Shown: positions 1-64,000 of the stretch, piece by piece | Layout: every line of letters begins with the position of its first letter | How positions within the stretch are numbered: position 1 is the first letter of the stretch | Assembly: GCA_051294905.1 (NCBI GenBank) | Contig: CM119371.1 | Span: forward strand, 6,388,001 to 6,452,000 | DNA length: 64,000 nucleotides | Direction of reading: 5' to 3' | Source: Botryllus schlosseri | Taxonomy: Eukaryota | Notes under the pieces: generated by a model | What the model saw: the letters and a program-made list of their open reading frames with translations, nothing else | Databases searched by the model: none | What the model was told of the DNA's origin: nothing | Program-made: the position numbers and the translations under genes

Positions 1-2189
1 GTAAATAACCAATGGAGTTTTAAAATCGTAGACTCTGAGAATGTAGAAGTTACATGAATATTCTGATCAATTTGTTGAACTTGGAAATGATTTTCTGCGC
101 TTTGGGAGGATGATCACCACACAATATCTATTCGACATAACCATCATTGTAATTAAAAAATATGTAGCTTGTTTTAGAGCGACGTTACGATATGCCAGTC
201 TACAAAACGCATTCTAATTTCATGAAATCTGGGTATTTCTGATATAATGGACATTTCTGATATAATGTTGGCTAATGAAACTAACGAGTGTGATCCACAG
301 ATTGGCGGGAAATATAGACATTTGAGGAGCTGTCGCAAAGATTGTAGTGATGAAAAATTATACTTAAAGATATATTCTAATGCAGATGTTTCCAACTGGC
401 GGGAAATACCCCAATTGTGGGAAATTTAGGGACTTCTGGTTGGGAATAGACACACTTGGAAAACAAATTCTTTACATTATTAACTTCGTTTGTTAAACGT
501 CTGTATGAAATGCCGATCGTATATATATCTCTGATATTTCTTCGCTCATTTGCAATTCAGAAATTCGTATTATCAGTGCTTCCAATTAGCGAGAATCGAT
601 TGGACAGCGGCACGCGATCTCCCTCATATAGGTTGCTGTTCATTCGTATGTGAAATGGTGTGATTGAAACCACCTAATTCGTTAAAATAAACGTTCATAT
701 GCATATAGGTATTCACGGGAGATCGTGGAATCGCTAATTGATAGCATAGCCGGACTCGTTACAGATGAAATGACACATTTCTTACTGCTCGAGCTATAGT
801 AGCGTGCGACAGTGTAGGTTATGGTGGCTTATATCTACCATACGCATAAGTTCGTCAACACCAGGAAGTTTATCTGACCCATGCAATATATTCGGCATTT
901 ACTCGATGTAAATTGATGCTGCCTTGGTACATTCGGAAAAATTTCAAACCCTTCCTATTTTTCTGTCGGCTTACCTCACAACATTTCATGTACGGTTACC
1001 AGTTCACTGCTCATTAATTTTATTCCGTGCTGTTCCATTCTGGGGGTCTTAACTTGCACCAGTAGCAAGTCTTCACAAAAGAAAGTATTACTAAATTTTA
1101 TTGGAGGAGCAATTTTAAAGTGTAGAAAGCAGTGGTTCCGAACTGGTGGGGAATTCCCCACTGATGGGGAATTTAATGGATTCTGGTGGGGAATATAGAC
1201 GCATTTGTTAAACATTATATACAGGATAGTTCACATCTTCACGGAGACACATGTGCGATTATGGTTACCAGTTAACTGCTCTGGAATGTATGTGTCGAAA
1301 AGTATATTGCGTGTTGCTCGCAAAAACTCATTACGGTATTTAACTCTATATAACCAATGATGGCGTTATAAACGCATCCAGCACGACCAGTATGACGTGA
1401 AATAACGCTTTCGCTAAATTTTGAGAGTTACCGGTATCGGTTCACAATGCGTATTATGTTGCAGTTAATATGCGATTGTCTTGCGTACTGGTGTGGTTTT
1501 CCAATATCAAGTCCCTGCTAAACTTCTGGCTAAACGTTATCGAGGGACATTTTTAGAGGGTATTCAGGAGTTTTGGGTAGTGGGAAATGAAGACTCGGAA
1601 TAAATCTGAAGTGAGGAATGAAGCCAAAAAGGTTGGGAACCTATCTTATAATTTGACAGTACCTTAGTTTTATGTAATTCTGTAGATGAGGTTACTGCTA
1701 GAAGTGCGTTACCACACCAGATATACATGTCATGAGATTCTGTTTTGATTTCCAAATAATCCCGTGTATATAGGCCTATATTATACGTTCCCATATCGCT
1801 GACGACATATGATATAAAGAAACTGGGGATATAATTGGTGCATCAGGGCTGTTTTAATGGATAATCTCTTCCAAAATAATTAGAATATAAACACCGAACA
1901 TTTCCATACATCAAAAATAGAATAACACTTGAGAGGTTGGTCAAGTTGCGAAAGTATGGAAAAAGTATCAAATATGGTACCGTATGCAAGAATGTTGCTA
2001 TGGTATGGAAAATTGTCAAGTATGGTATGGAACGATTGGGCGGGTATGGAGTATGGAAGATTCCCATACCATACCATGCCCTGTGTATAATACGCACCCT
2101 TAAAATAGCGTGTAAATTACTGGGAAAGAGCCTGTACCCATGTATAGTACGCACCCTGCATTCGCAGTACATGAATAGTTGCGGTTTAG

Positions 2190-2700
2190 TATTCGATGTT
2201 GTTCTGTTTTGCGATGTCACTGTCGAACAATCATGACATAATGATTGCTAATCATAATACAAATAACGGCATTGTCTCTAAACGAGAGTAGATCGTAGTC
2301 AAAGCCTGTGAGGTCGGCGACGCGATAGCTCAAGCTAGCAACACACGATATCTTGCGCACAAGGCCTATTACAATGACAGATGCGATTGCTCAGGCCAAC
2401 GGTTATGTCGGGCGCACCAGTCCTGTTGGAGATGCGACTGATTACGCAAGCGATTATATCTTGCGCAAATGGCCTCTTGTGTATGCGATTGTTAAGGCCT
2501 GTTGTTGACGGGATGAATCGGCAAGGATTGTCGTGGACGCTTTTAGCAATCAGCGACCTAATTCCGCTCGCGTACAAACGGCTAACTAACTCAGCAGGCG
2601 CTGTGCAGACGACTCTCCTTAATTGGCAACACGCTTTTCGTTAGTTGGCAACATGCTTCTCTATTTGGCAGCGAGTTACACTCTATAATACGAATTACGA
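2190..2700. repeat. Dispersed repeat fragment with internal degenerate ~50-bp tandem units; same family as 3716-4290 and 16560-17100
   Basis: All three loci share the blocks attcgatgt..gcgatgtcact..tcgctaatca..taacggcat and repeated ggcctattgcagatgcgattgt units. Boundaries are approximate. Confidence 0.7.
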
Positions 2701-3407
2701 GACACGATGGGTATAGGTGATGCGCGATCGGAAACAAACATGAAGAAAAGTGTGATTTCAAGTTTTTGATTGAGGAAGATTTTTTTCAAGGCTTGCTGTA
2801 CCCATGTATAATACGCACGCCCCTATTTTAGGGAAAAAATCGGTAAAATTCTGCGCATTATGCATGGAAAATTACGGTATTATTGGTATTGTAATTAATC
2901 ATAATCATGTTTCATAGAACTCCGTTGCGTACAGCTGCTTGTCGGCATCTTCACCATTTCGGACATGCCTATGAAAAGTGAAGCATTCTAGCATTAGACA
3001 TGCATTCATTTCGATAAGTGAGGCTTAAGTCGCGTAATGGTAATGCCACTCAGATTCGGGTAGTGGTCGTAAACGTGGAAGAACCACTGGTCTCCAAAAG
3101 ATTGTCGAACACATTCCTCTGTCGGCTAGTGCTATCGGAGCTGGTCGCGACCAAGGCCATGGTGCCTACTAGGGTTAGTTCGGATATCAAAAATTTTCAC
3201 TATCCGGATAACGGATATATCCGGATATTTGGAATTTATCTAACCGGTTGAGCGGACAATAACTGCTAGGTGAGACAATCGATTTCACGAGGTCAGCATG
3301 AAAAACGTATCGCGAAATCATTACACAGTGTTATTATAGAGTAGACCTATACGTAGGCTACACGCGCAGTACGAGCGAATACCAGAAAAACCATGCAAAT
3401 TTAATGT

Positions 3408-3563
3408 TCACTGCTTCTGCAACGCCGTCCTTATAAGGCACAACGAATCAATTGTGGCATCCTGTAGCTGGGACCGGAATCTTGTAACAACGAGTCCACA
3501 TGCATTGAATGCTCTTTCAGCTTCCACAGAAGTGGGCTGAATAGTAAGCAGCGCTTCGTAGAG
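3408..3563 (-). pseudogene. hAT transposase C-terminal dimerisation-domain fragment
   Basis: The minus strand translates LYEALLTIQPTSVEAERAFNACGLVVTRFRSQLQDATIDSLCLIRTALQKQ*, matching the hAT P-x-T-S-x-x-x-E-R-x-F-S motif. Confidence 0.85.
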
Positions 3564-3715
3564 AATCTAAACCTACAGGAAATTCCAACGACTTTACATT
3601 GCATTTGACCATTCTTCCGTTTAGGATTGGAGTACTAGAAGGACGAGTAACTGATACTGGAATTGATGCCGACATGATACCTCGCTCTGATTCCTCCGTG
3701 AGAAATTCACGTGAT

Positions 3716-4290
3716 CAGGAATGCAGCCAGAAAATTAAGGGGGTTGTTTGAAATAAAATGAGGGGTTTCGAATTTTTTTCGAATTAAGTGTCAGCGGGAA
3801 TCAATTACGCTTGCACGCACACACATGTTTACGAACATTCGATGTCATCCAGTTTCGCGATGTCACTATCACAATCGCTAATCAGAATACGCTTAACGGC
3901 ATATTGTCACCAAGCCATCGAGAGAGAAGCCAACGCATGCTAGGCCCGAGACGCGATGGTTAGGCCAGCGATTATATCTTTCGTAGGCCTATTGCAGATG
4001 CGATTGTGTAGGTCAGCGATAATATCATGAGCAACAAGCCAATGCAGATGTGATTGTACAGGCCAGCAATGGTATAGTGTGCACACTGCACAGGGCCTAT
4101 TGCATAGGCGATTCTTGTATCCAGCTGAACTATAGGCTGGTTAAAGACGCGATAGCCGAGTCTTCAAAAATCAATGACCTTGACCTAATTTAACGATCTT
4201 ATCAGCGGGAGATCGCGTCGCGTTACATTGTGCAATGTGCACGGACTCATCTCGCTAATTGGCAACACGCTTCTTGCTAATACGACTTAT
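3716..4290 (+). repeat. Truncated copy of the hAT element family seen at 16061-18051, nested in the 3170-4421 element
   Basis: Begins caggaatgcagccag-aaaattaagggg..tttgaaataaaa..ggggtttcga, matching the 5' end at 16061. The internal blocks match 16560-17090. Confidence 0.7.
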
Positions 4291-4936
4291 TGAAGCTTAC
4301 TAAAAAGTGTAAAACGCATTAACAACGATACTCTTTTATCTGGTTAACCTGCAGAATTATATCCGGATATCAGATATTAAAAATACCTGCGGTTAACCGT
4401 TATCCGGATCATCCAACCCTAGTGCCTACTCCGAACCAGATACCCGTCCCTAATCGCCTGGTGTCACACTTGTTCCAAAATTGTTTTGAATCTAATATTC
4501 AGTTCTTCCATTGACTTGTTGAAGACACAGTAAATTACCAGTATGGTGTCTTGGAGCTGAAATCTTTCGGACGATCAAGTTGAAACCTGAACGTCCCAAA
4601 TCTTCTACCCGCAGCCAATATCCGAAAGCGACTCTGAAATGTAATAGTGATCTGCAAAAGTATGTGCGAAACATCTGTAAGGAACTACTCGTCTGAATTG
4701 TCAGGTTGCCGATCATCACAATGCCTAATAATTCTACTAAACTGGTATTATTAGATCGTAAGTTTGTTATTCTTGGATATTGTTATTTATCACAGTGCTC
4801 CGTTTTTGCTAATTCTTTCCGTATTTCAGACTGGGTTGCCATATTATAAGCTATCGTTGAATACTTGTTTCCAAGCAGAGAGCGGTTGGTGTGTGATGCT
4901 TGAAGGAGTAAAGTAATATACAGATAATCCACAAGA

Positions 4937-6631
4937 ATGACAAAGAAGATGTGCTCGATCTGTGGAAAGAGCTTCCATCGTAAGGACGGATTGAAAGCTC
5001 ACTTGCAATCCCACCTCATAGAAAGAAATACCGAATGTGAGATCTGCGGAAAAACCTTTGCTGCAATCACTTTATTGAAAATACATTCAATATCACACAC
5101 TTTTTTGAAAAATCATGAATGCAAGGGCATTGGCAAAAAGTATAATCCGATCGTTCACTTGAAAATACATGCGGATACACATACTGCTCACGTTGGAGTC
5201 AAAAACCAGGACTGTGAGATCCGTGGAAAATCGTTTGTGCGGGTTGGCGACCTGAAATCGCATGGAAATATACACACTGGAAGCTATGCATGTCAGGTCT
5301 GCGGAAAAGCGTTTACCCGGCTTGGTAACTTGAAAGAACATGAAAATACACATACTGGAGTCAAAAACTATGCATGTCAGATTTGCGGAAAAGCGTTTGC
5401 TCTGATCGGACACTTGAAAACACATGAGAAAACACATACTGGAGGCAAAAACTATGCATGTCAGATATGCGGAAAAGCGTTTACCCAGCCTGGTACCTTG
5501 AAAAGACATGTACATACACATACTGGAGTCAAAAACTATGCATGTCAGATTAGCAGAAAAGCGTTTGCTCTGATCGGACACTTGAAAACACATGAGAAAA
5601 CACATACTGGAGGCAAAAACTATGCATGTCAGATCTGCGGAAAAGCGTTTACCCATCTTAGTGTCTTGAAAAGTCATGAAAATACACATACTGGATTCAG
5701 AAACTATGCATGTCAGATATGCGGAAAAGCGTTTACCCAGCCTGGTACCTTGAAAAGACATGGAAATACACATACCGGAGTCAAAAACTATGCATGTCAG
5801 GTCTGCGAAAAAGCGTTTACCCGTCTTGGTAACTTGAGACAACATGAAAATACACATACTGGAGTCAAAAACTATGCATGTCAGATTTGCGGAAAAGTTT
5901 TTGCCCGGCTTGGTAACTTGAAAGAACATGGAAATACACATACTGGAGTCAAAAACTATCCATGTCAGATTTGCGGAAAAGTTTTTGCCCGGCTTGGTAA
6001 CTTGAAAGAACATGGAAATACACATACTGGAGTCAGAAACTATGCATGTCAGATATGCGGAAAAGCGTTTACCCAGCTTCGTGACTCTGAAAGACATGGA
6101 AATACACATACTGGAGTCAAAAACTATGCATGCCAGGTCTGTGGAAAAGCGTTTACCCATCTTGGTAACTTAAAACAACATGAAATTACACATACTGGAG
6201 TCAAAAACTATGCATGTCAGATTTGCGGAAAAGCGTTTACCCTGCCTGGTAACTTGAAAAGACATGGAAATACACATACTGGAGTCAAAAACCATGCATG
6301 TCAGGTCTGTGGAAAAGCGTTTACCCATCTTGGTAACTTAAAACAACATGAAAATACACATACTGGAGTCAAAAACTATGCATGTCAGATTTGCGGAAAA
6401 GCGTTTGCTCTGATCGGACACTTGAAAACACATGAGAAAACACATACTGGAGGCCAAAACTATGCATGTCAAATTTGTGGAAAAGCGTTTATTAAGCTCA
6501 GTAACTTGAAAAGACACGGAAATACACATACTGGAGTCAAAAACTATCCATGTCAGATTTGCGGAAAAGTGTTTACGCAGCTTGGTGACTTGGAAAGACA
6601 TGGAAATACACATACTGGAGTCAAAAACTAG
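4937..6631 (+). CDS. C2H2 zinc-finger array protein, 564 aa, 20 finger units (17 with intact C2H2 ligands), no effector domain
   Basis: Repeats of CxxCGKxFxxxxxLxxHxxxH with HTGVKNY linkers. Candidate splice acceptor (tatttcag, ending 4829) upstream. The TAG at 6629 results from a 1-nt deletion; two more fingers follow out of frame to TAG 6792. Confidence 0.9.
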   Translation: MTKKMCSICGKSFHRKDGLKAHLQSHLIERNTECEICGKTFAAITLLKIHSISHTFLKNHECKGIGKKYNPIVHLKIHADTHTAHVGVKNQDCEIRGKSFVRVGDLKSHGNIHTGSYACQVCGKAFTRLGNLKEHENTHTGVKNYACQICGKAFALIGHLKTHEKTHTGGKNYACQICGKAFTQPGTLKRHVHTHTGVKNYACQISRKAFALIGHLKTHEKTHTGGKNYACQICGKAFTHLSVLKSHENTHTGFRNYACQICGKAFTQPGTLKRHGNTHTGVKNYACQVCEKAFTRLGNLRQHENTHTGVKNYACQICGKVFARLGNLKEHGNTHTGVKNYPCQICGKVFARLGNLKEHGNTHTGVRNYACQICGKAFTQLRDSERHGNTHTGVKNYACQVCGKAFTHLGNLKQHEITHTGVKNYACQICGKAFTLPGNLKRHGNTHTGVKNHACQVCGKAFTHLGNLKQHENTHTGVKNYACQICGKAFALIGHLKTHEKTHTGGQNYACQICGKAFIKLSNLKRHGNTHTGVKNYPCQICGKVFTQLGDLERHGNTHTGVKN

Positions 6632-7628
6632 AGTGTCAGATCTGTGGTAAAGCGTTTAGTCAGCTTAGTAACTTGGAAACCCATGTGAATGCACATACAG
6701 GAGTCAAAAATTATGCATGTCAGACGTGCGGAAAAGCGTTTACCCGGCTTGGTGGCTTGAAAAGACATGAAAGTACACATGCAGTAGAATAGCGGAACGC
6801 ATATCTTTTTCTTCTCGCGATGATGATCTTGAACATGATGCAGTAATATTGACAGAAATACCTTATACTAAAATATGCTGTTACTTAGAGTAGACGTCCA
6901 TTCACTCTGTTATCATATCAATACGATTGAATATAGCGATCGAATCTGTACGAGTACTCAACAGCAACACATATATCTTTGAATCACCTTTCCGGCTAAA
7001 TGATCTCTGTGCCGGGTGTGTAGAAATGGTGGTGGTGGTGATCTTCGTGTTACATGTCCATGAATTGCTGTCACAATAAAATTTTTGTACGTTGTTTTTC
7101 TCGTCTATTTTTTTTCAGTTTTAAAATGTTTCTCCCAGTTTCATATTTCAATTACAGAATATGAATAGTTCTGAAAATTTGTTTCTCACTGCCTGAATCA
7201 GTTTCAATGAACACTTCTTTGTGGTACTTTGCGCTGGGTCTGTTGTTCAGAGAAGTTTGATGGGAATATTCAAATCTTTGTATCACAGTGTGATGAGCTA
7301 ATACTTAAGTTTATGTCACCTGCATATTAAAGGTCAACTGCATCTTCAAAATGACTTCACCTTATTTCGTACATTATATGTGGTTAGGAATATGAATAAA
7401 ATAATGAAAATTGAAATTACCTGATAGTTTTCAAGTAATTTGAATTACAAATCGAAATTCCGGAAAACGGAAACGAAATCACCCAGCCGTGAAATGACGT
7501 CAAGTAGTTGACACAACAAAAGTCCTTGTTATTTCTGTTGGCTGTTAGGTGGGATTATTGCTTAGATTTGCTGTGGATTTGGGTCTTTGAGTGGGATCAT
7601 GAAAGCTGTGAAGGAGATAATTCATAGA

Positions 7629-7830
7629 GTCAGATGTTATGTCGCGTATGGTTGGTCCAATACGCAATATGCCGTACCTACATTGCATTGACATCGCTGC
7701 CAAAACCCATCCATATACCGACAGACGACCGGACGCCATTAAGACCAAAAGTGCGGACTTATAGACAACCAAAGGCAGAGTCATTTTCAAATGCGAATCA
7801 CTAACAAGTATCTTGCTTCAATGAAGTATC
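7629..7830 (+). pseudogene. Degenerate THAP-domain relic (N terminus of the Kolobok transposase)
   Basis: Reads VRCYVAYGWSN (cf. THAP CVAYGCSN) and, after frameshifts, DAIKTK..TTKGRVI. It has stops and frameshifts. Confidence 0.45.
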
Positions 7831-8830
7831 CGAGATACGCAACACGCAAGAAAACTGACTACTGAACACGGGCAACTCTTGCCGACGTACTGCAGTAGTG
7901 CCGTTCATATTTTATTTCCACGCACCAGTGAAATTGTGGTAATGTCAGAGGAACGCACTTCTAAAGCTATACAAAGTGTCCGAAATCGGTAAGTGAAAAT
8001 GTACTGTGTCAGCTATAGTTTTGTAAGAGTGTAACTAACCGCTTATAATAGTATTGACTGTGGTATGGTAGTCATCGAAGTATTATTATTCTTTACACTC
8101 ACGTGCATGTGCAAATAACTGAAATATGTATGCCTTGAAAAACTTGTAAGTAGAAGTGTACATAGTCTGAAATAAAAACACTTGAAAATCAATTAAGAAA
8201 AAAAGATCTATAAATGCATTAGTTACTATAAAGGGAGTTCATAACCTGCTGACTTCATGACGTATAATGGTTATATATCGCTGACCTCCTATTAATGGAA
8301 GAGTTGCTATTACTTTTGACAATACACTTCTTTTTGTGTACGGTACATGTGCGGTCATGTAATCATATTAGTTACTTTAGTTATTGAATGAGGAGTGTCA
8401 GATATCTGTGACTGAGCCTATCAATATTGACCGCTCAGTAAAAGATAAAAACTTATCACTATCATCATAATAGTCGTAAAGTTAGGTAGGATGCAGTTGG
8501 CAATCCTTCATTTTTATGATACTTCCGAACAGCATTTGATATAGGTCTACTGCCTTCGGTGCGACTTTGTTATAAAACTCAGTGATATTTTTACTCCTGC
8601 TCTAGATTCCTGCAATGATGAAGTTGACGCATTCATTAAAGCAAGACCAGAAACGGCCGAGTCGACCAAGTCTATTGTGATGATTCATCCTCATTCGACA
8701 AACGGCATCGTCAAAATTAGTGTAAAGAAGCTATTGCTGGACACAAAACTCTATATTTCTCTCCCTGACACAGTAGTACTGTTGATGGATTGGTTATGTT
8801 GCATTTATTATTTTCAATACAACTATTCCT

Positions 8831-9245
8831 TCACGAAGCATTGTAAAATTGAAATCCTTTGAAAGTACTGGATTTGATCGGATGCGCAGACAGGATTTTT
8901 TGTTGGCTTTTGTTGCAGAATCCCAGTGGCCAGCCAACAAAATTTCCGTGTACAGTTTTTCTCAGCTTCCTGAAAAGCGTAATTGTTGTATTACTGACGG
9001 GTAATTATTTGGCACCCGACTCAAAATTTTATGTGAATGAGACTCATTCGCTCATGCATCAAACTGGATGTTATAATTATATGACAATATTCCTGTTGAT
9101 ATCTATAGCGAGACAATCTCCAATACATACTCTTGATCGAAATCCTGATAATGCTGTGATGCACTAATAATTCATTCGTTGCTCGAGGGACCTGTTTGCA
9201 GCACTTCAACTCTCCCCTGATAGTTTGCATAAGTTGGCAACCTCC
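8831..9245 (-). pseudogene. KolX / P2X7-ballast-like accessory gene relic of the Kolobok element
   Basis: Minus-strand blocks, in order: GGCQLMQTIRGELKCCKQ, CITALSGFRSRVCI, and after a ttttcag acceptor KLRKTVHGNFVGWPLGF..KILSAHP..FKGF. These match the ballast/KolX pattern GxCxxMxTxxExxCC..CITxHxxFxxVC..RxxAYRxFVxWxxGxL..IRxxFP..YxGF. Confidence 0.65.
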
Positions 9246-12200
9246 ATCCTCTCAACTGTAATTGATAATACCAAGATTAATAACTGAAGGAGGTTCTCCA
9301 CCACATTACACATACCGGTGTATTTCATTTGGTCTATACAAGCGGCTTAAGCTGAACAAGCTAGGCTGATCATACTATATATCACTAACATCCTTAGGTT
9401 ATAGTCATCAATAATCATACTCAAACGACCCCTCGTTTTCGGAGCAGCAAGAAGTTCCACTGATATGGGATCGAGCACATCAACACTTGAAACGTATCCT
9501 CGTTTCAACATTACTTTCGTAAGTGAGAGGAAAAAGCATACTTACATTCGACATCTGAATACTCGGACTCGCCTGGTGAATCCATTACAAGCGAAACCTC
9601 CGCCATAACTAACTAAAATAAGCGCCCTGCTACTGCAAGACCGCCAACCCTATAGCATACATCTGCAGCGGCCAGAAGAGATGTCAACTACATGACGTCA
9701 CAATGAACATTCCGCTTTTTCTGTAAACATACCAATATTGGGACTTTCGGTCCAAATTACGGCAATTTCCGATTAGTTTGAAATACGGAAAGTCGGCCAT
9801 TTCGGTATGAAAAAAAATTCTGAACATGATTCCGCAAAGTTGTCTATGAAGATGCAGTTGACCTTTAAGCTTAGTGTACATTATCCTTTGTCAGTTTGTC
9901 ACATTATCCGGTAATTAGCAGTCTGCGCATATCGTTTTCAAATTGTAATGTTGTGACCATTCTGTAAATATGTGTTTCTTCCTGCCATCCGTTTTATGCA
10001 ATTTGTTGACATTTTCACTTCCTCATGAGATTTCAATCCGTTCATATTAATGGTTAATCATCGAGCTACAATAAGTAGCTCGGTATAGTCTGATATGATG
10101 TTCAACCAGCTTTTTGCTATTAGTATATCCTAATTACAGCAATATGCAGCATCTTACAATTTACAAAGTCGACGTGAATGGATCCCGTATGATTTGTGAT
10201 ACAGGTGACAAGCTGAGCACATCATTGATCGCTATCCTTTTTGATAATGTGATTATAAACAGTCAGGCGCAGCACATATTATTTTGTATTCTGTTTCGCA
10301 TTAAAATATATTGAATATCTGATAAATTCTGTCTGTATTTCTGTTATACACTCGCTGTATCTTGTCAGCAATTTCGTTCCTTCATAAGATTTTGTTTCAT
10401 TCAGATTATTTGTAATTCATAGTGCTACAACACCGCACCACAGTGCTCTTTACCTTGTTTTGTTTGATGAAACCTTGAAGCTGCGACGACGAACTCATGA
10501 ACCCTGTTTACTAAAGAGGCAAATTGAGGTAAATCGTGATATCAATAATCATTAGGCATATCAATTGAACTACCCGGAGCTACTGACATTACCGACACTG
10601 TTAGCGAGAGCTCGATTATAGCTGCAGGCTGTTCGGAAAATCACTTTTGGTCGGTGGTTTCACCTCTCTCCCACCACGCCAGATATTTATTGTTTGATTC
10701 GTAACGGTTGCTTCTCCAATAACTCAGAAACTGTAGAGCAAAACCAGTCTCACTTCCTAGCCAACATGATTGGGTAAGAAATGATATTCTGCGTGGAACT
10801 TGTGATGAATAATTGTACTGACAACATAGCACTAATCTTATGTGGCAATCGACACTATGGAGGCACATAATGGCTTAAAATCGTCATTCATTTTTACTTT
10901 GATTTTATCAAAATTGCGGGCCACATAGAATGCCCTTTGGGAAGAAGTGTGTAAGGCACCATGAAACATTTCTCCATAGTAGTATTGTAATGCTTTTTGG
11001 CTGTCTGTAAATTGCATCACATTCATCAGTGGCTCTCGACTGCCAGTCTGCGTTAAATTTCCAGTTGGCTGAATAAATATATATTTGATGTCTTCGTAAT
11101 CAGAAAATGTAAGAGGTGGGAGTATTGTTTATTAACTACAGAACTAGAACACCGCCTTCTTTTTTTTTAAATCGTCATCACAGTGCTGCAATTGATGCAC
11201 CGATCTGTTAGAAATCACCCAGAACACGTTTATTAGGAAAAAAACATCACTCTACTATATTCAGGAATGCTTGGAACGTGATGTTTGATTACGGCTTAGT
11301 GTCGGAATTAGCTCAGTACATACTATTACTTGAAAAAATGGCCGAAATATTGATTGCATTACTTTTGCTGGTCGAAATCGACCGAAATTTGGTTTCTAAC
11401 GTTGTTAGGCAACCTGATAATTTCATCACTATGCGGGTGAAGTTTTAAGATATGTTATTTGCGGAAAAGCCTCACTGTAACAGTAGTCACGAGGGGATTA
11501 TTCATCCAGCAATGCCTCATTGTTATGGAAGCTAATAAAATCCAGTATATCAGATTTTGAGTCCGTCGGTATCATACATACAGCTCGTTATTTTTAGAAA
11601 CAACGTGTTCCCGAACTTCATCCTTTGCATATGAAAATAGCCGCCAGCTAATCCTTGTCACCAGCTGGTGCGACCTGCGGTACCAACCACTCATTTGACA
11701 ATTTTGATGCGTGCTTCTACTCAGCCTATATCGTTTTTTCACAAATTAGCTCAACATATACGATGTGATTCGACCGCAACTAGTCATAGAATACCGTACT
11801 AGACTGACAACATGCGCCGACTTTTAGTTCAAATTTACCTCAAATATCGTGCAACCCTAATCTACCATGACTCAAATATCAATTGTAGGCTAGTAATAAA
11901 GATCATCAAAAATAACATCATACCAATGATGTACAAATTGGGAGGACTTTCTGTAGCGAATCTTGTAGCTGCATTTCTTGGAACACGCTGTCGCGCTTGA
12001 AAATCCACACCTTTGATTTGACATGACCGAGTGCCAAAAATCAATTTCTACAATAATAGCTGGTGACTGATGTAATAACTGTAGCGCTTCACAAGACAAG
12101 TTTTTGTTATGATATATATTGCATCAATATTGAGAAACAGAACATACAAGGTCCAGCCTATTCATTTTTATCTAGCAGCTCATCTTGAAGTTAATATGGA

Positions 12201-15200
12201 ATAGCGGTTATTTATATCCCAGATGGAAAAGGGTTTTTGCAAATAGAATGTTTTGAAAACCCTACAACACATCTCTAACCAGCAATATCTTTGTATCATT
12301 GAGTAGACTAATGGTTACCAAAATGATTTTCCCTAGTAGAATATTTCGTCTAAGACCGTAATTCTGTTTATGTCAGTCCGGAAGTTTGAACAGTTATGAA
12401 GCGAAACTACCTCGTGATTTCTCTAATTGAAAAATACAAATTTGGTTTTCAACCATTTTGCAAATTTGGAGGATTTGCGGACCCCCCGAAAATGTTTGGT
12501 GGACCCTCGATTCATAATCTTTGTATTGGATTAATCTATACTGCTACTACGACAACGTAAGCTGTGATCATTTCATTTGTGGTCAATAGCTCGATGTCTT
12601 TGTGATGTAACAATAGAGCAGTGGTTCCCAACCTTCCAGGTGGTACACAAGTAGATTCTGTTTTATTTTCGATCGAAGGTAGTTAGTAGTACAGGTGTGG
12701 GTGATTTTGAGTTGTGTACCGCTGTGTACCGCTACTCATCATCTGTGTTCACCGTCCATTTAGTGGGGCAGCTTTGGTCGTCCACACGCGCAAAGCGCAA
12801 AAAATTTCAAAATACATGATGTAACCGGTCAATATGATCGGGAACTGAAGATATATTGTTATCAATTATTATCCTCTCTCTGCCCACGTAATCAGATTTA
12901 ACGATACCAATCCAACGGAGTAGTCTGTTCTCATCTATCAACAAACTTGCACTGATGGTCATTGTTCATGCAGAAAGCCGATTCTAATAAGATACCGTAG
13001 AGATGATGTCTATTCGGGATTGAATATGGTTGTGTTTTATAGTTGGAACTTGGAAGAGTTTTTTCTAGCGTGTCTAAAAGTGAGTGATTCGAATTTTGGT
13101 TACTCAATTTGAAAATCCAGTAGTTGGACAAGTCTGATGGAGAACGGTGCTTTTTCCATGCATGCATCCATATCTTAACTATGGCCTGTAATAGAGTTTG
13201 CATGAAGATATATCTCCGAAAAGGTTATGATACCGAGTATTGACATTCTCCAGCACTTGTTCAGTACGCCTTTACACATTCAGAAGTGATCCCCATGATC
13301 ACACCTATCAGCGTTCCCAAAAATACCAGACTATGGTACACAAACGCAAATGAAATATCTGACACTGTCACATTTTCGTTTTGGCGATCGAAAATGATGT
13401 ATTGTTTGCGCACATTCCAAAGGTGCATTGTATTTCGCAAGTCAAATGCAACTCAATTGTCGTATCGATTGAAAGAGATATCCAGGTAAAGACAGAAGAG
13501 ATGAAAATAGGGAGCACTTAAATATCACGCAAAAACCATAACTGTCAGCATGTCCATGGGGTATATTGATCGGAGGTAATCATGGGGAACATTTCCCAAT
13601 GTGTGCTGTATACCGAAGAAAATATTGCAGCACGTGCATAAGTTGGCTAATTGTCAAAATCTTCAAACTTATTGTTTTTGTATAAAGCTTGTATCCCTGG
13701 AAGTATTGATGTTTGTCTCATGTTGTTTGGTTCAAGTTGCATTATGATTTGTGTTAGAAGCATATAGAGCTGCTTAATTATGGTCTCTTATTGTTGGTTC
13801 CTAACTTCCTATATTCATATTTTCACTGTTGAAAATGTCACTAGTACCGATGGGCACAGGCACAATGATTCCAGTAACGTACACGAATGTAGTATTAATT
13901 GTGATAATTCAAGTTGAGTATTTAAAGATGATTTTTTCAAGTACGGTACTGTAATCATACACTCCTTGATGCGATACTAAGGGCAGAGATAATAAAGTTC
14001 GATTAGCAACAAAGTCGATTATCGCGTTTGTCAGGATTTATCAACCCAGGATTAAGGAAACCGGTTGATCGCAACGCATAAAGTTAGTGTTAATCTCATG
14101 ATTTAAAAAAAACGAACAAACTATAGATAACTAGTTATCTATAGCAACTGCGGACGCTGCATACCATTCCTACGCAGAAATAATTCCGATAATGACCATG
14201 TCAACCCGACTATCTCCTAGGTAATGGCTTCACTAAACAATCAACGAAACATGTACCCGCCATTGCAGAGCGATATCAATATTCTATAATCCGTTTGGTA
14301 GCTGTACCATTCGAATTGGACAAGACTTTCATTTCGCGATGATGATAATTCTACCTGCAATTGAAGTATCGTTATCAACCGAGGCTGCTGTTTCATTCAA
14401 CTGTACATTCTATAATTCAACATATTAACAACTGACAGCGTATAACTCGTTTTCGCATTATGATGCAACAGATAACGTTACTTGATTGAAAACTCGCGGC
14501 ATCTCGACTATCCATCGCGCGTAACCTTTCCCAACTTTATGCGTCGCGATTTGCAGTGATTAATCACACAATTAGCGTTCTGCCGTATCAGCTAACTTTA
14601 TTATCTCCACCTAAAATGCATCCAGATGAGCAGTTTTTAATCACATGATTAGCATTATTCCGGATCAGCTAACTTTATTATCTCCGCCCTTAGGGTTGTA
14701 TTATTACTGCCATCGGTGATTGAATTTGTTGGAAGTAAAGCAATCAGTTATGATGAGCTGAATTTCTCTTTTTAAAATGCAAACACTTCCTTATCATGTT
14801 TATATCTAATTAGGAGGGTTATTACTATTTGAAAATTGGTTTGGTATTTTTCATGCTGCCAACACAACGCCCGTAAAAATGATAAGTGGAAATGCAAATA
14901 AATTCATAGCGAGACTTACAAACGACTGCTGCCGAGATACTGGGTAACAGCCTATGTTTATTAGCACTACATCAGACTTGGATAACTAAATAATTCTAGT
15001 TGTATTATTAGACTAAATAGAGCAAAATAGTATGGTAGTTATATAATTGGAATCTAATTTGTGAAATGTTAATGTATTCTAATTCTACTCAAGTTTTTGC
15101 TGTTCCTGAAAATGCTACAAGAAATCCATGTTGTTCGAAATCGACTAAACTCTATTTACAGACATTTCATATTCTCGATTTTATGGGACTGAATTCTGAT

Positions 15201-16060
15201 TTGATATCTACTGAACTTCATTTCGTTGTGATGTGGAAATTAATTCAAGTTTGAAGCTTTTGCAAATTCAGTAATTCTTATTTAATTTGGAAACATAATT
15301 TGTGTTGTTCTGAAATTCTTCAATGGCAATCATCCCAATATTATTTTGATTTAAAATGTCGTCATTGTGTCGCAACATCCATCGATCATTAACGATGTTT
15401 GATTTTGACTGATTTTGACTACAGGTATAGTAGTTCTGTTTAATGTAAAACGAGTCAAGCTTGACGGACAGGCATATTTGCTATTCTCTAACTTATGAGA
15501 ATGGACTCTGATATGAAGTGAGCTTGGTTCAAGTATTCACGAATTAAGATAAATGTAATTTATTTTGGAAAGAAATGTGTTACTAGAATTCTGATTTTAA
15601 TCTAATTTTAAAAACCTGAAAATCTATGTGTTCAAGTCTGCCTGTTATCTGTTGAGATATTTTCTGAAAAATCACAAAGCCTGGCGAGGACACATTTTGT
15701 AGAATGCCACTCTTTATTACATAGCACATTTTAATTACTCCTAATGAACAGTATTTGAAATTAATTTTCCATTTTCGCTAAGCAATGTCCAAGTCTGGGA
15801 CCAAGCCTAAATCAGCTTTAGTACAGGTGCCGTAAAACCTACGAAGAGTTGCTAATTTCGAATTGTGTGTGGACAGGTTTAAGATTAGCACAAGTTGGTT
15901 TATAGAATTGAATAAATACTGAAATATCTGTATTCTATCTCTACATGATATTCTTGACGGAATATTCAAGAGCCTGAAAAGCAGAAGTCACCCTTATTTG
16001 CACTGAATCTTCATTAACATTTTTTGTTTTATGTGAAAATCATTTAATAATGGTTCTGTA

Positions 16061-18051
16061 CAGGCGCGTAGCCAGCCGAAAAATAAGGGAGGGGTTTGAA
16101 ATAAAAGGGGGGGGGGTTTCGATTTTTTCAGAATTTAGTAACGTAGCATTGACTCATTAGGGTTAAGTACATGCGATGCGTAAATAACGATTATACAACA
16201 TCCCCGTGTTGGCGATTATAGGCGTACGATAAGCTTTTCGACGAGTCCGGAAGTGCTGTTAATTAGCGACTCCCTGATCTGTCGTGAACAATGAAATACG
16301 CACGCGTCGAACATTTGAATACGCGGCTTATCAACGCGCTGAACAATTAAATTCGCGCGCTTGTCAAGGCGTCCAACAATTAAATACGCCCGCTCATCAA
16401 TGCGTCTTGCGTCTTACGTAGCCTCGGCGACGATTTAGGCAAGTAAAAATGTACGAGTTTTTATGGAATATGTGCTATAATGACGCCGATTTCAGGTGGT
16501 TCAAACCTTCACCTCTTATAACTCAAGCTTACTGGACTATAGCTGAAGACTAGTGGAAATCAATTACGCATGTACGCACGCGTCGAACATGATTGCGGAC
16601 ATTCGATGTCATTCAGTTACGAGATGTAACTCTTTAATCACAATCGCTAATCAGCATATACTTAATAGCATTTTATCTAAGTCATCTAGAAATACGAGGC
16701 AAAGCATGGTAGGCCCAAGACGCGGCAGTTAGGCTAGCGATATCTTTAGTACGAGGCCTATTCCAGATGCGATTGTGTAGGCCTACGAAGATATCGTGCA
16801 CAATGCCACTGCAGATGTGATTGTGAAGGCCAGTGACTATATCGTGCGCCGCGGGCCTATTGCAGATGTGATCATTCAAGCCAGCGGAGTTCGGCTTGTT
16901 GGAGACGCGGTAAATCAGGCTAGTAATGATTGCCGAACGCGCGACAATAAATGACCTGATTTCGCCAATCATCTAAACGGGAGATCGTGTCGCATTACAT
17001 TGTGCAGTGCAATGCACAGGACGAATCTCGCTAATTAGAAACATGTCTTTCGTTAATTGACCGCGCGCAGTACTGATATTACGACTTATTGAATTGCAAC
17101 CAAGTATTAGCGTCAGATAGAAATATTAGAGTTGCCACTTCAGGCGATATAATGAACCAATTTTTAGAGACCAATTATTTTCATTCTGCAGCCATTTTAT
17201 AATACAGAAAAGGCACATCTGGCATCGCTACTGTGCATACAGGCAGGGATATTTAGGATTCCAAGATTTCCATACCTAGGCCGTACTTATCCGTATAATC
17301 CACCCATTTGCTAGTCCAGAGCACCGTTACACTGTGCAGTGCAATGCGCACAGACGAATCTCGCTAATTAGCAACACGTCTTTCGTTAATTGGCCGCGCC
17401 TTAAGTTAATTCGCCGCGCGCAATACTGATAATATTAGGCTTACCATACGTCCTCTTTTAAGAGGATTTGTCCTCTTTTTTGACTTTTTTGAAAGTGTCC
17501 TCGGAGGACGCCCTTTTGTCCTCTTTTTTGAGATTTTGTCCTCTTTTTTGAAAATTTAGGTCAGATTTAGAGGAAATTGCGAGTGATATGCCGCAAACTA
17601 GCGCAGAAGTGAAGCTCCGGCGGGTATTTCGGAGGGAAAAGTGGTGATTTCAGCTCTGAGCGAAAAGAAGACCTTTTTTTTTTTTTTTTTTTTTTTTTTG
17701 TTTAGTCATCCACCTGGTAATGTGGAGTGAAAAACGTGTTTTTGAGCTCTGAGTGGAAGTGATGACCTTTTTTTTTTTTTTTTAGTCAACCGATCATGAA
17801 GTGGGAAAAATTTACCGGTTTTTGAGAATTCTTCTCCAGTTTTGCATGTCTGAAATTTCTGAAAAAGTGTCCTCTTTTTTCATTCCCGAAATATGGTAAG
17901 CCTAGATAATATGACTTATTGAATTGCAAACGAGTATTAGCGTCAGAGCGGTCATTTAAAAAGAGCAAGGTTTCGCGTTAAAGGAGGGGGTTTCGCGTTT
18001 CTAAAGGAGGGGGTTTCGACCCCCGAAACCCCCTCCCTGGCTACGCGCCTG
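16061..18051. mobile_element. Non-autonomous hAT element
   Basis: Perfect 15-bp TIR CAGGCGCGTAGCCAG. Perfect 8-bp TSD GTTCTGTA at 16053-16060 and 18052-18059. Confidence 0.92.
17436..17904. mobile_element. hAT MITE nested in 16061-18051
   Basis: TIR TAGGCTTACCATA...TATGGTAAGCCTA. Perfect 8-bp TSD GATAATAT at 17428-17435 and 17905-17912. Subterminal GTCCTCTTTT repeats. Confidence 0.92.
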
Positions 18052-18498
18052 GTTCTGTAATTTTGACGCTGTTGTTTATGCACAGTTGATTTTGTGCACA
18101 AGTTTTGTATAGTAATACATCAGTTGTGTGATGTGATGGATTTTGGTCTTCGTGACTAGGTGAAAATTTGTGGTTTGTCGAAGGCTTGCAGATTATTGTA
18201 TGGGCTCGCCAGGTTATTTGGAAAAGGTCAAGAACCACTGCTATAAACGTCCCAAATGTTCTATCCGCAGCCAATCTCCATAAAGGACTCTGAAATGTAA
18301 TTGTGATCTTGTATATTGTTGTTTATCACACTGCTCCGTTTTTGCTAATTCCTTCTGTATTTCAGACTGTGTCATAATATAAGAATTATAATACTGTGTA
18401 ATAGCTCATTCCAAGCTATTGTTGAAAACTCGTTTTCAAGAAGAGAGCGGTTGATGTGTCATGCTTGAAGAAGTAAAGTAATATATAGCTAATCCAGA

Positions 18499-19679
18499 AG
18501 AAGGACAAGGAACATCTGTGAAGAGAGCTTCCATCGCAAAGACGGATTGAAAGCTCACTTGCGATTCCACCTTATAGATAAAAATACCGAATGTGAGATC
18601 TGCGGAAAAACCTTTGCTGCAATCACTTTATTGAAACAACATTTACTATCCCACATTTTGAAAAATCATGAACGCACGGGCAATGGCAAAGAGTTTAGTC
18701 TGATCGGTCACTTGAAAAGACATGCGGATACACGTACTCCTCGTCGTGAAGTCAAAAACAAGGACTGTCAGATATGTGGAAAATCGTTTATGCGGGTTGG
18801 CGACCTGAAAACGCATGGAAATATACATACTGGAAGCAAAAGCTATGTATGTCAGATCTGTGGAAAAACGTTTGCACAACTGAGTCGCTTGAAAACACAT
18901 GGACATACACATACTGGTGTAAAAAACTATGTATGTCAGATCTGTGGAAAAGCTTTTAATCGGCTTGGTGACTTGAAAACACATGAGAATACACATACTG
19001 GAGTAAAAAACTATGAGTGTCAGATCTGCGGGAAAGAGTTTGTTTATCTCAGTAACTTGAGAACACATGTGAATACACATACCGGAGTCAAATATTATGA
19101 GTGTCAGATATGTGGAAAAGCTTTTAATCGGCTTGGTGACTTGAAAAAACATGAACATGCACATGCCGGAGTCAAAAACTATGCATGTCAGATCTGCGGA
19201 AAAGCTTTTGGTCGGTTTGGTGACTTGAAAACACATGAAAATACACATACTGGAGTGAAAAATTATGCGTGTCAGATCTGCGGAAAAGTGTTTACCCAGC
19301 TTGGTACCTTGAATAGACATGGACATACACATACGGGAGTCAAAAATTATGCATGTCAGATGTGCGGAAAAGCGTTTACCCATCTTGGTACCTTGAATAG
19401 ACATGGACATACACATACGGGAGTCAAAAATTATGCATGTCAGATCTGCGGAAAAGTGTTTACCCAGCTTGGTACCTTGAATAGACATTGACATACACAT
19501 ACTGGAGTCAAAAATTATGCATGTCAGATCTGCGGAAGAGTGTTTACCCGGTTAGTATCTTGAAAACCCATGTGAATACACATACCGGATTCAAAAATTA
19601 TGCATGTCAGATCTGCGGAAAAGCCTTTACCCGGCTTGGTAACTTGAAAAGGCATGGGAATACACATACAGTAGAATAG
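18499..19679 (+). pseudogene. C2H2 zinc-finger array paralogue, probably a pseudogene (~14 finger units)
   Basis: ORF 18547-19491 starts at TTG; the ATG used by copy A reads AGG here and finger 1 is partly deleted. GGA>TGA nonsense change at 19489, 1-nt deletion near 19551, ancestral stop GTAGAATAG ending 19679. Confidence 0.85.
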
Positions 19680-20406
19680 TCTTTTCTTCTCGCGATGATG
19701 ATCTTGAACATGATGCAGCAATATTGACAGAAATACCATATACTAAAATATGCTATAACTCCGCTATCATATCGATACGATTTCATATTGCGATCAAATC
19801 TATGCGAATACTCAGCACATATATCTTTGAATCACCTTTCCGGCTAAATGATTTCTGTGTGTGCCGGGTGTGTAGAAATAAATGGTGGTTGACTTGTATG
19901 TTCGTGTTACTAAGCCTCTTGCCCATGTCCATTTATCGCTGCCACAATAAAATTTATGTTCACGTTGTTTTTTCCACCTAATTTTTTTCTGTTTGAAAAT
20001 GTTTCTCCCGTTTCATATTTTAATCACACCGTATGATTACTGTCTGAAAACTTGTTTCTCACTGCCCTAATCAGTTTCAATGAACACTTTTTTGTGGTAA
20101 TTTGCGCTGGGTCTGTTGTTCAGAGAAGTTTGATGTGGATATTCAAATCTTTGTATCACCGTGTGATGAGCTAATACTATAGTTTATGTCACCTAAATTT
20201 TAAGCTTTGTGCGCATTATCCTTTGTCATATTCTCGGGTAATTAGCGGTCTGCGCATATTATTTTTTATTTCATTTCAAATTGTAATGTTGTGGCCATTT
20301 TGTAAATATGTGTCTCTTCCTGCCATTCATTTCATGCAATTTGTCGACATTTTCACTTCCTCATTTTCAATTCGTTCATATTAATGGTTAATTATGGAGC
20401 TACAAT

Positions 20407-23400
20407 CAGGGATATCTAGAAGCTCGGGATTGGACAATATGCGCGTGACGTCAGACAACGCGGCCCGGAGTAGGCCGACAGTCTGCGATCAGCCGTGAGA
20501 AGCGCTTCCGTGTTTGCTGTAGATAGGGACAAAAGTCGGCCGATTCACATGCGATCAGCTGTCAGAAGCGAAGGAAGTGCTTATGCGGTGTACAATTTCC
20601 GCGATCTTGTAGCTTGGTGGAGTTTAGATGTACCGGTATGTTGTACAATTTCCGGTACGTAGGTGTAGGTTTGTGGTGTTTAGATGTCTAAACAACGTGC
20701 TATTTTAGAGCAGTTTGCATCAGGGAAGTCTTCTGCCGTCTGAACTCGCGCTAGATTATTTATCATTGGCACATTTTATTGCAGCACTATACTATACGAG
20801 CTAAATGATACAGTATAGAAATGGGCTATAAATGTTGTGTTCCGGGATGCAGATCTGGATATAAAAAGACAAAAGATGAATCGGAAAGCAGCAACAGCAC
20901 TGTTGTTTCATGCTATAGCTTTCCATCTGATCCCATCATGCGCAAAAAATGGATTAAAACAATCCCAAGAAAAGCTCTAGTTGCTTCATCTGGACAAAAA
21001 GTTTGCCGTTTACACTTTTCGGATGACGATTTCGAATATACTTCAAGTGACAAGAAGTCTCGGCGCTTGAAACATCGTGGTTGTGTAGCATTATCGAGAC
21101 AACGGCTCAAATCTACTGCTGTGCCTCATATTTTTTCAACTTTGCCAAATTATCTAACAAGCCCCAATCCGAGACCTCGAAGTAAGAACTGCTCCTCCTC
21201 TGCTCGCCTTTCCACCGAGAATTCCCGCAGAGAAAAATGCAATGAGGAGTTTATTCAGCAAGAATGTGTGGTTGACCTACTCTCTTTGAAAGAAAAGTTT
21301 CAGAAAGAGCTTCTACCTGCTGGGTATGTCTATTCTACTGATGATGAAACATTGCAGTTCCACCTTATAACTTCGTCAAATGATATTCATCAGACGCCCA
21401 TACTCACAGCTTCTGTGATAGTATCGAAGGACATGAAGATTCGTGCATTCATTAAAGGCGCCCCTGTTCCGCCTTCCAATTATGACGATTTATTGAGTGC
21501 AAGTTACGTTCAGAAGACATCTGAATTGAACAACATTCTTGCCAGATGCAAGTCGTTGTCCAGCGGCGATAGTAATTTCAACCACATAGAATTTACTGTA
21601 TCTCTATTGGAGGAGTACCTGACTGTGCAGATGTCATCTACTAACTGTGCAGATTTCAACCCAATGTTGATCAGATTTATTATTGAGCAATTGTCACTCT
21701 GTCAAGTGACCCGCAATTCCCGGAGATACTCGACAGATCTTCTAACCACTGCATTCATGTGGAAATTTACAAGTCCAGCTCTCTATACACAGCTTCTGAA
21801 CATTTTTGCTTTGCCATCAGTACGCCACCTTCGCAGATTATGTGAAGATATGACAGTGTCGCCAGGCAAACTTGATATGACGTATTTGAAGGAAAGGACT
21901 AAATCTTTATCCGACCGAGAAAAAATTGTAACCTTAATGATAGACGAGGTTTATACCGCACAGCGCGTGGAATATACAAATGGTTCTTTCATCGGGTTAA
22001 CGGAAAGTGGCAATCCCGCTAAGACGGTGTTAACATTCATGGTGCAATCACTTTTTGGGAAGTACAAGGATGTGGTTTGTCTCATTCCGGTTGACAAACT
22101 TGACACTGAGACGCTGCGAACATGGTTTGATGAAGTGATGGAAAAGATCAACGATATACTACGGGTGGTAGCAATATCAACAGACAACCATGTCTGTAAC
22201 CGGTGAGTTTTTATATCCTTGTTGGTTTTTGAAGTTGTTAAACAGGCATTTAATACTTATTTTTAGGAAATTATTCATGGATCTCTGTAATGGAGAACTT
22301 CGTCATAGCATCGAACATCCATATCGACACCGAGAAAAATTATTTTTGATTTTCGATTTCACTCACAACTTCAAAAACATCTTCAACCATTTTGTGAATA
22401 AGAAGCAGATGCACCCCCCTACTAAAGACAATGAGGATATACTGGGAGTGTCATGCCATGCAAAGTTCCTTCATATCAAAACCCTCTATGCTCTGGAAGA
22501 AGGCAAGACATTGAAAGTTGCACATCAACTCAAAAAAGTTTCTCTTAATCCCAGCAGCATCGCCCGAACTTCACCTCAGCACGCTTTGAGTAAGTATCAT
22601 ATCAATGTTAGCTCGCCGTCTCGACTTTGAACAATCCTTGGTAAAGATCATGACCTGATTGCTGCCCTTTTCTTCAGGTGTGTTTAGTGATTCAACAGTA
22701 GTGGGACTAAAGCACTTCGCAAAGGAAGGACATCCAGAATTTCTGCAAACTGCAAAATATGTTGAATTCATCCAAACCATTTGGAATATCATGTCTGTTA
22801 AAAGCCCAAGTAAAGGTAAAACTTCCATTACATAGGTTTCTTGCTGCAATTTGACTTTTATCTGATGCGACAAAATATTCATTTCAGCCGTGCGGAAAAG
22901 AAATTCATTTTTCACGCCACTGCAAATTGGTGAGGATCATCCCGGTGTTACCTATTTGAGAAGAGCCATCAACATTTTCAAGAATTGGCAAAAGTCGGGC
23001 TGTGCTGGTCTCAGCAATGAAACATTCATGGCCTGTATTCAGACAATGGGGGCTGTGCTATCGTTGACGGAGCATCTGCAAGTAACTCAGAATGTGGAAT
23101 ATTTATTATCCGGGAAAATAATGTCCGACCCAATCGAAGCCCGATTTGGGATGTATCGGCAGAGCAATGGCGGTAATTTCTTCATGTCTGTGAAGCAATT
23201 GCTGCTGGCGGAAAAAAAAATTCGGTGTCTAAGCCTGCTGCAGCGGGATGGACTGTCCAGAGCAATTATCAGTTGTGAACCGGGCGAGGAAGATGCATCA
23301 GCAAACCACGAAGATTTCCAGTGGCTTGCTGACTTCATGAAAACTGTCGTCACAAATGATGTGGACGATACTGATGCATCTGTTGTAGTCTTTGTTAGTG

Positions 23401-24125
23401 GATATATTGGTCGCTCAATTTTCCGCCGTAGGCGTTGTGACGACTGCAGAGGCGTGCTCATATCCGGTATTAATAATGTTCCAGATATTAATGGCTGCAT
23501 TCCTGAGAGATATAAAACGATTTTTGACATGGCAGATCGTGGAGGACTTGCTGAACCAACTGAAATTTGCTTTGCCATTACATTATTGGCTGTGCAGTAT
23601 TTCTCAGCTGTTTCAGCAGATGAAGACACGTTAAAAAAGTTTATGTGCTGTATGAATCAGCGCAACGTTTTTTTGAATGCAATGCGTTATGTTGTGTCTT
23701 CTACATCTCGTTTTCGTCACCTCATGCATGTCAAATGTAAATCTAGCCATTTGAACTTCAACCTTATTGTGCAAAGTGCTTTCAATTGTTTTGCAAAAAA
23801 TCACCTCAAGCGTTTGAATGCCAGACCGATGCTTGAAGAGGCACCGAAGAAAAACTTTCGCAAGATCTGCAAACTGACTTCGAAGGCTTCTGCAAAATGC
23901 TAAATGGTGTCATATTGACGTCGCCACGACAACTGACTGTGACGTCACCGTGACAACTGACATCCCTATTGTTATTTATTGTGTTATTTCCTAATAAATA
24001 TGTACAAAAGACACGTCCTTGATGTTTTGCGAAGTCTTTTGCAGCTGCTTGGTTGCATCAACATAGGCCTACTTCAGGGCACCTTGAAAAGAGGTGTCCA
24101 ATCCCGGAGTTTCAAGATATCCCTG
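20407..24125 (+). mobile_element. P-element superfamily DNA transposon, full length (3719 bp)
   Basis: ~31-bp TIR CAGGGATATCT(A/T)GAA(G/A)CTC(C)GGGATTGGACA. Perfect 8-bp TSD GCTACAAT at 20399-20406 and 24126-24133. The empty paralogous site is at 10065-10072. Confidence 0.95.
20821..23903 (+). CDS. P-element (THAP9-like) transposase; join(20821..22202,22267..22589,22678..22815,22888..23903), 952 aa
   Basis: N-terminal THAP domain (CCVPGC..FP..W..VCRLHF); RNase H-like motifs LMIDE, STDN, FDFTHNFKN and SDPIEARFG; C-terminal SGYI..CDDC..DRGGL. Three GT-AG introns join 2859 nt in frame without a stop. Confidence 0.92.
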
Positions 24126-24473
24126 GCTACAATAAGCTCCTTATAGTCTGATATGATATTCTGTCAGCTTTTTGCTAGTAGTATCTTCCAATTCCAGCAG
24201 TATACAGCATCCTTACAAAGACAATGTGAAATGGATCCCTGTATGATTTGTGATACAGGTGATTAGCCCATCATTGTTCGCTATCATTTGTGATGATGAG
24301 ATTGTAAACAGTCAGCCGCAGCACATAATATTTTTATTCTGTTTAGCTGACTGCAAGAGCATCACCTAACAGATCACTGGTATCAGGATTGACGCAAAAT
24401 GTGCAATTCGAACTAGTACTAGTTGGTCCTCACTTTTCAAGATTCGCAACTCAAACTAGTATCTTCATTTCAG

Positions 24474-27400
24474 GCATTGCTCATGAATGAGCATCAGAAA
24501 GACAAAATGTGTAGAGAGATCGTCTCCATCGCAGTTTGGATCACAAACACGTCGGTGGGTTTCACGTATATTTCCAAGACGAGGATTTTGACGACATCGT
24601 TCTCGAGTTGTGCAAAAGAAGGGTAAAAGCTTGACTATGTTGTTAACTGATATCAAGTAAACGGATTTTGACTTACAGCATTTCTTATGTAAAAAGCTGC
24701 AATTCTAACTCGAAGCACATTTGGAAAAACGATGCAATAATTCTAATCTAATTAGGAAAAAACTTGTTCAGCTATAATACTAATTCTAATCAAATTTAAA
24801 TAAAGATTGTGTGACTGTAAGCTAGTTAAGAAAAGCTGTTAGACAACTCTGATCACAAGGGCTGGTCGCAATGATTTGAGTACTCAAATCTAAATCGAGT
24901 AATTTATCAAATGATTCGAGTCGAGTAGGGGGATATGGTTTTTAAAACGGTACTGAAATGATATGCTCCTTACCATAAGAGTCAAAAATTATCAACAATA
25001 AACCTAGCTAAACCTACCTGAGAGGTAATTTACCAATGAGAATTGTGTTTTCGAAAGGATTTCTCACTGTGGAATGATGCAAATCTCGATTGATCGTATC
25101 TTAGCATACGAAATATGTAGTACGAAGCTACTGACGTTAGTGGAAATGACATAGCTGTGAAGTCGTGATCAAGCCACAGCATCGTCAAAAAGTGCAATGA
25201 AATAGGTGTGGTCCAAAAAGCTGCAAAACTGGGATTGCATTATTTGTGGTCACATGAAAAGTACATATTTGAACTTTATACATCATTCCTGGTGTTAGTA
25301 CGACATAACGAGTTCTAACTCGAAGCCCAATAGTCGAAATATCAAGTTAGCACCATGAAATAACCTTTCTAACTTGAAAGGTTCACCGATCTGCAAAATT
25401 TGTTGTCGATTTTTACCTGCCTCCAAGCTCAGAACCACTGATTTATATGTACCCAACAAATATTGCTCTTGATTTGATTCTAAAAGTCCAATGAGCTTTG
25501 ATTTTTGATTGTCAGTCGCTGATGGAAGTTTACATAAGAAGACGCGCCATCACGGAAGCTGAGACTCGTTCTTACATGCAACAAACTCTGCTTGGAGTGG
25601 TTTATCTTCACAACTATATGATCATTCACAGAGATATCAAGGTAACATTGCTTGCAGTAGTGCAGAGTACTTTGTCAGAGGTGGTCCGTAATGAAGTGCT
25701 TCTGGTTTTTCACAGCATCAAGTCAGATTTGGACAACTAGATAATTGTAGTTGCCTAATTTAACTAATTCGAGCGAAAGCCAGTAACCTAATTCTAATGT
25801 AATTGCAAATGTACTCTCATTGTAATTCTAATATAATTTAAGTTTCCCTGAAATTGCCACAGGAGAGCTGTATCGTGCGAAACGAGCCAAGTTTGGTTTA
25901 CAGGCATCTGCTATTATCGTGCTTACTCCGATTTGATATTACCCGAACTTCATTGAATGTCCAAGGTTTCGCTAATTCAGTAATTCCAATTATAATCTAA
26001 TTTTGAAAAACCTTTCTAATTATAGTCTAATTTGGAGATATACTGTTTAGCTTCAATTATAAGTATAATCTAATTCGTCATAAACTTTTAAACTATCATT
26101 CTAATTTAATCTAATTTCGAAGAAACTTTGTAGCTGTCAATCTAATCCTAATATAATTGAGTAGTATATTCATATTGAAGTGAACCCGAATATTTTCGTC
26201 TGACACTTATAGGGGTAATCGTCATCAACTAGTAGAGAATTGAAAAGAACATCGTATGTCAACAATCGCATCACAAAATATGACGTCACCAGAATGAAAT
26301 GTCGAATACGAGAGCATTCAATGTACTATTTTAGATGATGCACGAACTCTTTTTGTTGACACAGCCTTGGCTGGTGTATTTTGATAAAAGTCGACTCCAA
26401 GGCACACAAATGAAAGTGTGAATGACCCTTTCCGAGCATGCGAAATCTGTCGTCTAGCTAATTAAAATATGTGCAACTAACTTAACTAGAAACATTGCTA
26501 GATAATAATAACAATTGACAGTACGAATAAGGAATAACGGATTTGCAAACGGGCGACCGTACTAAGAAATATCACACATGGCATCAGTATTTCAAAAGGA
26601 CAGGATTTCCAGTTTAAAATGAGAGAGCTTTCGAGCCCAAAACCCTCCCCATGACTAAGCCTCTGTTAGTATTGATGACTCTGGCCTGGCAATGGCTGCA
26701 AGAACAGCACACAACAAAGCACCAGTGTCAAGATTTGTGTCAACTAGTTGTTCGTAAACTAATTTTTTAGAAATGCCCATCTAGAACTAGAACTACTCAC
26801 AAATACAATAGCTAGTAGACCATCAACCAACTAGGTTGGTACTTGGTACATGTCTCAATAGTTGTGTGACTGGATTTGTCTTGACAGCTGGAGAACCTCT
26901 TCCTCAACAACAGCATGGAGAGGAAGATTGCAAGTTTTGGCCTAACTACCAAAGCCAACTTTCACACCAAAACAAAGACCTCTTTTTGGGTCAAACCTAA
27001 ATATATTGCCCTGGAAGGTCCCAGTAACAATGGACACAGTTTCGAAATGGAACCTGGTCACTGAGATGTATTTTGTGAGTATGATTTAACACTACTCTGG
27101 GACCTAATAAAAGTGGTTGCAAGGGCATTAGGTGTAGAAGTTGTCAGATCGAGTGCATGAGTAATTCGATTTTGAATCAAGTATTAGTCTTCGACTCGGG
27201 TTTTCAAGTATTACTCATTATGACGCCATAATAGTATGAAAGGTGTGAAAATTGCCATATGTACCTTTTATGCGACCACAAAGAATAGAATGCCAGATCA
27301 CATTAAGGATGATTTGTTATTTTTTCGACCATTCCTATTTCCTTGCACTTTGTGACAAGGCTGTGTATTGATCACGATTTCACAGAAATATGATTTCCAC

Positions 27401-30400
27401 TAACATTGTACCTTTATACTACATATTTCATATGCTGCGATACGACCAATCGAGGTATACACTGGCCTTTGCAGTGGAAAATTGTACCGAAATTATAAAT
27501 CTTGTATTCATATTAACTTTTTGTGGCAAGAATCGTATCATTTCGTGTCCTTCAAATATCGAGTGACTTTAAACTTGACTCGAGTCACATTAAAAAATCG
27601 AGTAACATGACTTTCCTCGAAAAATCAAATATGGAGTGATTCGATATGACGTGTGACTCGAACACAGTGACACATTTCCAACGTTGCTATACCATGCTTT
27701 TCGCAGCAGGTTGTGTATTGACTAGTCACAATAAGTCACTGCAAAGCAAGCACTGTCCAGTGAGATTTTCCAGGCTGCATTCCACAAAAACTATCGACCA
27801 CCTGCTTGGCTATCACGCCCAGATTTTCGGAAAGTGGACTGGAGCCTAGTTTCAACGGTATGGTTTTTACCATTTTATAATCTGGTTACGGCTGGGCTAA
27901 ATCGAGTTCCTGAGAGACTCGATTCTGGATCGAGTATTTAGTCTTTGAGATGAGTATGGGAGTAACGTCGAAAATAATGTCATAATAGTATGAAAGACGT
28001 GGAAAGTTGCCAGTTACACTTTGTGACAATGCTGAGGGTTGATCATGCCGCGATCACGAATCACAGATATGTCATCAAGGTTTACATCCTTCTACGGTGT
28101 AAAACTGCATCGAAAGAATAATTCTTGTAGTGGCCGCAAAAAAGGTAGATAAATTGAACATTAAACTTATTCCATATCGTTGTCATGCCGTAATGAGTGA
28201 TACTCTATTAAAAGACTGATTGCCGATTTATAATCGAATCAATTGGGTGCTCGATTTCTCCCAGACCTACATAGAACATGAAAATAGCAGCATTTCCTGT
28301 AATTTTTTATTGGGAAGGTTCACCGCTATGCAACATTTGTTGTCAAATTTGACCGTCCCACTAGCTCAATCAGGTTGACAACCACTGATTCAGATGTTCC
28401 CAACGAATAATATTGGTGATTTCACTAGGACAATTCAATTTTTTGATTTTTATTGCCAGTCGCTGATGGAGCTTCACAAAAGACGGCGCGTCATCACAGA
28501 ACCAGAGTCTCGTTATTACATGCCACAGATTCTGCTTGGAGTCGGGGTTGCTGTGATACCAGACTTGTACAAACTACTGGATTCATTGAGATGTGCTACT
28601 AGTACTACAACTAGACTTACGCAATTTCCAAAATTTTCAACTAGAACTAATGCCCATTAGGAATCCACAACTAACTACTCAACTAACAGATGAATTACTG
28701 AATTGCAATGAACTAAGAAATAAGAACATCACACAACAGAACAATGGTATCACGATTCACACCAAACGTGTTTTTACTTGCCCGACAACTTCACATTTTA
28801 AATCTGCAACTAGAACCACTAAAAAAGCAGTCGTTTGTTGGCCATCAACCAACTAGATTGGTAATTCGTACAGGTCTGGATGCTTGTGTAACTAAATGTG
28901 AAATTTGTATTGACAGGAGAACCAATTCCTGAGCAACAACATGAAGATTGGAGATTTGACCTAGCTACCTAAGTTGAGTTTGACAGCCGAACAAAGAACA
29001 CGTTTTGCGGCACATCCAACTAAATTGCCCCGGAAGTTCTAAGGAAATAAAGACACAATTTTAAAGTGGACACCCGGTCGATGTGTTGTTTTATGTGAGT
29101 ATGATGCAGCATTGGGGTGTAAGGGTCTTAGATGTAGAGCTGGAAAATATCGCGCACTTGAGTAATTCAAATCTGAATCGAGTCGAGTATTTGAGTCGCA
29201 TTCATGACAGTGTTAACAACATTATGATTGAAGTGCAGAATTGAAATATGTACCTTTTATGCAACCACAAAGAATATAATGCCAGTTCTACATCATAGTA
29301 AAGATGATTTTATATTTTTTCGACCATACCAATTTCATTACACTTGGTGACAATGCTGTGGGTTGATTCCTTCAGAGATATGTCATTTCCACAAATGTGT
29401 GTAGTTTTGTACGACATAACTCGTATGATGCGATATGACCAATCAATATTTCATGGCTTTGACAGCGGGAAATGATGTCAAAACTATAATTCTCGTTGAT
29501 AGATTTCCTCTCACTGGCCAGGAATGTATCATTTTAAATCTAAAAATATTTTCGACTTCCATCCTTAGAATTGATACTCACTCAGTTTACCAATATCCGA
29601 ATCACTATGACAGTCCTAGCCACAAGCGTCCCACTTGATAACTTGATGCATTTTTTGTTTACTCTAGGTCATCGGTTCTCAACCGGGGGTCCGCGAAGCG
29701 TCCGAATTTGCAAAAGGGTTGATAACTTTTTTTCTTTATTTGGATTTAAATCAGAGAAATCACGAAGCACTTTCGCTACATAACTGCTAAAATTTCAGGA
29801 TCACATAAACAGAACGGCTGTCTGTGATGAATTATTCCACTGTGCAAACTCATTGTAATTGGCAAATTATCAACGGAATACTAAAACTAACAATTCACTG
29901 TTGGGGGTGTTTTGTTGGGGTTTTGGAAAAAAGTGGCGTGGAAAGATTTTTTTCCTTGTTATGCATGACCGCTATTCTAGAATAACGTCAAGATGAGCTG
30001 CTAGATTGAAATGACTAGACTGGATGTTGGATTGGTCCACGTATATTGCGATCTTAACCAAAAGGTGTCATCAGAAATTATCATTGCATTAGCTGCCACC
30101 CATACCCATACGTACTTGTGGAAATGAAATTTCGGCACCCAGTGTTATCAAAACAACGTCGCGGATTTTCAAGACACGACCCCGTATTTAAAAAATGCAT
30201 CTACATAATTCGCTTTGAAATAATATAAAAAAACCTTCCCAATTTCTATATAAATAGTAAGCCTATAATATATTTTCAAGAAAAGTCACTTTTCCCTTTC
30301 TTAATACTAGCCTACAGTAAATATATTTCCCCCGGCAGATGACGGTTGCATGATAATAGAGGTCAATTTAAACTAACACTTGGGGGTCCACGGGGGTCCA

Positions 30401-30490
30401 TGAAGGTCCAGAGCGGGTCTGCGAAGACAAAAAGGTTGAAAACCACTGCCCTAGGTATGCAGACATGGTTGGTCGGTAAGGCGCCGTACT
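24474..30490 (+). pseudogene. plk1: Polo-like kinase 1 pseudo-exon cluster 1 (kinase-domain exons, partly duplicated)
   Basis: Exons: 24474-24622 ([10 protein letters not shown]../[22 protein letters not shown], frameshifted); 25516-25641 (SLME..ITEAETR..IIHRDIK); 26888-27074 (LENLFLN..KIASFGL..YIALE..GHSFE); 28460-28543; 28917-29094; 30455-30490 (WLVGKAPY). Most keep AG/GT borders. Confidence 0.88.
29670..30448. mobile_element. hAT (Charlie-like) MITE inserted at a Plk exon splice acceptor
   Basis: Ends CATCGGTTCTCAACC...GGTTGAAAACCACTG. 8-bp TSD CTCTAGGT (29662-29669) / CCCTAGGT (30449-30456), one mismatch. Confidence 0.8.
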
Positions 30491-30546
30491 GGATTTTCAA
30501 ACTGTGCAACCATAGCACGACTCGCTTTCCAAAATGTGCAACTACA

Positions 30547-33500
30547 AGTAGTATATACGATCGCTCGCGAACGGCTATGGGACTCTTATGGCGGGGTGGC
30601 ACGGTGCCGAGAAAACCGGGGGTGGCACGGTGACCCTTATCTCTTATGGCGGGGGTGGCACGGTGACCCTTATCTCTTATGGCGGGGGTGGCACGGTGCC
30701 ATTGTGTCTTATGGCGGGGGTCGCATGGTTACCTTTTCGGGTATAGGCTGCGGCGGCACGGTGCCGTGAAAACTCGTGGTGGCATGGTTACCTTTTCAGG
30801 TATAGGCGCGGTGACAGGGTGACCTTTCAGGAGAGATGATTTGACTAACGTTGTGGGTATAGGCGCGGCGGCACGGTGTTGAATATGTATCAAGTAAATA
30901 GTCACGTGATTGATTCTTAGTTAATGTGTATATTACAAATTAATATATATGACCGATTCGAGTTGATCCCAACGTTTACGGCGAGTGCGACTTTAATATA
31001 TCGTTATTCTTATGGGCGCCGCGATGATTCGTACTTTCGTTGATAGAATGCTAGCGGCATGTCGTACTTTCACCAAAAAGGGTGTGAAATAGTTTGCTGA
31101 ATCTAGGAATCAGTCGCTTGGTTATTAGTTTACCACGGAACCGGCGTAGACGGCGATTCCAATACCAACAATTGCCGCGTTCACATATTAACACTCCAAA
31201 TAGGTGTGAAATAGTTTGCAAACCCTGCGTTCGCTGACAAGATAATGTCTCAGACATACGCGACTTGATGTTACAGGCATATCGATCGCTCACGCGGTGA
31301 AATTTTCGTAAGCAGTTTGGCACAGAGCTTGATTTCACTCGTACGATTTAATAAGTAACGAATAACAGACCGCCAGTGTCGGTAACTTGAATAGCGACAA
31401 ATTGTCACTTATTTCCGCTCTAACCCTAATCCTTTGTGAAGTGAACGCTTATTCAAAAGGGTGTGATATCATTTTAAAATCCTACGACACTCACAGGGTA
31501 ATGCTTCAGACAAAGCGATCCCTCATGCCCGCTCACAAGGTAATATTTCCGTAATTAGTTTGTCACAGAGTCGTCGCAGACGGTGATTCGTAAACCAACA
31601 ATTTGACACTTTCTGGTATGGTCGCTATATGTTTTTGACACTTTGTCCGTGTTTGACTTTAGTTGTATGATAAGAATCATGCGAATATTCAAGCAATGTA
31701 TCAATCGAATGGAATGAAACTTACTACACAGCTCAAGTTGATTCGTATCTGAATGTGTTAATTCGGTACAATTCTAATTAATTTGAGAAATCTTTTTAAT
31801 GTGATCTTTTGATTCGACCGTAATCTGAATATTACTGACACCGACTTTCAGCCACATTGAATTATTCACACATTCCACGCCGCTGTTTTAACAGTTATAG
31901 AATCAATACCAACTATCTCTAACCCGATAATATTCAATCATTTTGGTAATTTACCAACTTTAAATCCATTCGCGGATGTACTAAAGGTAAATCCAAATAA
32001 TCCAAAATGAAATATTTGGACTTTGACATAGTCTGAATTGAAATAGATTGACAAACATGACTACCAACTTTCCCGCAGTCCCATTTCGATATTATATGCA
32101 CATTGATTTGAAACAAGTAATGAAACATTGCAACTCTATTCGCGATCCCGCTTTCCGTTTGTCAAAGAGATATTTTAGCATCTTACCATACTCAAAAGAA
32201 TTCTTCACAACATTAACAATTGTTAAAAATCTAGTTTTCACTTACTTGATTATATCACTACAACTCACAAACTTGAATTAATTCATCCTGGCTGTATTCG
32301 TATGATCGGTCTTTTTTATTCGATTGTAAAGGTCGTTACTATTCTGAAGACAAAGTATTTACTAATCGGTACATATACGATTTGACTTGGACATATTATA
32401 TTTTGAGTATACGAGATTTGAATGTCCGAACAATAACTGAGAATTAATTTATCACAATTAAATCCGTATATTACAGCGTAAAAGATATTGGGGTGTCAGC
32501 AACTCTGTACGGTCGTAGTTACAACCACATTAACTAATCTACCCAGGCAACTCGTCATGATCATTCCTGAAATCAACACAAACACGACCACTGACTTGAG
32601 TTAACCACGAAACAGCATCAAGTTTTAAATCCGCTTGCAGCTGACGGATTATTCGAATGCATCGATGGAGAATATTATTGAACTCGTCGGTATTGTTACT
32701 TCAACAAATTACACCGACTGCGAAAGTTAATATCGAATGGTAAGACTTGATCACATATTTGTTGATCACAGACATGACAAAAAAAACATTACCGAGATTT
32801 TATAAACTAGTCATATTACTCTACACATCTATCAATATCAAAATGCGAGTCATCCAATTTTTCTACTAAAGTAACATTGCACTTTCGGATTCGGATTCGG
32901 TATAGTCATACAAATTGTATTAAATCCAACATCAAAACAAAAGGAATTTTTTTAGTTTATTGAAATCAAATCATTCGTCTTCGACTTGTGCTTTTCTAGA
33001 TTGCACGCAACAATTCGTTACGAATGAGCTGTAACCAAAGTTAAGAATTCTTTGTGTCCACAGATATAGAAGATGAATATAGCTAACACAATCACGAATC
33101 GACGTTTCAGAGTATTTCACGGATGTAATAAACTTGTTAGTGTCGCCTATCTAAAAGTATGCATGCGTTCGATTTCCATACCGACTGTTGCGATGTTTAG
33201 GATTCGCTTACAATGACAAAGAGTGAGGATTTAACATCAATGTCGTTACTGGAGGTATTCACAACAGAGAATCGAAACATTACACAGTGTGAAAATATAT
33301 CTTTGATATCAAAGCACTATCCCAAGTACACGATTAATACTCAACTCCGTTCACACTTTCTATAGAACGTGCTAAATGTAAAATATCACGAGGTTGCACT
33401 CTAAGACTTTGATCATTACAAAAGTAAATTGAATATGTTTGCTCGACGCATTCAATTCAACTAGAAATGTCTAGTGCACAACAATCGTAATATTAAGGAA

Positions 33501-36500
33501 GTACTTGCTACACTGTAATTCACTAAACGTGTTTTGCATTGTTGTTCATTTGTAGCATTGATTGAAATTGTTTTTTGAACCCTCAAATAATAATTCCCGA
33601 CATGAAACCAAACCGCTGAAAGTCGTTACCAACACAAAGAAACACTTTGTACGATGTTTGCCAAATGTACCCTATGGTTAGGTGTACTAGAATTATTTGT
33701 GTAACACATACACCGACAATGTAATCGAGAATATTTCCGTTGTCATTCGCTAAAGTAAATGTCATCACAATACTCTGTCACTAAAGATCTTACTTGTATC
33801 TGATTGAATCACCGATAATTAACTCGCTAAATCAAACCATAAGGAAATTTCACTCACTCATCAGATATGAAACAGCGTCGCTTAATCGGTGTAGATCGTT
33901 TTTCTAAATGCAAATCATACCTGACCAACAGAAAACAATTTTCACTCACCTTGTAATGAAACCAAGTGGTGGACCTTCGTTCAATATTTTGTTTGTGTCA
34001 AATACTTTGCAATAAACACAGTGGAGTGGTCGAGCTTTACATCAGCAGACTGTAATCTGTAAATCAAGCTTACATCCGACTTGTAACTGTATCGTTTACC
34101 TAACCGAGTTGTATGCACAGTTTGATATTTTTTGTTATTTGGTAATTGCTGAATATACTACTTCGAAATACTCCCTTGAACGTAATTTCCATCATCGTAA
34201 TAATCGAAGTACATTTGTGTCGAATTCGTAACAGCCGACTATGACATGATAAATTTTTGACAAGTTATGCTTGGAAGATTGGTGCATCTCTCGAAAAATA
34301 ATATACCACTCATATTGATACTGTTACTCCATTGACCGGTATTTTCAAACGAGTCGATTTTCAACCGAGCAAAATTTATTACTTGAGTTGTCCCGCTTAC
34401 TATATTTAAATGTAAACTCACCCGTCTTTCAACAACAAACAATGATAAAAAGTACACAAGCAAACACAACAAGTTTTACTTTTGTTGGAGACTAATTATT
34501 ATTCCACACATCTCATTTCATACTATGTGTTTATGAAAGATATTCACGGCACACGAAAATATTCGATATTCCATGCTACGAACATACGCAATGATTGGTG
34601 ACGCTTTCACACTATTTCGATTTAGTGTAACAAAAACAACAACAACAATTTTCACTCTCTTGACTTATGAAAACAACAGACGAACCTTCATTCAATATTT
34701 TGTTTTTGTCAACTAGTTACTTTTTCATGAGACCCCCACAACTCTTACAAAAGTACGAAAGATATTTACATCGCACAAAGTAATCAACTTTACTCGATAT
34801 TCTCACATTACGAAACTAAAGAATGGTTGGTTTGACTCTACAAACTGTTTCGTTACCTCAAGAACTTTATTGTCTGAATGGTTGTTCATGTGTCTTAAGA
34901 ACCAAATAGTTCAACACAGCACTAGTACCAACAGAAACACCAGAGTTGTTAACACAAAAGTTTGCATGTGCGCAGTATGCGAATACCGCGTGTAAGTCCA
35001 GCACAATTGCAGTATCCAACCGAGATTAGTTAACACCAATTTATTACAACGGAGCCACGTAAACTTTCGTGAATGTAAGGCATACTCACTTCTCGAGATT
35101 CTGTCAATGTCATAGCAATAAACCAGCTACTCCAACAACAGAGTACATACGTTTTCTAGTGACGACTCTCGAATCTTTCACATAGATCAAACTACTTTGC
35201 TAACGAAAAGTGCTGAGTCATCATATGGTTATCCTCACTAGTAAAACATACTATCATACAAAATGGTCGTTATAGTTTGCACACCAACGGTACATCGTAC
35301 AAGTAACAAGTCTCGAGAATCCAGTTATTCAAAAAACGTGAAAGTATTTCTACACCAAGTCGTTATGTTGACGAAAGCGTATATTGTAATATCATGATCG
35401 ATTTGCATTCGTTGGCCACAAACTGTCACTACTCTAAATAATTCTTTTTCACTCAAACACAAACGCATATTTGTCACCATTCGTTTTCATCAAGCACGGG
35501 TTCAGGAAACTTACTTACTACGACATGAATTTTTATGTTGTGTAAATAGGTAATAATTAAATCAAGTAACGCTATATCAACATCATCGACTTGTGCTAAT
35601 AGATTTACATGCGGTCTTGTGGTTTTCGTCGGGACATACAGCACGAACTAACTGTAGACTCCTCTCTGTTGTACAACTACTCGGTAATCGAAATGCATTA
35701 ACATGTAAACAACGATCTTGTTTCGTCACACCAAAAATATGTTCACTGTCGCGATACTCCGCACAAGACGTGCATAACCTTTTCACACTCGTAATAGTAT
35801 ACCAACGTCAAGCGATAACGTTTAACAAGACCAACGACACTGAACCCACAACGTTTACCTATGTAAAATTAGCACTTTCACTTGCCAGTCCATCGTTTAC
35901 CTGACTAAACATATTATTTTCCTTTGGAGATCTGACGTTTACCCAGAGTAAGAAACCATTTTCACTTGGAAATATATTTTTTCTCTGGTTAACAAACCTT
36001 TTTTCACTTGGAAATATATTTTTTCTCTGGTTAACAAACCTTTTTCCCTGAGCAACACACCATTTTGACTTGGTGGTCGTCGTTTACCCGAGTAAAAATA
36101 TCATTTTCTTTGGAGATCCGGCGTTTACCCAGTGTAACAATACATTTTCACTTGGAAAAACACTTTTACCTAGAGTAACTAATCATTTCTCCTGTGTAAC
36201 AAACCCTTTTCGTCTGGAAAACTATCATTTGCCTGAGTACCAATACAGTTTTCACTTGGAAATCTATCTTTCACCTGGGTAACAATACCATTTTCGTTTT
36301 GAAAATTGACAACCACACCGAACAATTTGATATTTTTGTATATTGTTACAACGGGCAGTGACAAAATATACACCAACAACGACTCCGATACATTTGTCTA
36401 ATCAAATATTCACTTGCTCTGATGCATCCCATCGAAATCATTGGTTACTCGCATGCAATAACAATGTGCTGTTGTACATCGACATGTATGTTTTCGTAAT

Positions 36501-37033
36501 TGGGGAATAAAGGGGTTTCCGATATGGCCGCGATATGGTTCGCGCTTTGGATTTTCCAGAGTCAAAATGTCTGAATAAAACACCTCCTCGACTTTGGTAA
36601 CTGGTTGGTACACGGATAATGATGTTCGGAAAACGGATGAATTTATGTTCCCCATCGCGCTAACAACTCCGGGTTACTTGTGAGTTTCCTCAGGTCTGTT
36701 TACTATATTGTGTCTTTACCGGTCAATACATGTCGCTCCAGTCAGCTGAAACCGGATCACTAATATGAGAAAGTGTGTGGGCCTGATCCGGATATTCACT
36801 CATGAACCAACGACCAATATTCAAGTAAACATGTTACAGACCGTGTTTTGTCTCCATGAAAAATACCAATGCATACACCATCACATACAAGTAACGTCAC
36901 GATTGTTCACAAGTATTCGCGTAAACGAGGTGTACATACAATGTGTCGGTGTACAAACATCATGGAAAACAAATTCATGTTCTCAAGTATCATCATGCGA
37001 CGACTCTGTACATTCAATGTTGGCATAGATGAC
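30547..37033 (+). repeat. Left arm (6487 bp) of the giant inverted repeat
   Basis: Reverse complement of 38017-44470. It carries one extra 33-bp unit near 30624-30689. Confidence 0.97.
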
Positions 37034-38016
37034 ACACGACATGATACAATGGACAGTGCATTATGCATACCGATATATTCTCAGTCAAATATGCGAACCG
37101 TGTACTATCGCGCATCCCGATTTTCGCTGAATATCCACAACACCAACAAATCTGTACATTTCTTTTCCCTCGACCTCGACGATAGAGTTATCATCCCAAT
37201 GTACCTATCGAGTGTATGGTTCATCAGGTGTAAAATCCAAATCAAATGTCACCAAGGTATCGTTTTTCATTTTCAATATTTCCACCGCTGCATCTTGTCT
37301 GTGTCGTAAAACAACGGTGTGGGGCCAGAGGAATCTATGGACAGTTACGCGTAGTCCCATATTTACTCGTGGGTATACTCAGGTAACGACAACGCTTTCT
37401 CAGTGGTCTGCGTGGGTGAACCGTTTCAATACGTAGCTGGATCAACTAGACCAAAAGTTTCCAACAGTGATTTATGTTGACCTGTCGAGTTACGAGATAG
37501 CACCCTCTTGCGGTGTGATTAACACGAAATAAGCCTTCAACTCACAGAGACACACCTTGGATTACATTATCTAATCGTAATCGAACTCGAGATTCACACA
37601 CACACAGAGTCCCTGTTTACGATTTCAATCCGGAGTCACTGCTCACGATGTTTATCTGTAGTCGTTATGTGGGAGTAGCGACATCTGACATATTCATCGC
37701 GTGAAAGATTGATAACGACGGTGATCGCCAAATACATTATACCATGTGAAACACTGCGGCCTCAGCAAAAAAGTTCGCAGGTTAGCACGAACAATACGTG
37801 GTGGGATTGAGCGAGTTACGCAACCCAATTTTACTATATGTCGAAGTCTGGATCACGATACAAGTCTACCTGAGAATCCGAACAATCTTGCAAAATCAAG
37901 GTGTGAACCCGTGAAAGGACTGTACTCGTGTGAGATTGATTTTTCACAAGTTGGGTGGAGGTCGGTTCATACTAAGACCATGTTACGTCCAAATATGGCT
38001 GCTTGCCTGTCTCCAA
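37034..38016. other. Unique 983-bp central spacer of the palindrome
   Basis: Symmetry stops at ..ATAGATGAC(37033) and resumes at GTCATCTAT(38017). Confidence 0.93.
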
Positions 38017-41000
38017 GTCATCTATGCCCACATTGAATGTACAGAGTCGTCGCATGATGATACTTGAGAACATGAATTTGTTTTCCATGATGTTTGTACA
38101 CCGACACATTGTATGTACACCTCGTTTACGCGAATACTTGTGAACAATCGTGACGTTACTTGTATGTGATGGTGTATGCATTGGTATTTTTCATGGAGAC
38201 AAAACACGGTCTGTAACATGTTTACTTGAATATTGGTCGTTGGTTCATGAGTGAATATCCGGATCAGGCCCACACACTTTCTCATATTAGTGATCCGGTT
38301 TCAGCTGACTGGAGCGACATGTATTGACCGGTAAAGACACAATATAGTAAACAGACCTGAGGAAACTCACAAGTAACCCGGAGTTGTCAGCGCGATGGGG
38401 AACATAAATTCATCCGTTTTCCGAACATCATTATCCGTGTACCAACCAGTTACCAAAGTCGAGGAGGTGTTTTATTCAGACATTTTGACTCTGGAAAATC
38501 CAAAGCGCGAACCATATCGCGGCCATATCGGAAACCCCTTTATTCCCCAATTACGAAAACATACATGTCGATGTACAACAGCACATTGTTATTGCATGCG
38601 AGTAACCAATGATTTCGATGGGATGCATCAGAGCAAGTGAATATTTGATTAGACAAATGTATCGGAGTCGTTGTTGGTGTATATTTTGTCACTGCCCGTT
38701 GTAACAATATACAAAAATATCAAATTGTTCGGTGTGGTTGTCAATTTTCAAAACGAAAATGGTATTGTTACCCAGGTGAAAGATAGATTTCCAAGTGAAA
38801 ACTGTATTGGTACTCAGGCAAATGATAGTTTTCCAGACGAAAAGGGTTTGTTACACAGGAGAAATGATTAGTTACTCTAGGTAAAAGTGTTTTTCCAAGT
38901 GAAAATGTATTGTTACACTGGGTAAACGCCGGATCTCCAAAGAAAATGATATTTTTACTCGGGTAAACGACGACCACCAAGTCAAAATGGTGTGTTGCTC
39001 AGGGAAAAAGGTTTGTTAACCAGAGAAAAAATATATTTCCAAGTGAAAAAAGGTTTGTTAACCAGAGAAAAAATATATTTCCAAGTGAAAATGGTTTCTT
39101 ACTCTGGGTAAACGTCAGATCTCCAAAGGAAAATAATATGTTTAGTCAGGTAAACGATGGACTGGCAAGTGAAAGTGCTAATTTTACATAGGTAAACGTT
39201 GTGGGTTCAGTGTCGTTGGTCTTGTTAAACGTTATCGCTTGACGTTGGTATACTATTACGAGTGTGAAAAGGTTATGCACGTCTTGTGCGGAGTATCGCG
39301 ACAGTGAACATATTTTTGGTGTGACGAAACAAGATCGTTGTTTACATGTTAATGCATTTCGATTACCGAGTAGTTGTACAACAGAGAGGAGTCTACAGTT
39401 AGTTCGTGCTGTATGTCCCGACGAAAACCACAAGACCGCATGTAAATCTATTAGCACAAGTCGATGATGTTGATATAGCGTTACTTGATTTAATTATTAC
39501 CTATTTACACAACATAAAAATTCATGTCGTAGTAAGTAAGTTTCCTGAACCCGTGCTTGATGAAAACGAATGGTGACAAATATGCGTTTGTGTTTGAGTG
39601 AAAAAGAATTATTTAGAGTAGTGACAGTTTGTGGCCAACGAATGCAAATCGATCATGATATTACAATATACGCTTTCGTCAACATAACGACTTGGTGTAG
39701 AAATACTTTCACGTTTTTTGAATAACTGGATTCTCGAGACTTGTTACTTGTACGATGTACCGTTGGTGTGCAAACTATAACGACCATTTTGTATGATAGT
39801 ATGTTTTACTAGTGAGGATAACCATATGATGACTCAGCACTTTTCGTTAGCAAAGTAGTTTGATCTATGTGAAAGATTCGAGAGTCGTCACTAGAAAACG
39901 TATGTACTCTGTTGTTGGAGTAGCTGGTTTATTGCTATGACATTGACAGAATCTCGAGAAGTGAGTATGCCTTACATTCACGAAAGTTTACGTGGCTCCG
40001 TTGTAATAAATTGGTGTTAACTAATCTCGGTTGGATACTGCAATTGTGCTGGACTTACACGCGGTATTCGCATACTGCGCACATGCAAACTTTTGTGTTA
40101 ACAACTCTGGTGTTTCTGTTGGTACTAGTGCTGTGTTGAACTATTTGGTTCTTAAGACACATGAACAACCATTCAGACAATAAAGTTCTTGAGGTAACGA
40201 AACAGTTTGTAGAGTCAAACCAACCATTCTTTAGTTTCGTAATGTGAGAATATCGAGTAAAGTTGATTACTTTGTGCGATGTAAATATCTTTCGTACTTT
40301 TGTAAGAGTTGTGGGGGTCTCATGAAAAAGTAACTAGTTGACAAAAACAAAATATTGAATGAAGGTTCGTCTGTTGTTTTCATAAGTCAAGAGAGTGAAA
40401 ATTGTTGTTGTTGTTTTTGTTACACTAAATCGAAATAGTGTGAAAGCGTCACCAATCATTGCGTATGTTCGTAGCATGGAATATCGAATATTTTCGTGTG
40501 CCGTGAATATCTTTCATAAACACATAGTATGAAATGAGATGTGTGGAATAATAATTAGTCTCCAACAAAAGTAAAACTTGTTGTGTTTGCTTGTGTACTT
40601 TTTATCATTGTTTGTTGTTGAAAGACGGGTGAGTTTACATTTAAATATAGTAAGCGGGACAACTCAAGTAATAAATTTTGCTCGGTTGAAAATCGACTCG
40701 TTTGAAAATACCGGTCAATGGAGTAACAGTATCAATATGAGTGGTATATTATTTTTCGAGAGATGCACCAATCTTCCAAGCATAACTTGTCAAAAATTTA
40801 TCATGTCATAGTCGGCTGTTACGAATTCGACACAAATGTACTTCGATTATTACGATGATGGAAATTACGTTCAAGGGAGTATTTCGAAGTAGTATATTCA
40901 GCAATTACCAAATAACAAAAAATATCAAACTGTGCATACAACTCGGTTAGGTAAACGATACAGTTACAAGTCGGATGTAAGCTTGATTTACAGATTACAG

Positions 41001-44000
41001 TCTGCTGATGTAAAGCTCGACCACTCCACTGTGTTTATTGCAAAGTATTTGACACAAACAAAATATTGAACGAAGGTCCACCACTTGGTTTCATTACAAG
41101 GTGAGTGAAAATTGTTTTCTGTTGGTCAGGTATGATTTGCATTTAGAAAAACGATCTACACCGATTAAGCGACGCTGTTTCATATCTGATGAGTGAGTGA
41201 AATTTCCTTATGGTTTGATTTAGCGAGTTAATTATCGGTGATTCAATCAGATACAAGTAAGATCTTTAGTGACAGAGTATTGTGATGACATTTACTTTAG
41301 CGAATGACAACGGAAAAATTCTCGATTACATTGTCGGTGTATGTGTTACACAAATAATTCTAGTACACCTAACCATAGGGTACATTTGGCAAACATCGTA
41401 CAAAGTGTTTCTTTGTGTTGGTAACGACTTTCAGCGGTTTGGTTTCATGTCGGGAATTATTATTTGAGGGTTCAAAAAACAATTTCAATCAATGCTACAA
41501 ATGAACAACAATGCAAAACACGTTTAGTGAATTACAGTGTAGCAAGTACTTCCTTAATATTACGATTGTTGTGCACTAGACATTTCTAGTTGAATTGAAT
41601 GCGTCGAGCAAACATATTCAATTTACTTTTGTAATGATCAAAGTCTTAGAGTGCAACCTCGTGATATTTTACATTTAGCACGTTCTATAGAAAGTGTGAA
41701 CGGAGTTGAGTATTAATCGTGTACTTGGGATAGTGCTTTGATATCAAAGATATATTTTCACACTGTGTAATGTTTCGATTCTCTGTTGTGAATACCTCCA
41801 GTAACGACATTGATGTTAAATCCTCACTCTTTGTCATTGTAAGCGAATCCTAAACATCGCAACAGTCGGTATGGAAATCGAACGCATGCATACTTTTAGA
41901 TAGGCGACACTAACAAGTTTATTACATCCGTGAAATACTCTGAAACGTCGATTCGTGATTGTGTTAGCTATATTCATCTTCTATATCTGTGGACACAAAG
42001 AATTCTTAACTTTGGTTACAGCTCATTCGTAACGAATTGTTGCGTGCAATCTAGAAAAGCACAAGTCGAAGACGAATGATTTGATTTCAATAAACTAAAA
42101 AAATTCCTTTTGTTTTGATGTTGGATTTAATACAATTTGTATGACTATACCGAATCCGAATCCGAAAGTGCAATGTTACTTTAGTAGAAAAATTGGATGA
42201 CTCGCATTTTGATATTGATAGATGTGTAGAGTAATATGACTAGTTTATAAAATCTCGGTAATGTTTTTTTTGTCATGTCTGTGATCAACAAATATGTGAT
42301 CAAGTCTTACCATTCGATATTAACTTTCGCAGTCGGTGTAATTTGTTGAAGTAACAATACCGACGAGTTCAATAATATTCTCCATCGATGCATTCGAATA
42401 ATCCGTCAGCTGCAAGCGGATTTAAAACTTGATGCTGTTTCGTGGTTAACTCAAGTCAGTGGTCGTGTTTGTGTTGATTTCAGGAATGATCATGACGAGT
42501 TGCCTGGGTAGATTAGTTAATGTGGTTGTAACTACGACCGTACAGAGTTGCTGACACCCCAATATCTTTTACGCTGTAATATACGGATTTAATTGTGATA
42601 AATTAATTCTCAGTTATTGTTCGGACATTCAAATCTCGTATACTCAAAATATAATATGTCCAAGTCAAATCGTATATGTACCGATTAGTAAATACTTTGT
42701 CTTCAGAATAGTAACGACCTTTACAATCGAATAAAAAAGACCGATCATACGAATACAGCCAGGATGAATTAATTCAAGTTTGTGAGTTGTAGTGATATAA
42801 TCAAGTAAGTGAAAACTAGATTTTTAACAATTGTTAATGTTGTGAAGAATTCTTTTGAGTATGGTAAGATGCTAAAATATCTCTTTGACAAACGGAAAGC
42901 GGGATCGCGAATAGAGTTGCAATGTTTCATTACTTGTTTCAAATCAATGTGCATATAATATCGAAATGGGACTGCGGGAAAGTTGGTAGTCATGTTTGTC
43001 AATCTATTTCAATTCAGACTATGTCAAAGTCCAAATATTTCATTTTGGATTATTTGGATTTACCTTTAGTACATCCGCGAATGGATTTAAAGTTGGTAAA
43101 TTACCAAAATGATTGAATATTATCGGGTTAGAGATAGTTGGTATTGATTCTATAACTGTTAAAACAGCGGCGTGGAATGTGTGAATAATTCAATGTGGCT
43201 GAAAGTCGGTGTCAGTAATATTCAGATTACGGTCGAATCAAAAGATCACATTAAAAAGATTTCTCAAATTAATTAGAATTGTACCGAATTAACACATTCA
43301 GATACGAATCAACTTGAGCTGTGTAGTAAGTTTCATTCCATTCGATTGATACATTGCTTGAATATTCGCATGATTCTTATCATACAACTAAAGTCAAACA
43401 CGGACAAAGTGTCAAAAACATATAGCGACCATACCAGAAAGTGTCAAATTGTTGGTTTACGAATCACCGTCTGCGACGACTCTGTGACAAACTAATTACG
43501 GAAATATTACCTTGTGAGCGGGCATGAGGGATCGCTTTGTCTGAAGCATTACCCTGTGAGTGTCGTAGGATTTTAAAATGATATCACACCCTTTTGAATA
43601 AGCGTTCACTTCACAAAGGATTAGGGTTAGAGCGGAAATAAGTGACAATTTGTCGCTATTCAAGTTACCGACACTGGCGGTCTGTTATTCGTTACTTATT
43701 AAATCGTACGAGTGAAATCAAGCTCTGTGCCAAACTGCTTACGAAAATTTCACCGCGTGAGCGATCGATATGCCTGTAACATCAAGTCGCGTATGTCTGA
43801 GACATTATCTTGTCAGCGAACGCAGGGTTTGCAAACTATTTCACACCTATTTGGAGTGTTAATATGTGAACGCGGCAATTGTTGGTATTGGAATCGCCGT
43901 CTACGCCGGTTCCGTGGTAAACTAATAACCAAGCGACTGATTCCTAGATTCAGCAAACTATTTCACACCCTTTTTGGTGAAAGTACGACATGCCGCTAGC

Positions 44001-44470
44001 ATTCTATCAACGAAAGTACGAATCATCGCGGCGCCCATAAGAATAACGATATATTAAAGTCGCACTCGCCGTAAACGTTGGGATCAACTCGAATCGGTCA
44101 TATATATTAATTTGTAATATACACATTAACTAAGAATCAATCACGTGACTATTTACTTGATACATATTCAACACCGTGCCGCCGCGCCTATACCCACAAC
44201 GTTAGTCAAATCATCTCTCCTGAAAGGTCACCCTGTCACCGCGCCTATACCTGAAAAGGTAACCATGCCACCACGAGTTTTCACGGCACCGTGCCGCCGC
44301 AGCCTATACCCGAAAAGGTAACCATGCGACCCCCGCCATAAGACACAATGGCACCGTGCCACCCCCGCCATAAGAGATAAGGGTCACCGTGCCACCCCCG
44401 GTTTTCTCGGCACCGTGCCACCCCGCCATAAGAGTCCCATAGCCGTTCGCGAGCGATCGTATATACTACT
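38017..44470 (-). repeat. Right arm (6454 bp) of the giant inverted repeat
   Basis: Reverse complement of 30547-37033. Substitutions found at 33733/41317, 36662/38388 and 37021/38029. Confidence 0.97.
38755..39200 (+). repeat. Degenerate 41-42-bp tandem repeat, about 10 units (mirror copy at ~35850-36295)
   Basis: Units resemble GAAAATGGTATTGTTACCCAGGTGAAAGATAGATTTCCAAGT and GAAAATAATATGTTTAGTCAGGTAAACGATGGACTGGCAAGT. Confidence 0.75.
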
Positions 44471-47400
44471 ACTACAACTACTTACTTTCCCAAGTCCACA
44501 ATTAGAAATAGAACTAGTCAGAGAAAGACGTAGTGAGTTGCACGTCACGAAACTAGATTGGTATTTGTACGAATCTCAATTTCAGGCAATGATCACCAGA
44601 AAGACAATATGTGTCGAGAGATCATCTACATCACGTTTTGAATCACAAGCACTTCATTGGATTTCACAGATTGTTCCAAGACAAGAATTTGTCGACATCG
44701 TTATTGAGTTGTGCTCAAGCAGGGTAAAAGCATTCCCACGTTACAATTGTAATGTCTTCCAAACTGTGGCGCAATTGCATCAGCCCTAATGTTCATTTCT
44801 AGCAGACTTGGACAGCTAGAACATTCTTATCGAATTATCTTAATTAGAACCAAATCTTGGTAATCTAGTTTTAACCTGGTTTATCAAAGCTTTTACGTCC
44901 ACATTTTAATTTCATATAGCATAACTGTATCGTATGAAACAGGCCAAGCTTGGTGTGCAGCTATTTTCTATTCTCCTGCTATATGAGAATAAATCTGGAA
45001 TTATTATCAAGTAAACTTGATTTTCGCACTATTTCTATGATGAATAGAGTAATTAAAATTCTAATCTAATTTGGAAAGGCTTGTATAGCTATCATGCTAA
45101 TTCTGGTCAAGTCTATAATGTCATGATTCACTCAAAATGAAGACGTGTGTTTTCTAGTTGATTGGCAGCTGAAATTATTTTAAATTCACAAATAGAATTA
45201 GGACTAGAACTACTCACTTTTCAAAATCCGCAACTAAATCTAGTACCCGGTATCTGAATTCCAGGCATTGCTCGTGGATGATCACCAGAAAGACAGAATG
45301 TGTCGTGATTGAAACTGCGATGGAGGTTGATCTCTCAAGTACGTCGTTGGATTTCACGGAGTTTGTCGACATCGTTCTCGAGTTGTGCAAACGAAAGGTA
45401 AAAGTATTTCATTGTTACGAATGTAATGTCTCTCAAACTGTGCCGGTCGCAAATGCATCAGCTCTGTAACGTTTATTACTGGTAGACATGGACAACCAAT
45501 TGATATCAAGTAAACTGATTTTGGTGTGTTTCATTTGCGGATTCCGTAATTCTAGTCTAATTTGTAAAAACTCTATGAAGCTGTAACTCTTATTTCAATC
45601 ACACTTTGGAAGACACAGTGGCTACAATTGTAATTCTCATCTAACGTAGAAAAAAAGCTGTGTAGCTATAATTTTAATTCTAATCTAGCATTGAAAAGCT
45701 GGAAATTTAGTTACACGACTTTGAACATTAGGGAGGGTCACAATGATTCGAGTACTCGGATCTGAGTTGAGTATTTATTCTAATAGTCAGAGTCGAGTAG
45801 TGAAATACGATTTTTATTGTAGTACTGAAATAATATGCTCCTTGCCCCAAGTGGTAAATTATTAACAATAAACTGAACTAAACTGAAGTGAGGGTAAATT
45901 CAGCAATGAGAACTATGGCTTCGATAGTATTTCCCACTGCGGAAAGCTGTGAACCTTAATAGGTCGTAACAGAGCATACGAAACATGTAGCACAAAGATG
46001 AACTAGTTACTAGAATGGACATATCTTTAAAGTCGTGATAAACTCACGGTATTGTAACAAAGTGCAATGAAATAGGTATGCTCTACAGAATTTACAAATT
46101 ATCGTAAAGCTTAAAAGGTAGTCTACACATTTTAACTTTCCGCATCATCCATACCGGTATGACATCATAATTAGTGAGTGATACTCGGATACTCGACTCG
46201 AAGCCTGATACTCAATTTAATTTCAAATCAGTGAAGCACTCGATTTCACCATACCCTACGTATGACAACTCAAATATCAAAAAGGCATCATGAAAGGCAG
46301 TTTTCAATTTGAGAGTTCATCGGTTCAAAAAATTTTATTCAGATTTTACCGGACCGCTATCTCAAGTAGGTTGAGATTCTCTGATTTAGATGTTCCCAAC
46401 AAATAATCTTGTGTTTTTTTCATCCTAGCAATCTGATTACCTTTAATTTATGTTTCAGTCGGTGATGGAAGTTTACAGAAAAGACGCGTCATCACAGAAG
46501 CAGAGACTCGTTATTGCATGCGACAGATTGTGATTGGCGTCGTTATCTTCACGATTGTAAGATCATTCACAGAGGTATCAAGGTAATAATTGTAGTGTAG
46601 TTGTCTAATAAAACTAATTAGAGAGGCTGCCTGTAATCTAATTGGTCAAATCTTTCTATGTTCTGATTAATCTCATTTCTAGTTCTCCTGAAATTGCTAC
46701 AGGAGAACTGTATCGTGCAAAAATAACCAAGCTCTGAATCTTGAATCTCTTCCCATCCACGGAATACGTTCACAATATCCGATCCAAATGTAGATTCTTA
46801 TTATAGTTCTAACTCCACAATTCTTGATTTCTAAATATATTTGGAAAATATATGTGAGTTAGTATCTGTGATTTGATTATTATCTGTGCATTTCTCACTA
46901 GAATGTTGGCAAGCGACCCGTTTCATTAAACCTCCGGCGACCGAATTCGTCAACGGCTACATGCCACAGAAACTGCGCACGACCGGACTGACCATGACGC
47001 CCAGGTTATCGGAAAGTCGTCACCAAAGCGTCCTTTGCAAAGTTTGGACGGTAAGATTTTTTTCGTGGGGCTTAGCAAGCTCGAGTTCCTGATTAATTCA
47101 ATTCTGAATCGAGTATTGCATTTCCAGCCGCGTAGTCGAGTCTCACACATTATAAGTTGAGCCCGGTCGATATCGTACTTTGAGTCGAAAACGAAAAGTA
47201 GCACCTTCACCGATAACCCCGATATGTTCAGCCGATATTGAAATATTATGTCATCTAGCTTAAGTCACATTTCCTAAAGCTTCAGAGCATTTATTTGAAC
47301 AACTTTGCGCGCTGGCCCGCGACCACAAAAAGGTTTGAAAACCACTGATTTAGATGTGTCCAACAGATAATATTGTTGTTTTGCTGCTATCAATACTATA

Positions 47401-47905
47401 TAAAGTTGACAAAAGAAAGTGTGCCATCACAGAACCAGGGACTCGTTACTAAGTGCAACAAATTCTGCTTGTAGTTTTTCATCTTCACGATTGTAAGATC
47501 GTTCACATATGGATATCAAGACCACATTTCTGGCAGTATTGTCAGACTTCTACAAACTACTCATTTTTCAAAATTCTAAACCGGAGTTAATACCCATGAA
47601 GAGTCTGCAAGTAATTAATAACTGATGACACAAATTACTGAATTACAAATGAGCTAGGAAATATCGGAGATAGAATCAGTATCAGGCGGTTTGTTTAAAA
47701 ATGACAGGTGTGTCAACCCCCAGAACGCACTTACTGCCTACGCCACTGTTTCTAGTTATGACTGTGATCTAGCAATGGCTGCAATGTCAAACAACTGAAC
47801 AACGGTATCACGATTCACGCCAAACAACAACGCATGTTTTCTAGATGTACGGAAATTGCTTTGGAAACGCATATCAATAACCATGCACTTTTCATAACTA
47901 CTACT

Positions 47906-49544
47906 GAGTAAGTCCACGTCAAATTAACCGCACTCGTCACCAGATTGCAATGAAAATGGAGGGGTAAATCAGGTAACCAATTCTGACTGCAGCAAACTTA
48001 ATTTTGTCAAAATTGGTCCACCCATCACAAAGTTATCGCATTTTAAAAAATGGCCATTTTGTGCTCACCCAACCATGAAATTTAATTACTTTTACATTAC
48101 CTGTTACAGTAACGCTTATAAAACAGCATAGTCAAGTACTTGAGAGTGGATCATGATGTCTAATGATAGAATAGAAGAAACTCTTGCTATTGAAGGGAAA
48201 TTGTCATTTAATCAAATGGGGACAGGGGTTAAAACCCACCTCATAAACCGACACTTTTCAAAATCGTTCATGCGTAACATGAACTTGAATTATATCTAGC
48301 GTAATTCTGTCTACACGAAAATTGGAAAGTAACATATCATATGAAAGCTTGTTTGGAAAGGAACATGGTTGACATGTTTTGCTAACTAATATTTGACAGA
48401 TAGTAGCTCTAAATTAACTTTACATAAATATTTCTGAATGCATGGGGTAATTCAATTTGAGATTAATCAAAAGAGAGATTGGGTATCTCTTAAATTTCAG
48501 ATTTTGCTGAAATTTGGCTTAAAACACCATGAAGTACATCCAAGTAAATATCAATTTATTTTAAATGAATTACATATGTAGTTTTCAAGTTATTGCATGA
48601 TAAAAAACAAGCTTTTTATGCTCATCCAACCGCGAAATTCAAGTGATTTTTTAGGCTGATTTGAAATTTTCTGTAAATAAGCTATTTTGACAATTAAAGA
48701 GTTGTTCTATTTGTTATGTTGTATAAATTGATCTATTCTATCATGCCGGACAAAAATTACTGATTTTTGATTGACATCCCAAAATGTCACTCATTAACCC
48801 CAGAAACCACTGAAGCGTAACAACAATATTTCAGGGGTCTCTCTCATTTCTGTCTACTTCAAAATTTTTGTAAATGGTGTCATATGAAAGCTGTTAGAAA
48901 AATGAATATCTAGAAAATGAGTAACATGCTGGAGTTTGTCTCAAGGTAACACAGCAACTACAATATCAAAATCAATTTTTAGGAAAATCACTACATTTTC
49001 ATGACCTGAAATATACCCTGTTTTCAAAACTTCGTAAGTAAATATTACATAAAAACTTATTTTCTAAGGAATCTATACTACAACAGCTTTCATATGCCAC
49101 CCTTCATAACTTTTTTCAAGTAGACAGAAATGAGAGGGAGACTCCTGAAATATTGTCATGCTTGAGTGATTTCCAGAGGCACCGTCTTTCAACTTGAGCT
49201 AAATTTTGGGGCGTGCACCAAAAATCATTAATTTCGCACTTGAATGATAGAATAGATCAATTTTTACAACATAACAAAGTGAACAACATTTTCAGGTCAA
49301 AGTAGCTCATTTACAGACAATTCCAAATATACTTAAAAACAGCCCTTCAATTTCACGGTTGAATGGGCATGAAAAGCATGTTTTTCATCATGCGATAACT
49401 TCAAAACTACTAAAGTAATTGATTTCAAATAAATTGCGATTTAGTGAGCTATACTTCATGATGTTTTGAACCAAATTTCAGCAAAATCTGACACTATGTG
49501 GTGACAAAATCCATTTTTTTGGTTGATCAGACATGGAATTACCC
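47906..49544. mobile_element. Foldback non-autonomous DNA transposon, Sola2-like
   Basis: Ends GAGTAAGTCCACGTC...GACATGGAATTACCC with a 4-bp TACT duplication (47902-47905, 49545-49548). A second left end starts near 48446, and 48446-48900 is a diverged inverted copy of 49080-49544. The superfamily is inferred only from the GRG ends and the 4-bp TSD. Confidence 0.6.
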
Positions 49545-52500
49545 TACTAGAACTACTCGCTTTTCATATCAGCGACTAAAACTAGAACTACTCAAAAAAA
49601 GTACTCAGTTGGTCATAAAGTAGCTCGATTATTAGTTTGTACAAGTTCGTAAACTTGTGTATCTGAATGTGAAATTTGTATTGACAGCTGGAGAGCCTAT
49701 CCCTGAATAATATGGATGTGAAGATTGGAGAGTTCGCTCAAGCTGCCAAGGTCGACTTTGACAGCCACACAAAGAATACTTTTTGCAGCACACATAAGTA
49801 AGTATATTGCCCCGGAAGTTGTCGGCAAATATAGACACACTTTCAAAGTGAACACCTGGTCACTGAGTTGTGTTTTGTGTATATCAGCCAACATTGATAA
49901 GGGATTTTTATAAAAGGAGGCTGCAAGGGTATTAGGTGTAGGGCTTGGCGGAATCAAGTGGCGGGCAGATTCTATCCTGATCGAGGTATTAAACTTCGAT
50001 ATGTCATTACCAGTAATGCTTTGCCTTTATACCACATGGTTCTTACGCTACGATACCACTAATCAAGGTTTACAGCTTTCCTAAGTGGAAAATAATATCA
50101 AAGCGATAATTCTCGTTAATAATTTAACTCTTGGTGAGAAATTTTAAGTGTTTTGACTCAACTCCAGTGACTTCATCTGACCCAAGTCTCCTTGAACTAT
50201 TGAGAGCCTTACCTTGACTCAAGTCACAATAAAAAATGAGTGACTTTCTCCGACCTCTAGACCTCCTACTGTTGACATGGCCTGGAAAAATCGAATAACT
50301 TGACTCGATTCAAAATATGCAGTGACTCGATATGACTTGTAACTCGAACATAGTGACTCGTTTCCAACACTGACCCACCGTGATTTTTTACAGAATGTTG
50401 TCCATTGATCATCAGAACGACCCAGCATAAAGCAAGCACCGTCCAGTGTGCTCTTCCAAGGCTCCATTCCAAAAGAACTACAGACAACCTGCTTGGCTAT
50501 CACAACCAGATATCGGAAACTCAACTGGATCCAACTTTCATTGGTGAGATTTTCACGTTTGTATAATATGGTTACGACTGGTCAAAATCGAGAACCTAAG
50601 TGGAGCGATTCTGGATCGAGTATTAGACTTTGAGTCAAGTATGCGAGTACCATCAATAATGACATCATAACGGGAAGAAAGAAGTGGAAACTTGAACTAT
50701 GATACGATGTAAATTCTCACTGAAGTAAAGTTAAAAGTAGTGATTTCCTAGTAGGTAAAGTATTCATCATCCCAGGCCTAGTTTCGGCTTGGAAACTCGA
50801 AAAAGTGATGTAGAAGCAGAAATCGTCTACAATCATAACCGCTTGTTTAATTAGTGCCAGTAGACGAAACCTACACGAGTACTTTTTACAAAGCAAAAGT
50901 ACTTTTTTACTGACCCTCTCTGGTTAAGAGGGAGACACACAACTATTTTATCAATCCCAGTTGTCCGTTTCAATCGAGCAGTGTCAGATAAATGAGTCGA
51001 ACATGACTTGAACTCGAAACTGAACAGTGGTAATAAACGGAATGACTCGGGGTCGAACTTGAGTATAGACACTATGACTCGGACTTGACCATTTGCACGT
51101 TGACTCAGTCTTGACTTGTTTGGGAATTGAATATGATTCGAGTAGAAACCATAGGAGTAAGATTGACTCGTAACTCAGAATCTTGTGACTTGGTTACAAT
51201 CCTGACCGATTCCGATAAAACCGATAACAAGTATCTTCACCAATGAAGCGGCTATATTCAGTCGATATTCATTAGATATGGCATCTAGCATAATGTGCAT
51301 TTTCAAAAATTCAGAACATTGATTTGAACGGCTTTACAGCCACTGTTAAGTTTTTGCATGAAATAAACTAGTAAAGCTGCACCCATACACTTGTATGCAG
51401 GGATGTTCAGAGTAGAATGGAATTTGTGAGGAAAGACCACGCTGCAACGTTGGCAAGTCAATCAATTGAAACTACTGCGTCATCATTTCTTGACTGGTTC
51501 CAAATAAACCTTTATTAGTTTTTCGGTATTACGCCGGCGATATTTAAAAAAGCAAAACTTTCAGCAAATACTTAAATATGAATTACTGTCATTGTGAAAA
51601 GTACTATTAGAAGCCTAATTCAAGTTATGCACTGTAACTTAGTAGTGGTGTATTGGTAGAAAATACTTTGCAACTTTGCAAAAGGCTAGTATTACGAACT
51701 ATGTTAATTGGGAAGGTTCACCACTCTGCAAAATTTCTTGTCGGATTTTTCCGACCTGCTAGTCCATAGTTGAGAATCACTGATTTAGAATTGTCCAATA
51801 AATAGTATTGTTTTTCTTATTCTAGCCACACAATTATCTTTTATATTTATTCTCAGTCGCTGATGGAACTTAGTAAAGAAGACGCGTCGTCCCGGAACCA
51901 GAAACTCGTTAATACATGCAACAGATTGTGCTGGATGTCATTCATCATAACGACTGTAAGATCATTCACAGAGATATCAAGGTAACATTTTAGGGGTGGA
52001 AGCAGACTCGTACACGCTACTGGAGTTTCAAAATGCGCAACTACAACTAGAATTACTGACTCTTCGAAATTACGACTAGAACTACAGCGAATCACTTTTC
52101 AAAACTCGCAACTAGAACTAGAACTACTTACTCTGTACAACTCGTAGCTAATCCTGGAAATGTGAAACGACCCCAAAATCTCACCCCTGACTACGTCCAT
52201 TTTTGTATTGATGACTCTGAGAACATCAAACAACAGAACACAGGTATTAAGATTCATGGCAAACGACGACACTCGTTTTCTAGTTAGGCGGCAACTAATT
52301 GTATTGGAAATGCATACCCAGAACTAGTACTATTCACTTTTCCAATCCGCAACTACAACTAAAACTAGAACAAAAAGAATGACTTAGGTGGCCATCAAAT
52401 AACTACATTATTAGTTGGTACAATTTTGTATTGGCCTACTTGTGATAATGAATGTGAAAGTTGTATTGACAGCTGAAGAATCTATATTACCAGTTCTACG

Positions 52501-55369
52501 TCACATTAAAAAGATAATTATGTATTTTTTGACCATACCTATCCACTTGCAGTAGGTGACATTGACAATGCTTCGGGCTGACCATGGCTTCACGGAAATG
52601 CCATTTCCACTGACGTGTAGCTTTCTACTACATGCTTTGTATGCTGCGATATCAACAATTGTAGTTTCCAACATTACGCAAGGGAAAATACTATCGCAAC
52701 CATGTTTCTTTGATAAATTAACTAGAATCATTGTACCCAGCGCCACTGATAACTACTGCCATCAGAGTTATCTGAGCAAAACATCCCAGTTGATAACTTG
52801 GTGCATGTTTTTTTATTTGTAGGTAGGAATTGTTGCTGGGTAAACTACCGTTCGAAGTCCAGACGTTGCTGGAAACATTCTCCGGAAAGGAGAAGAACGA
52901 ATACGATATTCCACATAATTATTACCACCAACTTGTGATCTTATCAAAAGGTGTGTTATATCTGCGAATTGGATTTGATATTTTGCTTTTTCTCTCATGT
53001 GTACCGTAGCGATGCGATAACTCGAATCTACTTTTTCAAGTGACTTGACTTGAGTCGGAGTGTATAATAACTCGATACGACTTGTAACTGGAAGCCAGTG
53101 ACTTGATTTGCTCGAGTAAGCTACAGAAATCGAGTCTTTATAGATTGAGCGACTCGACTTGATTCGAGTAACCTTAAAAATCTAAAGACTTGACTCACCT
53201 ATCGTACAAAAATTGAGTGACTTTACTTTACTCGAGTCTCCTATGAAAATCGGGTGACCTTGATTGACACGAGTCGATATCAGAATGTGTCAACTAGACA
53301 AATTGACTTACTTGACTCGATTGCCCTTCAAATATTGATTTTTTGCAGGACTCCATTCCTCAACCACCGCCGACCACCTGCTTGCATATTACAACCATAT
53401 ATTCACAACACTTCAACTCAGAACCACTTTCAACGGTGAGATTTTTACAATTCAAAGACGAAGTTGCGTGTAGACTGGACAACTAGATAATTTGCAGTTT
53501 TTCAAGTTAGATTACAATTGGAATTAGAAACACAGTTTCTTCGAAATTCAATTAGAATTAATTTTACAGTACGGAATATGCGAAAATTGGAATTTGAATT
53601 TAAATTCACATGAAATCATGGTTCATTCTAATAAGCATGAGAATGGCAAATGTCTGTACAGCAAGCTTGACTCGTTTCTCACTGTACAGTTTTTCTGTAT
53701 CAATTTCAGGAAAACTAGAAATTGAATTAGGATTAAAATGAGATAGAAACATTTCACAAATTTCATTTCACTCCAATCAGTGTAATTGGATATTTATCAT
53801 TATGCACTTGTCCCAGTCTGATTGCAGGGACAACCTTGCTAATCAGTGGGGCTGGACAAAACCAAGCGCCTGACTGGTTCAAGAATTCACAACAGTGTAA
53901 AAGATGTGCAAAGTTCAAATATGTACCTTTTTGCGACCACAAACAATATTACGCGGTTCCACGTCACATTGAAGATTGTTTTCTATTTTTTCGACTTTAC
54001 CTATTTCATTGCACTTTAGGGAAATAGATGACCATTGTTGGGATTGATAACCATTTGACTAAAATCTGTATTTGGTGCATATGTATAGCCTTATGCAACA
54101 TTTTATTCCGATGCTGTGATGCGGCAGAGGTTTTGTGGACTCCGAAAGTATAAGTAAATTAGGCTATTGACACTATGATTTTGCTCTGCATTTATGTATC
54201 TTAGTGTGACGTGAAAGGCGTTCAATACTTAACTCAAAGTGATATGATCTCAATACTCAAATCATTACAGTTGGTAATAGAGTTGAATTCAAGTTGTGTG
54301 ATGATTTCGTCCGACCCGACTATTTGGCGCTATCCTTCAAGCCTGTAGTTTTATCTTGCGGCACCCAGTGTTACTTCGTAAAGCATTGTAATTTGCAGAC
54401 ATGTATGTAGCTTGAGACAATCTTAAAGTCATTTGTACTCGAAACTGTTGCTCCGTAATTCCTGGATCGGTTTTAAATCAACCCCCCTTGGGTTGATGCA
54501 TCAGCAAGACCTGGACCAATAGGTCATTTTATAACTAATTACAAATTATTCAATTCATGAAATTTGTCTATGCTTTCATTTCAATTGTGATTTCTAATTT
54601 TCCTGAAAATGATAAAGGAGAATTGTATGGTGCGAAATCCTGTTGTACACTGTACAGACATTTGGTAATCTCATGCCAACCTGATTTTATATGACATCAA
54701 GTGAAATTTATTAAATTTCCAAGTTTGCCTGAATTTAATAATTCTAATATAATTTGTAAGAAAACTGTAGTCATAATTCTAATTTTAGTTCAACTTGAAA
54801 AAGATTCCTAAATTGTACAAGCTGAAAATGTTCCAGTTTTCTATCGCCAGTGATATTTCCACTCTCGTTATCAAAAACATAGTGTTGTTATCGAGACGAG
54901 ATGATGTATGATGCAGGTCCTGATAACACAGATACACTGAATACCATTAAGTGACAAGCTAAAGCCAACCATCATCAGCAGTAATCAATCACCAGACAGG
55001 CGGCATAATTGAATATACTACTCGGGAAATTGAGCAATACCAAAAGTCTGCTATAAATATGGTGAGTTCCGATATAATCACTAATTGTTTTGATTTTGAG
55101 TAGATTTCTACAAGTCAGAGATTCGGTTTTTTAAAATAGACATTGGCTAATGACTCGAATCCATTCTAGAGTGTTGCGACAACTCTGAAGCAGACTTGGA
55201 CAATGATAAAATTTTCAGATTATTCGAATTAGAATAGAATTACAATTGAATCTACACAGTTTTTGTCATGTTTGACTAGAATTAGAATTATAGCTGCACA
55301 GTTTTTCCAAATTGGATTATGAGTAGAATCAAAGCTTCACATGGTTTCTCCAAGTTGGACTCTACAATT

Positions 55370-56284
55370 CAGTGTTGGGATGACTCGAGTCACCTTCTTC
55401 GCATGACTTGACTTGACTCAAGTCACTTTGCTGAAATGACTTGACTTGACTCGGCGTATCAGAAATGTGGAATGACTCGTGACTCTGACCAAAATTCACG
55501 AATCAATTTCAAGTCATCAAGTAATCGGTGTGGATAAAAATCACTGTATCTTGCATATATTCGGATTGTTCGCGAAACGCTGGTGTAACCCGTGAGAACG
55601 AATAATCATTCAAATATTATGCATTTCACTGAGTCTCGATTGTTCTCTCACAAATAAATTGACCGCAAACGCAGTGATCGATGCTTACAGCTTACATTGT
55701 CTTAACTTGACGTGCAGTAAAGTAATATAATAGCGAAATGTCTATTTCTGTTCTCTGTTCTTACCTTAACCAAACCTCTTGTCTTTTTGAAATCGAATAT
55801 GGTGAATATAGTTATCAACCATTCGCACAGGCTCGAATTGTATCATCAATTGGTAAATGGGTAACGTGTTGTATCTTATCAATTCGTTTGTCTATTCTCT
55901 ATTTTGGCTGGTAACTTTAAACTGAGGCTATGCCAATACGAGGTTCACCAGTTCTACACATATGTGAGCGATACAGTGTCTTCTTGCGAGTATATTCAAC
56001 TCTATATTCGTTCAACTGTTAGGAATTAATGGCCGCTCAATCTGTATTTCAGACATCTAGCTAATTGCAATGACGTAATCATGCATCATACTTCGAAAAG
56101 GCAACTTGACTTGAAATGTGACTTGACTTGACTCGACTTGACTCGAGTCACCTCTAAAAATCGAGTGACTTGACTTGACTCGAGTAACCTTTGAAAATCG
56201 AATGACTTGACTTGACTCGAGTCAAAATGTGCAATGACTCGAAATGACTCGTGACTCGAAGGTAGTGACTTGATCCCAACACTG
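55370..56284. mobile_element. hAT MITE with GACTTGACTCGAG subterminal repeats
   Basis: TIR CAGTGTTGGGAT...ATCCCAACACTG. Perfect 8-bp TSD CTACAATT at 55362-55369 and 56285-56292. Older relatives lie near 24870-25330, 27140-27680, 50150-50370 and 53010-53320. Confidence 0.92.
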
Positions 56285-59200
56285 CTACAATTGGGATAGC
56301 TACAAAGTTTATTCCAAATTAGTTACAATTGGAATTATAGCTGCATATTTCAAAAAAATTGGGATTATCGCTAGTATTACAGCAGCACAATTTTTCCAAA
56401 TATAGATTAACATTAAAATTACTGAGTTTGCAAAAACTAGGACATATCACGAAGTTTAATATCGACCTAATCAGGGTTCATACTCGTAGGCATGAGAATG
56501 ACAAATGTCTGAACACCGAGCTCGGCGCGTTTCATGCGGTACAGTTCTCATGTAGCATTTTCAGGAACAACAGAAATTAGATAAGAATTGGAATGATGCC
56601 ATAAAACATTCCACAAATTAGAATAAAATTATTTGGCTGTCCAAGTCCGCTCTAAAGAACATCAGAAATTTCGTGTTGAAATCTGATTTGTAAAATGACA
56701 TCGACACTAATCTGGCCAATATCGCGAAATTCAAATCTGTGCTAATCTTAACATCTTGAGTAATTCTGAATTCCATATGCACATCGTGTTAAGCAGATAT
56801 CATAGATACAGATTAGGACTCTTGCCGGTATATGACGTTAGTATAAATATTGTTGCCAGTTGGTCTATGTAACATTTCTGTATTTGAAAACTCTATTTAA
56901 TTTGACAGATGAGGCAGAAGATCCAGCCACGGTGTCGATGCATTGGATTAGCAAATAGGTGGATTTAACGGATAAAGCGGGGTTGGGTATGGGAATCTTT
57001 GTGTCTTGTACAAACTACCGGATTCTCAAAATTTGCAACGACAACTGAAATTACTCAATTTTCAAATTCCACAACTAGAACTAGCACTGCTCACTTTTCA
57101 CTATGCGTAACTTAACTGAAACTACCGTAATTTGTCATGTATAATACGCCCACATGTATGATACGCATTATAAAAATGACAGGTAGATTATGGGGGGAAA
57201 AGCCAACACCCTGCATTTGCATCACATGTAGAGTACATGCGTAAATGCTGATTATAAAAGATTCTCGTATTGATAAACTTGCGCGTATGAAAACTAAGCA
57301 GCGATGGGTATGTTTTATCATAGTGTCCTATATGGTGTAGAAACAAGAAAATCTCACGGCCCAGTGAAATTGATCTACGTCACTATTTCCATTCGGCCAT
57401 AATTGATGTGTGGCCGGCTTGCCGAGCATTAAACTTGATAAAACGGGTATCAATCGAAAGCTACGACGGTACCGATTGCGAAAATATAAATTTTAATCTG
57501 CTCGTGGTCCCGGAACCCCCAAAATCAGCATCGAATGTTGCATTGTAATGGCATTAGGTATTGTGACGCAACCATGGCGTCTGAGCAGCTCGGAAGCAAG
57601 TCCGCACAAGAGTAAGTGTGAATGCTCAATCGGTTGCGCAACAATCACCAATATGCTTGCGGTCGCGCTGCTCCTCACCTGCTCCCAGACGGCTCGGTTG
57701 CGTCACTCCTATTTGCAACGGACACTTCTACCTGTATTTGAGTAGAAATGGACGAGTTGATTATACTTGAATAATGCCAAGTAATTTTGACCTGACTTTG
57801 AAATCTCTACTTTTGCTTGTAATTGAGAAGAAAGTGAATATAAATGAACGAAGTTACTTCTGCTGGCAATTGAGTAGAAATGAACTATGTCACTTTTACT
57901 TGAGTAACACCGGTAACTACTTTGACCACCTACTACTTCTGATCGCAATTTAGATAAATTATGAGGTACCTTCTATTTGACCAGCAACTCTGATTACTTT
58001 GATCACTTGTGCGAAAGATTTAATATATTTTTTAAACATGCAGGACAGCAGGAACTCACCAAAGTGATTCTGTGTCCTCTGATGGAAGCCGTGACTTACA
58101 TCGACCAGCAGCGAAAATTCCTAATCCCAACCTACAACAATATGGATGCAATCAAAGTGTGGCTGCTGGATTGCGATACAAAGATTGTATGTTGTAAACA
58201 CTCGTGTTTGAAGATGAAGACTATACGCGTGATACAACGAGCAATGCATTTGTATCTATTTTCTACAAATTAAATCATCCTAGCTTTTCAATTCACTCTT
58301 TTTGAGCTTAGAGTCTATAAATGAATGCATGATAGGAATGTATTGTTCGTTGCCAACTCTGTATCACGTGGAGCTGATGCAGACTATTTGAATTTGTGTA
58401 AAATGTCTTCGGGTGGTTGTGTCTGTTTGGCAGGAAAGCCGTTCTCTTGTGAATCGAGCTAATAGTATTTATCGAAATAGATCATGTGTCGAATTGAATT
58501 TGTACAACAAACATAGTGTTTGGTTTGACAGTTCCGAGGCGTGATGATTGCAGAGCGATAAAAAGTGGTCCGATCTTGCTACTCGATTTGAAGTAGAAGT
58601 GACGAGATAAATCTCCACCGAGTTGCGAGTGGAGCTAGCGATTTTGAAGACAACTCACAGACCTGAAAAGTAGTCCAGTTAATTCTGTGGTTTCGGAAAG
58701 TTGATTTGATGGAGGTACCCAGTAGTCTACTAATGAGCAGTTATGTGCAGTTTCTATTTTCGGGAAAACGCAAAATGACGAATAGTTGCAACTTTTGGGA
58801 GATATTCTGTTACCGTGATGCAGGTGTTTCGTCCAGTTCTTATGACAATTTTAGAACCCACTGGGTTATAACTATGCGATAAGTAACGTGATGTAATATT
58901 GTTCAATAACAGATAGAAGAGAAAGAGCACGAGCTCCTGCACCGGCCAAGGAATAGCACTTTGCATGGCCGGCCACGCAATATCTGTGGCCAGTAAGTGG
59001 CCACGGGAATGCTGAAAGTCCGTCTCTCCTTTTTATAGCTAGAGCTAGCCCAATTTCGGGATTTTGATCCAAAACTGATACCGAGCACCTTCACTGATAA
59101 CTTCGTTATTCTTCTAGATTAGGTCATATTTCTAAAACAACAGCTTCCAGTCAATGTTATGCCTGGACATGAAATAAACTAGAAAGGGTACATATGGATA

Positions 59201-59408
59201 CCTGTAAGATATAAGAAGCCTATCAATATTTCCAGTGTAGCAGTAGCATCGTTTTCAGTGACCACGTTGTGTCCATGCAGATATTGTCGATATTTTTCGC
59301 CTCTCATGGCTGATGCTGGTATATCTTTCGAAATGTGATATCGATACGATGGCAGACGTATCACGGGCACGGCAGTAAATGCGAGCATTAATTTGGCGTT
59401 CATTCCAG

Positions 59409-59554
59409 GCACTTGTGAATAAGCATCAGAAAGTCAAAATGCGTCAGAGACCAGTCTTCATCGCGGTTTGAGTCACAAACAAGTCATTTGATTTCATGAA
59501 TTTTTCAAAGGCAGGAAGTTTGTCTATATCGCTCTAGAGTTGAGCAAAAGAAGG
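59409..59554 (+). pseudogene. plk1: Further Plk1 kinase pseudo-exon, the start of another tandem copy
   Basis: ccag|gcacttgtgaataagcatcagaaag...gagttgagcaaaagaagg|gtaaaa, paralogous to 24474-24622; contains a stop and a frameshift. Confidence 0.8.
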
Positions 59555-59989
59555 GTAAAAGCAATTTTTTTAACAACTGTAATGTCTCACAAAGTGTGGT
59601 GTTGAAAATGGCATAAGCTCTGCCATGTTCATTACCAGCAGAATTCGACAACTAGATAATTCTTGTGGTCTTATTAGACTAATTATAGCAGAATGCCAGT
59701 AATTTAATTCGAACCAATTTGTGAAATGTCATTTGCTCTCATTTTAATTATAATCCCATTCCTGCTGTCCCTGAATATATTAAAGGAGAATTGTACCGTG
59801 AAAAACTAACCAAGCTTGTTGTGCAGACATTTGCTATTCTCGTTCATATAAGAATGAACTCAGATATGATATGCACTGTACTAGATTTTTGCTCTATCTC
59901 TTTAGCGAATCGAGTAATCCTAATTTTAATATAATTTTGAAAAACTATCATTTCAATTTAGTTAGGAAAAAAACTACATCGTACATGTA

Positions 59990-60956
59990 GGGGAGATGTG
60001 GTACCGATGGATCACTGGGACCGAAAATACTTGAGAAATTCTCCATGATAATTCGATCATCACACTCCGGGAATTTGTCTTCAATTACATGCTGACAGAA
60101 TCTTTCCTCACATGCACAAAAATTCGACCTGCGTGATTTATGGGGTCTGTGACGAATGATTTACGTTTTAGGGGGTGTAAAGTAAATTCGGATCGACATT
60201 TGCATTTTTCTATATCACCTTTCAGACTAACAAACCCGCCATAATTTTTGATGTGAAGTATAGGGTTTGTATCAGGGTATATAATGGCACATATTTTTTG
60301 AATCAATACCATCGTCGAGTGGACTATTTTCAATTCAATTACAATATTTATGGGGAGGGGGACCTATGCCACCATAGCCAAATAAAGCAAAATAGATGGA
60401 ACAACTAATCGATTAACAAACAGAAACTCTCCTACATATATATATAGGCTGTAAATCATATAGTTACCTGTGGTGTTTTGTCGCTATTACGAGGTATTTG
60501 AAAGTCAAAATGTCGATTTGCGGGTAATATGTATGTGGAATTAATTTTGTAAGTTCGGGCGTAAATCAAAACATGATTTATGCCAACATTTGAGTTGATA
60601 TAATCTATTTTATTCTTGAAGGTCGTGACGAAACATTCTTCATTCGCTTGCTGTAGCTTAGCTTATGGTACACAACAAAACAAGTTAACAAATTTGAGTT
60701 TTTGAGCGTATGTCTTATAGGTCCCATGGTCGTGTGCCTTTGGACCCACCGGGTGGGGACCGATGACACGCTCGAGCAACAAATTTTAAACGTTTATAAA
60801 TATTTTTGGAAACGGCGGATATTCATGCAAATGTCCGCGATAGGTAGAGCTTGTATCGAAGTGTTGAGACAGCAAAAGATCTGCTATTCTCGGCTGAAGA
60901 TTTGAGGGCCAGAGATCATTTTGCAATTTTTGATCCATCGGTACCACATCTCCCCC
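59990..60956. mobile_element. TA-flanked MITE (Tc1/mariner/pogo-type target site)
   Basis: TIR GGGGAGATGTGGTACCGATGGATCA...TGATCCATCGGTACCACATCTCCCC, flanked by TA on both sides. No coding capacity. Confidence 0.8.
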
Positions 60957-62427
60957 TAGTCTAGAAAATAAGAACGTTTTTTAATTACAAAGCTTTGACC
61001 ACTAGGACTTGGCACAATGATCCCAGTCGAGTAGCCAGACATAATTTTTTTGAGTACTGGTATGATACGATCCTTGCTGACGATAAAGGATTAACAATAA
61101 ACTGAACACAACTGAACAGAGGTAATTTATTGAGAATTATAGTTTTGATATTATTTCTCAATGCAGAAATCTGTAAACCTTGATTGGCTATATCACAGCA
61201 ATCATTAGTACTACAGTAACACGTGTTCTTCGAATGCTTTAGAGTCGTTAGCAGTAGTTTATGATTTGGAGCAACAATATTGCAGTCATGGCAGGGGTAA
61301 AACGGTGAGAGATTGTACACGTGCCGCAGCGAAGAACAAGATCTAAATCTGAGCATGTACCGGTACTTGGTCGGATATACTTGGCGATTACATCTGTGGC
61401 TCGAGATTACCTACTATACGAGCAGTAATGAGTTACTTTCTGCATCTGAAACAGGGATGTATAGAGTTCTATATATCCCTGATCTGAAAGAGCATTGTCC
61501 TCAGTCATCCCCTACTCGCGAATTATGCAATGTGGAGGTGGATGATGTAATGGAAGTGTGGAAAATAGCTAAAATTGCGAAAATGCAGAAATCACATTTG
61601 GTGCGATCACTTCAAAGCCTGCACGAAAGATGGCGTGATCACATGGTATGCCCACATTAAGAAGAGCTTGAGCAGTACTGACGGAAAACAGCAATTCAAG
61701 ACTCTGACTATTCCTATATGTCTTAAAGAATGAGCAGCAATGAATGTTGATTTCAAGCTACTACTGACCAGAAAAGATTTCTTCACACGGGACAACTACA
61801 GACAATGTGTGACCGGGGCCTACGATATTCACGGCCCTATCTGGTACATTATGCTTGCAAGAGCTAACACGCTGCTGCTCACAAAACGTAAAATCGCGAT
61901 TCTGCGCGATTTCGCTTCTCGCTACCAGACGCATCGCCTCAGATAAGCTGTATGTATATTCGTACAACAGGTCAAATCAGTACCTTACCGTCAGAAAGTG
62001 ACAAGAGAGAGCCTCGTGGATGCAGTTATCCACCGATTGCAGAAGTAGGCTAAGTAGTGAGAATACACCGACATGCTCATTGCTCATGTAAACCATTTTA
62101 TTGCATTGTAAAATCAATTCAAGCACGTGAAGAATAATTGGTACACATGTCATATTAGAAACTACTTGCAATAACCAACTTGTATCAAAAACAAACTTGC
62201 AGAATACAAGCTACGGCCATAAGTACCGGTAATGAGAATAAAATGCATCACCGAAGAATGCAAGCAACGTCTTGCTCAACTGTCGTTGTTTTAAAGTCCG
62301 TTTTTAAAGCATTTTTCTCACAGAGGCATTAACTAGCTTCTGCTTGTTATTGCAATGATTTTGTCGTCAATTTCAAAGCTTGATCTCGATGATCATAACA
62401 TGCAAAGTGCAAAGCCCCCCCCCCCTC

Positions 62428-62459
<32 letters not shown>

Positions 62460-62499
62460 GATGCAAAACTTATTCACTGTGACTTAGGGTGAGGGAAGA

Positions 62500-63597
62500 T
62501 GATTTTATCAGAGCAATCTAGGATAAGAAAAACTGGATGAAACAAACACAGCAAGTGGTTCTGCGGGAGTAAGCAGTCCCCCACGATCGAGTAAGTCGGA
62601 ATAGCATGAACTTGCTTACAATTTACCCAGCAACTACGCACGACACCGTCTCACTGTAAGGAGATAGAAATGATTCGGTAATTTCAATAGCCACTTCTTC
62701 AATAACTTTTTTGAAATGGTAAAAATGACTTGAGCTTGACGTCAATTTTTAGGATGGAACAGAGCTGTTCAGAATTGGTAACTTCTGTTGCCCAACCAGA
62801 AACCTCCCCCCACACATTAATCAGGTTCAAGAATGAAGCCATATCTTCCGTGAGAGGCAAGTAACTTTTGCAAGCTGCAATAGTCGACTCATAGAATGGA
62901 GCAAGAGCTAAGTTGACATTCTGCTTGTTATTGCTTGGATGTAACGAGGCATATATATCACTTTTGGCGCTTTCCGCAAATTCGAATCATTATCATGAGA
63001 TTCCCTGATTTTGTGAAGATCGCTCCATGCAATAAATCCGCCGGGTGATGATGCACCTAAAAAGTTGGCTCGAAAAGTTCTTCCAGTAAATTGTGCTCGG
63101 ATTTGTCTAATAATACATTTTTGAGATATTTCGGGAAGTCCATAAGGTAGAAAATTACATATTGATTACCCTCTTCTGTATACGGTATATAGCTTTCTGG
63201 AGTGTGGGACACGGTCAAATCTTATAAACTCCTCATTTTATCAGACAGCTCAAAATCTTTCTACTGATCATTCTGAAATATCCTTCTCTTCGGTGGTTTT
63301 CTGCAAGGGGTCATAGTAGGGATCAATGAAGGCCGTTGCAGCTCAGGCTCCGATCGGATGATAGGAACTGGTTTTCTATCCAAGAGGAGTTTTTTTTCGA
63401 AAGCCACAGTCTTTATGTATTTTGATTCTTCGAAGTGCAACGCACAAATTACAGAATTCTTCGTTGGCTTCCAATCACGTCCATCCACGAAAGATATCCA
63501 TTTTTGTACCTCCAAATCCTCAAATGGAAATTGAAACTTTTTGTTTAGTTGTCAAATATCCAGCCATACAACCATAAACATAGCATTTATTGACCAT
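62500..63597 (-). pseudogene. Decayed, internally deleted P-element-type transposase of a second family
   Basis: ATG at 63597 gives MVNKCYVYGCMAGY, then after a frameshift FQFPFEDLEVQKWISFV..WKPTKNSVICALHFEE (THAP). Downstream relics: GGRFLVG (~62800), VVAG*IV (~62630), LLDRGGLLTPAEPL (~62570). TIRs were not located. Confidence 0.8.
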
Positions 63598-64000
63598 TAT
63601 CAATTATTATACTTTAAGCTAAACCTGAGTCACCAAGTATATACAATACATACAAACAGTAACTGGAAGAAACGCCACATGAAGCTCGCCACCAATTCTT
63701 CACCACATACATAATACGCACCGTAAAGAATTATTAAACCACTGCATAGCGGTATCCTACGTCTCGCTGTAATCCGATCAAAACGACAGCTAAACGTTTT
63801 CCACTATACGGAATATCGTTCCTGGAGCATTTAGCAAATCACGGCATCATCCTGTAACAATTCAAACGCGGCGACGAGCTCAAAAACTTCAACTCAAACT
63901 TGAGGGGTCTGCTACAGAGTATTTCAATCGCATTACTATAGCCTGCCTAATAGTACAAGACGGTAAAACAGCAGCTTAAACATAGCTGTCAACCTTCAAC

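Follow-up and report, generated by a model that had tools for sequence, protein, structure and literature searches.

How could an element with the ends of a Maverick/Polinton, no detectable Maverick gene and two inverted arms that make up most of its length have arisen, and on what would it depend? The question is raised by positions 30547-44470, 13,924 bp, of the 64-kb stretch of Botryllus schlosseri DNA analysed here (the window). We suggest, with moderate confidence, that this is a fairly young insertion of a non-autonomous fold-back element with Maverick/Polinton-type ends, amplified as a family, and that the element is probably a parasite of a Maverick-type virus-like element, not a one-off defective genome.

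Insertion site and termini

A polo-like-kinase-type gene hosts the element in one of its introns, a placement that follows from host exons being found on both sides of it. The upstream exons (25495-27061, plus strand) contain kinase-domain frames at 25495-25737 (Pfam positions 81-126) and 26885-27061 (127-176), and the downstream exons (49722-58270, plus strand) contain a kinase-domain frame at 49722-49910 (Pfam positions 161-189) and a POLO-box frame at 57965-58270. The left and right outer flanks have no similarity to each other, and the window holds no paralogous empty site, the paralogues of the flank ending before the insertion point.

The element begins AGTAGTATATACGATCG at 30547 and terminates ...CGATCGTATATACTACT at 44470, giving an end motif of AGTAGT...ACTACT, that is, (AGT)2/(ACT)2. 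The left terminus (30547-30563, plus strand), of which the first 6 nt are (AGT)2, was placed by sequence reading, arm alignment and the published motif (PMC8097293). Directly outside lie two copies of ACTACA (30541-30546 and 44471-44476), both read directly, which form a target-site duplication (TSD) of exactly 6 bp in the one element copy examined: the next outward base of the left flank breaks the match, and arm symmetry ends precisely at the TSD. A 6-nt match would arise by chance with a probability of 1/4096. These termini, the exact TSD and the stop in symmetry had all been described by a previous sequence-only reading of the window, and all can be read in the letters. In the accessible part of a survey of vertebrate Mavericks, the commonest end motif is 5'-(AGT)2//(ACT)2-3', accompanied by perfect 6-bp TSDs (PMC8097293), so that the assignment of these ends to the Maverick/Polinton type agrees with the signature as given there. 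The excerpted text of a second source likewise gives Polintons a TSD of 6 bp, and assigns the same length to IS3EU/GingerRoot, but with TA..TA ends (PMC10045372), while Ginger2 termini read TGTNR (PMC2836005). The element ends AG...CT, which is neither, and we rejected IS3EU/GingerRoot and Ginger2 as its relatives.

The ends also bear on a different reading, which we regard as unlikely, namely that this is a Foldback-like cut-and-paste transposon outside the Mavericks, moved by a conventional transposase, whose AGTAGT ends and 6-bp TSD are coincidental. The combination of (AGT)2/(ACT)2 ends with an exact 6-bp TSD is a specific Maverick signature, and the further 6-bp-TSD superfamilies that we checked end differently, as set out above. 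In Foldback-type elements the TSD has another length, 9 bp in Drosophila FB and 7 bp in Galileo, and the ends are of another kind. Such elements are often gene-less, mobilised in trans and present in high copy number, and a gene-less body, long terminal inverted repeats (TIRs) with internal 33-bp tandem units and a very high copy number are what we see here. Long inverted arms with tandem subrepeats near the ends are found in FB and Galileo too, and the subterminal motif arrays resemble theirs.

These arrays belong to a GC-rich subterminal domain (30547-30886, plus strand; 57% GC against 36.5% in the rest of the arm), which holds a 33-bp tandem array (30617-30733) and six GGCACGGTG motifs located 52-324 nt from the left terminus. 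Across the 64 kb, GGCACGGTG occurs in 6 + 5 copies at the two termini and in none elsewhere, and is restricted to the outer ~330 nt of each end.

Architecture and coding content

An inverted-repeat search recovered arms of 6,384 nt (30650-37033 and 38017-44400), 983 nt apart, and an outermost pair of 119 nt (30547-30665 and 44352-44470). When the left arm is aligned to the reverse complement of the right, the arms extend over 6,487 bp (30547-37033, plus strand) and 6,454 bp (38017-44470, minus strand), are 99.95% identical and together make up 92.9% of the element. They differ by three substitutions (33733 A/T, 36662 A/G, 37021 T/G) and one 33-nt gap, which corresponds to an additional 33-nt tandem unit in the left arm (30617-30649) and accounts for the difference in length. 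The alignment thus reproduces the arm lengths, the 983-bp spacer and the ~93% inverted repeat noted earlier. The spacer (37034-38016) is asymmetric, shows neither similarity to the arms nor internal symmetry, and is repeated in the genome. No internal inverted repeats, and hence no nested transposons, were found in the arm, most of which is unique sequence; the 33-bp units occupy ~120 nt per end and the 42-bp units ~350 nt deeper in. The latter are degenerate 41-42-bp tandem repeats (35949-36305, plus strand, in the left arm; mirror at 38745-39101), and reach the top contig depth in runs X6 and X14. The 64-kb window contains no further copy of the element (0/43 blastn alignments outside it), and an Rfam scan of the window gave 0 matches at gathering score.

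The absence of Polinton genes, asserted beforehand from the letters, is borne out by a Pfam profile search of the left arm and spacer, in which none of 161 frames of at least 30 aa matched a family: 0/71 frames of at least 45 aa at E < 0.01, the weak matches including no Polinton family, and 0/90 frames of 30-44 aa at E <= 0.01. No polymerase family appeared in these 71 + 90 frames, nor in the rest of the window among 74 of 77 flank frames of at least 75 aa and 150 of 163 plus-strand frames, and a retroviral-like (rve-type) integrase was missing from the arm, spacer, flank and plus-strand frames scanned. Capsid, packaging ATPase and adenain-like protease families were likewise missing from the arm and spacer frames, with the reservation that Pfam may lack some Maverick capsid models. 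The longest stop-to-stop frame measures 149 aa (36860-37309), which corrects an earlier maximum of 146 aa; shuffling the sequence 500 times gave a mean longest frame of 108.8 +/- 17.8 aa, with 3.4% of the shuffles attaining 149 aa. Against 1.84 billion representatives its sole match was spurious (10 short stretches of a highly repetitive 2,279-aa protein), and a 115-aa frame yielded seven word-sharing candidates, 0 at E <= 0.001.

The repeat family in the source organism

The contig survey used window positions 28000-38320 as query, that is, the left half of the element with 304 nt of the right arm. In run X1, 150,180 contigs aligned, and summed contig depth ranged from 58,209 to 338,734 over the 24 listed arm positions, while the single-copy flanks (six contigs, 0 differences) gave 10.3-17.6; depth summed across contigs does not equal copy number. 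At every listed arm position, 27-105 distinct contigs carried an alternative letter. The new observation is that the source organism holds the arm sequence as a diverged repeat of very high abundance; the behaviour is therefore that of a non-autonomous transposon family that has been amplified, and not of a single defective molecule. The abundance of the family differs 4-6-fold between two samples of the source organism. In run X4, contigs covered the element very unevenly. We also considered horizontal transfer to a second organism (run X14) but make no such claim: depth in X14 is ~0.0003-0.004 times that in X1 for 28 of 30 bins, among them flank repeats, and the low signal looks like a trace of source-organism-like DNA or a shared repeat landscape.

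Depth in the spacer is uneven (2,255-58,241 at 10 listed positions) and lower than in the arms. Since depth over the terminal 200 nt and over the spacer is several-fold below that of the arm interior, many family members may lack the full architecture, which counts against our reading to the extent that the architecture is perhaps not family-wide. The fold-back order itself is nevertheless present in other copies. A joint in run X6 connects 33785 to 38152 with one letter between them at a depth of 12,333, so that left-arm sequence runs straight into the inverted right arm, and another connects 33478 to 37891 on a contig continuing to 38037; deletion variants of the fold-back form are thus multi-copy. 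A contig of run X14 breaks off precisely at 37033, where the left arm meets the spacer, which is what a branch point should produce, and a contig of run X6 crosses 38016/38017 with an arm side of only 21 nt, under the 31-nt bridging criterion.

These joints weigh on whether the palindrome could be an assembly or read artefact, either a fold-back chimeric read or a high-copy repeat that was collapsed or wrongly joined. A highly repeated family is prone to mis-assembly, the survey covered the left half and 304 nt of the right arm, and no single independent record was seen to run across the whole structure. A self-folded read, however, would yield neither a spacer nor a TSD, whereas here 983 bp of non-symmetric sequence separate arms that differ at three sites and by one 33-bp unit, and the outer ends lie in dissimilar flanks that nonetheless share an exact 6-bp TSD. 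The recurrence of the left-arm-to-inverted-right-arm order as a multi-copy deletion joint and the contig end at the branch point argue in the same direction, and we consider an artefact highly improbable.

Of the 24 listed arm positions, 18 have in both arms a letter that is the minority one in run X1. Because they share these 18 family-minority letters, the arms are sister copies; together with the symmetrical inner ends, this rules out two separate head-to-head insertions. At 33733, where the arms differ, it is the right arm that has the family majority letter.

Origin of the fold-back form and its relatives

We posit that a linear DNA with (AGT)2/(ACT)2 ends was joined to a 6-bp staggered cut in the kinase-gene intron, most likely by a retroviral-like (DDE) integrase that an autonomous Maverick provided in trans. 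The body is one ~7.5-kb non-coding sequence with its outer 6.5 kb duplicated in inverted order, the two arms presumably being generated inside a single molecule. The palindrome most likely arose by a copy-back strand switch on a linear protein-primed replicon, or by an equivalent template switch in repair; the fold-back form would then have been amplified, its deletion derivatives with it. The GGCACGGTG subterminal array is a likely binding platform for trans-acting proteins. Copy-back and dependence on a helper are what we infer; the order arm-spacer-inverted arm fits copy-back, but the junction carries no diagnostic feature. The accessible part of the Maverick survey does ascribe the end repeats of these elements to jumping-back during protein-primed replication (PMC8097293).

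It is also possible, although we think it somewhat unlikely, that the element is Maverick-ended but that its TIRs expanded in the chromosome, through template switching in double-strand-break or gap repair or through fork stalling, with gene conversion between the arms. Gene conversion is established as keeping the arms of large palindromes alike, and it could explain arms that are 99.95% identical in a diverged family. The mosaic spacer of uneven depth would also suit growth in the chromosome, as would the existence of Polintons with TIRs enlarged to 2 kb, at least as the available portion of the butterfly work reports them. The multi-copy deletion joint 33785->38152, in turn, fits copy-back equally well.

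For the preferred reading, a non-autonomous fold-back element with Maverick-type ends, comparison with autonomous Mavericks cuts both ways. The accessible text on intact vertebrate Mavericks gives lengths of 12,723-24,620 bp, TIRs of 46-1,447 bp and a dense gene content (PMC8097293). The ends, the TSD, the presence of TIRs and the length are shared, 13,924 bp lying within the reported range of about 13-25 kb, and in that sense the near-genome length attributed to the element holds. In contrast, its TIRs are 6.5 kb, it is 93% inverted repeat, and pPolB, integrase, ATPase, protease and capsid genes are not detectable; ~7.5 kb of arm and spacer without a gene trace is hard to derive straight from a gene-dense autonomous Maverick end, and so speaks against copy-back of such an end. 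The family, with thousands of copy-equivalents, is also orders of magnitude above animal Maverick copy numbers, for which the same text gives a mean of 22 and a maximum of 287 (PMC8097293). Furthermore, the signature rests on a single readable TSD, and subterminal motif arrays and tandem repeats are typical of cut-and-paste and Foldback-like transposons too.

Among other systems, defective genomes of protein-primed linear replicons, such as adenovirus incomplete particles and the palindromic or hairpin derivatives of linear plasmids, carry long inverted duplications, but are extrachromosomal and short-lived, whereas the element is integrated, heritable and amplified. As summarised in the accessible sections, adenovirus incomplete particles carry left-end DNA, and the packaging repeats lie no more than a few hundred bases from the terminus (PMC5033970); one genome end is kept and reused, and the position of the repeats parallels that of the GGCACGGTG array. 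Butterfly polintons, in the portion of the preprint available, have ~2-kb TIRs bearing hexon and adenain genes and are autonomous (bioRxiv 10.1101/2025.02.07.637071). They are a precedent, on the side of our preferred reading, for enlarged Polinton TIRs. There too the inverted repeat runs far past the usual few hundred bases and duplicates internal sequence, but it bears genes, unlike the non-coding, near-total duplication here. Transpovirons, in the excerpt consulted, are ~7 kb long, have a gene for a helicase-polymerase fusion and travel with giant viruses of protists (PMC5499653); like gene-poor relatives of polinton-like viruses, they are reduced, TIR-bearing linear DNA parasites that need a Polinton-class virus, but they are gene-bearing and protist-linked, while the element is gene-less and in an animal genome. 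The literature searched yielded no description of a gene-less or fold-back Maverick derivative and no usable account of palindromic defective protein-primed replicons.

A bolder proposal, which we hold to be quite unlikely, is a hairpin-type polintovirus satellite: a gene-less linear molecule of genome length, replicated extrachromosomally from its (AGT)2 ends by a helper's terminal protein and polymerase, packaged into the helper's capsids via the GGCACGGTG array and re-integrated by the helper integrase, with copy-back as a recurrent source of variants. Exact-pattern scans turned up nothing related: viral, metagenome and prokaryote-genome contigs gave 0 matches to the terminal 22-mer, and metagenome and genome contigs gave 0 to a 36-mer taken from the 42-bp repeat. 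In viral contigs the terminal 17-mer matched one locus and the paired GGTGGCACGGTG pattern two, all three apparent chance matches (L001 within a GC-rich tandem repeat, L002 and L003 within apparently coding stretches). If the satellite proposal were true, no natural minireplicon would have preceded this one for an animal Maverick, and the 4-6-fold difference in abundance between samples could reflect extrachromosomal copies.

Maverick/Polinton replication and the formation of particles in animals have so far been inferred almost wholly from the genes of these elements. An ends-only, massively multiplied element would reveal which cis sequences are sufficient for integration, and perhaps for replication or packaging, the candidates being the (AGT)2 end and the ~330-nt motif array, and protein-primed replication could be tested on it as a natural substrate. 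It would also show that Maverick machinery is able to drive MITE-like bursts, something that the copy numbers in the tens reported for animals give no hint of. For the host, a 6.4-kb inverted repeat in the intron of an expressed gene should yield long double-stranded RNA, from which small RNAs directed at the entire family could plausibly be made.

Arms and ends of the palindrome

The insertion at window positions 30547-44470 consists very largely of two inverted arms, 30547-37033 (6,487 nt) and 38017-44470 (6,454 nt), whose inner ends lie 983 nt apart and which account for 92.9% of its 13,924 bp. A repeat search recovered these arms as two collinear inverted pairs, 30650-37033 with 38017-44400 (6,384 nt) and 30547-30665 with 44352-44470 (119 nt). 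Aligned to each other after reverse-complementing the right one, the arms are 99.95% identical; they differ by three substitutions (33733, 36662 and 37021) and by a single 33-nt gap, where the left arm carries an additional unit of a 33-bp tandem repeat. As follows from the palindrome, GC skew is mirror-imaged between the arms; the spacer (37034-38016) revealed neither similarity to the arms nor internal symmetry. The element opens with AGTAGTATATACGATCG and closes with the exact complement of that sequence, and ACTACA directly flanks it on both sides (30541-30546 and 44471-44476). At the left flank the match to the right flank is already broken at the next outward base, which sets the target-site duplication (TSD) at 6 bp; the element was inserted via a 6-bp staggered cut. 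The sequence-only reading had described a near-total palindrome with these arm and spacer lengths, bounded by AGTAGT...ACTACT termini and an exact 6-bp ACTACA duplication; the repeat search and arm alignment confirmed the former, and a reading of both flanks the latter.

It is unlikely that the palindrome is an artefact of assembly. The two ends of the element lie in different flanks that have no mutual similarity, yet an exact 6-bp duplication is common to both. Moreover, the arms are set apart by a non-symmetric 983-bp spacer, they differ at three sites and by one repeat unit, and the fold-back order is seen again in another public sequencing run (X6), in a contig comparison that covered the left flank through 304 nt of the right arm.

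Vertebrate Mavericks have been described as carrying conserved 6-bp terminal motifs, most frequently 5'-(AGT)2//(ACT)2-3', and as being delimited by these end motifs and perfect 6-bp target duplications; intact elements span 12,723-24,620 bp, with terminal inverted repeats (TIRs) of 46-1,447 bp, and the authors link the end repeats to jumping-back in protein-primed replication (PMC8097293). Polintons with enlarged TIRs are also known (bioRxiv 10.1101/2025.02.07.637071). A 6-bp target duplication is given for Polintons, and the other 6-bp superfamily, IS3EU/GingerRoot, is given TA..TA ends (PMC10045372); Ginger2 ends are TGTNR (PMC2836005). In its terminal motif, the length of its TSD, its TIRs and its total size, the element thus displays every Maverick cis-feature.

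Absence of genes and the subterminal domain

The element contains nothing recognisable as a gene. Its longest stop-to-stop frame is 149 aa, slightly above the 146-aa maximum claimed earlier; in 500 shuffled sequences the longest frame had a mean length of 108.8 +/- 17.8 aa, with 3.4% of them reaching 149 aa. The lack of Polinton genes, likewise claimed from sequence alone, was borne out in the left arm and spacer, where a Pfam search of 71 frames of at least 45 aa returned no match below E 0.01 and no polymerase, integrase, protease, ATPase or capsid family among the weak matches, and 90 more frames of 30-44 aa returned none at E <= 0.01. The sole match of the 149-aa frame in 1.84 billion representatives, to ten short stretches of a repetitive 2,279-aa protein, was judged spurious, and a 115-aa frame had no homologue among the proteins searched. 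Rfam gave no match, the arm holds no internal inverted repeats of the kind that mark nested transposons, and no Maverick genes were found in the window outside the element either.

By definition, Polintons encode pPolB and integrase (PMC5499653). The element thus shares all the cis-criteria of Mavericks yet, having neither gene, falls outside the gene-based definition, and it behaves as a non-autonomous, Foldback-style derivative. A search of the literature, which took in few subscription journals and excluded repeat databases, turned up no paper describing a Maverick derivative that is gene-less or fold-back.

The first 340 nt of the arm have a GC content of 57%, against 36.5% in the remainder, and this terminal GC-rich domain is partly built of 33-bp tandem units. 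The motif GGCACGGTG occurs six times at 52-324 nt from the left end and, mirrored, five times at the right end; the remainder of the 64-kb window lacks it. By position, this array is comparable to the packaging repeats of adenoviruses, located no more than a few hundred bases from the genome end (PMC5033970), and it may serve as a protein-binding platform. Deeper inside the arm are about 350 nt of degenerate 41-42-bp tandem repeats (35949-36305, mirrored at 38745-39101). In runs X6 and X14, the latter from organism C, depth over the element peaks on this stretch, reaching 1,253 in X14 versus about 200 elsewhere; these repeats may also be present outside the element's family.

An abundant family and sister arms

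At least 20 runs from 11 studies, most labelled organism A, match part of 36000-39000. Four of them (X1, X4, X6 and X14, all contig sets) were compared with 28000-38320, an interval that runs from the left flank through the left arm and the spacer to 304 nt into the right arm. X1 probably represents the source individual, because six of its flank contigs (depths 10.3-17.6) match with 0 differences. Over the element, 150,180 X1 contigs were placed, 45,562 at >=99% identity, 54,037 at 95-99% and 50,581 at 90-95%. Depth is near-level across ~31100-36600 and reduced over the outer ~500 nt and the spacer; at the 24 arm positions listed it sums to 58,209-338,734, and at the 10 listed spacer positions to 2,255-58,241, and each listed arm position has its alternative letter in 27-105 distinct contigs. 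Summed contig depth is not copy number; we read it only as a sign that the family comprises on the order of thousands of copy-equivalents and that its distinct variants number dozens or more.

Of the 24 arm positions listed, 19 have in this element the letter that is the minority in X1. The arms differ at one of the 19 (33733), where the right arm has the X1 majority letter; at the other 18 the minority letter is common to both, and the arms are hence far closer to each other than to the wider family. Two independent insertions are excluded by these 18 shared letters, which point to arms that would have arisen by duplication within one molecule or have been homogenised. Among the joints listed for X6, one (33785 to 38152, one letter between, depth 12,333) is, in the element's coordinates, a simple deletion that fuses the left arm with the inverted right one, and the contig of a second (33478 to 37891) continues to 38037. 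One X14 contig stops precisely at the inner arm boundary, 37033, as a branch point would predict. Though a few among hundreds of such rows, they indicate that this fold-back layout also gave rise to other multi-copy family members.

By our own arithmetic on summed contig depths, X6 has ~4-6 times less of the arm family than X1 when both are scaled to flank repeats, and X4 coverage varies ~50-fold along the element, with peaks over the termini, 35590-35934 and the spacer. Strain difference, library bias against snap-back DNA, RNA and extrachromosomal copies are candidate causes of the differences among these three runs. In X14, depth is about one-thousandth of that in X1 for element and flank repeats alike (own arithmetic). 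Transfer to organism C is disfavoured, as X14 tracks X1 over the flank repeats too, and its signal resembles trace carry-over or a repeat landscape common to both.

Genomic setting and origin

Forward-strand, exon-like frames matching the Pfam kinase domain lie on both sides of the element in ascending profile order (25495-25737, profile positions 81-126; 26885-27061, 127-176; 49722-49910, 161-189) and are followed by a Pfam POLO-box frame (57965-58270, forward), which places the element within an intron of a polo-like-kinase-type gene. The left-flank segment 29685-30376 has a diverged paralogue 18 kb upstream (11824-12486, reverse strand; 74-86% identity in pieces), and the insertion therefore lies within or beside an older dispersed repeat. 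Another high-copy repeat occupies 29035-29379 (X1 summed depth 38,382), and 29244 is a common break, with loose ends on 188 X1 contigs and low agreement (0.56), like a repeat terminus. Elsewhere in the window, three adjacent long forward frames (20809-23903) carry a THAP domain and a TNP-like RNase H N-terminal domain, as in a P-element/THAP9-like transposase; another frame with a THAP domain is found close to the window end (63264-63551, reverse). Two forward C2H2 zinc-finger arrays found with Pfam (4928-6628, 15 fingers; 18493-19488, 10 fingers), both long, mutually related and built with TGVKNY as an unusual linker, resemble a local gene family.

We infer that a Maverick integrase provided in trans would have integrated the element, that replication would start at its (AGT)2 ends, and that the palindrome would have formed through a strand switch. 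Copy-back arises naturally as an error of strand-displacement replication, and polintons with enlarged TIRs exist (bioRxiv 10.1101/2025.02.07.637071). An identical pattern would result from template switching in chromosomal repair followed by gene conversion. Two points speak against the palindrome having come straight from the end of an autonomous Maverick by copy-back, namely 7.5 kb without any gene remnant and the very high abundance of the family; for vertebrate Mavericks, 22 copies on average and 287 at most are reported (PMC8097293). It is more economical to suppose that a non-coding element with Maverick ends turned fold-back on one or a few occasions and was later amplified.

Follow-up and report, generated by a model that had tools for sequence, protein, structure and literature searches.

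How does a mobile element come to consist almost entirely of an inverted repeat, with the ends of a Polinton and no gene between them? This question is raised by an element of 13,924 nt lying within a stretch of 64,000 nucleotides from Botryllus schlosseri (the window, to which unprefixed coordinates refer). A first-pass annotation had proposed that one end of a Polinton-like genome was copied back onto the other. We therefore ask what the element is made of, whether it has relatives and how its two arms are kept alike.

Architecture and coding capacity of the element

The element is built as follows; none of the features is assigned to a strand.

30541..30546, left TSD ACTACA (6 bp), the same hexamer being found at 44471-44476
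30547..37033, left palindrome arm, 6487 nt, with 3 substitutions and one 33-bp indel relative to the right arm
30547..31047, terminal ~0.5 kb common to autonomous Polintons, beginning with AGTAGTATATACGATCG, 80-88% identical to the TIRs of three autonomous copies
30598..30878, 7 GGCACGGTG motifs in the subterminal region (the right arm has 6), with positions that autonomous and palindromic copies have in common
35949..36305, 41/42-bp tandem repeat arrays of the inner arm, with a mirror copy at 38745-39101
37034..38016, unpaired spacer of 983 bp, the would-be hairpin loop and a conserved part of the family, recurring between the arms of other copies
38017..44470, right palindrome arm, 6454 nt, ending with CGATCGTATATACTACT, the inverted-repeat match to the left arm
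44471..44476, right TSD ACTACA, the same hexamer as in the left flank

The repeat search paired 30650-37033 with 38017-44400 (6384 nt, reported as 100% complementary, 983 nt between them) and also reported 100% complementarity for the outer 119 nt (30547-30665 and 44352-44470). Alignment of the whole arms (6487 vs 6454 nt) yields three substitutions, at distances of 3187, 6116 and 6475 nt from the outer terminus. The only indel, near nt 71, corresponds to one unit of a subterminal 33-bp tandem repeat, of which the left arm has 3.6 copies and the right arm 2.6. With 12,941 of 13,924 nt in the arms (93%), repeat search and alignment confirm the annotated arm lengths, spacer length and share of inverted repeat. 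The termini (AGTAGTATATACGATCG... on the left, ...CGATCGTATATACTACT on the right, that is AGTAGT...ACTACT), the exact 6-bp TSD ACTACA on both sides and the end of the symmetry at this hexamer were reproduced as well.

The annotation had further stated that the element carries no Polinton genes, and our searches agree. None of 22 arm and spacer frames of at least 60 aa matched a Pfam family, and tblastn with all ORFs of at least 80 aa from three autonomous copies detected no pPolB remnant; an rve integrase was found neither by Pfam in the 22 frames nor by tblastn with the ORFs of the autonomous copies. The longest internal stop-to-stop frame has 149 aa (36860-37309), close enough to the 146 aa given before, and a frame of 155 aa (44322-44789) crosses the right end into the flank. 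Thus, the element has the 6-bp TSD and the 5'-AG...CT-3' termini of an autonomous Polinton, but neither its polymerase nor its integrase. Lacking these genes it would have to be moved in trans, and the shared ends and TSD suggest that helper proteins do so.

A palindromic family and its probable helpers

The terminus pattern occurs 970 + 967 times genome-wide (1 + 2 in the control), corresponding to ~970 terminus pairs. A 30-mer from the inner arm occurs 464 + 478 times (942 in total, 0 in the control); the first 100 matches listed comprise 38 tight inverted pairs and 24 singles. Such inverted pairs number hundreds genome-wide, and the family comprises about 500 gene-less palindromes. Copies with the same arm and spacer layout but different 6-bp TSDs, which the annotation had named as support, are indeed present: the layout is repeated at 13 further fetched loci, 12 of them with a TSD of their own (11 exact, one matching in 5 of 6 bp) and one without a right end. 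Altogether, the 6-bp TSD is exact in 15 of 16 assessable elements and matches in 5 of 6 bp in the remaining one. With so many loci sharing the layout and having individual TSDs, a chance origin is excluded. As in a non-autonomous derivative, the copies are many, lie at different loci and have the TSD length of the helper. The differing TSDs also exclude that the other copies are segmental duplicates of one locus.

The reads that we examined are short contigs, too short to span an arm, and so an assembly or fold-back read artefact has to be considered. Its probability is close to nil given the 13 further loci, the hundreds of inverted inner-arm pairs and the occurrence of nested insertions on one side only.

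The spacer has 40 full-length scored matches at 91-100%, its own included, and in 8 of ten fetched matches arm sequence continues on both sides. Seven other copies carry a spacer type of 910-953 bp which aligns end to end among themselves; the spacer of the window has only ~250 bp in common with it, at ~74%. The subfamilies are 70-96% alike and all of them are palindromic. Since spacer and arm/spacer junctions are common to hundreds of copies in diverged subfamilies, the sequences indicate that palindrome, spacer and junctions are inherited and propagated, not remade for each copy. In the literature searched we found no earlier description of a family of palindromic gene-less Polinton derivatives.

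The annotation had also called for an autonomous Polinton with the same end, and such an element lies at C7:7.03 Mb. It is one of three sampled autonomous copies of 15.8-16.5 kb with related termini and short TIRs (619, 763 and 1120 bp), and the only one scanned for domains: it encodes pPolB (PF03175), an rve+chromo integrase and an A32-like ATPase. Its 432-aa ORF adjoins DJR-capsid clusters (score 0.98) and is likely a double-jelly-roll capsid protein. Of the pPolB loci scored, 30 of 36 are open. The first 30 nt of our element are identical to this copy, which also has a 6-bp TSD, and the terminus is 88% identical over 396 nt; towards C1:34.9 Mb, nt 104-396 are 97.6% identical over 293 nt. 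The termini are thus homologous to those of co-resident autonomous elements, the annotated Polinton ends are genuine, and the element is a Polinton derivative. In 6 of 12 non-autonomous copies the termini match the three sampled helpers over 64-114 nt only. The autonomous short-TIR Polintons are probably the helpers of the palindromic family, and the GGCACGGTG array, which overlaps the 33-bp tandem repeat (30617-30733), offers candidate cis sites at which their replication or integration proteins might act. The predicted near-genome length also holds, with 12.1-13.9 kb for palindromic copies against 15.8-16.5 kb. Recognisable Polinton sequence is confined to the outer 0.5-1.5 kb of the arms; the remaining ~5 kb gave no match to any ORF of the three autonomous copies sampled.

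Could the ends be those of a Foldback-like or other non-Polinton DNA transposon that has AG...CT termini by coincidence? Long inverted arms and subterminal tandem repeats would suit such an element. We consider this extremely improbable in view of the 0.3-0.45 kb of homology, at 88-97%, to the TIRs of elements bearing pPolB and integrase, the identity to C7:7.03 Mb at the outermost nucleotides, the 6-bp TSDs throughout and a helper gene fragment in the arms of relatives.

Origin and proposed renewal of the arms

This fragment derives from an ORF of 188 aa immediately internal to the helper's right TIR. Pieces of it are found in both arms of three of seven palindromes tested (C4:14.7 Mb, C15:1.7 Mb and C3:35.8 Mb), and no other helper ORF gave a tblastn match in the tested palindromes. 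With pieces of one end-proximal helper gene thus present on either side, the two arms appear, from sequence comparison of these relatives, to stem from a single Polinton end. The copy in the window keeps only TIR-level helper sequence, which cannot tell two Polinton ends apart. End-copying also seems to be found in the helpers themselves, as the left end of the helper at C1:40.8 Mb contains ~350 bp more right-end sequence than that at C7:7.03 Mb.

The proposed copy-back of one Polinton end therefore stands as far as the arms of the relatives derive from one end, but not in the form of a sporadic by-product, as the layout is inherited by hundreds of copies. Origin from a full Polinton genome in a single copy-back step would account for the shared helper end and for a length near that of the helper. 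It would not account for a spacer and junctions common to many copies, for ~5 kb of each arm without counterpart in the sampled helpers, or for subfamilies which, at 70-96% likeness, are all palindromic; we judge it very improbable.

Within a copy, left and right arm differ by 0-0.38% (8 of 8 copies); between copies the arms differ by 0.8-11% and are mosaic, which indicates from the alignments that the arms evolve in concert. Against the copy at C4:8.8 Mb, the divergence of the window's arm changes in blocks, from 0-0.5% to 12-14% and on to 20-40%, symmetrically in both arms. At C6:29.1 Mb a TIR-bearing TE of 1282 bp occupies the same site in both arms, the only such symmetric pair among scored matches. 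Other changes are one-sided, namely a 1.4-kb stretch at C3:35.8 Mb, a gypsy element at C1:23.7 Mb and family members nested in just one of the arms.

The arm-arm differences cluster beside the spacer and do not rise at the outer edge. Counted per 500 nt from the spacer outward, the 59 substitutions of 9 copies fall as 22, 9, 8, 4, 3, 3, 4 and 6 (the copy at C10:10.7 Mb supplies 9 of the innermost 22), and by fifths of the whole arm, from outer to inner, those of 6 intact copies as 8, 5, 7, 6 and 23. Private substitutions per site are 2.9 times more frequent in the spacer (118 in 889 columns) than in the inner arm (127 in 2785), which is compatible with a loop passing through a single-stranded state.

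We consider it somewhat more probable than its negation that the family is a Polinton-derived lineage, mobilised in trans, in which fold-back synthesis during protein-primed replication re-copies the arms. The members would retain only the cis parts, that is the AGTAGT termini and ~0.5 kb of subterminal sequence with the GGCACGGTG array, so that replication and integration, the latter leaving the 6-bp TSD, would be carried out in trans by the protein-primed polymerase and the rve-chromo integrase of the helper. A strand displaced or left incomplete in strand-displacement replication could fold back on itself, and one arm would then template the other (panhandle, copy-back or snap-back synthesis). 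This would explain why the arms are nearly identical, and any substitution, recombinant block or insertion in one arm would become symmetric. As copying would proceed outward from the pairing point, the stretch beside the spacer would be renewed least often. Neither extrachromosomal nor hairpin nor packaged forms of the element were observed, the reads being short contigs.

The same Polinton derivative could instead have its arms kept alike after integration, by intrachromosomal gene conversion in which replication plays no part. This is the main rival, though less probable: the arms are 99.7-99.95% alike around a spacer of ~1 kb, and the TE pair at C6:29.1 Mb, being the sole one among scored matches, could be the product of copying from arm to arm in situ. 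Since conversion depends on flanking homology, a lag would be expected at both arm edges, but it is confined to the inner one (the inner fifth has 23 substitutions, the outer 8). The blocks of 12-40% divergence with indels are symmetric in every copy and are poor substrates for homologous conversion, and the one-sided changes persist.

In a nest at C1:0.1 Mb the outer, older element has ~20 differences in 5942 nt and the younger one inserted into it ~31 in 5310 nt (a rough count from identity percentages). Such counts are at odds with clock-like divergence of arms that were identical when they integrated; they are compatible with in-situ conversion or with arms already unequal at integration. 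A locally raised mutation rate at the centre of a chromosomal palindrome could also mimic the gradient.

A further, rather speculative reading is that an active animal polintovirus has the palindromes as its satellite (defective-interfering-like) genomes. A helper-dependent replicon of ~6.5 kb would have been doubled into an inverted dimer of packageable 12-14 kb, with snap-back hairpins made by the helper polymerase, free recombination with kin during co-replication and re-entry into the germline via the helper integrase. The packaging-size constraint, like the fold-back step, is proposed here by us.

Replication of Polintons has been deduced from their genes, and we know of no observation of it. 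About 500 gene-less palindromes with co-evolving arms, symmetric recombinant blocks and loop-side differences would provide a genomic trace, open to testing, of strand-displacement replication through fold-back intermediates. If so, a polintovirus-like element can sustain a long-lived and diversified dependent lineage, which bears on whether animal Polintons are viruses, with size-limited packaging and defective genomes, or plain transposons. Should the satellite reading be true, the family would represent the first lineage of Polinton satellites and would record Polinton replication in vivo at the genomic level. In practical terms, near-perfect palindromes of 13 kb making up >1% of the genome put assembly and annotation at risk, and they might give rise to hairpin RNA.

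Comparison with known systems

With Polintons/Mavericks (polintoviruses) the family shares the AG...CT termini, the 6-bp TSD, 0.3-0.5 kb of terminal sequence and the subterminal motifs, but it is without any gene and has arms of 6.5 kb in place of TIRs of 0.6-1.1 kb. Foldback (FB) transposons have arms of tandem subrepeats and 9-bp TSDs. They resemble the family in their very long inverted arms, subterminal tandem repeats and mostly non-coding copies; here, however, the arms are mostly unique sequence, with arrays only at 30617-30765 and 35949-36305, and Polinton ends and a 6-bp TSD are found. In large genomic palindromes, for example of sex chromosomes, gene conversion between the arms maintains their likeness. 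Concerted evolution and a spacer flanked by arms of more than 99.7% likeness are common to both, but those palindromes are single-locus and non-mobile, whereas our family has hundreds of copies with individual TSDs.

Butterfly Polintons, as portrayed in a part of 10.1101/2025.02.07.637071, have gene-bearing TIRs of ~2 kb that duplicate end-proximal genes. Such enlarged TIRs are a likeness, and the variable TIRs of our helpers behave in the same way; butterfly Polintons, however, remain autonomous and their TIRs are a minor part of the element.

Snap-back genomes are defined in a passage of PMC13506859 as highly symmetric palindromes made from one genome end. DVGs of the snap-back and copy-back types thus share with our family the palindrome from one genome end and the helper dependence, which the sequence suggests here. 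They are described mainly for RNA viruses, as de novo by-products with variable junctions. In our family the junctions are fixed and inherited, the spacer types recurring in 7 copies and in 40 scored places, and the lineage is old, diversified and genome-integrated with TSDs, its arms consisting mostly of non-helper sequence.

Among protein-primed replicons, adenovirus incomplete particles (Daniell, 1976 and 1978) and the hairpin plasmids derived from pGKL1 of the yeast killer system (Kikuchi, 1985) are said to contain or to be molecules derived from a single genome end. In phi29, subgenomic molecules from one genome end are attributed to template switching by the polymerase (PMC4974454, citing Murthy 1998). 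The molecules of phi29, adenovirus and pGKL1 are thus alike to our palindromes in being built from one genome end; they are extrachromosomal products of the laboratory or of infection, whereas the family described here is germline-integrated and present in high copy number.

Structure and surroundings of the palindromic element

The first-pass annotation described the 13.9-kb element at window positions 30547-44470 as almost wholly an inverted repeat. This is borne out: the arms at 30650-37033 and 38017-44400 (6384 nt) are 100% complementary with 983 nt between them, and a repeat search finds the outermost 119 nt of both arms likewise 100% complementary. Aligned over their full length (6487 versus 6454 nt), the arms show three substitutions, which lie 3187, 6116 and 6475 nt inward of the terminus, and one indel near nt 71. 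The indel corresponds to a single unit of a subterminal tandem repeat with a 33-bp period (3.6 versus 2.6 copies). The element begins with AGTAGTATATACGATCG... at left and ends with ...CGATCGTATATACTACT at right. The target-site duplication (TSD) was also read correctly; ACTACA stands on either flank and the symmetry ends there.

The longest stop-to-stop frame inside the element has 149 aa. None of the 22 arm and spacer frames of at least 60 aa has a credible Pfam match, the sole Pfam row being S_4TM (E 0.013, under its cut-off), and Rfam gives 0 matches over window positions 30000-45000.

The mapped read data comprise short contigs from Logan and a single RNA run, and no piece covers a whole arm. 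In the bulk RNA-seq run X23, 98 reads fall on the arms, on both strands. Since 91% of the placed portion continues into unlike sequence, these reads probably come from other family copies. A contig of run X5 ending exactly at 30546 was dismissed as a breakpoint signal because unitigs break at repeats anyway. We also disregarded a 14.6-kb read joint (30449>45057), one side of which has just 21 nt and lies off the TSD.

Arrays of C2H2 zinc fingers lie in the flanks, as does a transposase frame of THAP/TNP-like type; the genome is taken to be an animal's.

Features of the window around the element
4928-6631: zinc-finger frame, 567 aa, 84-bp periodic C2H2 repeats, 17 fingers (Pfam)
18493-19491: zinc-finger frame, 332 aa, 84-bp periodic C2H2 repeats, 11 fingers (Pfam)
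20809-22206: P-element/THAP9-like transposase, 465-aa frame with THAP domain and TNP-like RNase H N-terminal domain
48497-49491: small separate inverted repeat, arms of 156 nt with 83% complementarity and 683 nt between them

The two zinc-finger frames, about 13.5 kb apart, are likely exons of paralogous zinc-finger genes. The neighbours of the transposase frame (22172-22630 and 22866-23903) have no Pfam match, and the small inverted repeat is possibly another non-autonomous DNA transposon.

Family copies, inherited layout and gene-bearing partners

The terminal 354 bp of the window element has at least 63 matches in the searched 495-Mb assembly (219 contigs), mostly plus/minus pairs 8-32 kb apart. 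We fetched eight terminus pairs and later another five, along with ten loci centred on spacers and a few others; copies are named here by contig and position. The terminus pattern AGTAGTN{4,7}GATCGSTCG occurs genome-wide 970 times forward and 967 times reverse (backwards control 1 and 2), and within the initial 25 Mb of contig 1 most paired termini are separated by 12.9-15 kb. One terminus variant is unpaired (8 among the first 100 matches listed) and probably belongs to something other than the palindrome family. An inner-arm 30-mer with at most 2 mismatches was found 464 + 478 times genome-wide (control 0). Its first 100 listed occurrences comprise 38 tight minus/plus pairs, about 1.6-1.75 kb apart, and 24 singles. 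As the tight pairs mark either side of a spacer, there are several hundred palindromic centres of this inner-arm type alone; the window element's own inner arm and spacer are of a different type.

Other copies with the same layout and TSDs of their own had been expected, and they exist. The 6-bp TSD is exact in 15 of the 16 elements with both ends readable and agrees at 5/6 positions in the remaining one (ATCGGA/ATCGGG); a copy without right end, C6:29.1 Mb, stands outside these 16. Among the window element and fetched loci L009-L050, TSD positions 3-4 are CG in 10/16 elements (ATCGTA, CACGTC, AACGTT and ACCGGT, for example) and TG or CA in three further ones, which suggests a putative target preference NNCGNN of the chromodomain integrase.

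Family members are inserted in one another at several loci, and C1:16768420-16810257 may be a triple nest, judging from how its termini are ordered.

Nested copies
G000:C1:97149-129104 (C1:0.1 Mb): inner 16.1-kb copy, TSD CTCGAC, within an outer copy
C1:32.99-33.02 Mb: 13.4-kb copy in the left arm of another copy

Seven fetched copies have a common spacer of 910-953 bp which aligns end to end at 84-90%. The 983-bp window spacer resembles this type over just about 250 bp, at 74%, and is itself found full-length at 40 scored places (91-100%, own locus included). Eight of ten fetched window-type spacers continue into the arm on either side, and in L043 and L044 one side of this continuation is cut short. 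Spacers thus recur with their adjoining arms, and the arm/spacer junctions are old and shared. The idea that the palindrome junction was created separately for each copy must therefore be given up. A 6.6-kb one-armed copy at C1:21.6 Mb was considered as a non-palindromic progenitor and rejected; its junction is unique among the 40 scored of 3217 candidates, so that it is probably an in-place local deletion.

The autonomous partner postulated by the first-pass annotation is found at C7:7.03 Mb. This copy has PolB and integrase, its first 30 nt are identical to those of the window element, and it has its own 6-bp TSD, ATCGTA. It is one of three short-TIR elements (with C1:40.8 Mb and C1:34.9 Mb; TIRs 619, 763 and 1120 bp) which are packed with long open reading frames.

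Recognized products of C7:7.03 Mb
PolB: 1295 aa, protein-primed type, PF03175 above cut-off
rve integrase: 359 aa, with chromodomain
A32/AAA-like ATPase: 217 aa

A 432-aa open reading frame of this copy was grouped with DJR-like capsid clusters, mostly arthropod, at a score close to the maximum; we take a DJR-like capsid protein as a lead only. With the PolB of C7:7.03 Mb we obtained 385 first-look candidates in the genome; the 36 scored are near full length, and 30 of these are without a stop. Judged from these frames, the autonomous partner looks recently active. Intact palindromes measure 12.1-13.9 kb versus 15.8-16.5 kb for the three helpers; these lengths would fit a putative packaging window, though shorter derivatives exist.

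Sequence shared by the window element and the helpers is confined to its outer ~0.5 kb, which matches the three TIRs at 80-88%; over nt 104-396 the identity with C1:34.9 Mb is 97.6%. The terminal stretch has six or seven GGCACGGTG motifs at about 52, 78, 111, 144, 176, 226 and 291, positions common to the three autonomous copies and 4/5 palindromes examined. The termini of 6/12 non-autonomous copies match the three sampled helpers over 64-114 nt only, thus other helper lineages must be assumed.

Had both arms been copied from a single Polinton end, as was proposed? We compared all open reading frames of at least 80 aa from the three autonomous copies with seven palindromes (tblastn). Only terminal frames and fragments of a 188-aa frame matched. 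The latter sits just inside the helper's right TIR and outside the C7:7.03 Mb TIR, and therefore marks one particular Polinton end.

Fragments of the 188-aa frame found in both arms
C4:14.7 Mb: aa 37-172, ~90%
C15:1.7 Mb: aa 118-188
C3:35.8 Mb: partial

Both arms of these relatives thus come from the same Polinton end. The proposal stands for these three; in the window element, the ~5 kb of remaining arm has no counterpart in the three sampled helpers. End-copying is also seen in a helper, as right-end sequence extends about 350 bp further in the left end of C1:40.8 Mb than it does in C7:7.03 Mb. The flank of this helper (L011, C1:40.82 Mb) matches at nt 178-260 the left interior of C7:7.03 Mb (nt 1656-1574, 93%); it was thus inserted inside an older Polinton.

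Concerted arms and their maintenance

Within a copy the arms are 98.5-99.95% identical over 4.6-6.4 kb. In a 2.66-kb segment of eight copies, left and right arm differ at 0-10 of ~2600 sites (0-0.38%) versus 0.8-11% between different copies, and the left arm is nearest to its own right arm in 8/8 copies. Without copying, the arms would differ at least as much as the copies do. Thus, a process copying one arm onto the other exists. Similarity between copies is blockwise, and because left and right arm hardly differ within any copy, all block boundaries are symmetric.

Window arm compared with C4:8.8 Mb
Terminal 800 nt: 10-12% difference
nt 801 to 3600: 0-0.5% substitutions
Beyond nt 3600, in order inward: 12-14%, 3-4.5%, 20-40% toward and in the spacer

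Arm-arm substitutions up to 4 kb from the spacer (nine copies, n = 59) number 22, 9, 8, 4, 3, 3, 4 and 6 per 500 nt outward, C10:10.7 Mb alone giving 9 of the innermost 22. By fifths of the arm, outer to inner, six intact copies have 8, 5, 7, 6 and 23, with no rise at the outer edge. Seven spacer-centred loci show 10 substitutions in 3360 nt and no clear trend over 480 nt; L043, L044 and L045 were left out of the ten as one arm is interrupted within 500 nt. In six close copies (from L028-L037 and L025-L027) private substitutions affect 118/889 columns of the spacer and 127/2785 of the adjoining 3 kb of arm, a 2.9-fold excess. In this small sample, the private substitutions of the spacer show a strand asymmetry (T>C 27 versus A>G 7; adjoining arm 34 versus 17).

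Insertions can be symmetric too. Both arms of C6:29.1 Mb (G000:C6:29.11-29.13 Mb; L036/L037/L048/L049) contain, at mirror positions and with an identical inner junction, a TE of 1282 bp that has TIRs of its own (TAGGGTTGCCATA...TATGGTAACCCTA) and AGTC on its flanks. The right arm stops 951 bp into the TE; the right terminus is absent within 7 kb and none of ~100% identity is among 40 scored genome matches. Other changes are one-sided: a gypsy element in a single arm of C1:23.7 Mb, a 1.4-kb stretch in one of C3:35.8 Mb and, at both C1:0.1 Mb and C1:33.0 Mb, family members nested in only one of the arms. The 1311-aa frame of C1:23.7 Mb, considered as a pPolB missing link, is the pol of the nested Ty3/gypsy element, whose LTRs are identical (258/258 nt) and thus too young for dating the host copy.

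In protein-primed replicons such as adenovirus and phi29, replication displaces a single strand, and the inverted ends of this strand pair. The displaced strand of a near-complete palindrome would fold into a hairpin of 6.4 kb closed by a loop of ~1 kb. The polymerase could then switch from the template to the displaced arm, or extend a folded-back 3′ end, so that one arm would be copied from the other, outward from the pairing point. Substitutions, recombinant blocks and insertions would turn symmetric; the outer arm would be renewed more often than the loop-adjacent part, and the loop would remain single-stranded. Growth of the helper TIRs might be the same process at smaller scale. For phi29, template switching giving subgenomic molecules from one genome end is described in a review (PMC4974454).

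We lean, by a little more than even chances, towards such fold-back copying during protein-primed replication, as it matches the inner-edge gradient, the excess of spacer substitutions and the symmetric TE of C6:29.1 Mb. The main rival, arm-to-arm gene conversion in the chromosome, we hold to be less likely. It is favoured by the nest at C1:0.1 Mb, where the older outer element has ~20 differences/5942 nt versus ~31/5310 nt in the inner one, a marginal difference and a rough count from identity percentages. The TE of C6:29.1 Mb also speaks for it, as the scored matches contain no second pair of this kind. Fold-back copying and gene conversion are not mutually exclusive.

Relation to known elements

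Full-text literature searches gave no description of Polinton derivatives that are palindromic, defective or satellite-like; they may have been named earlier, for example in Repbase or the founding Polinton papers. The term 'non-autonomous polinton' was found once, for Tlr1. The nearest published items are the butterfly Polintons with enlarged, gene-bearing TIRs (10.1101/2025.02.07.637071) and, at a general level, snap-back defective genomes as defined in PMC13506859. We class the window element as a Polinton derivative that is non-autonomous, has concerted arms and propagates a fixed snap-back architecture.
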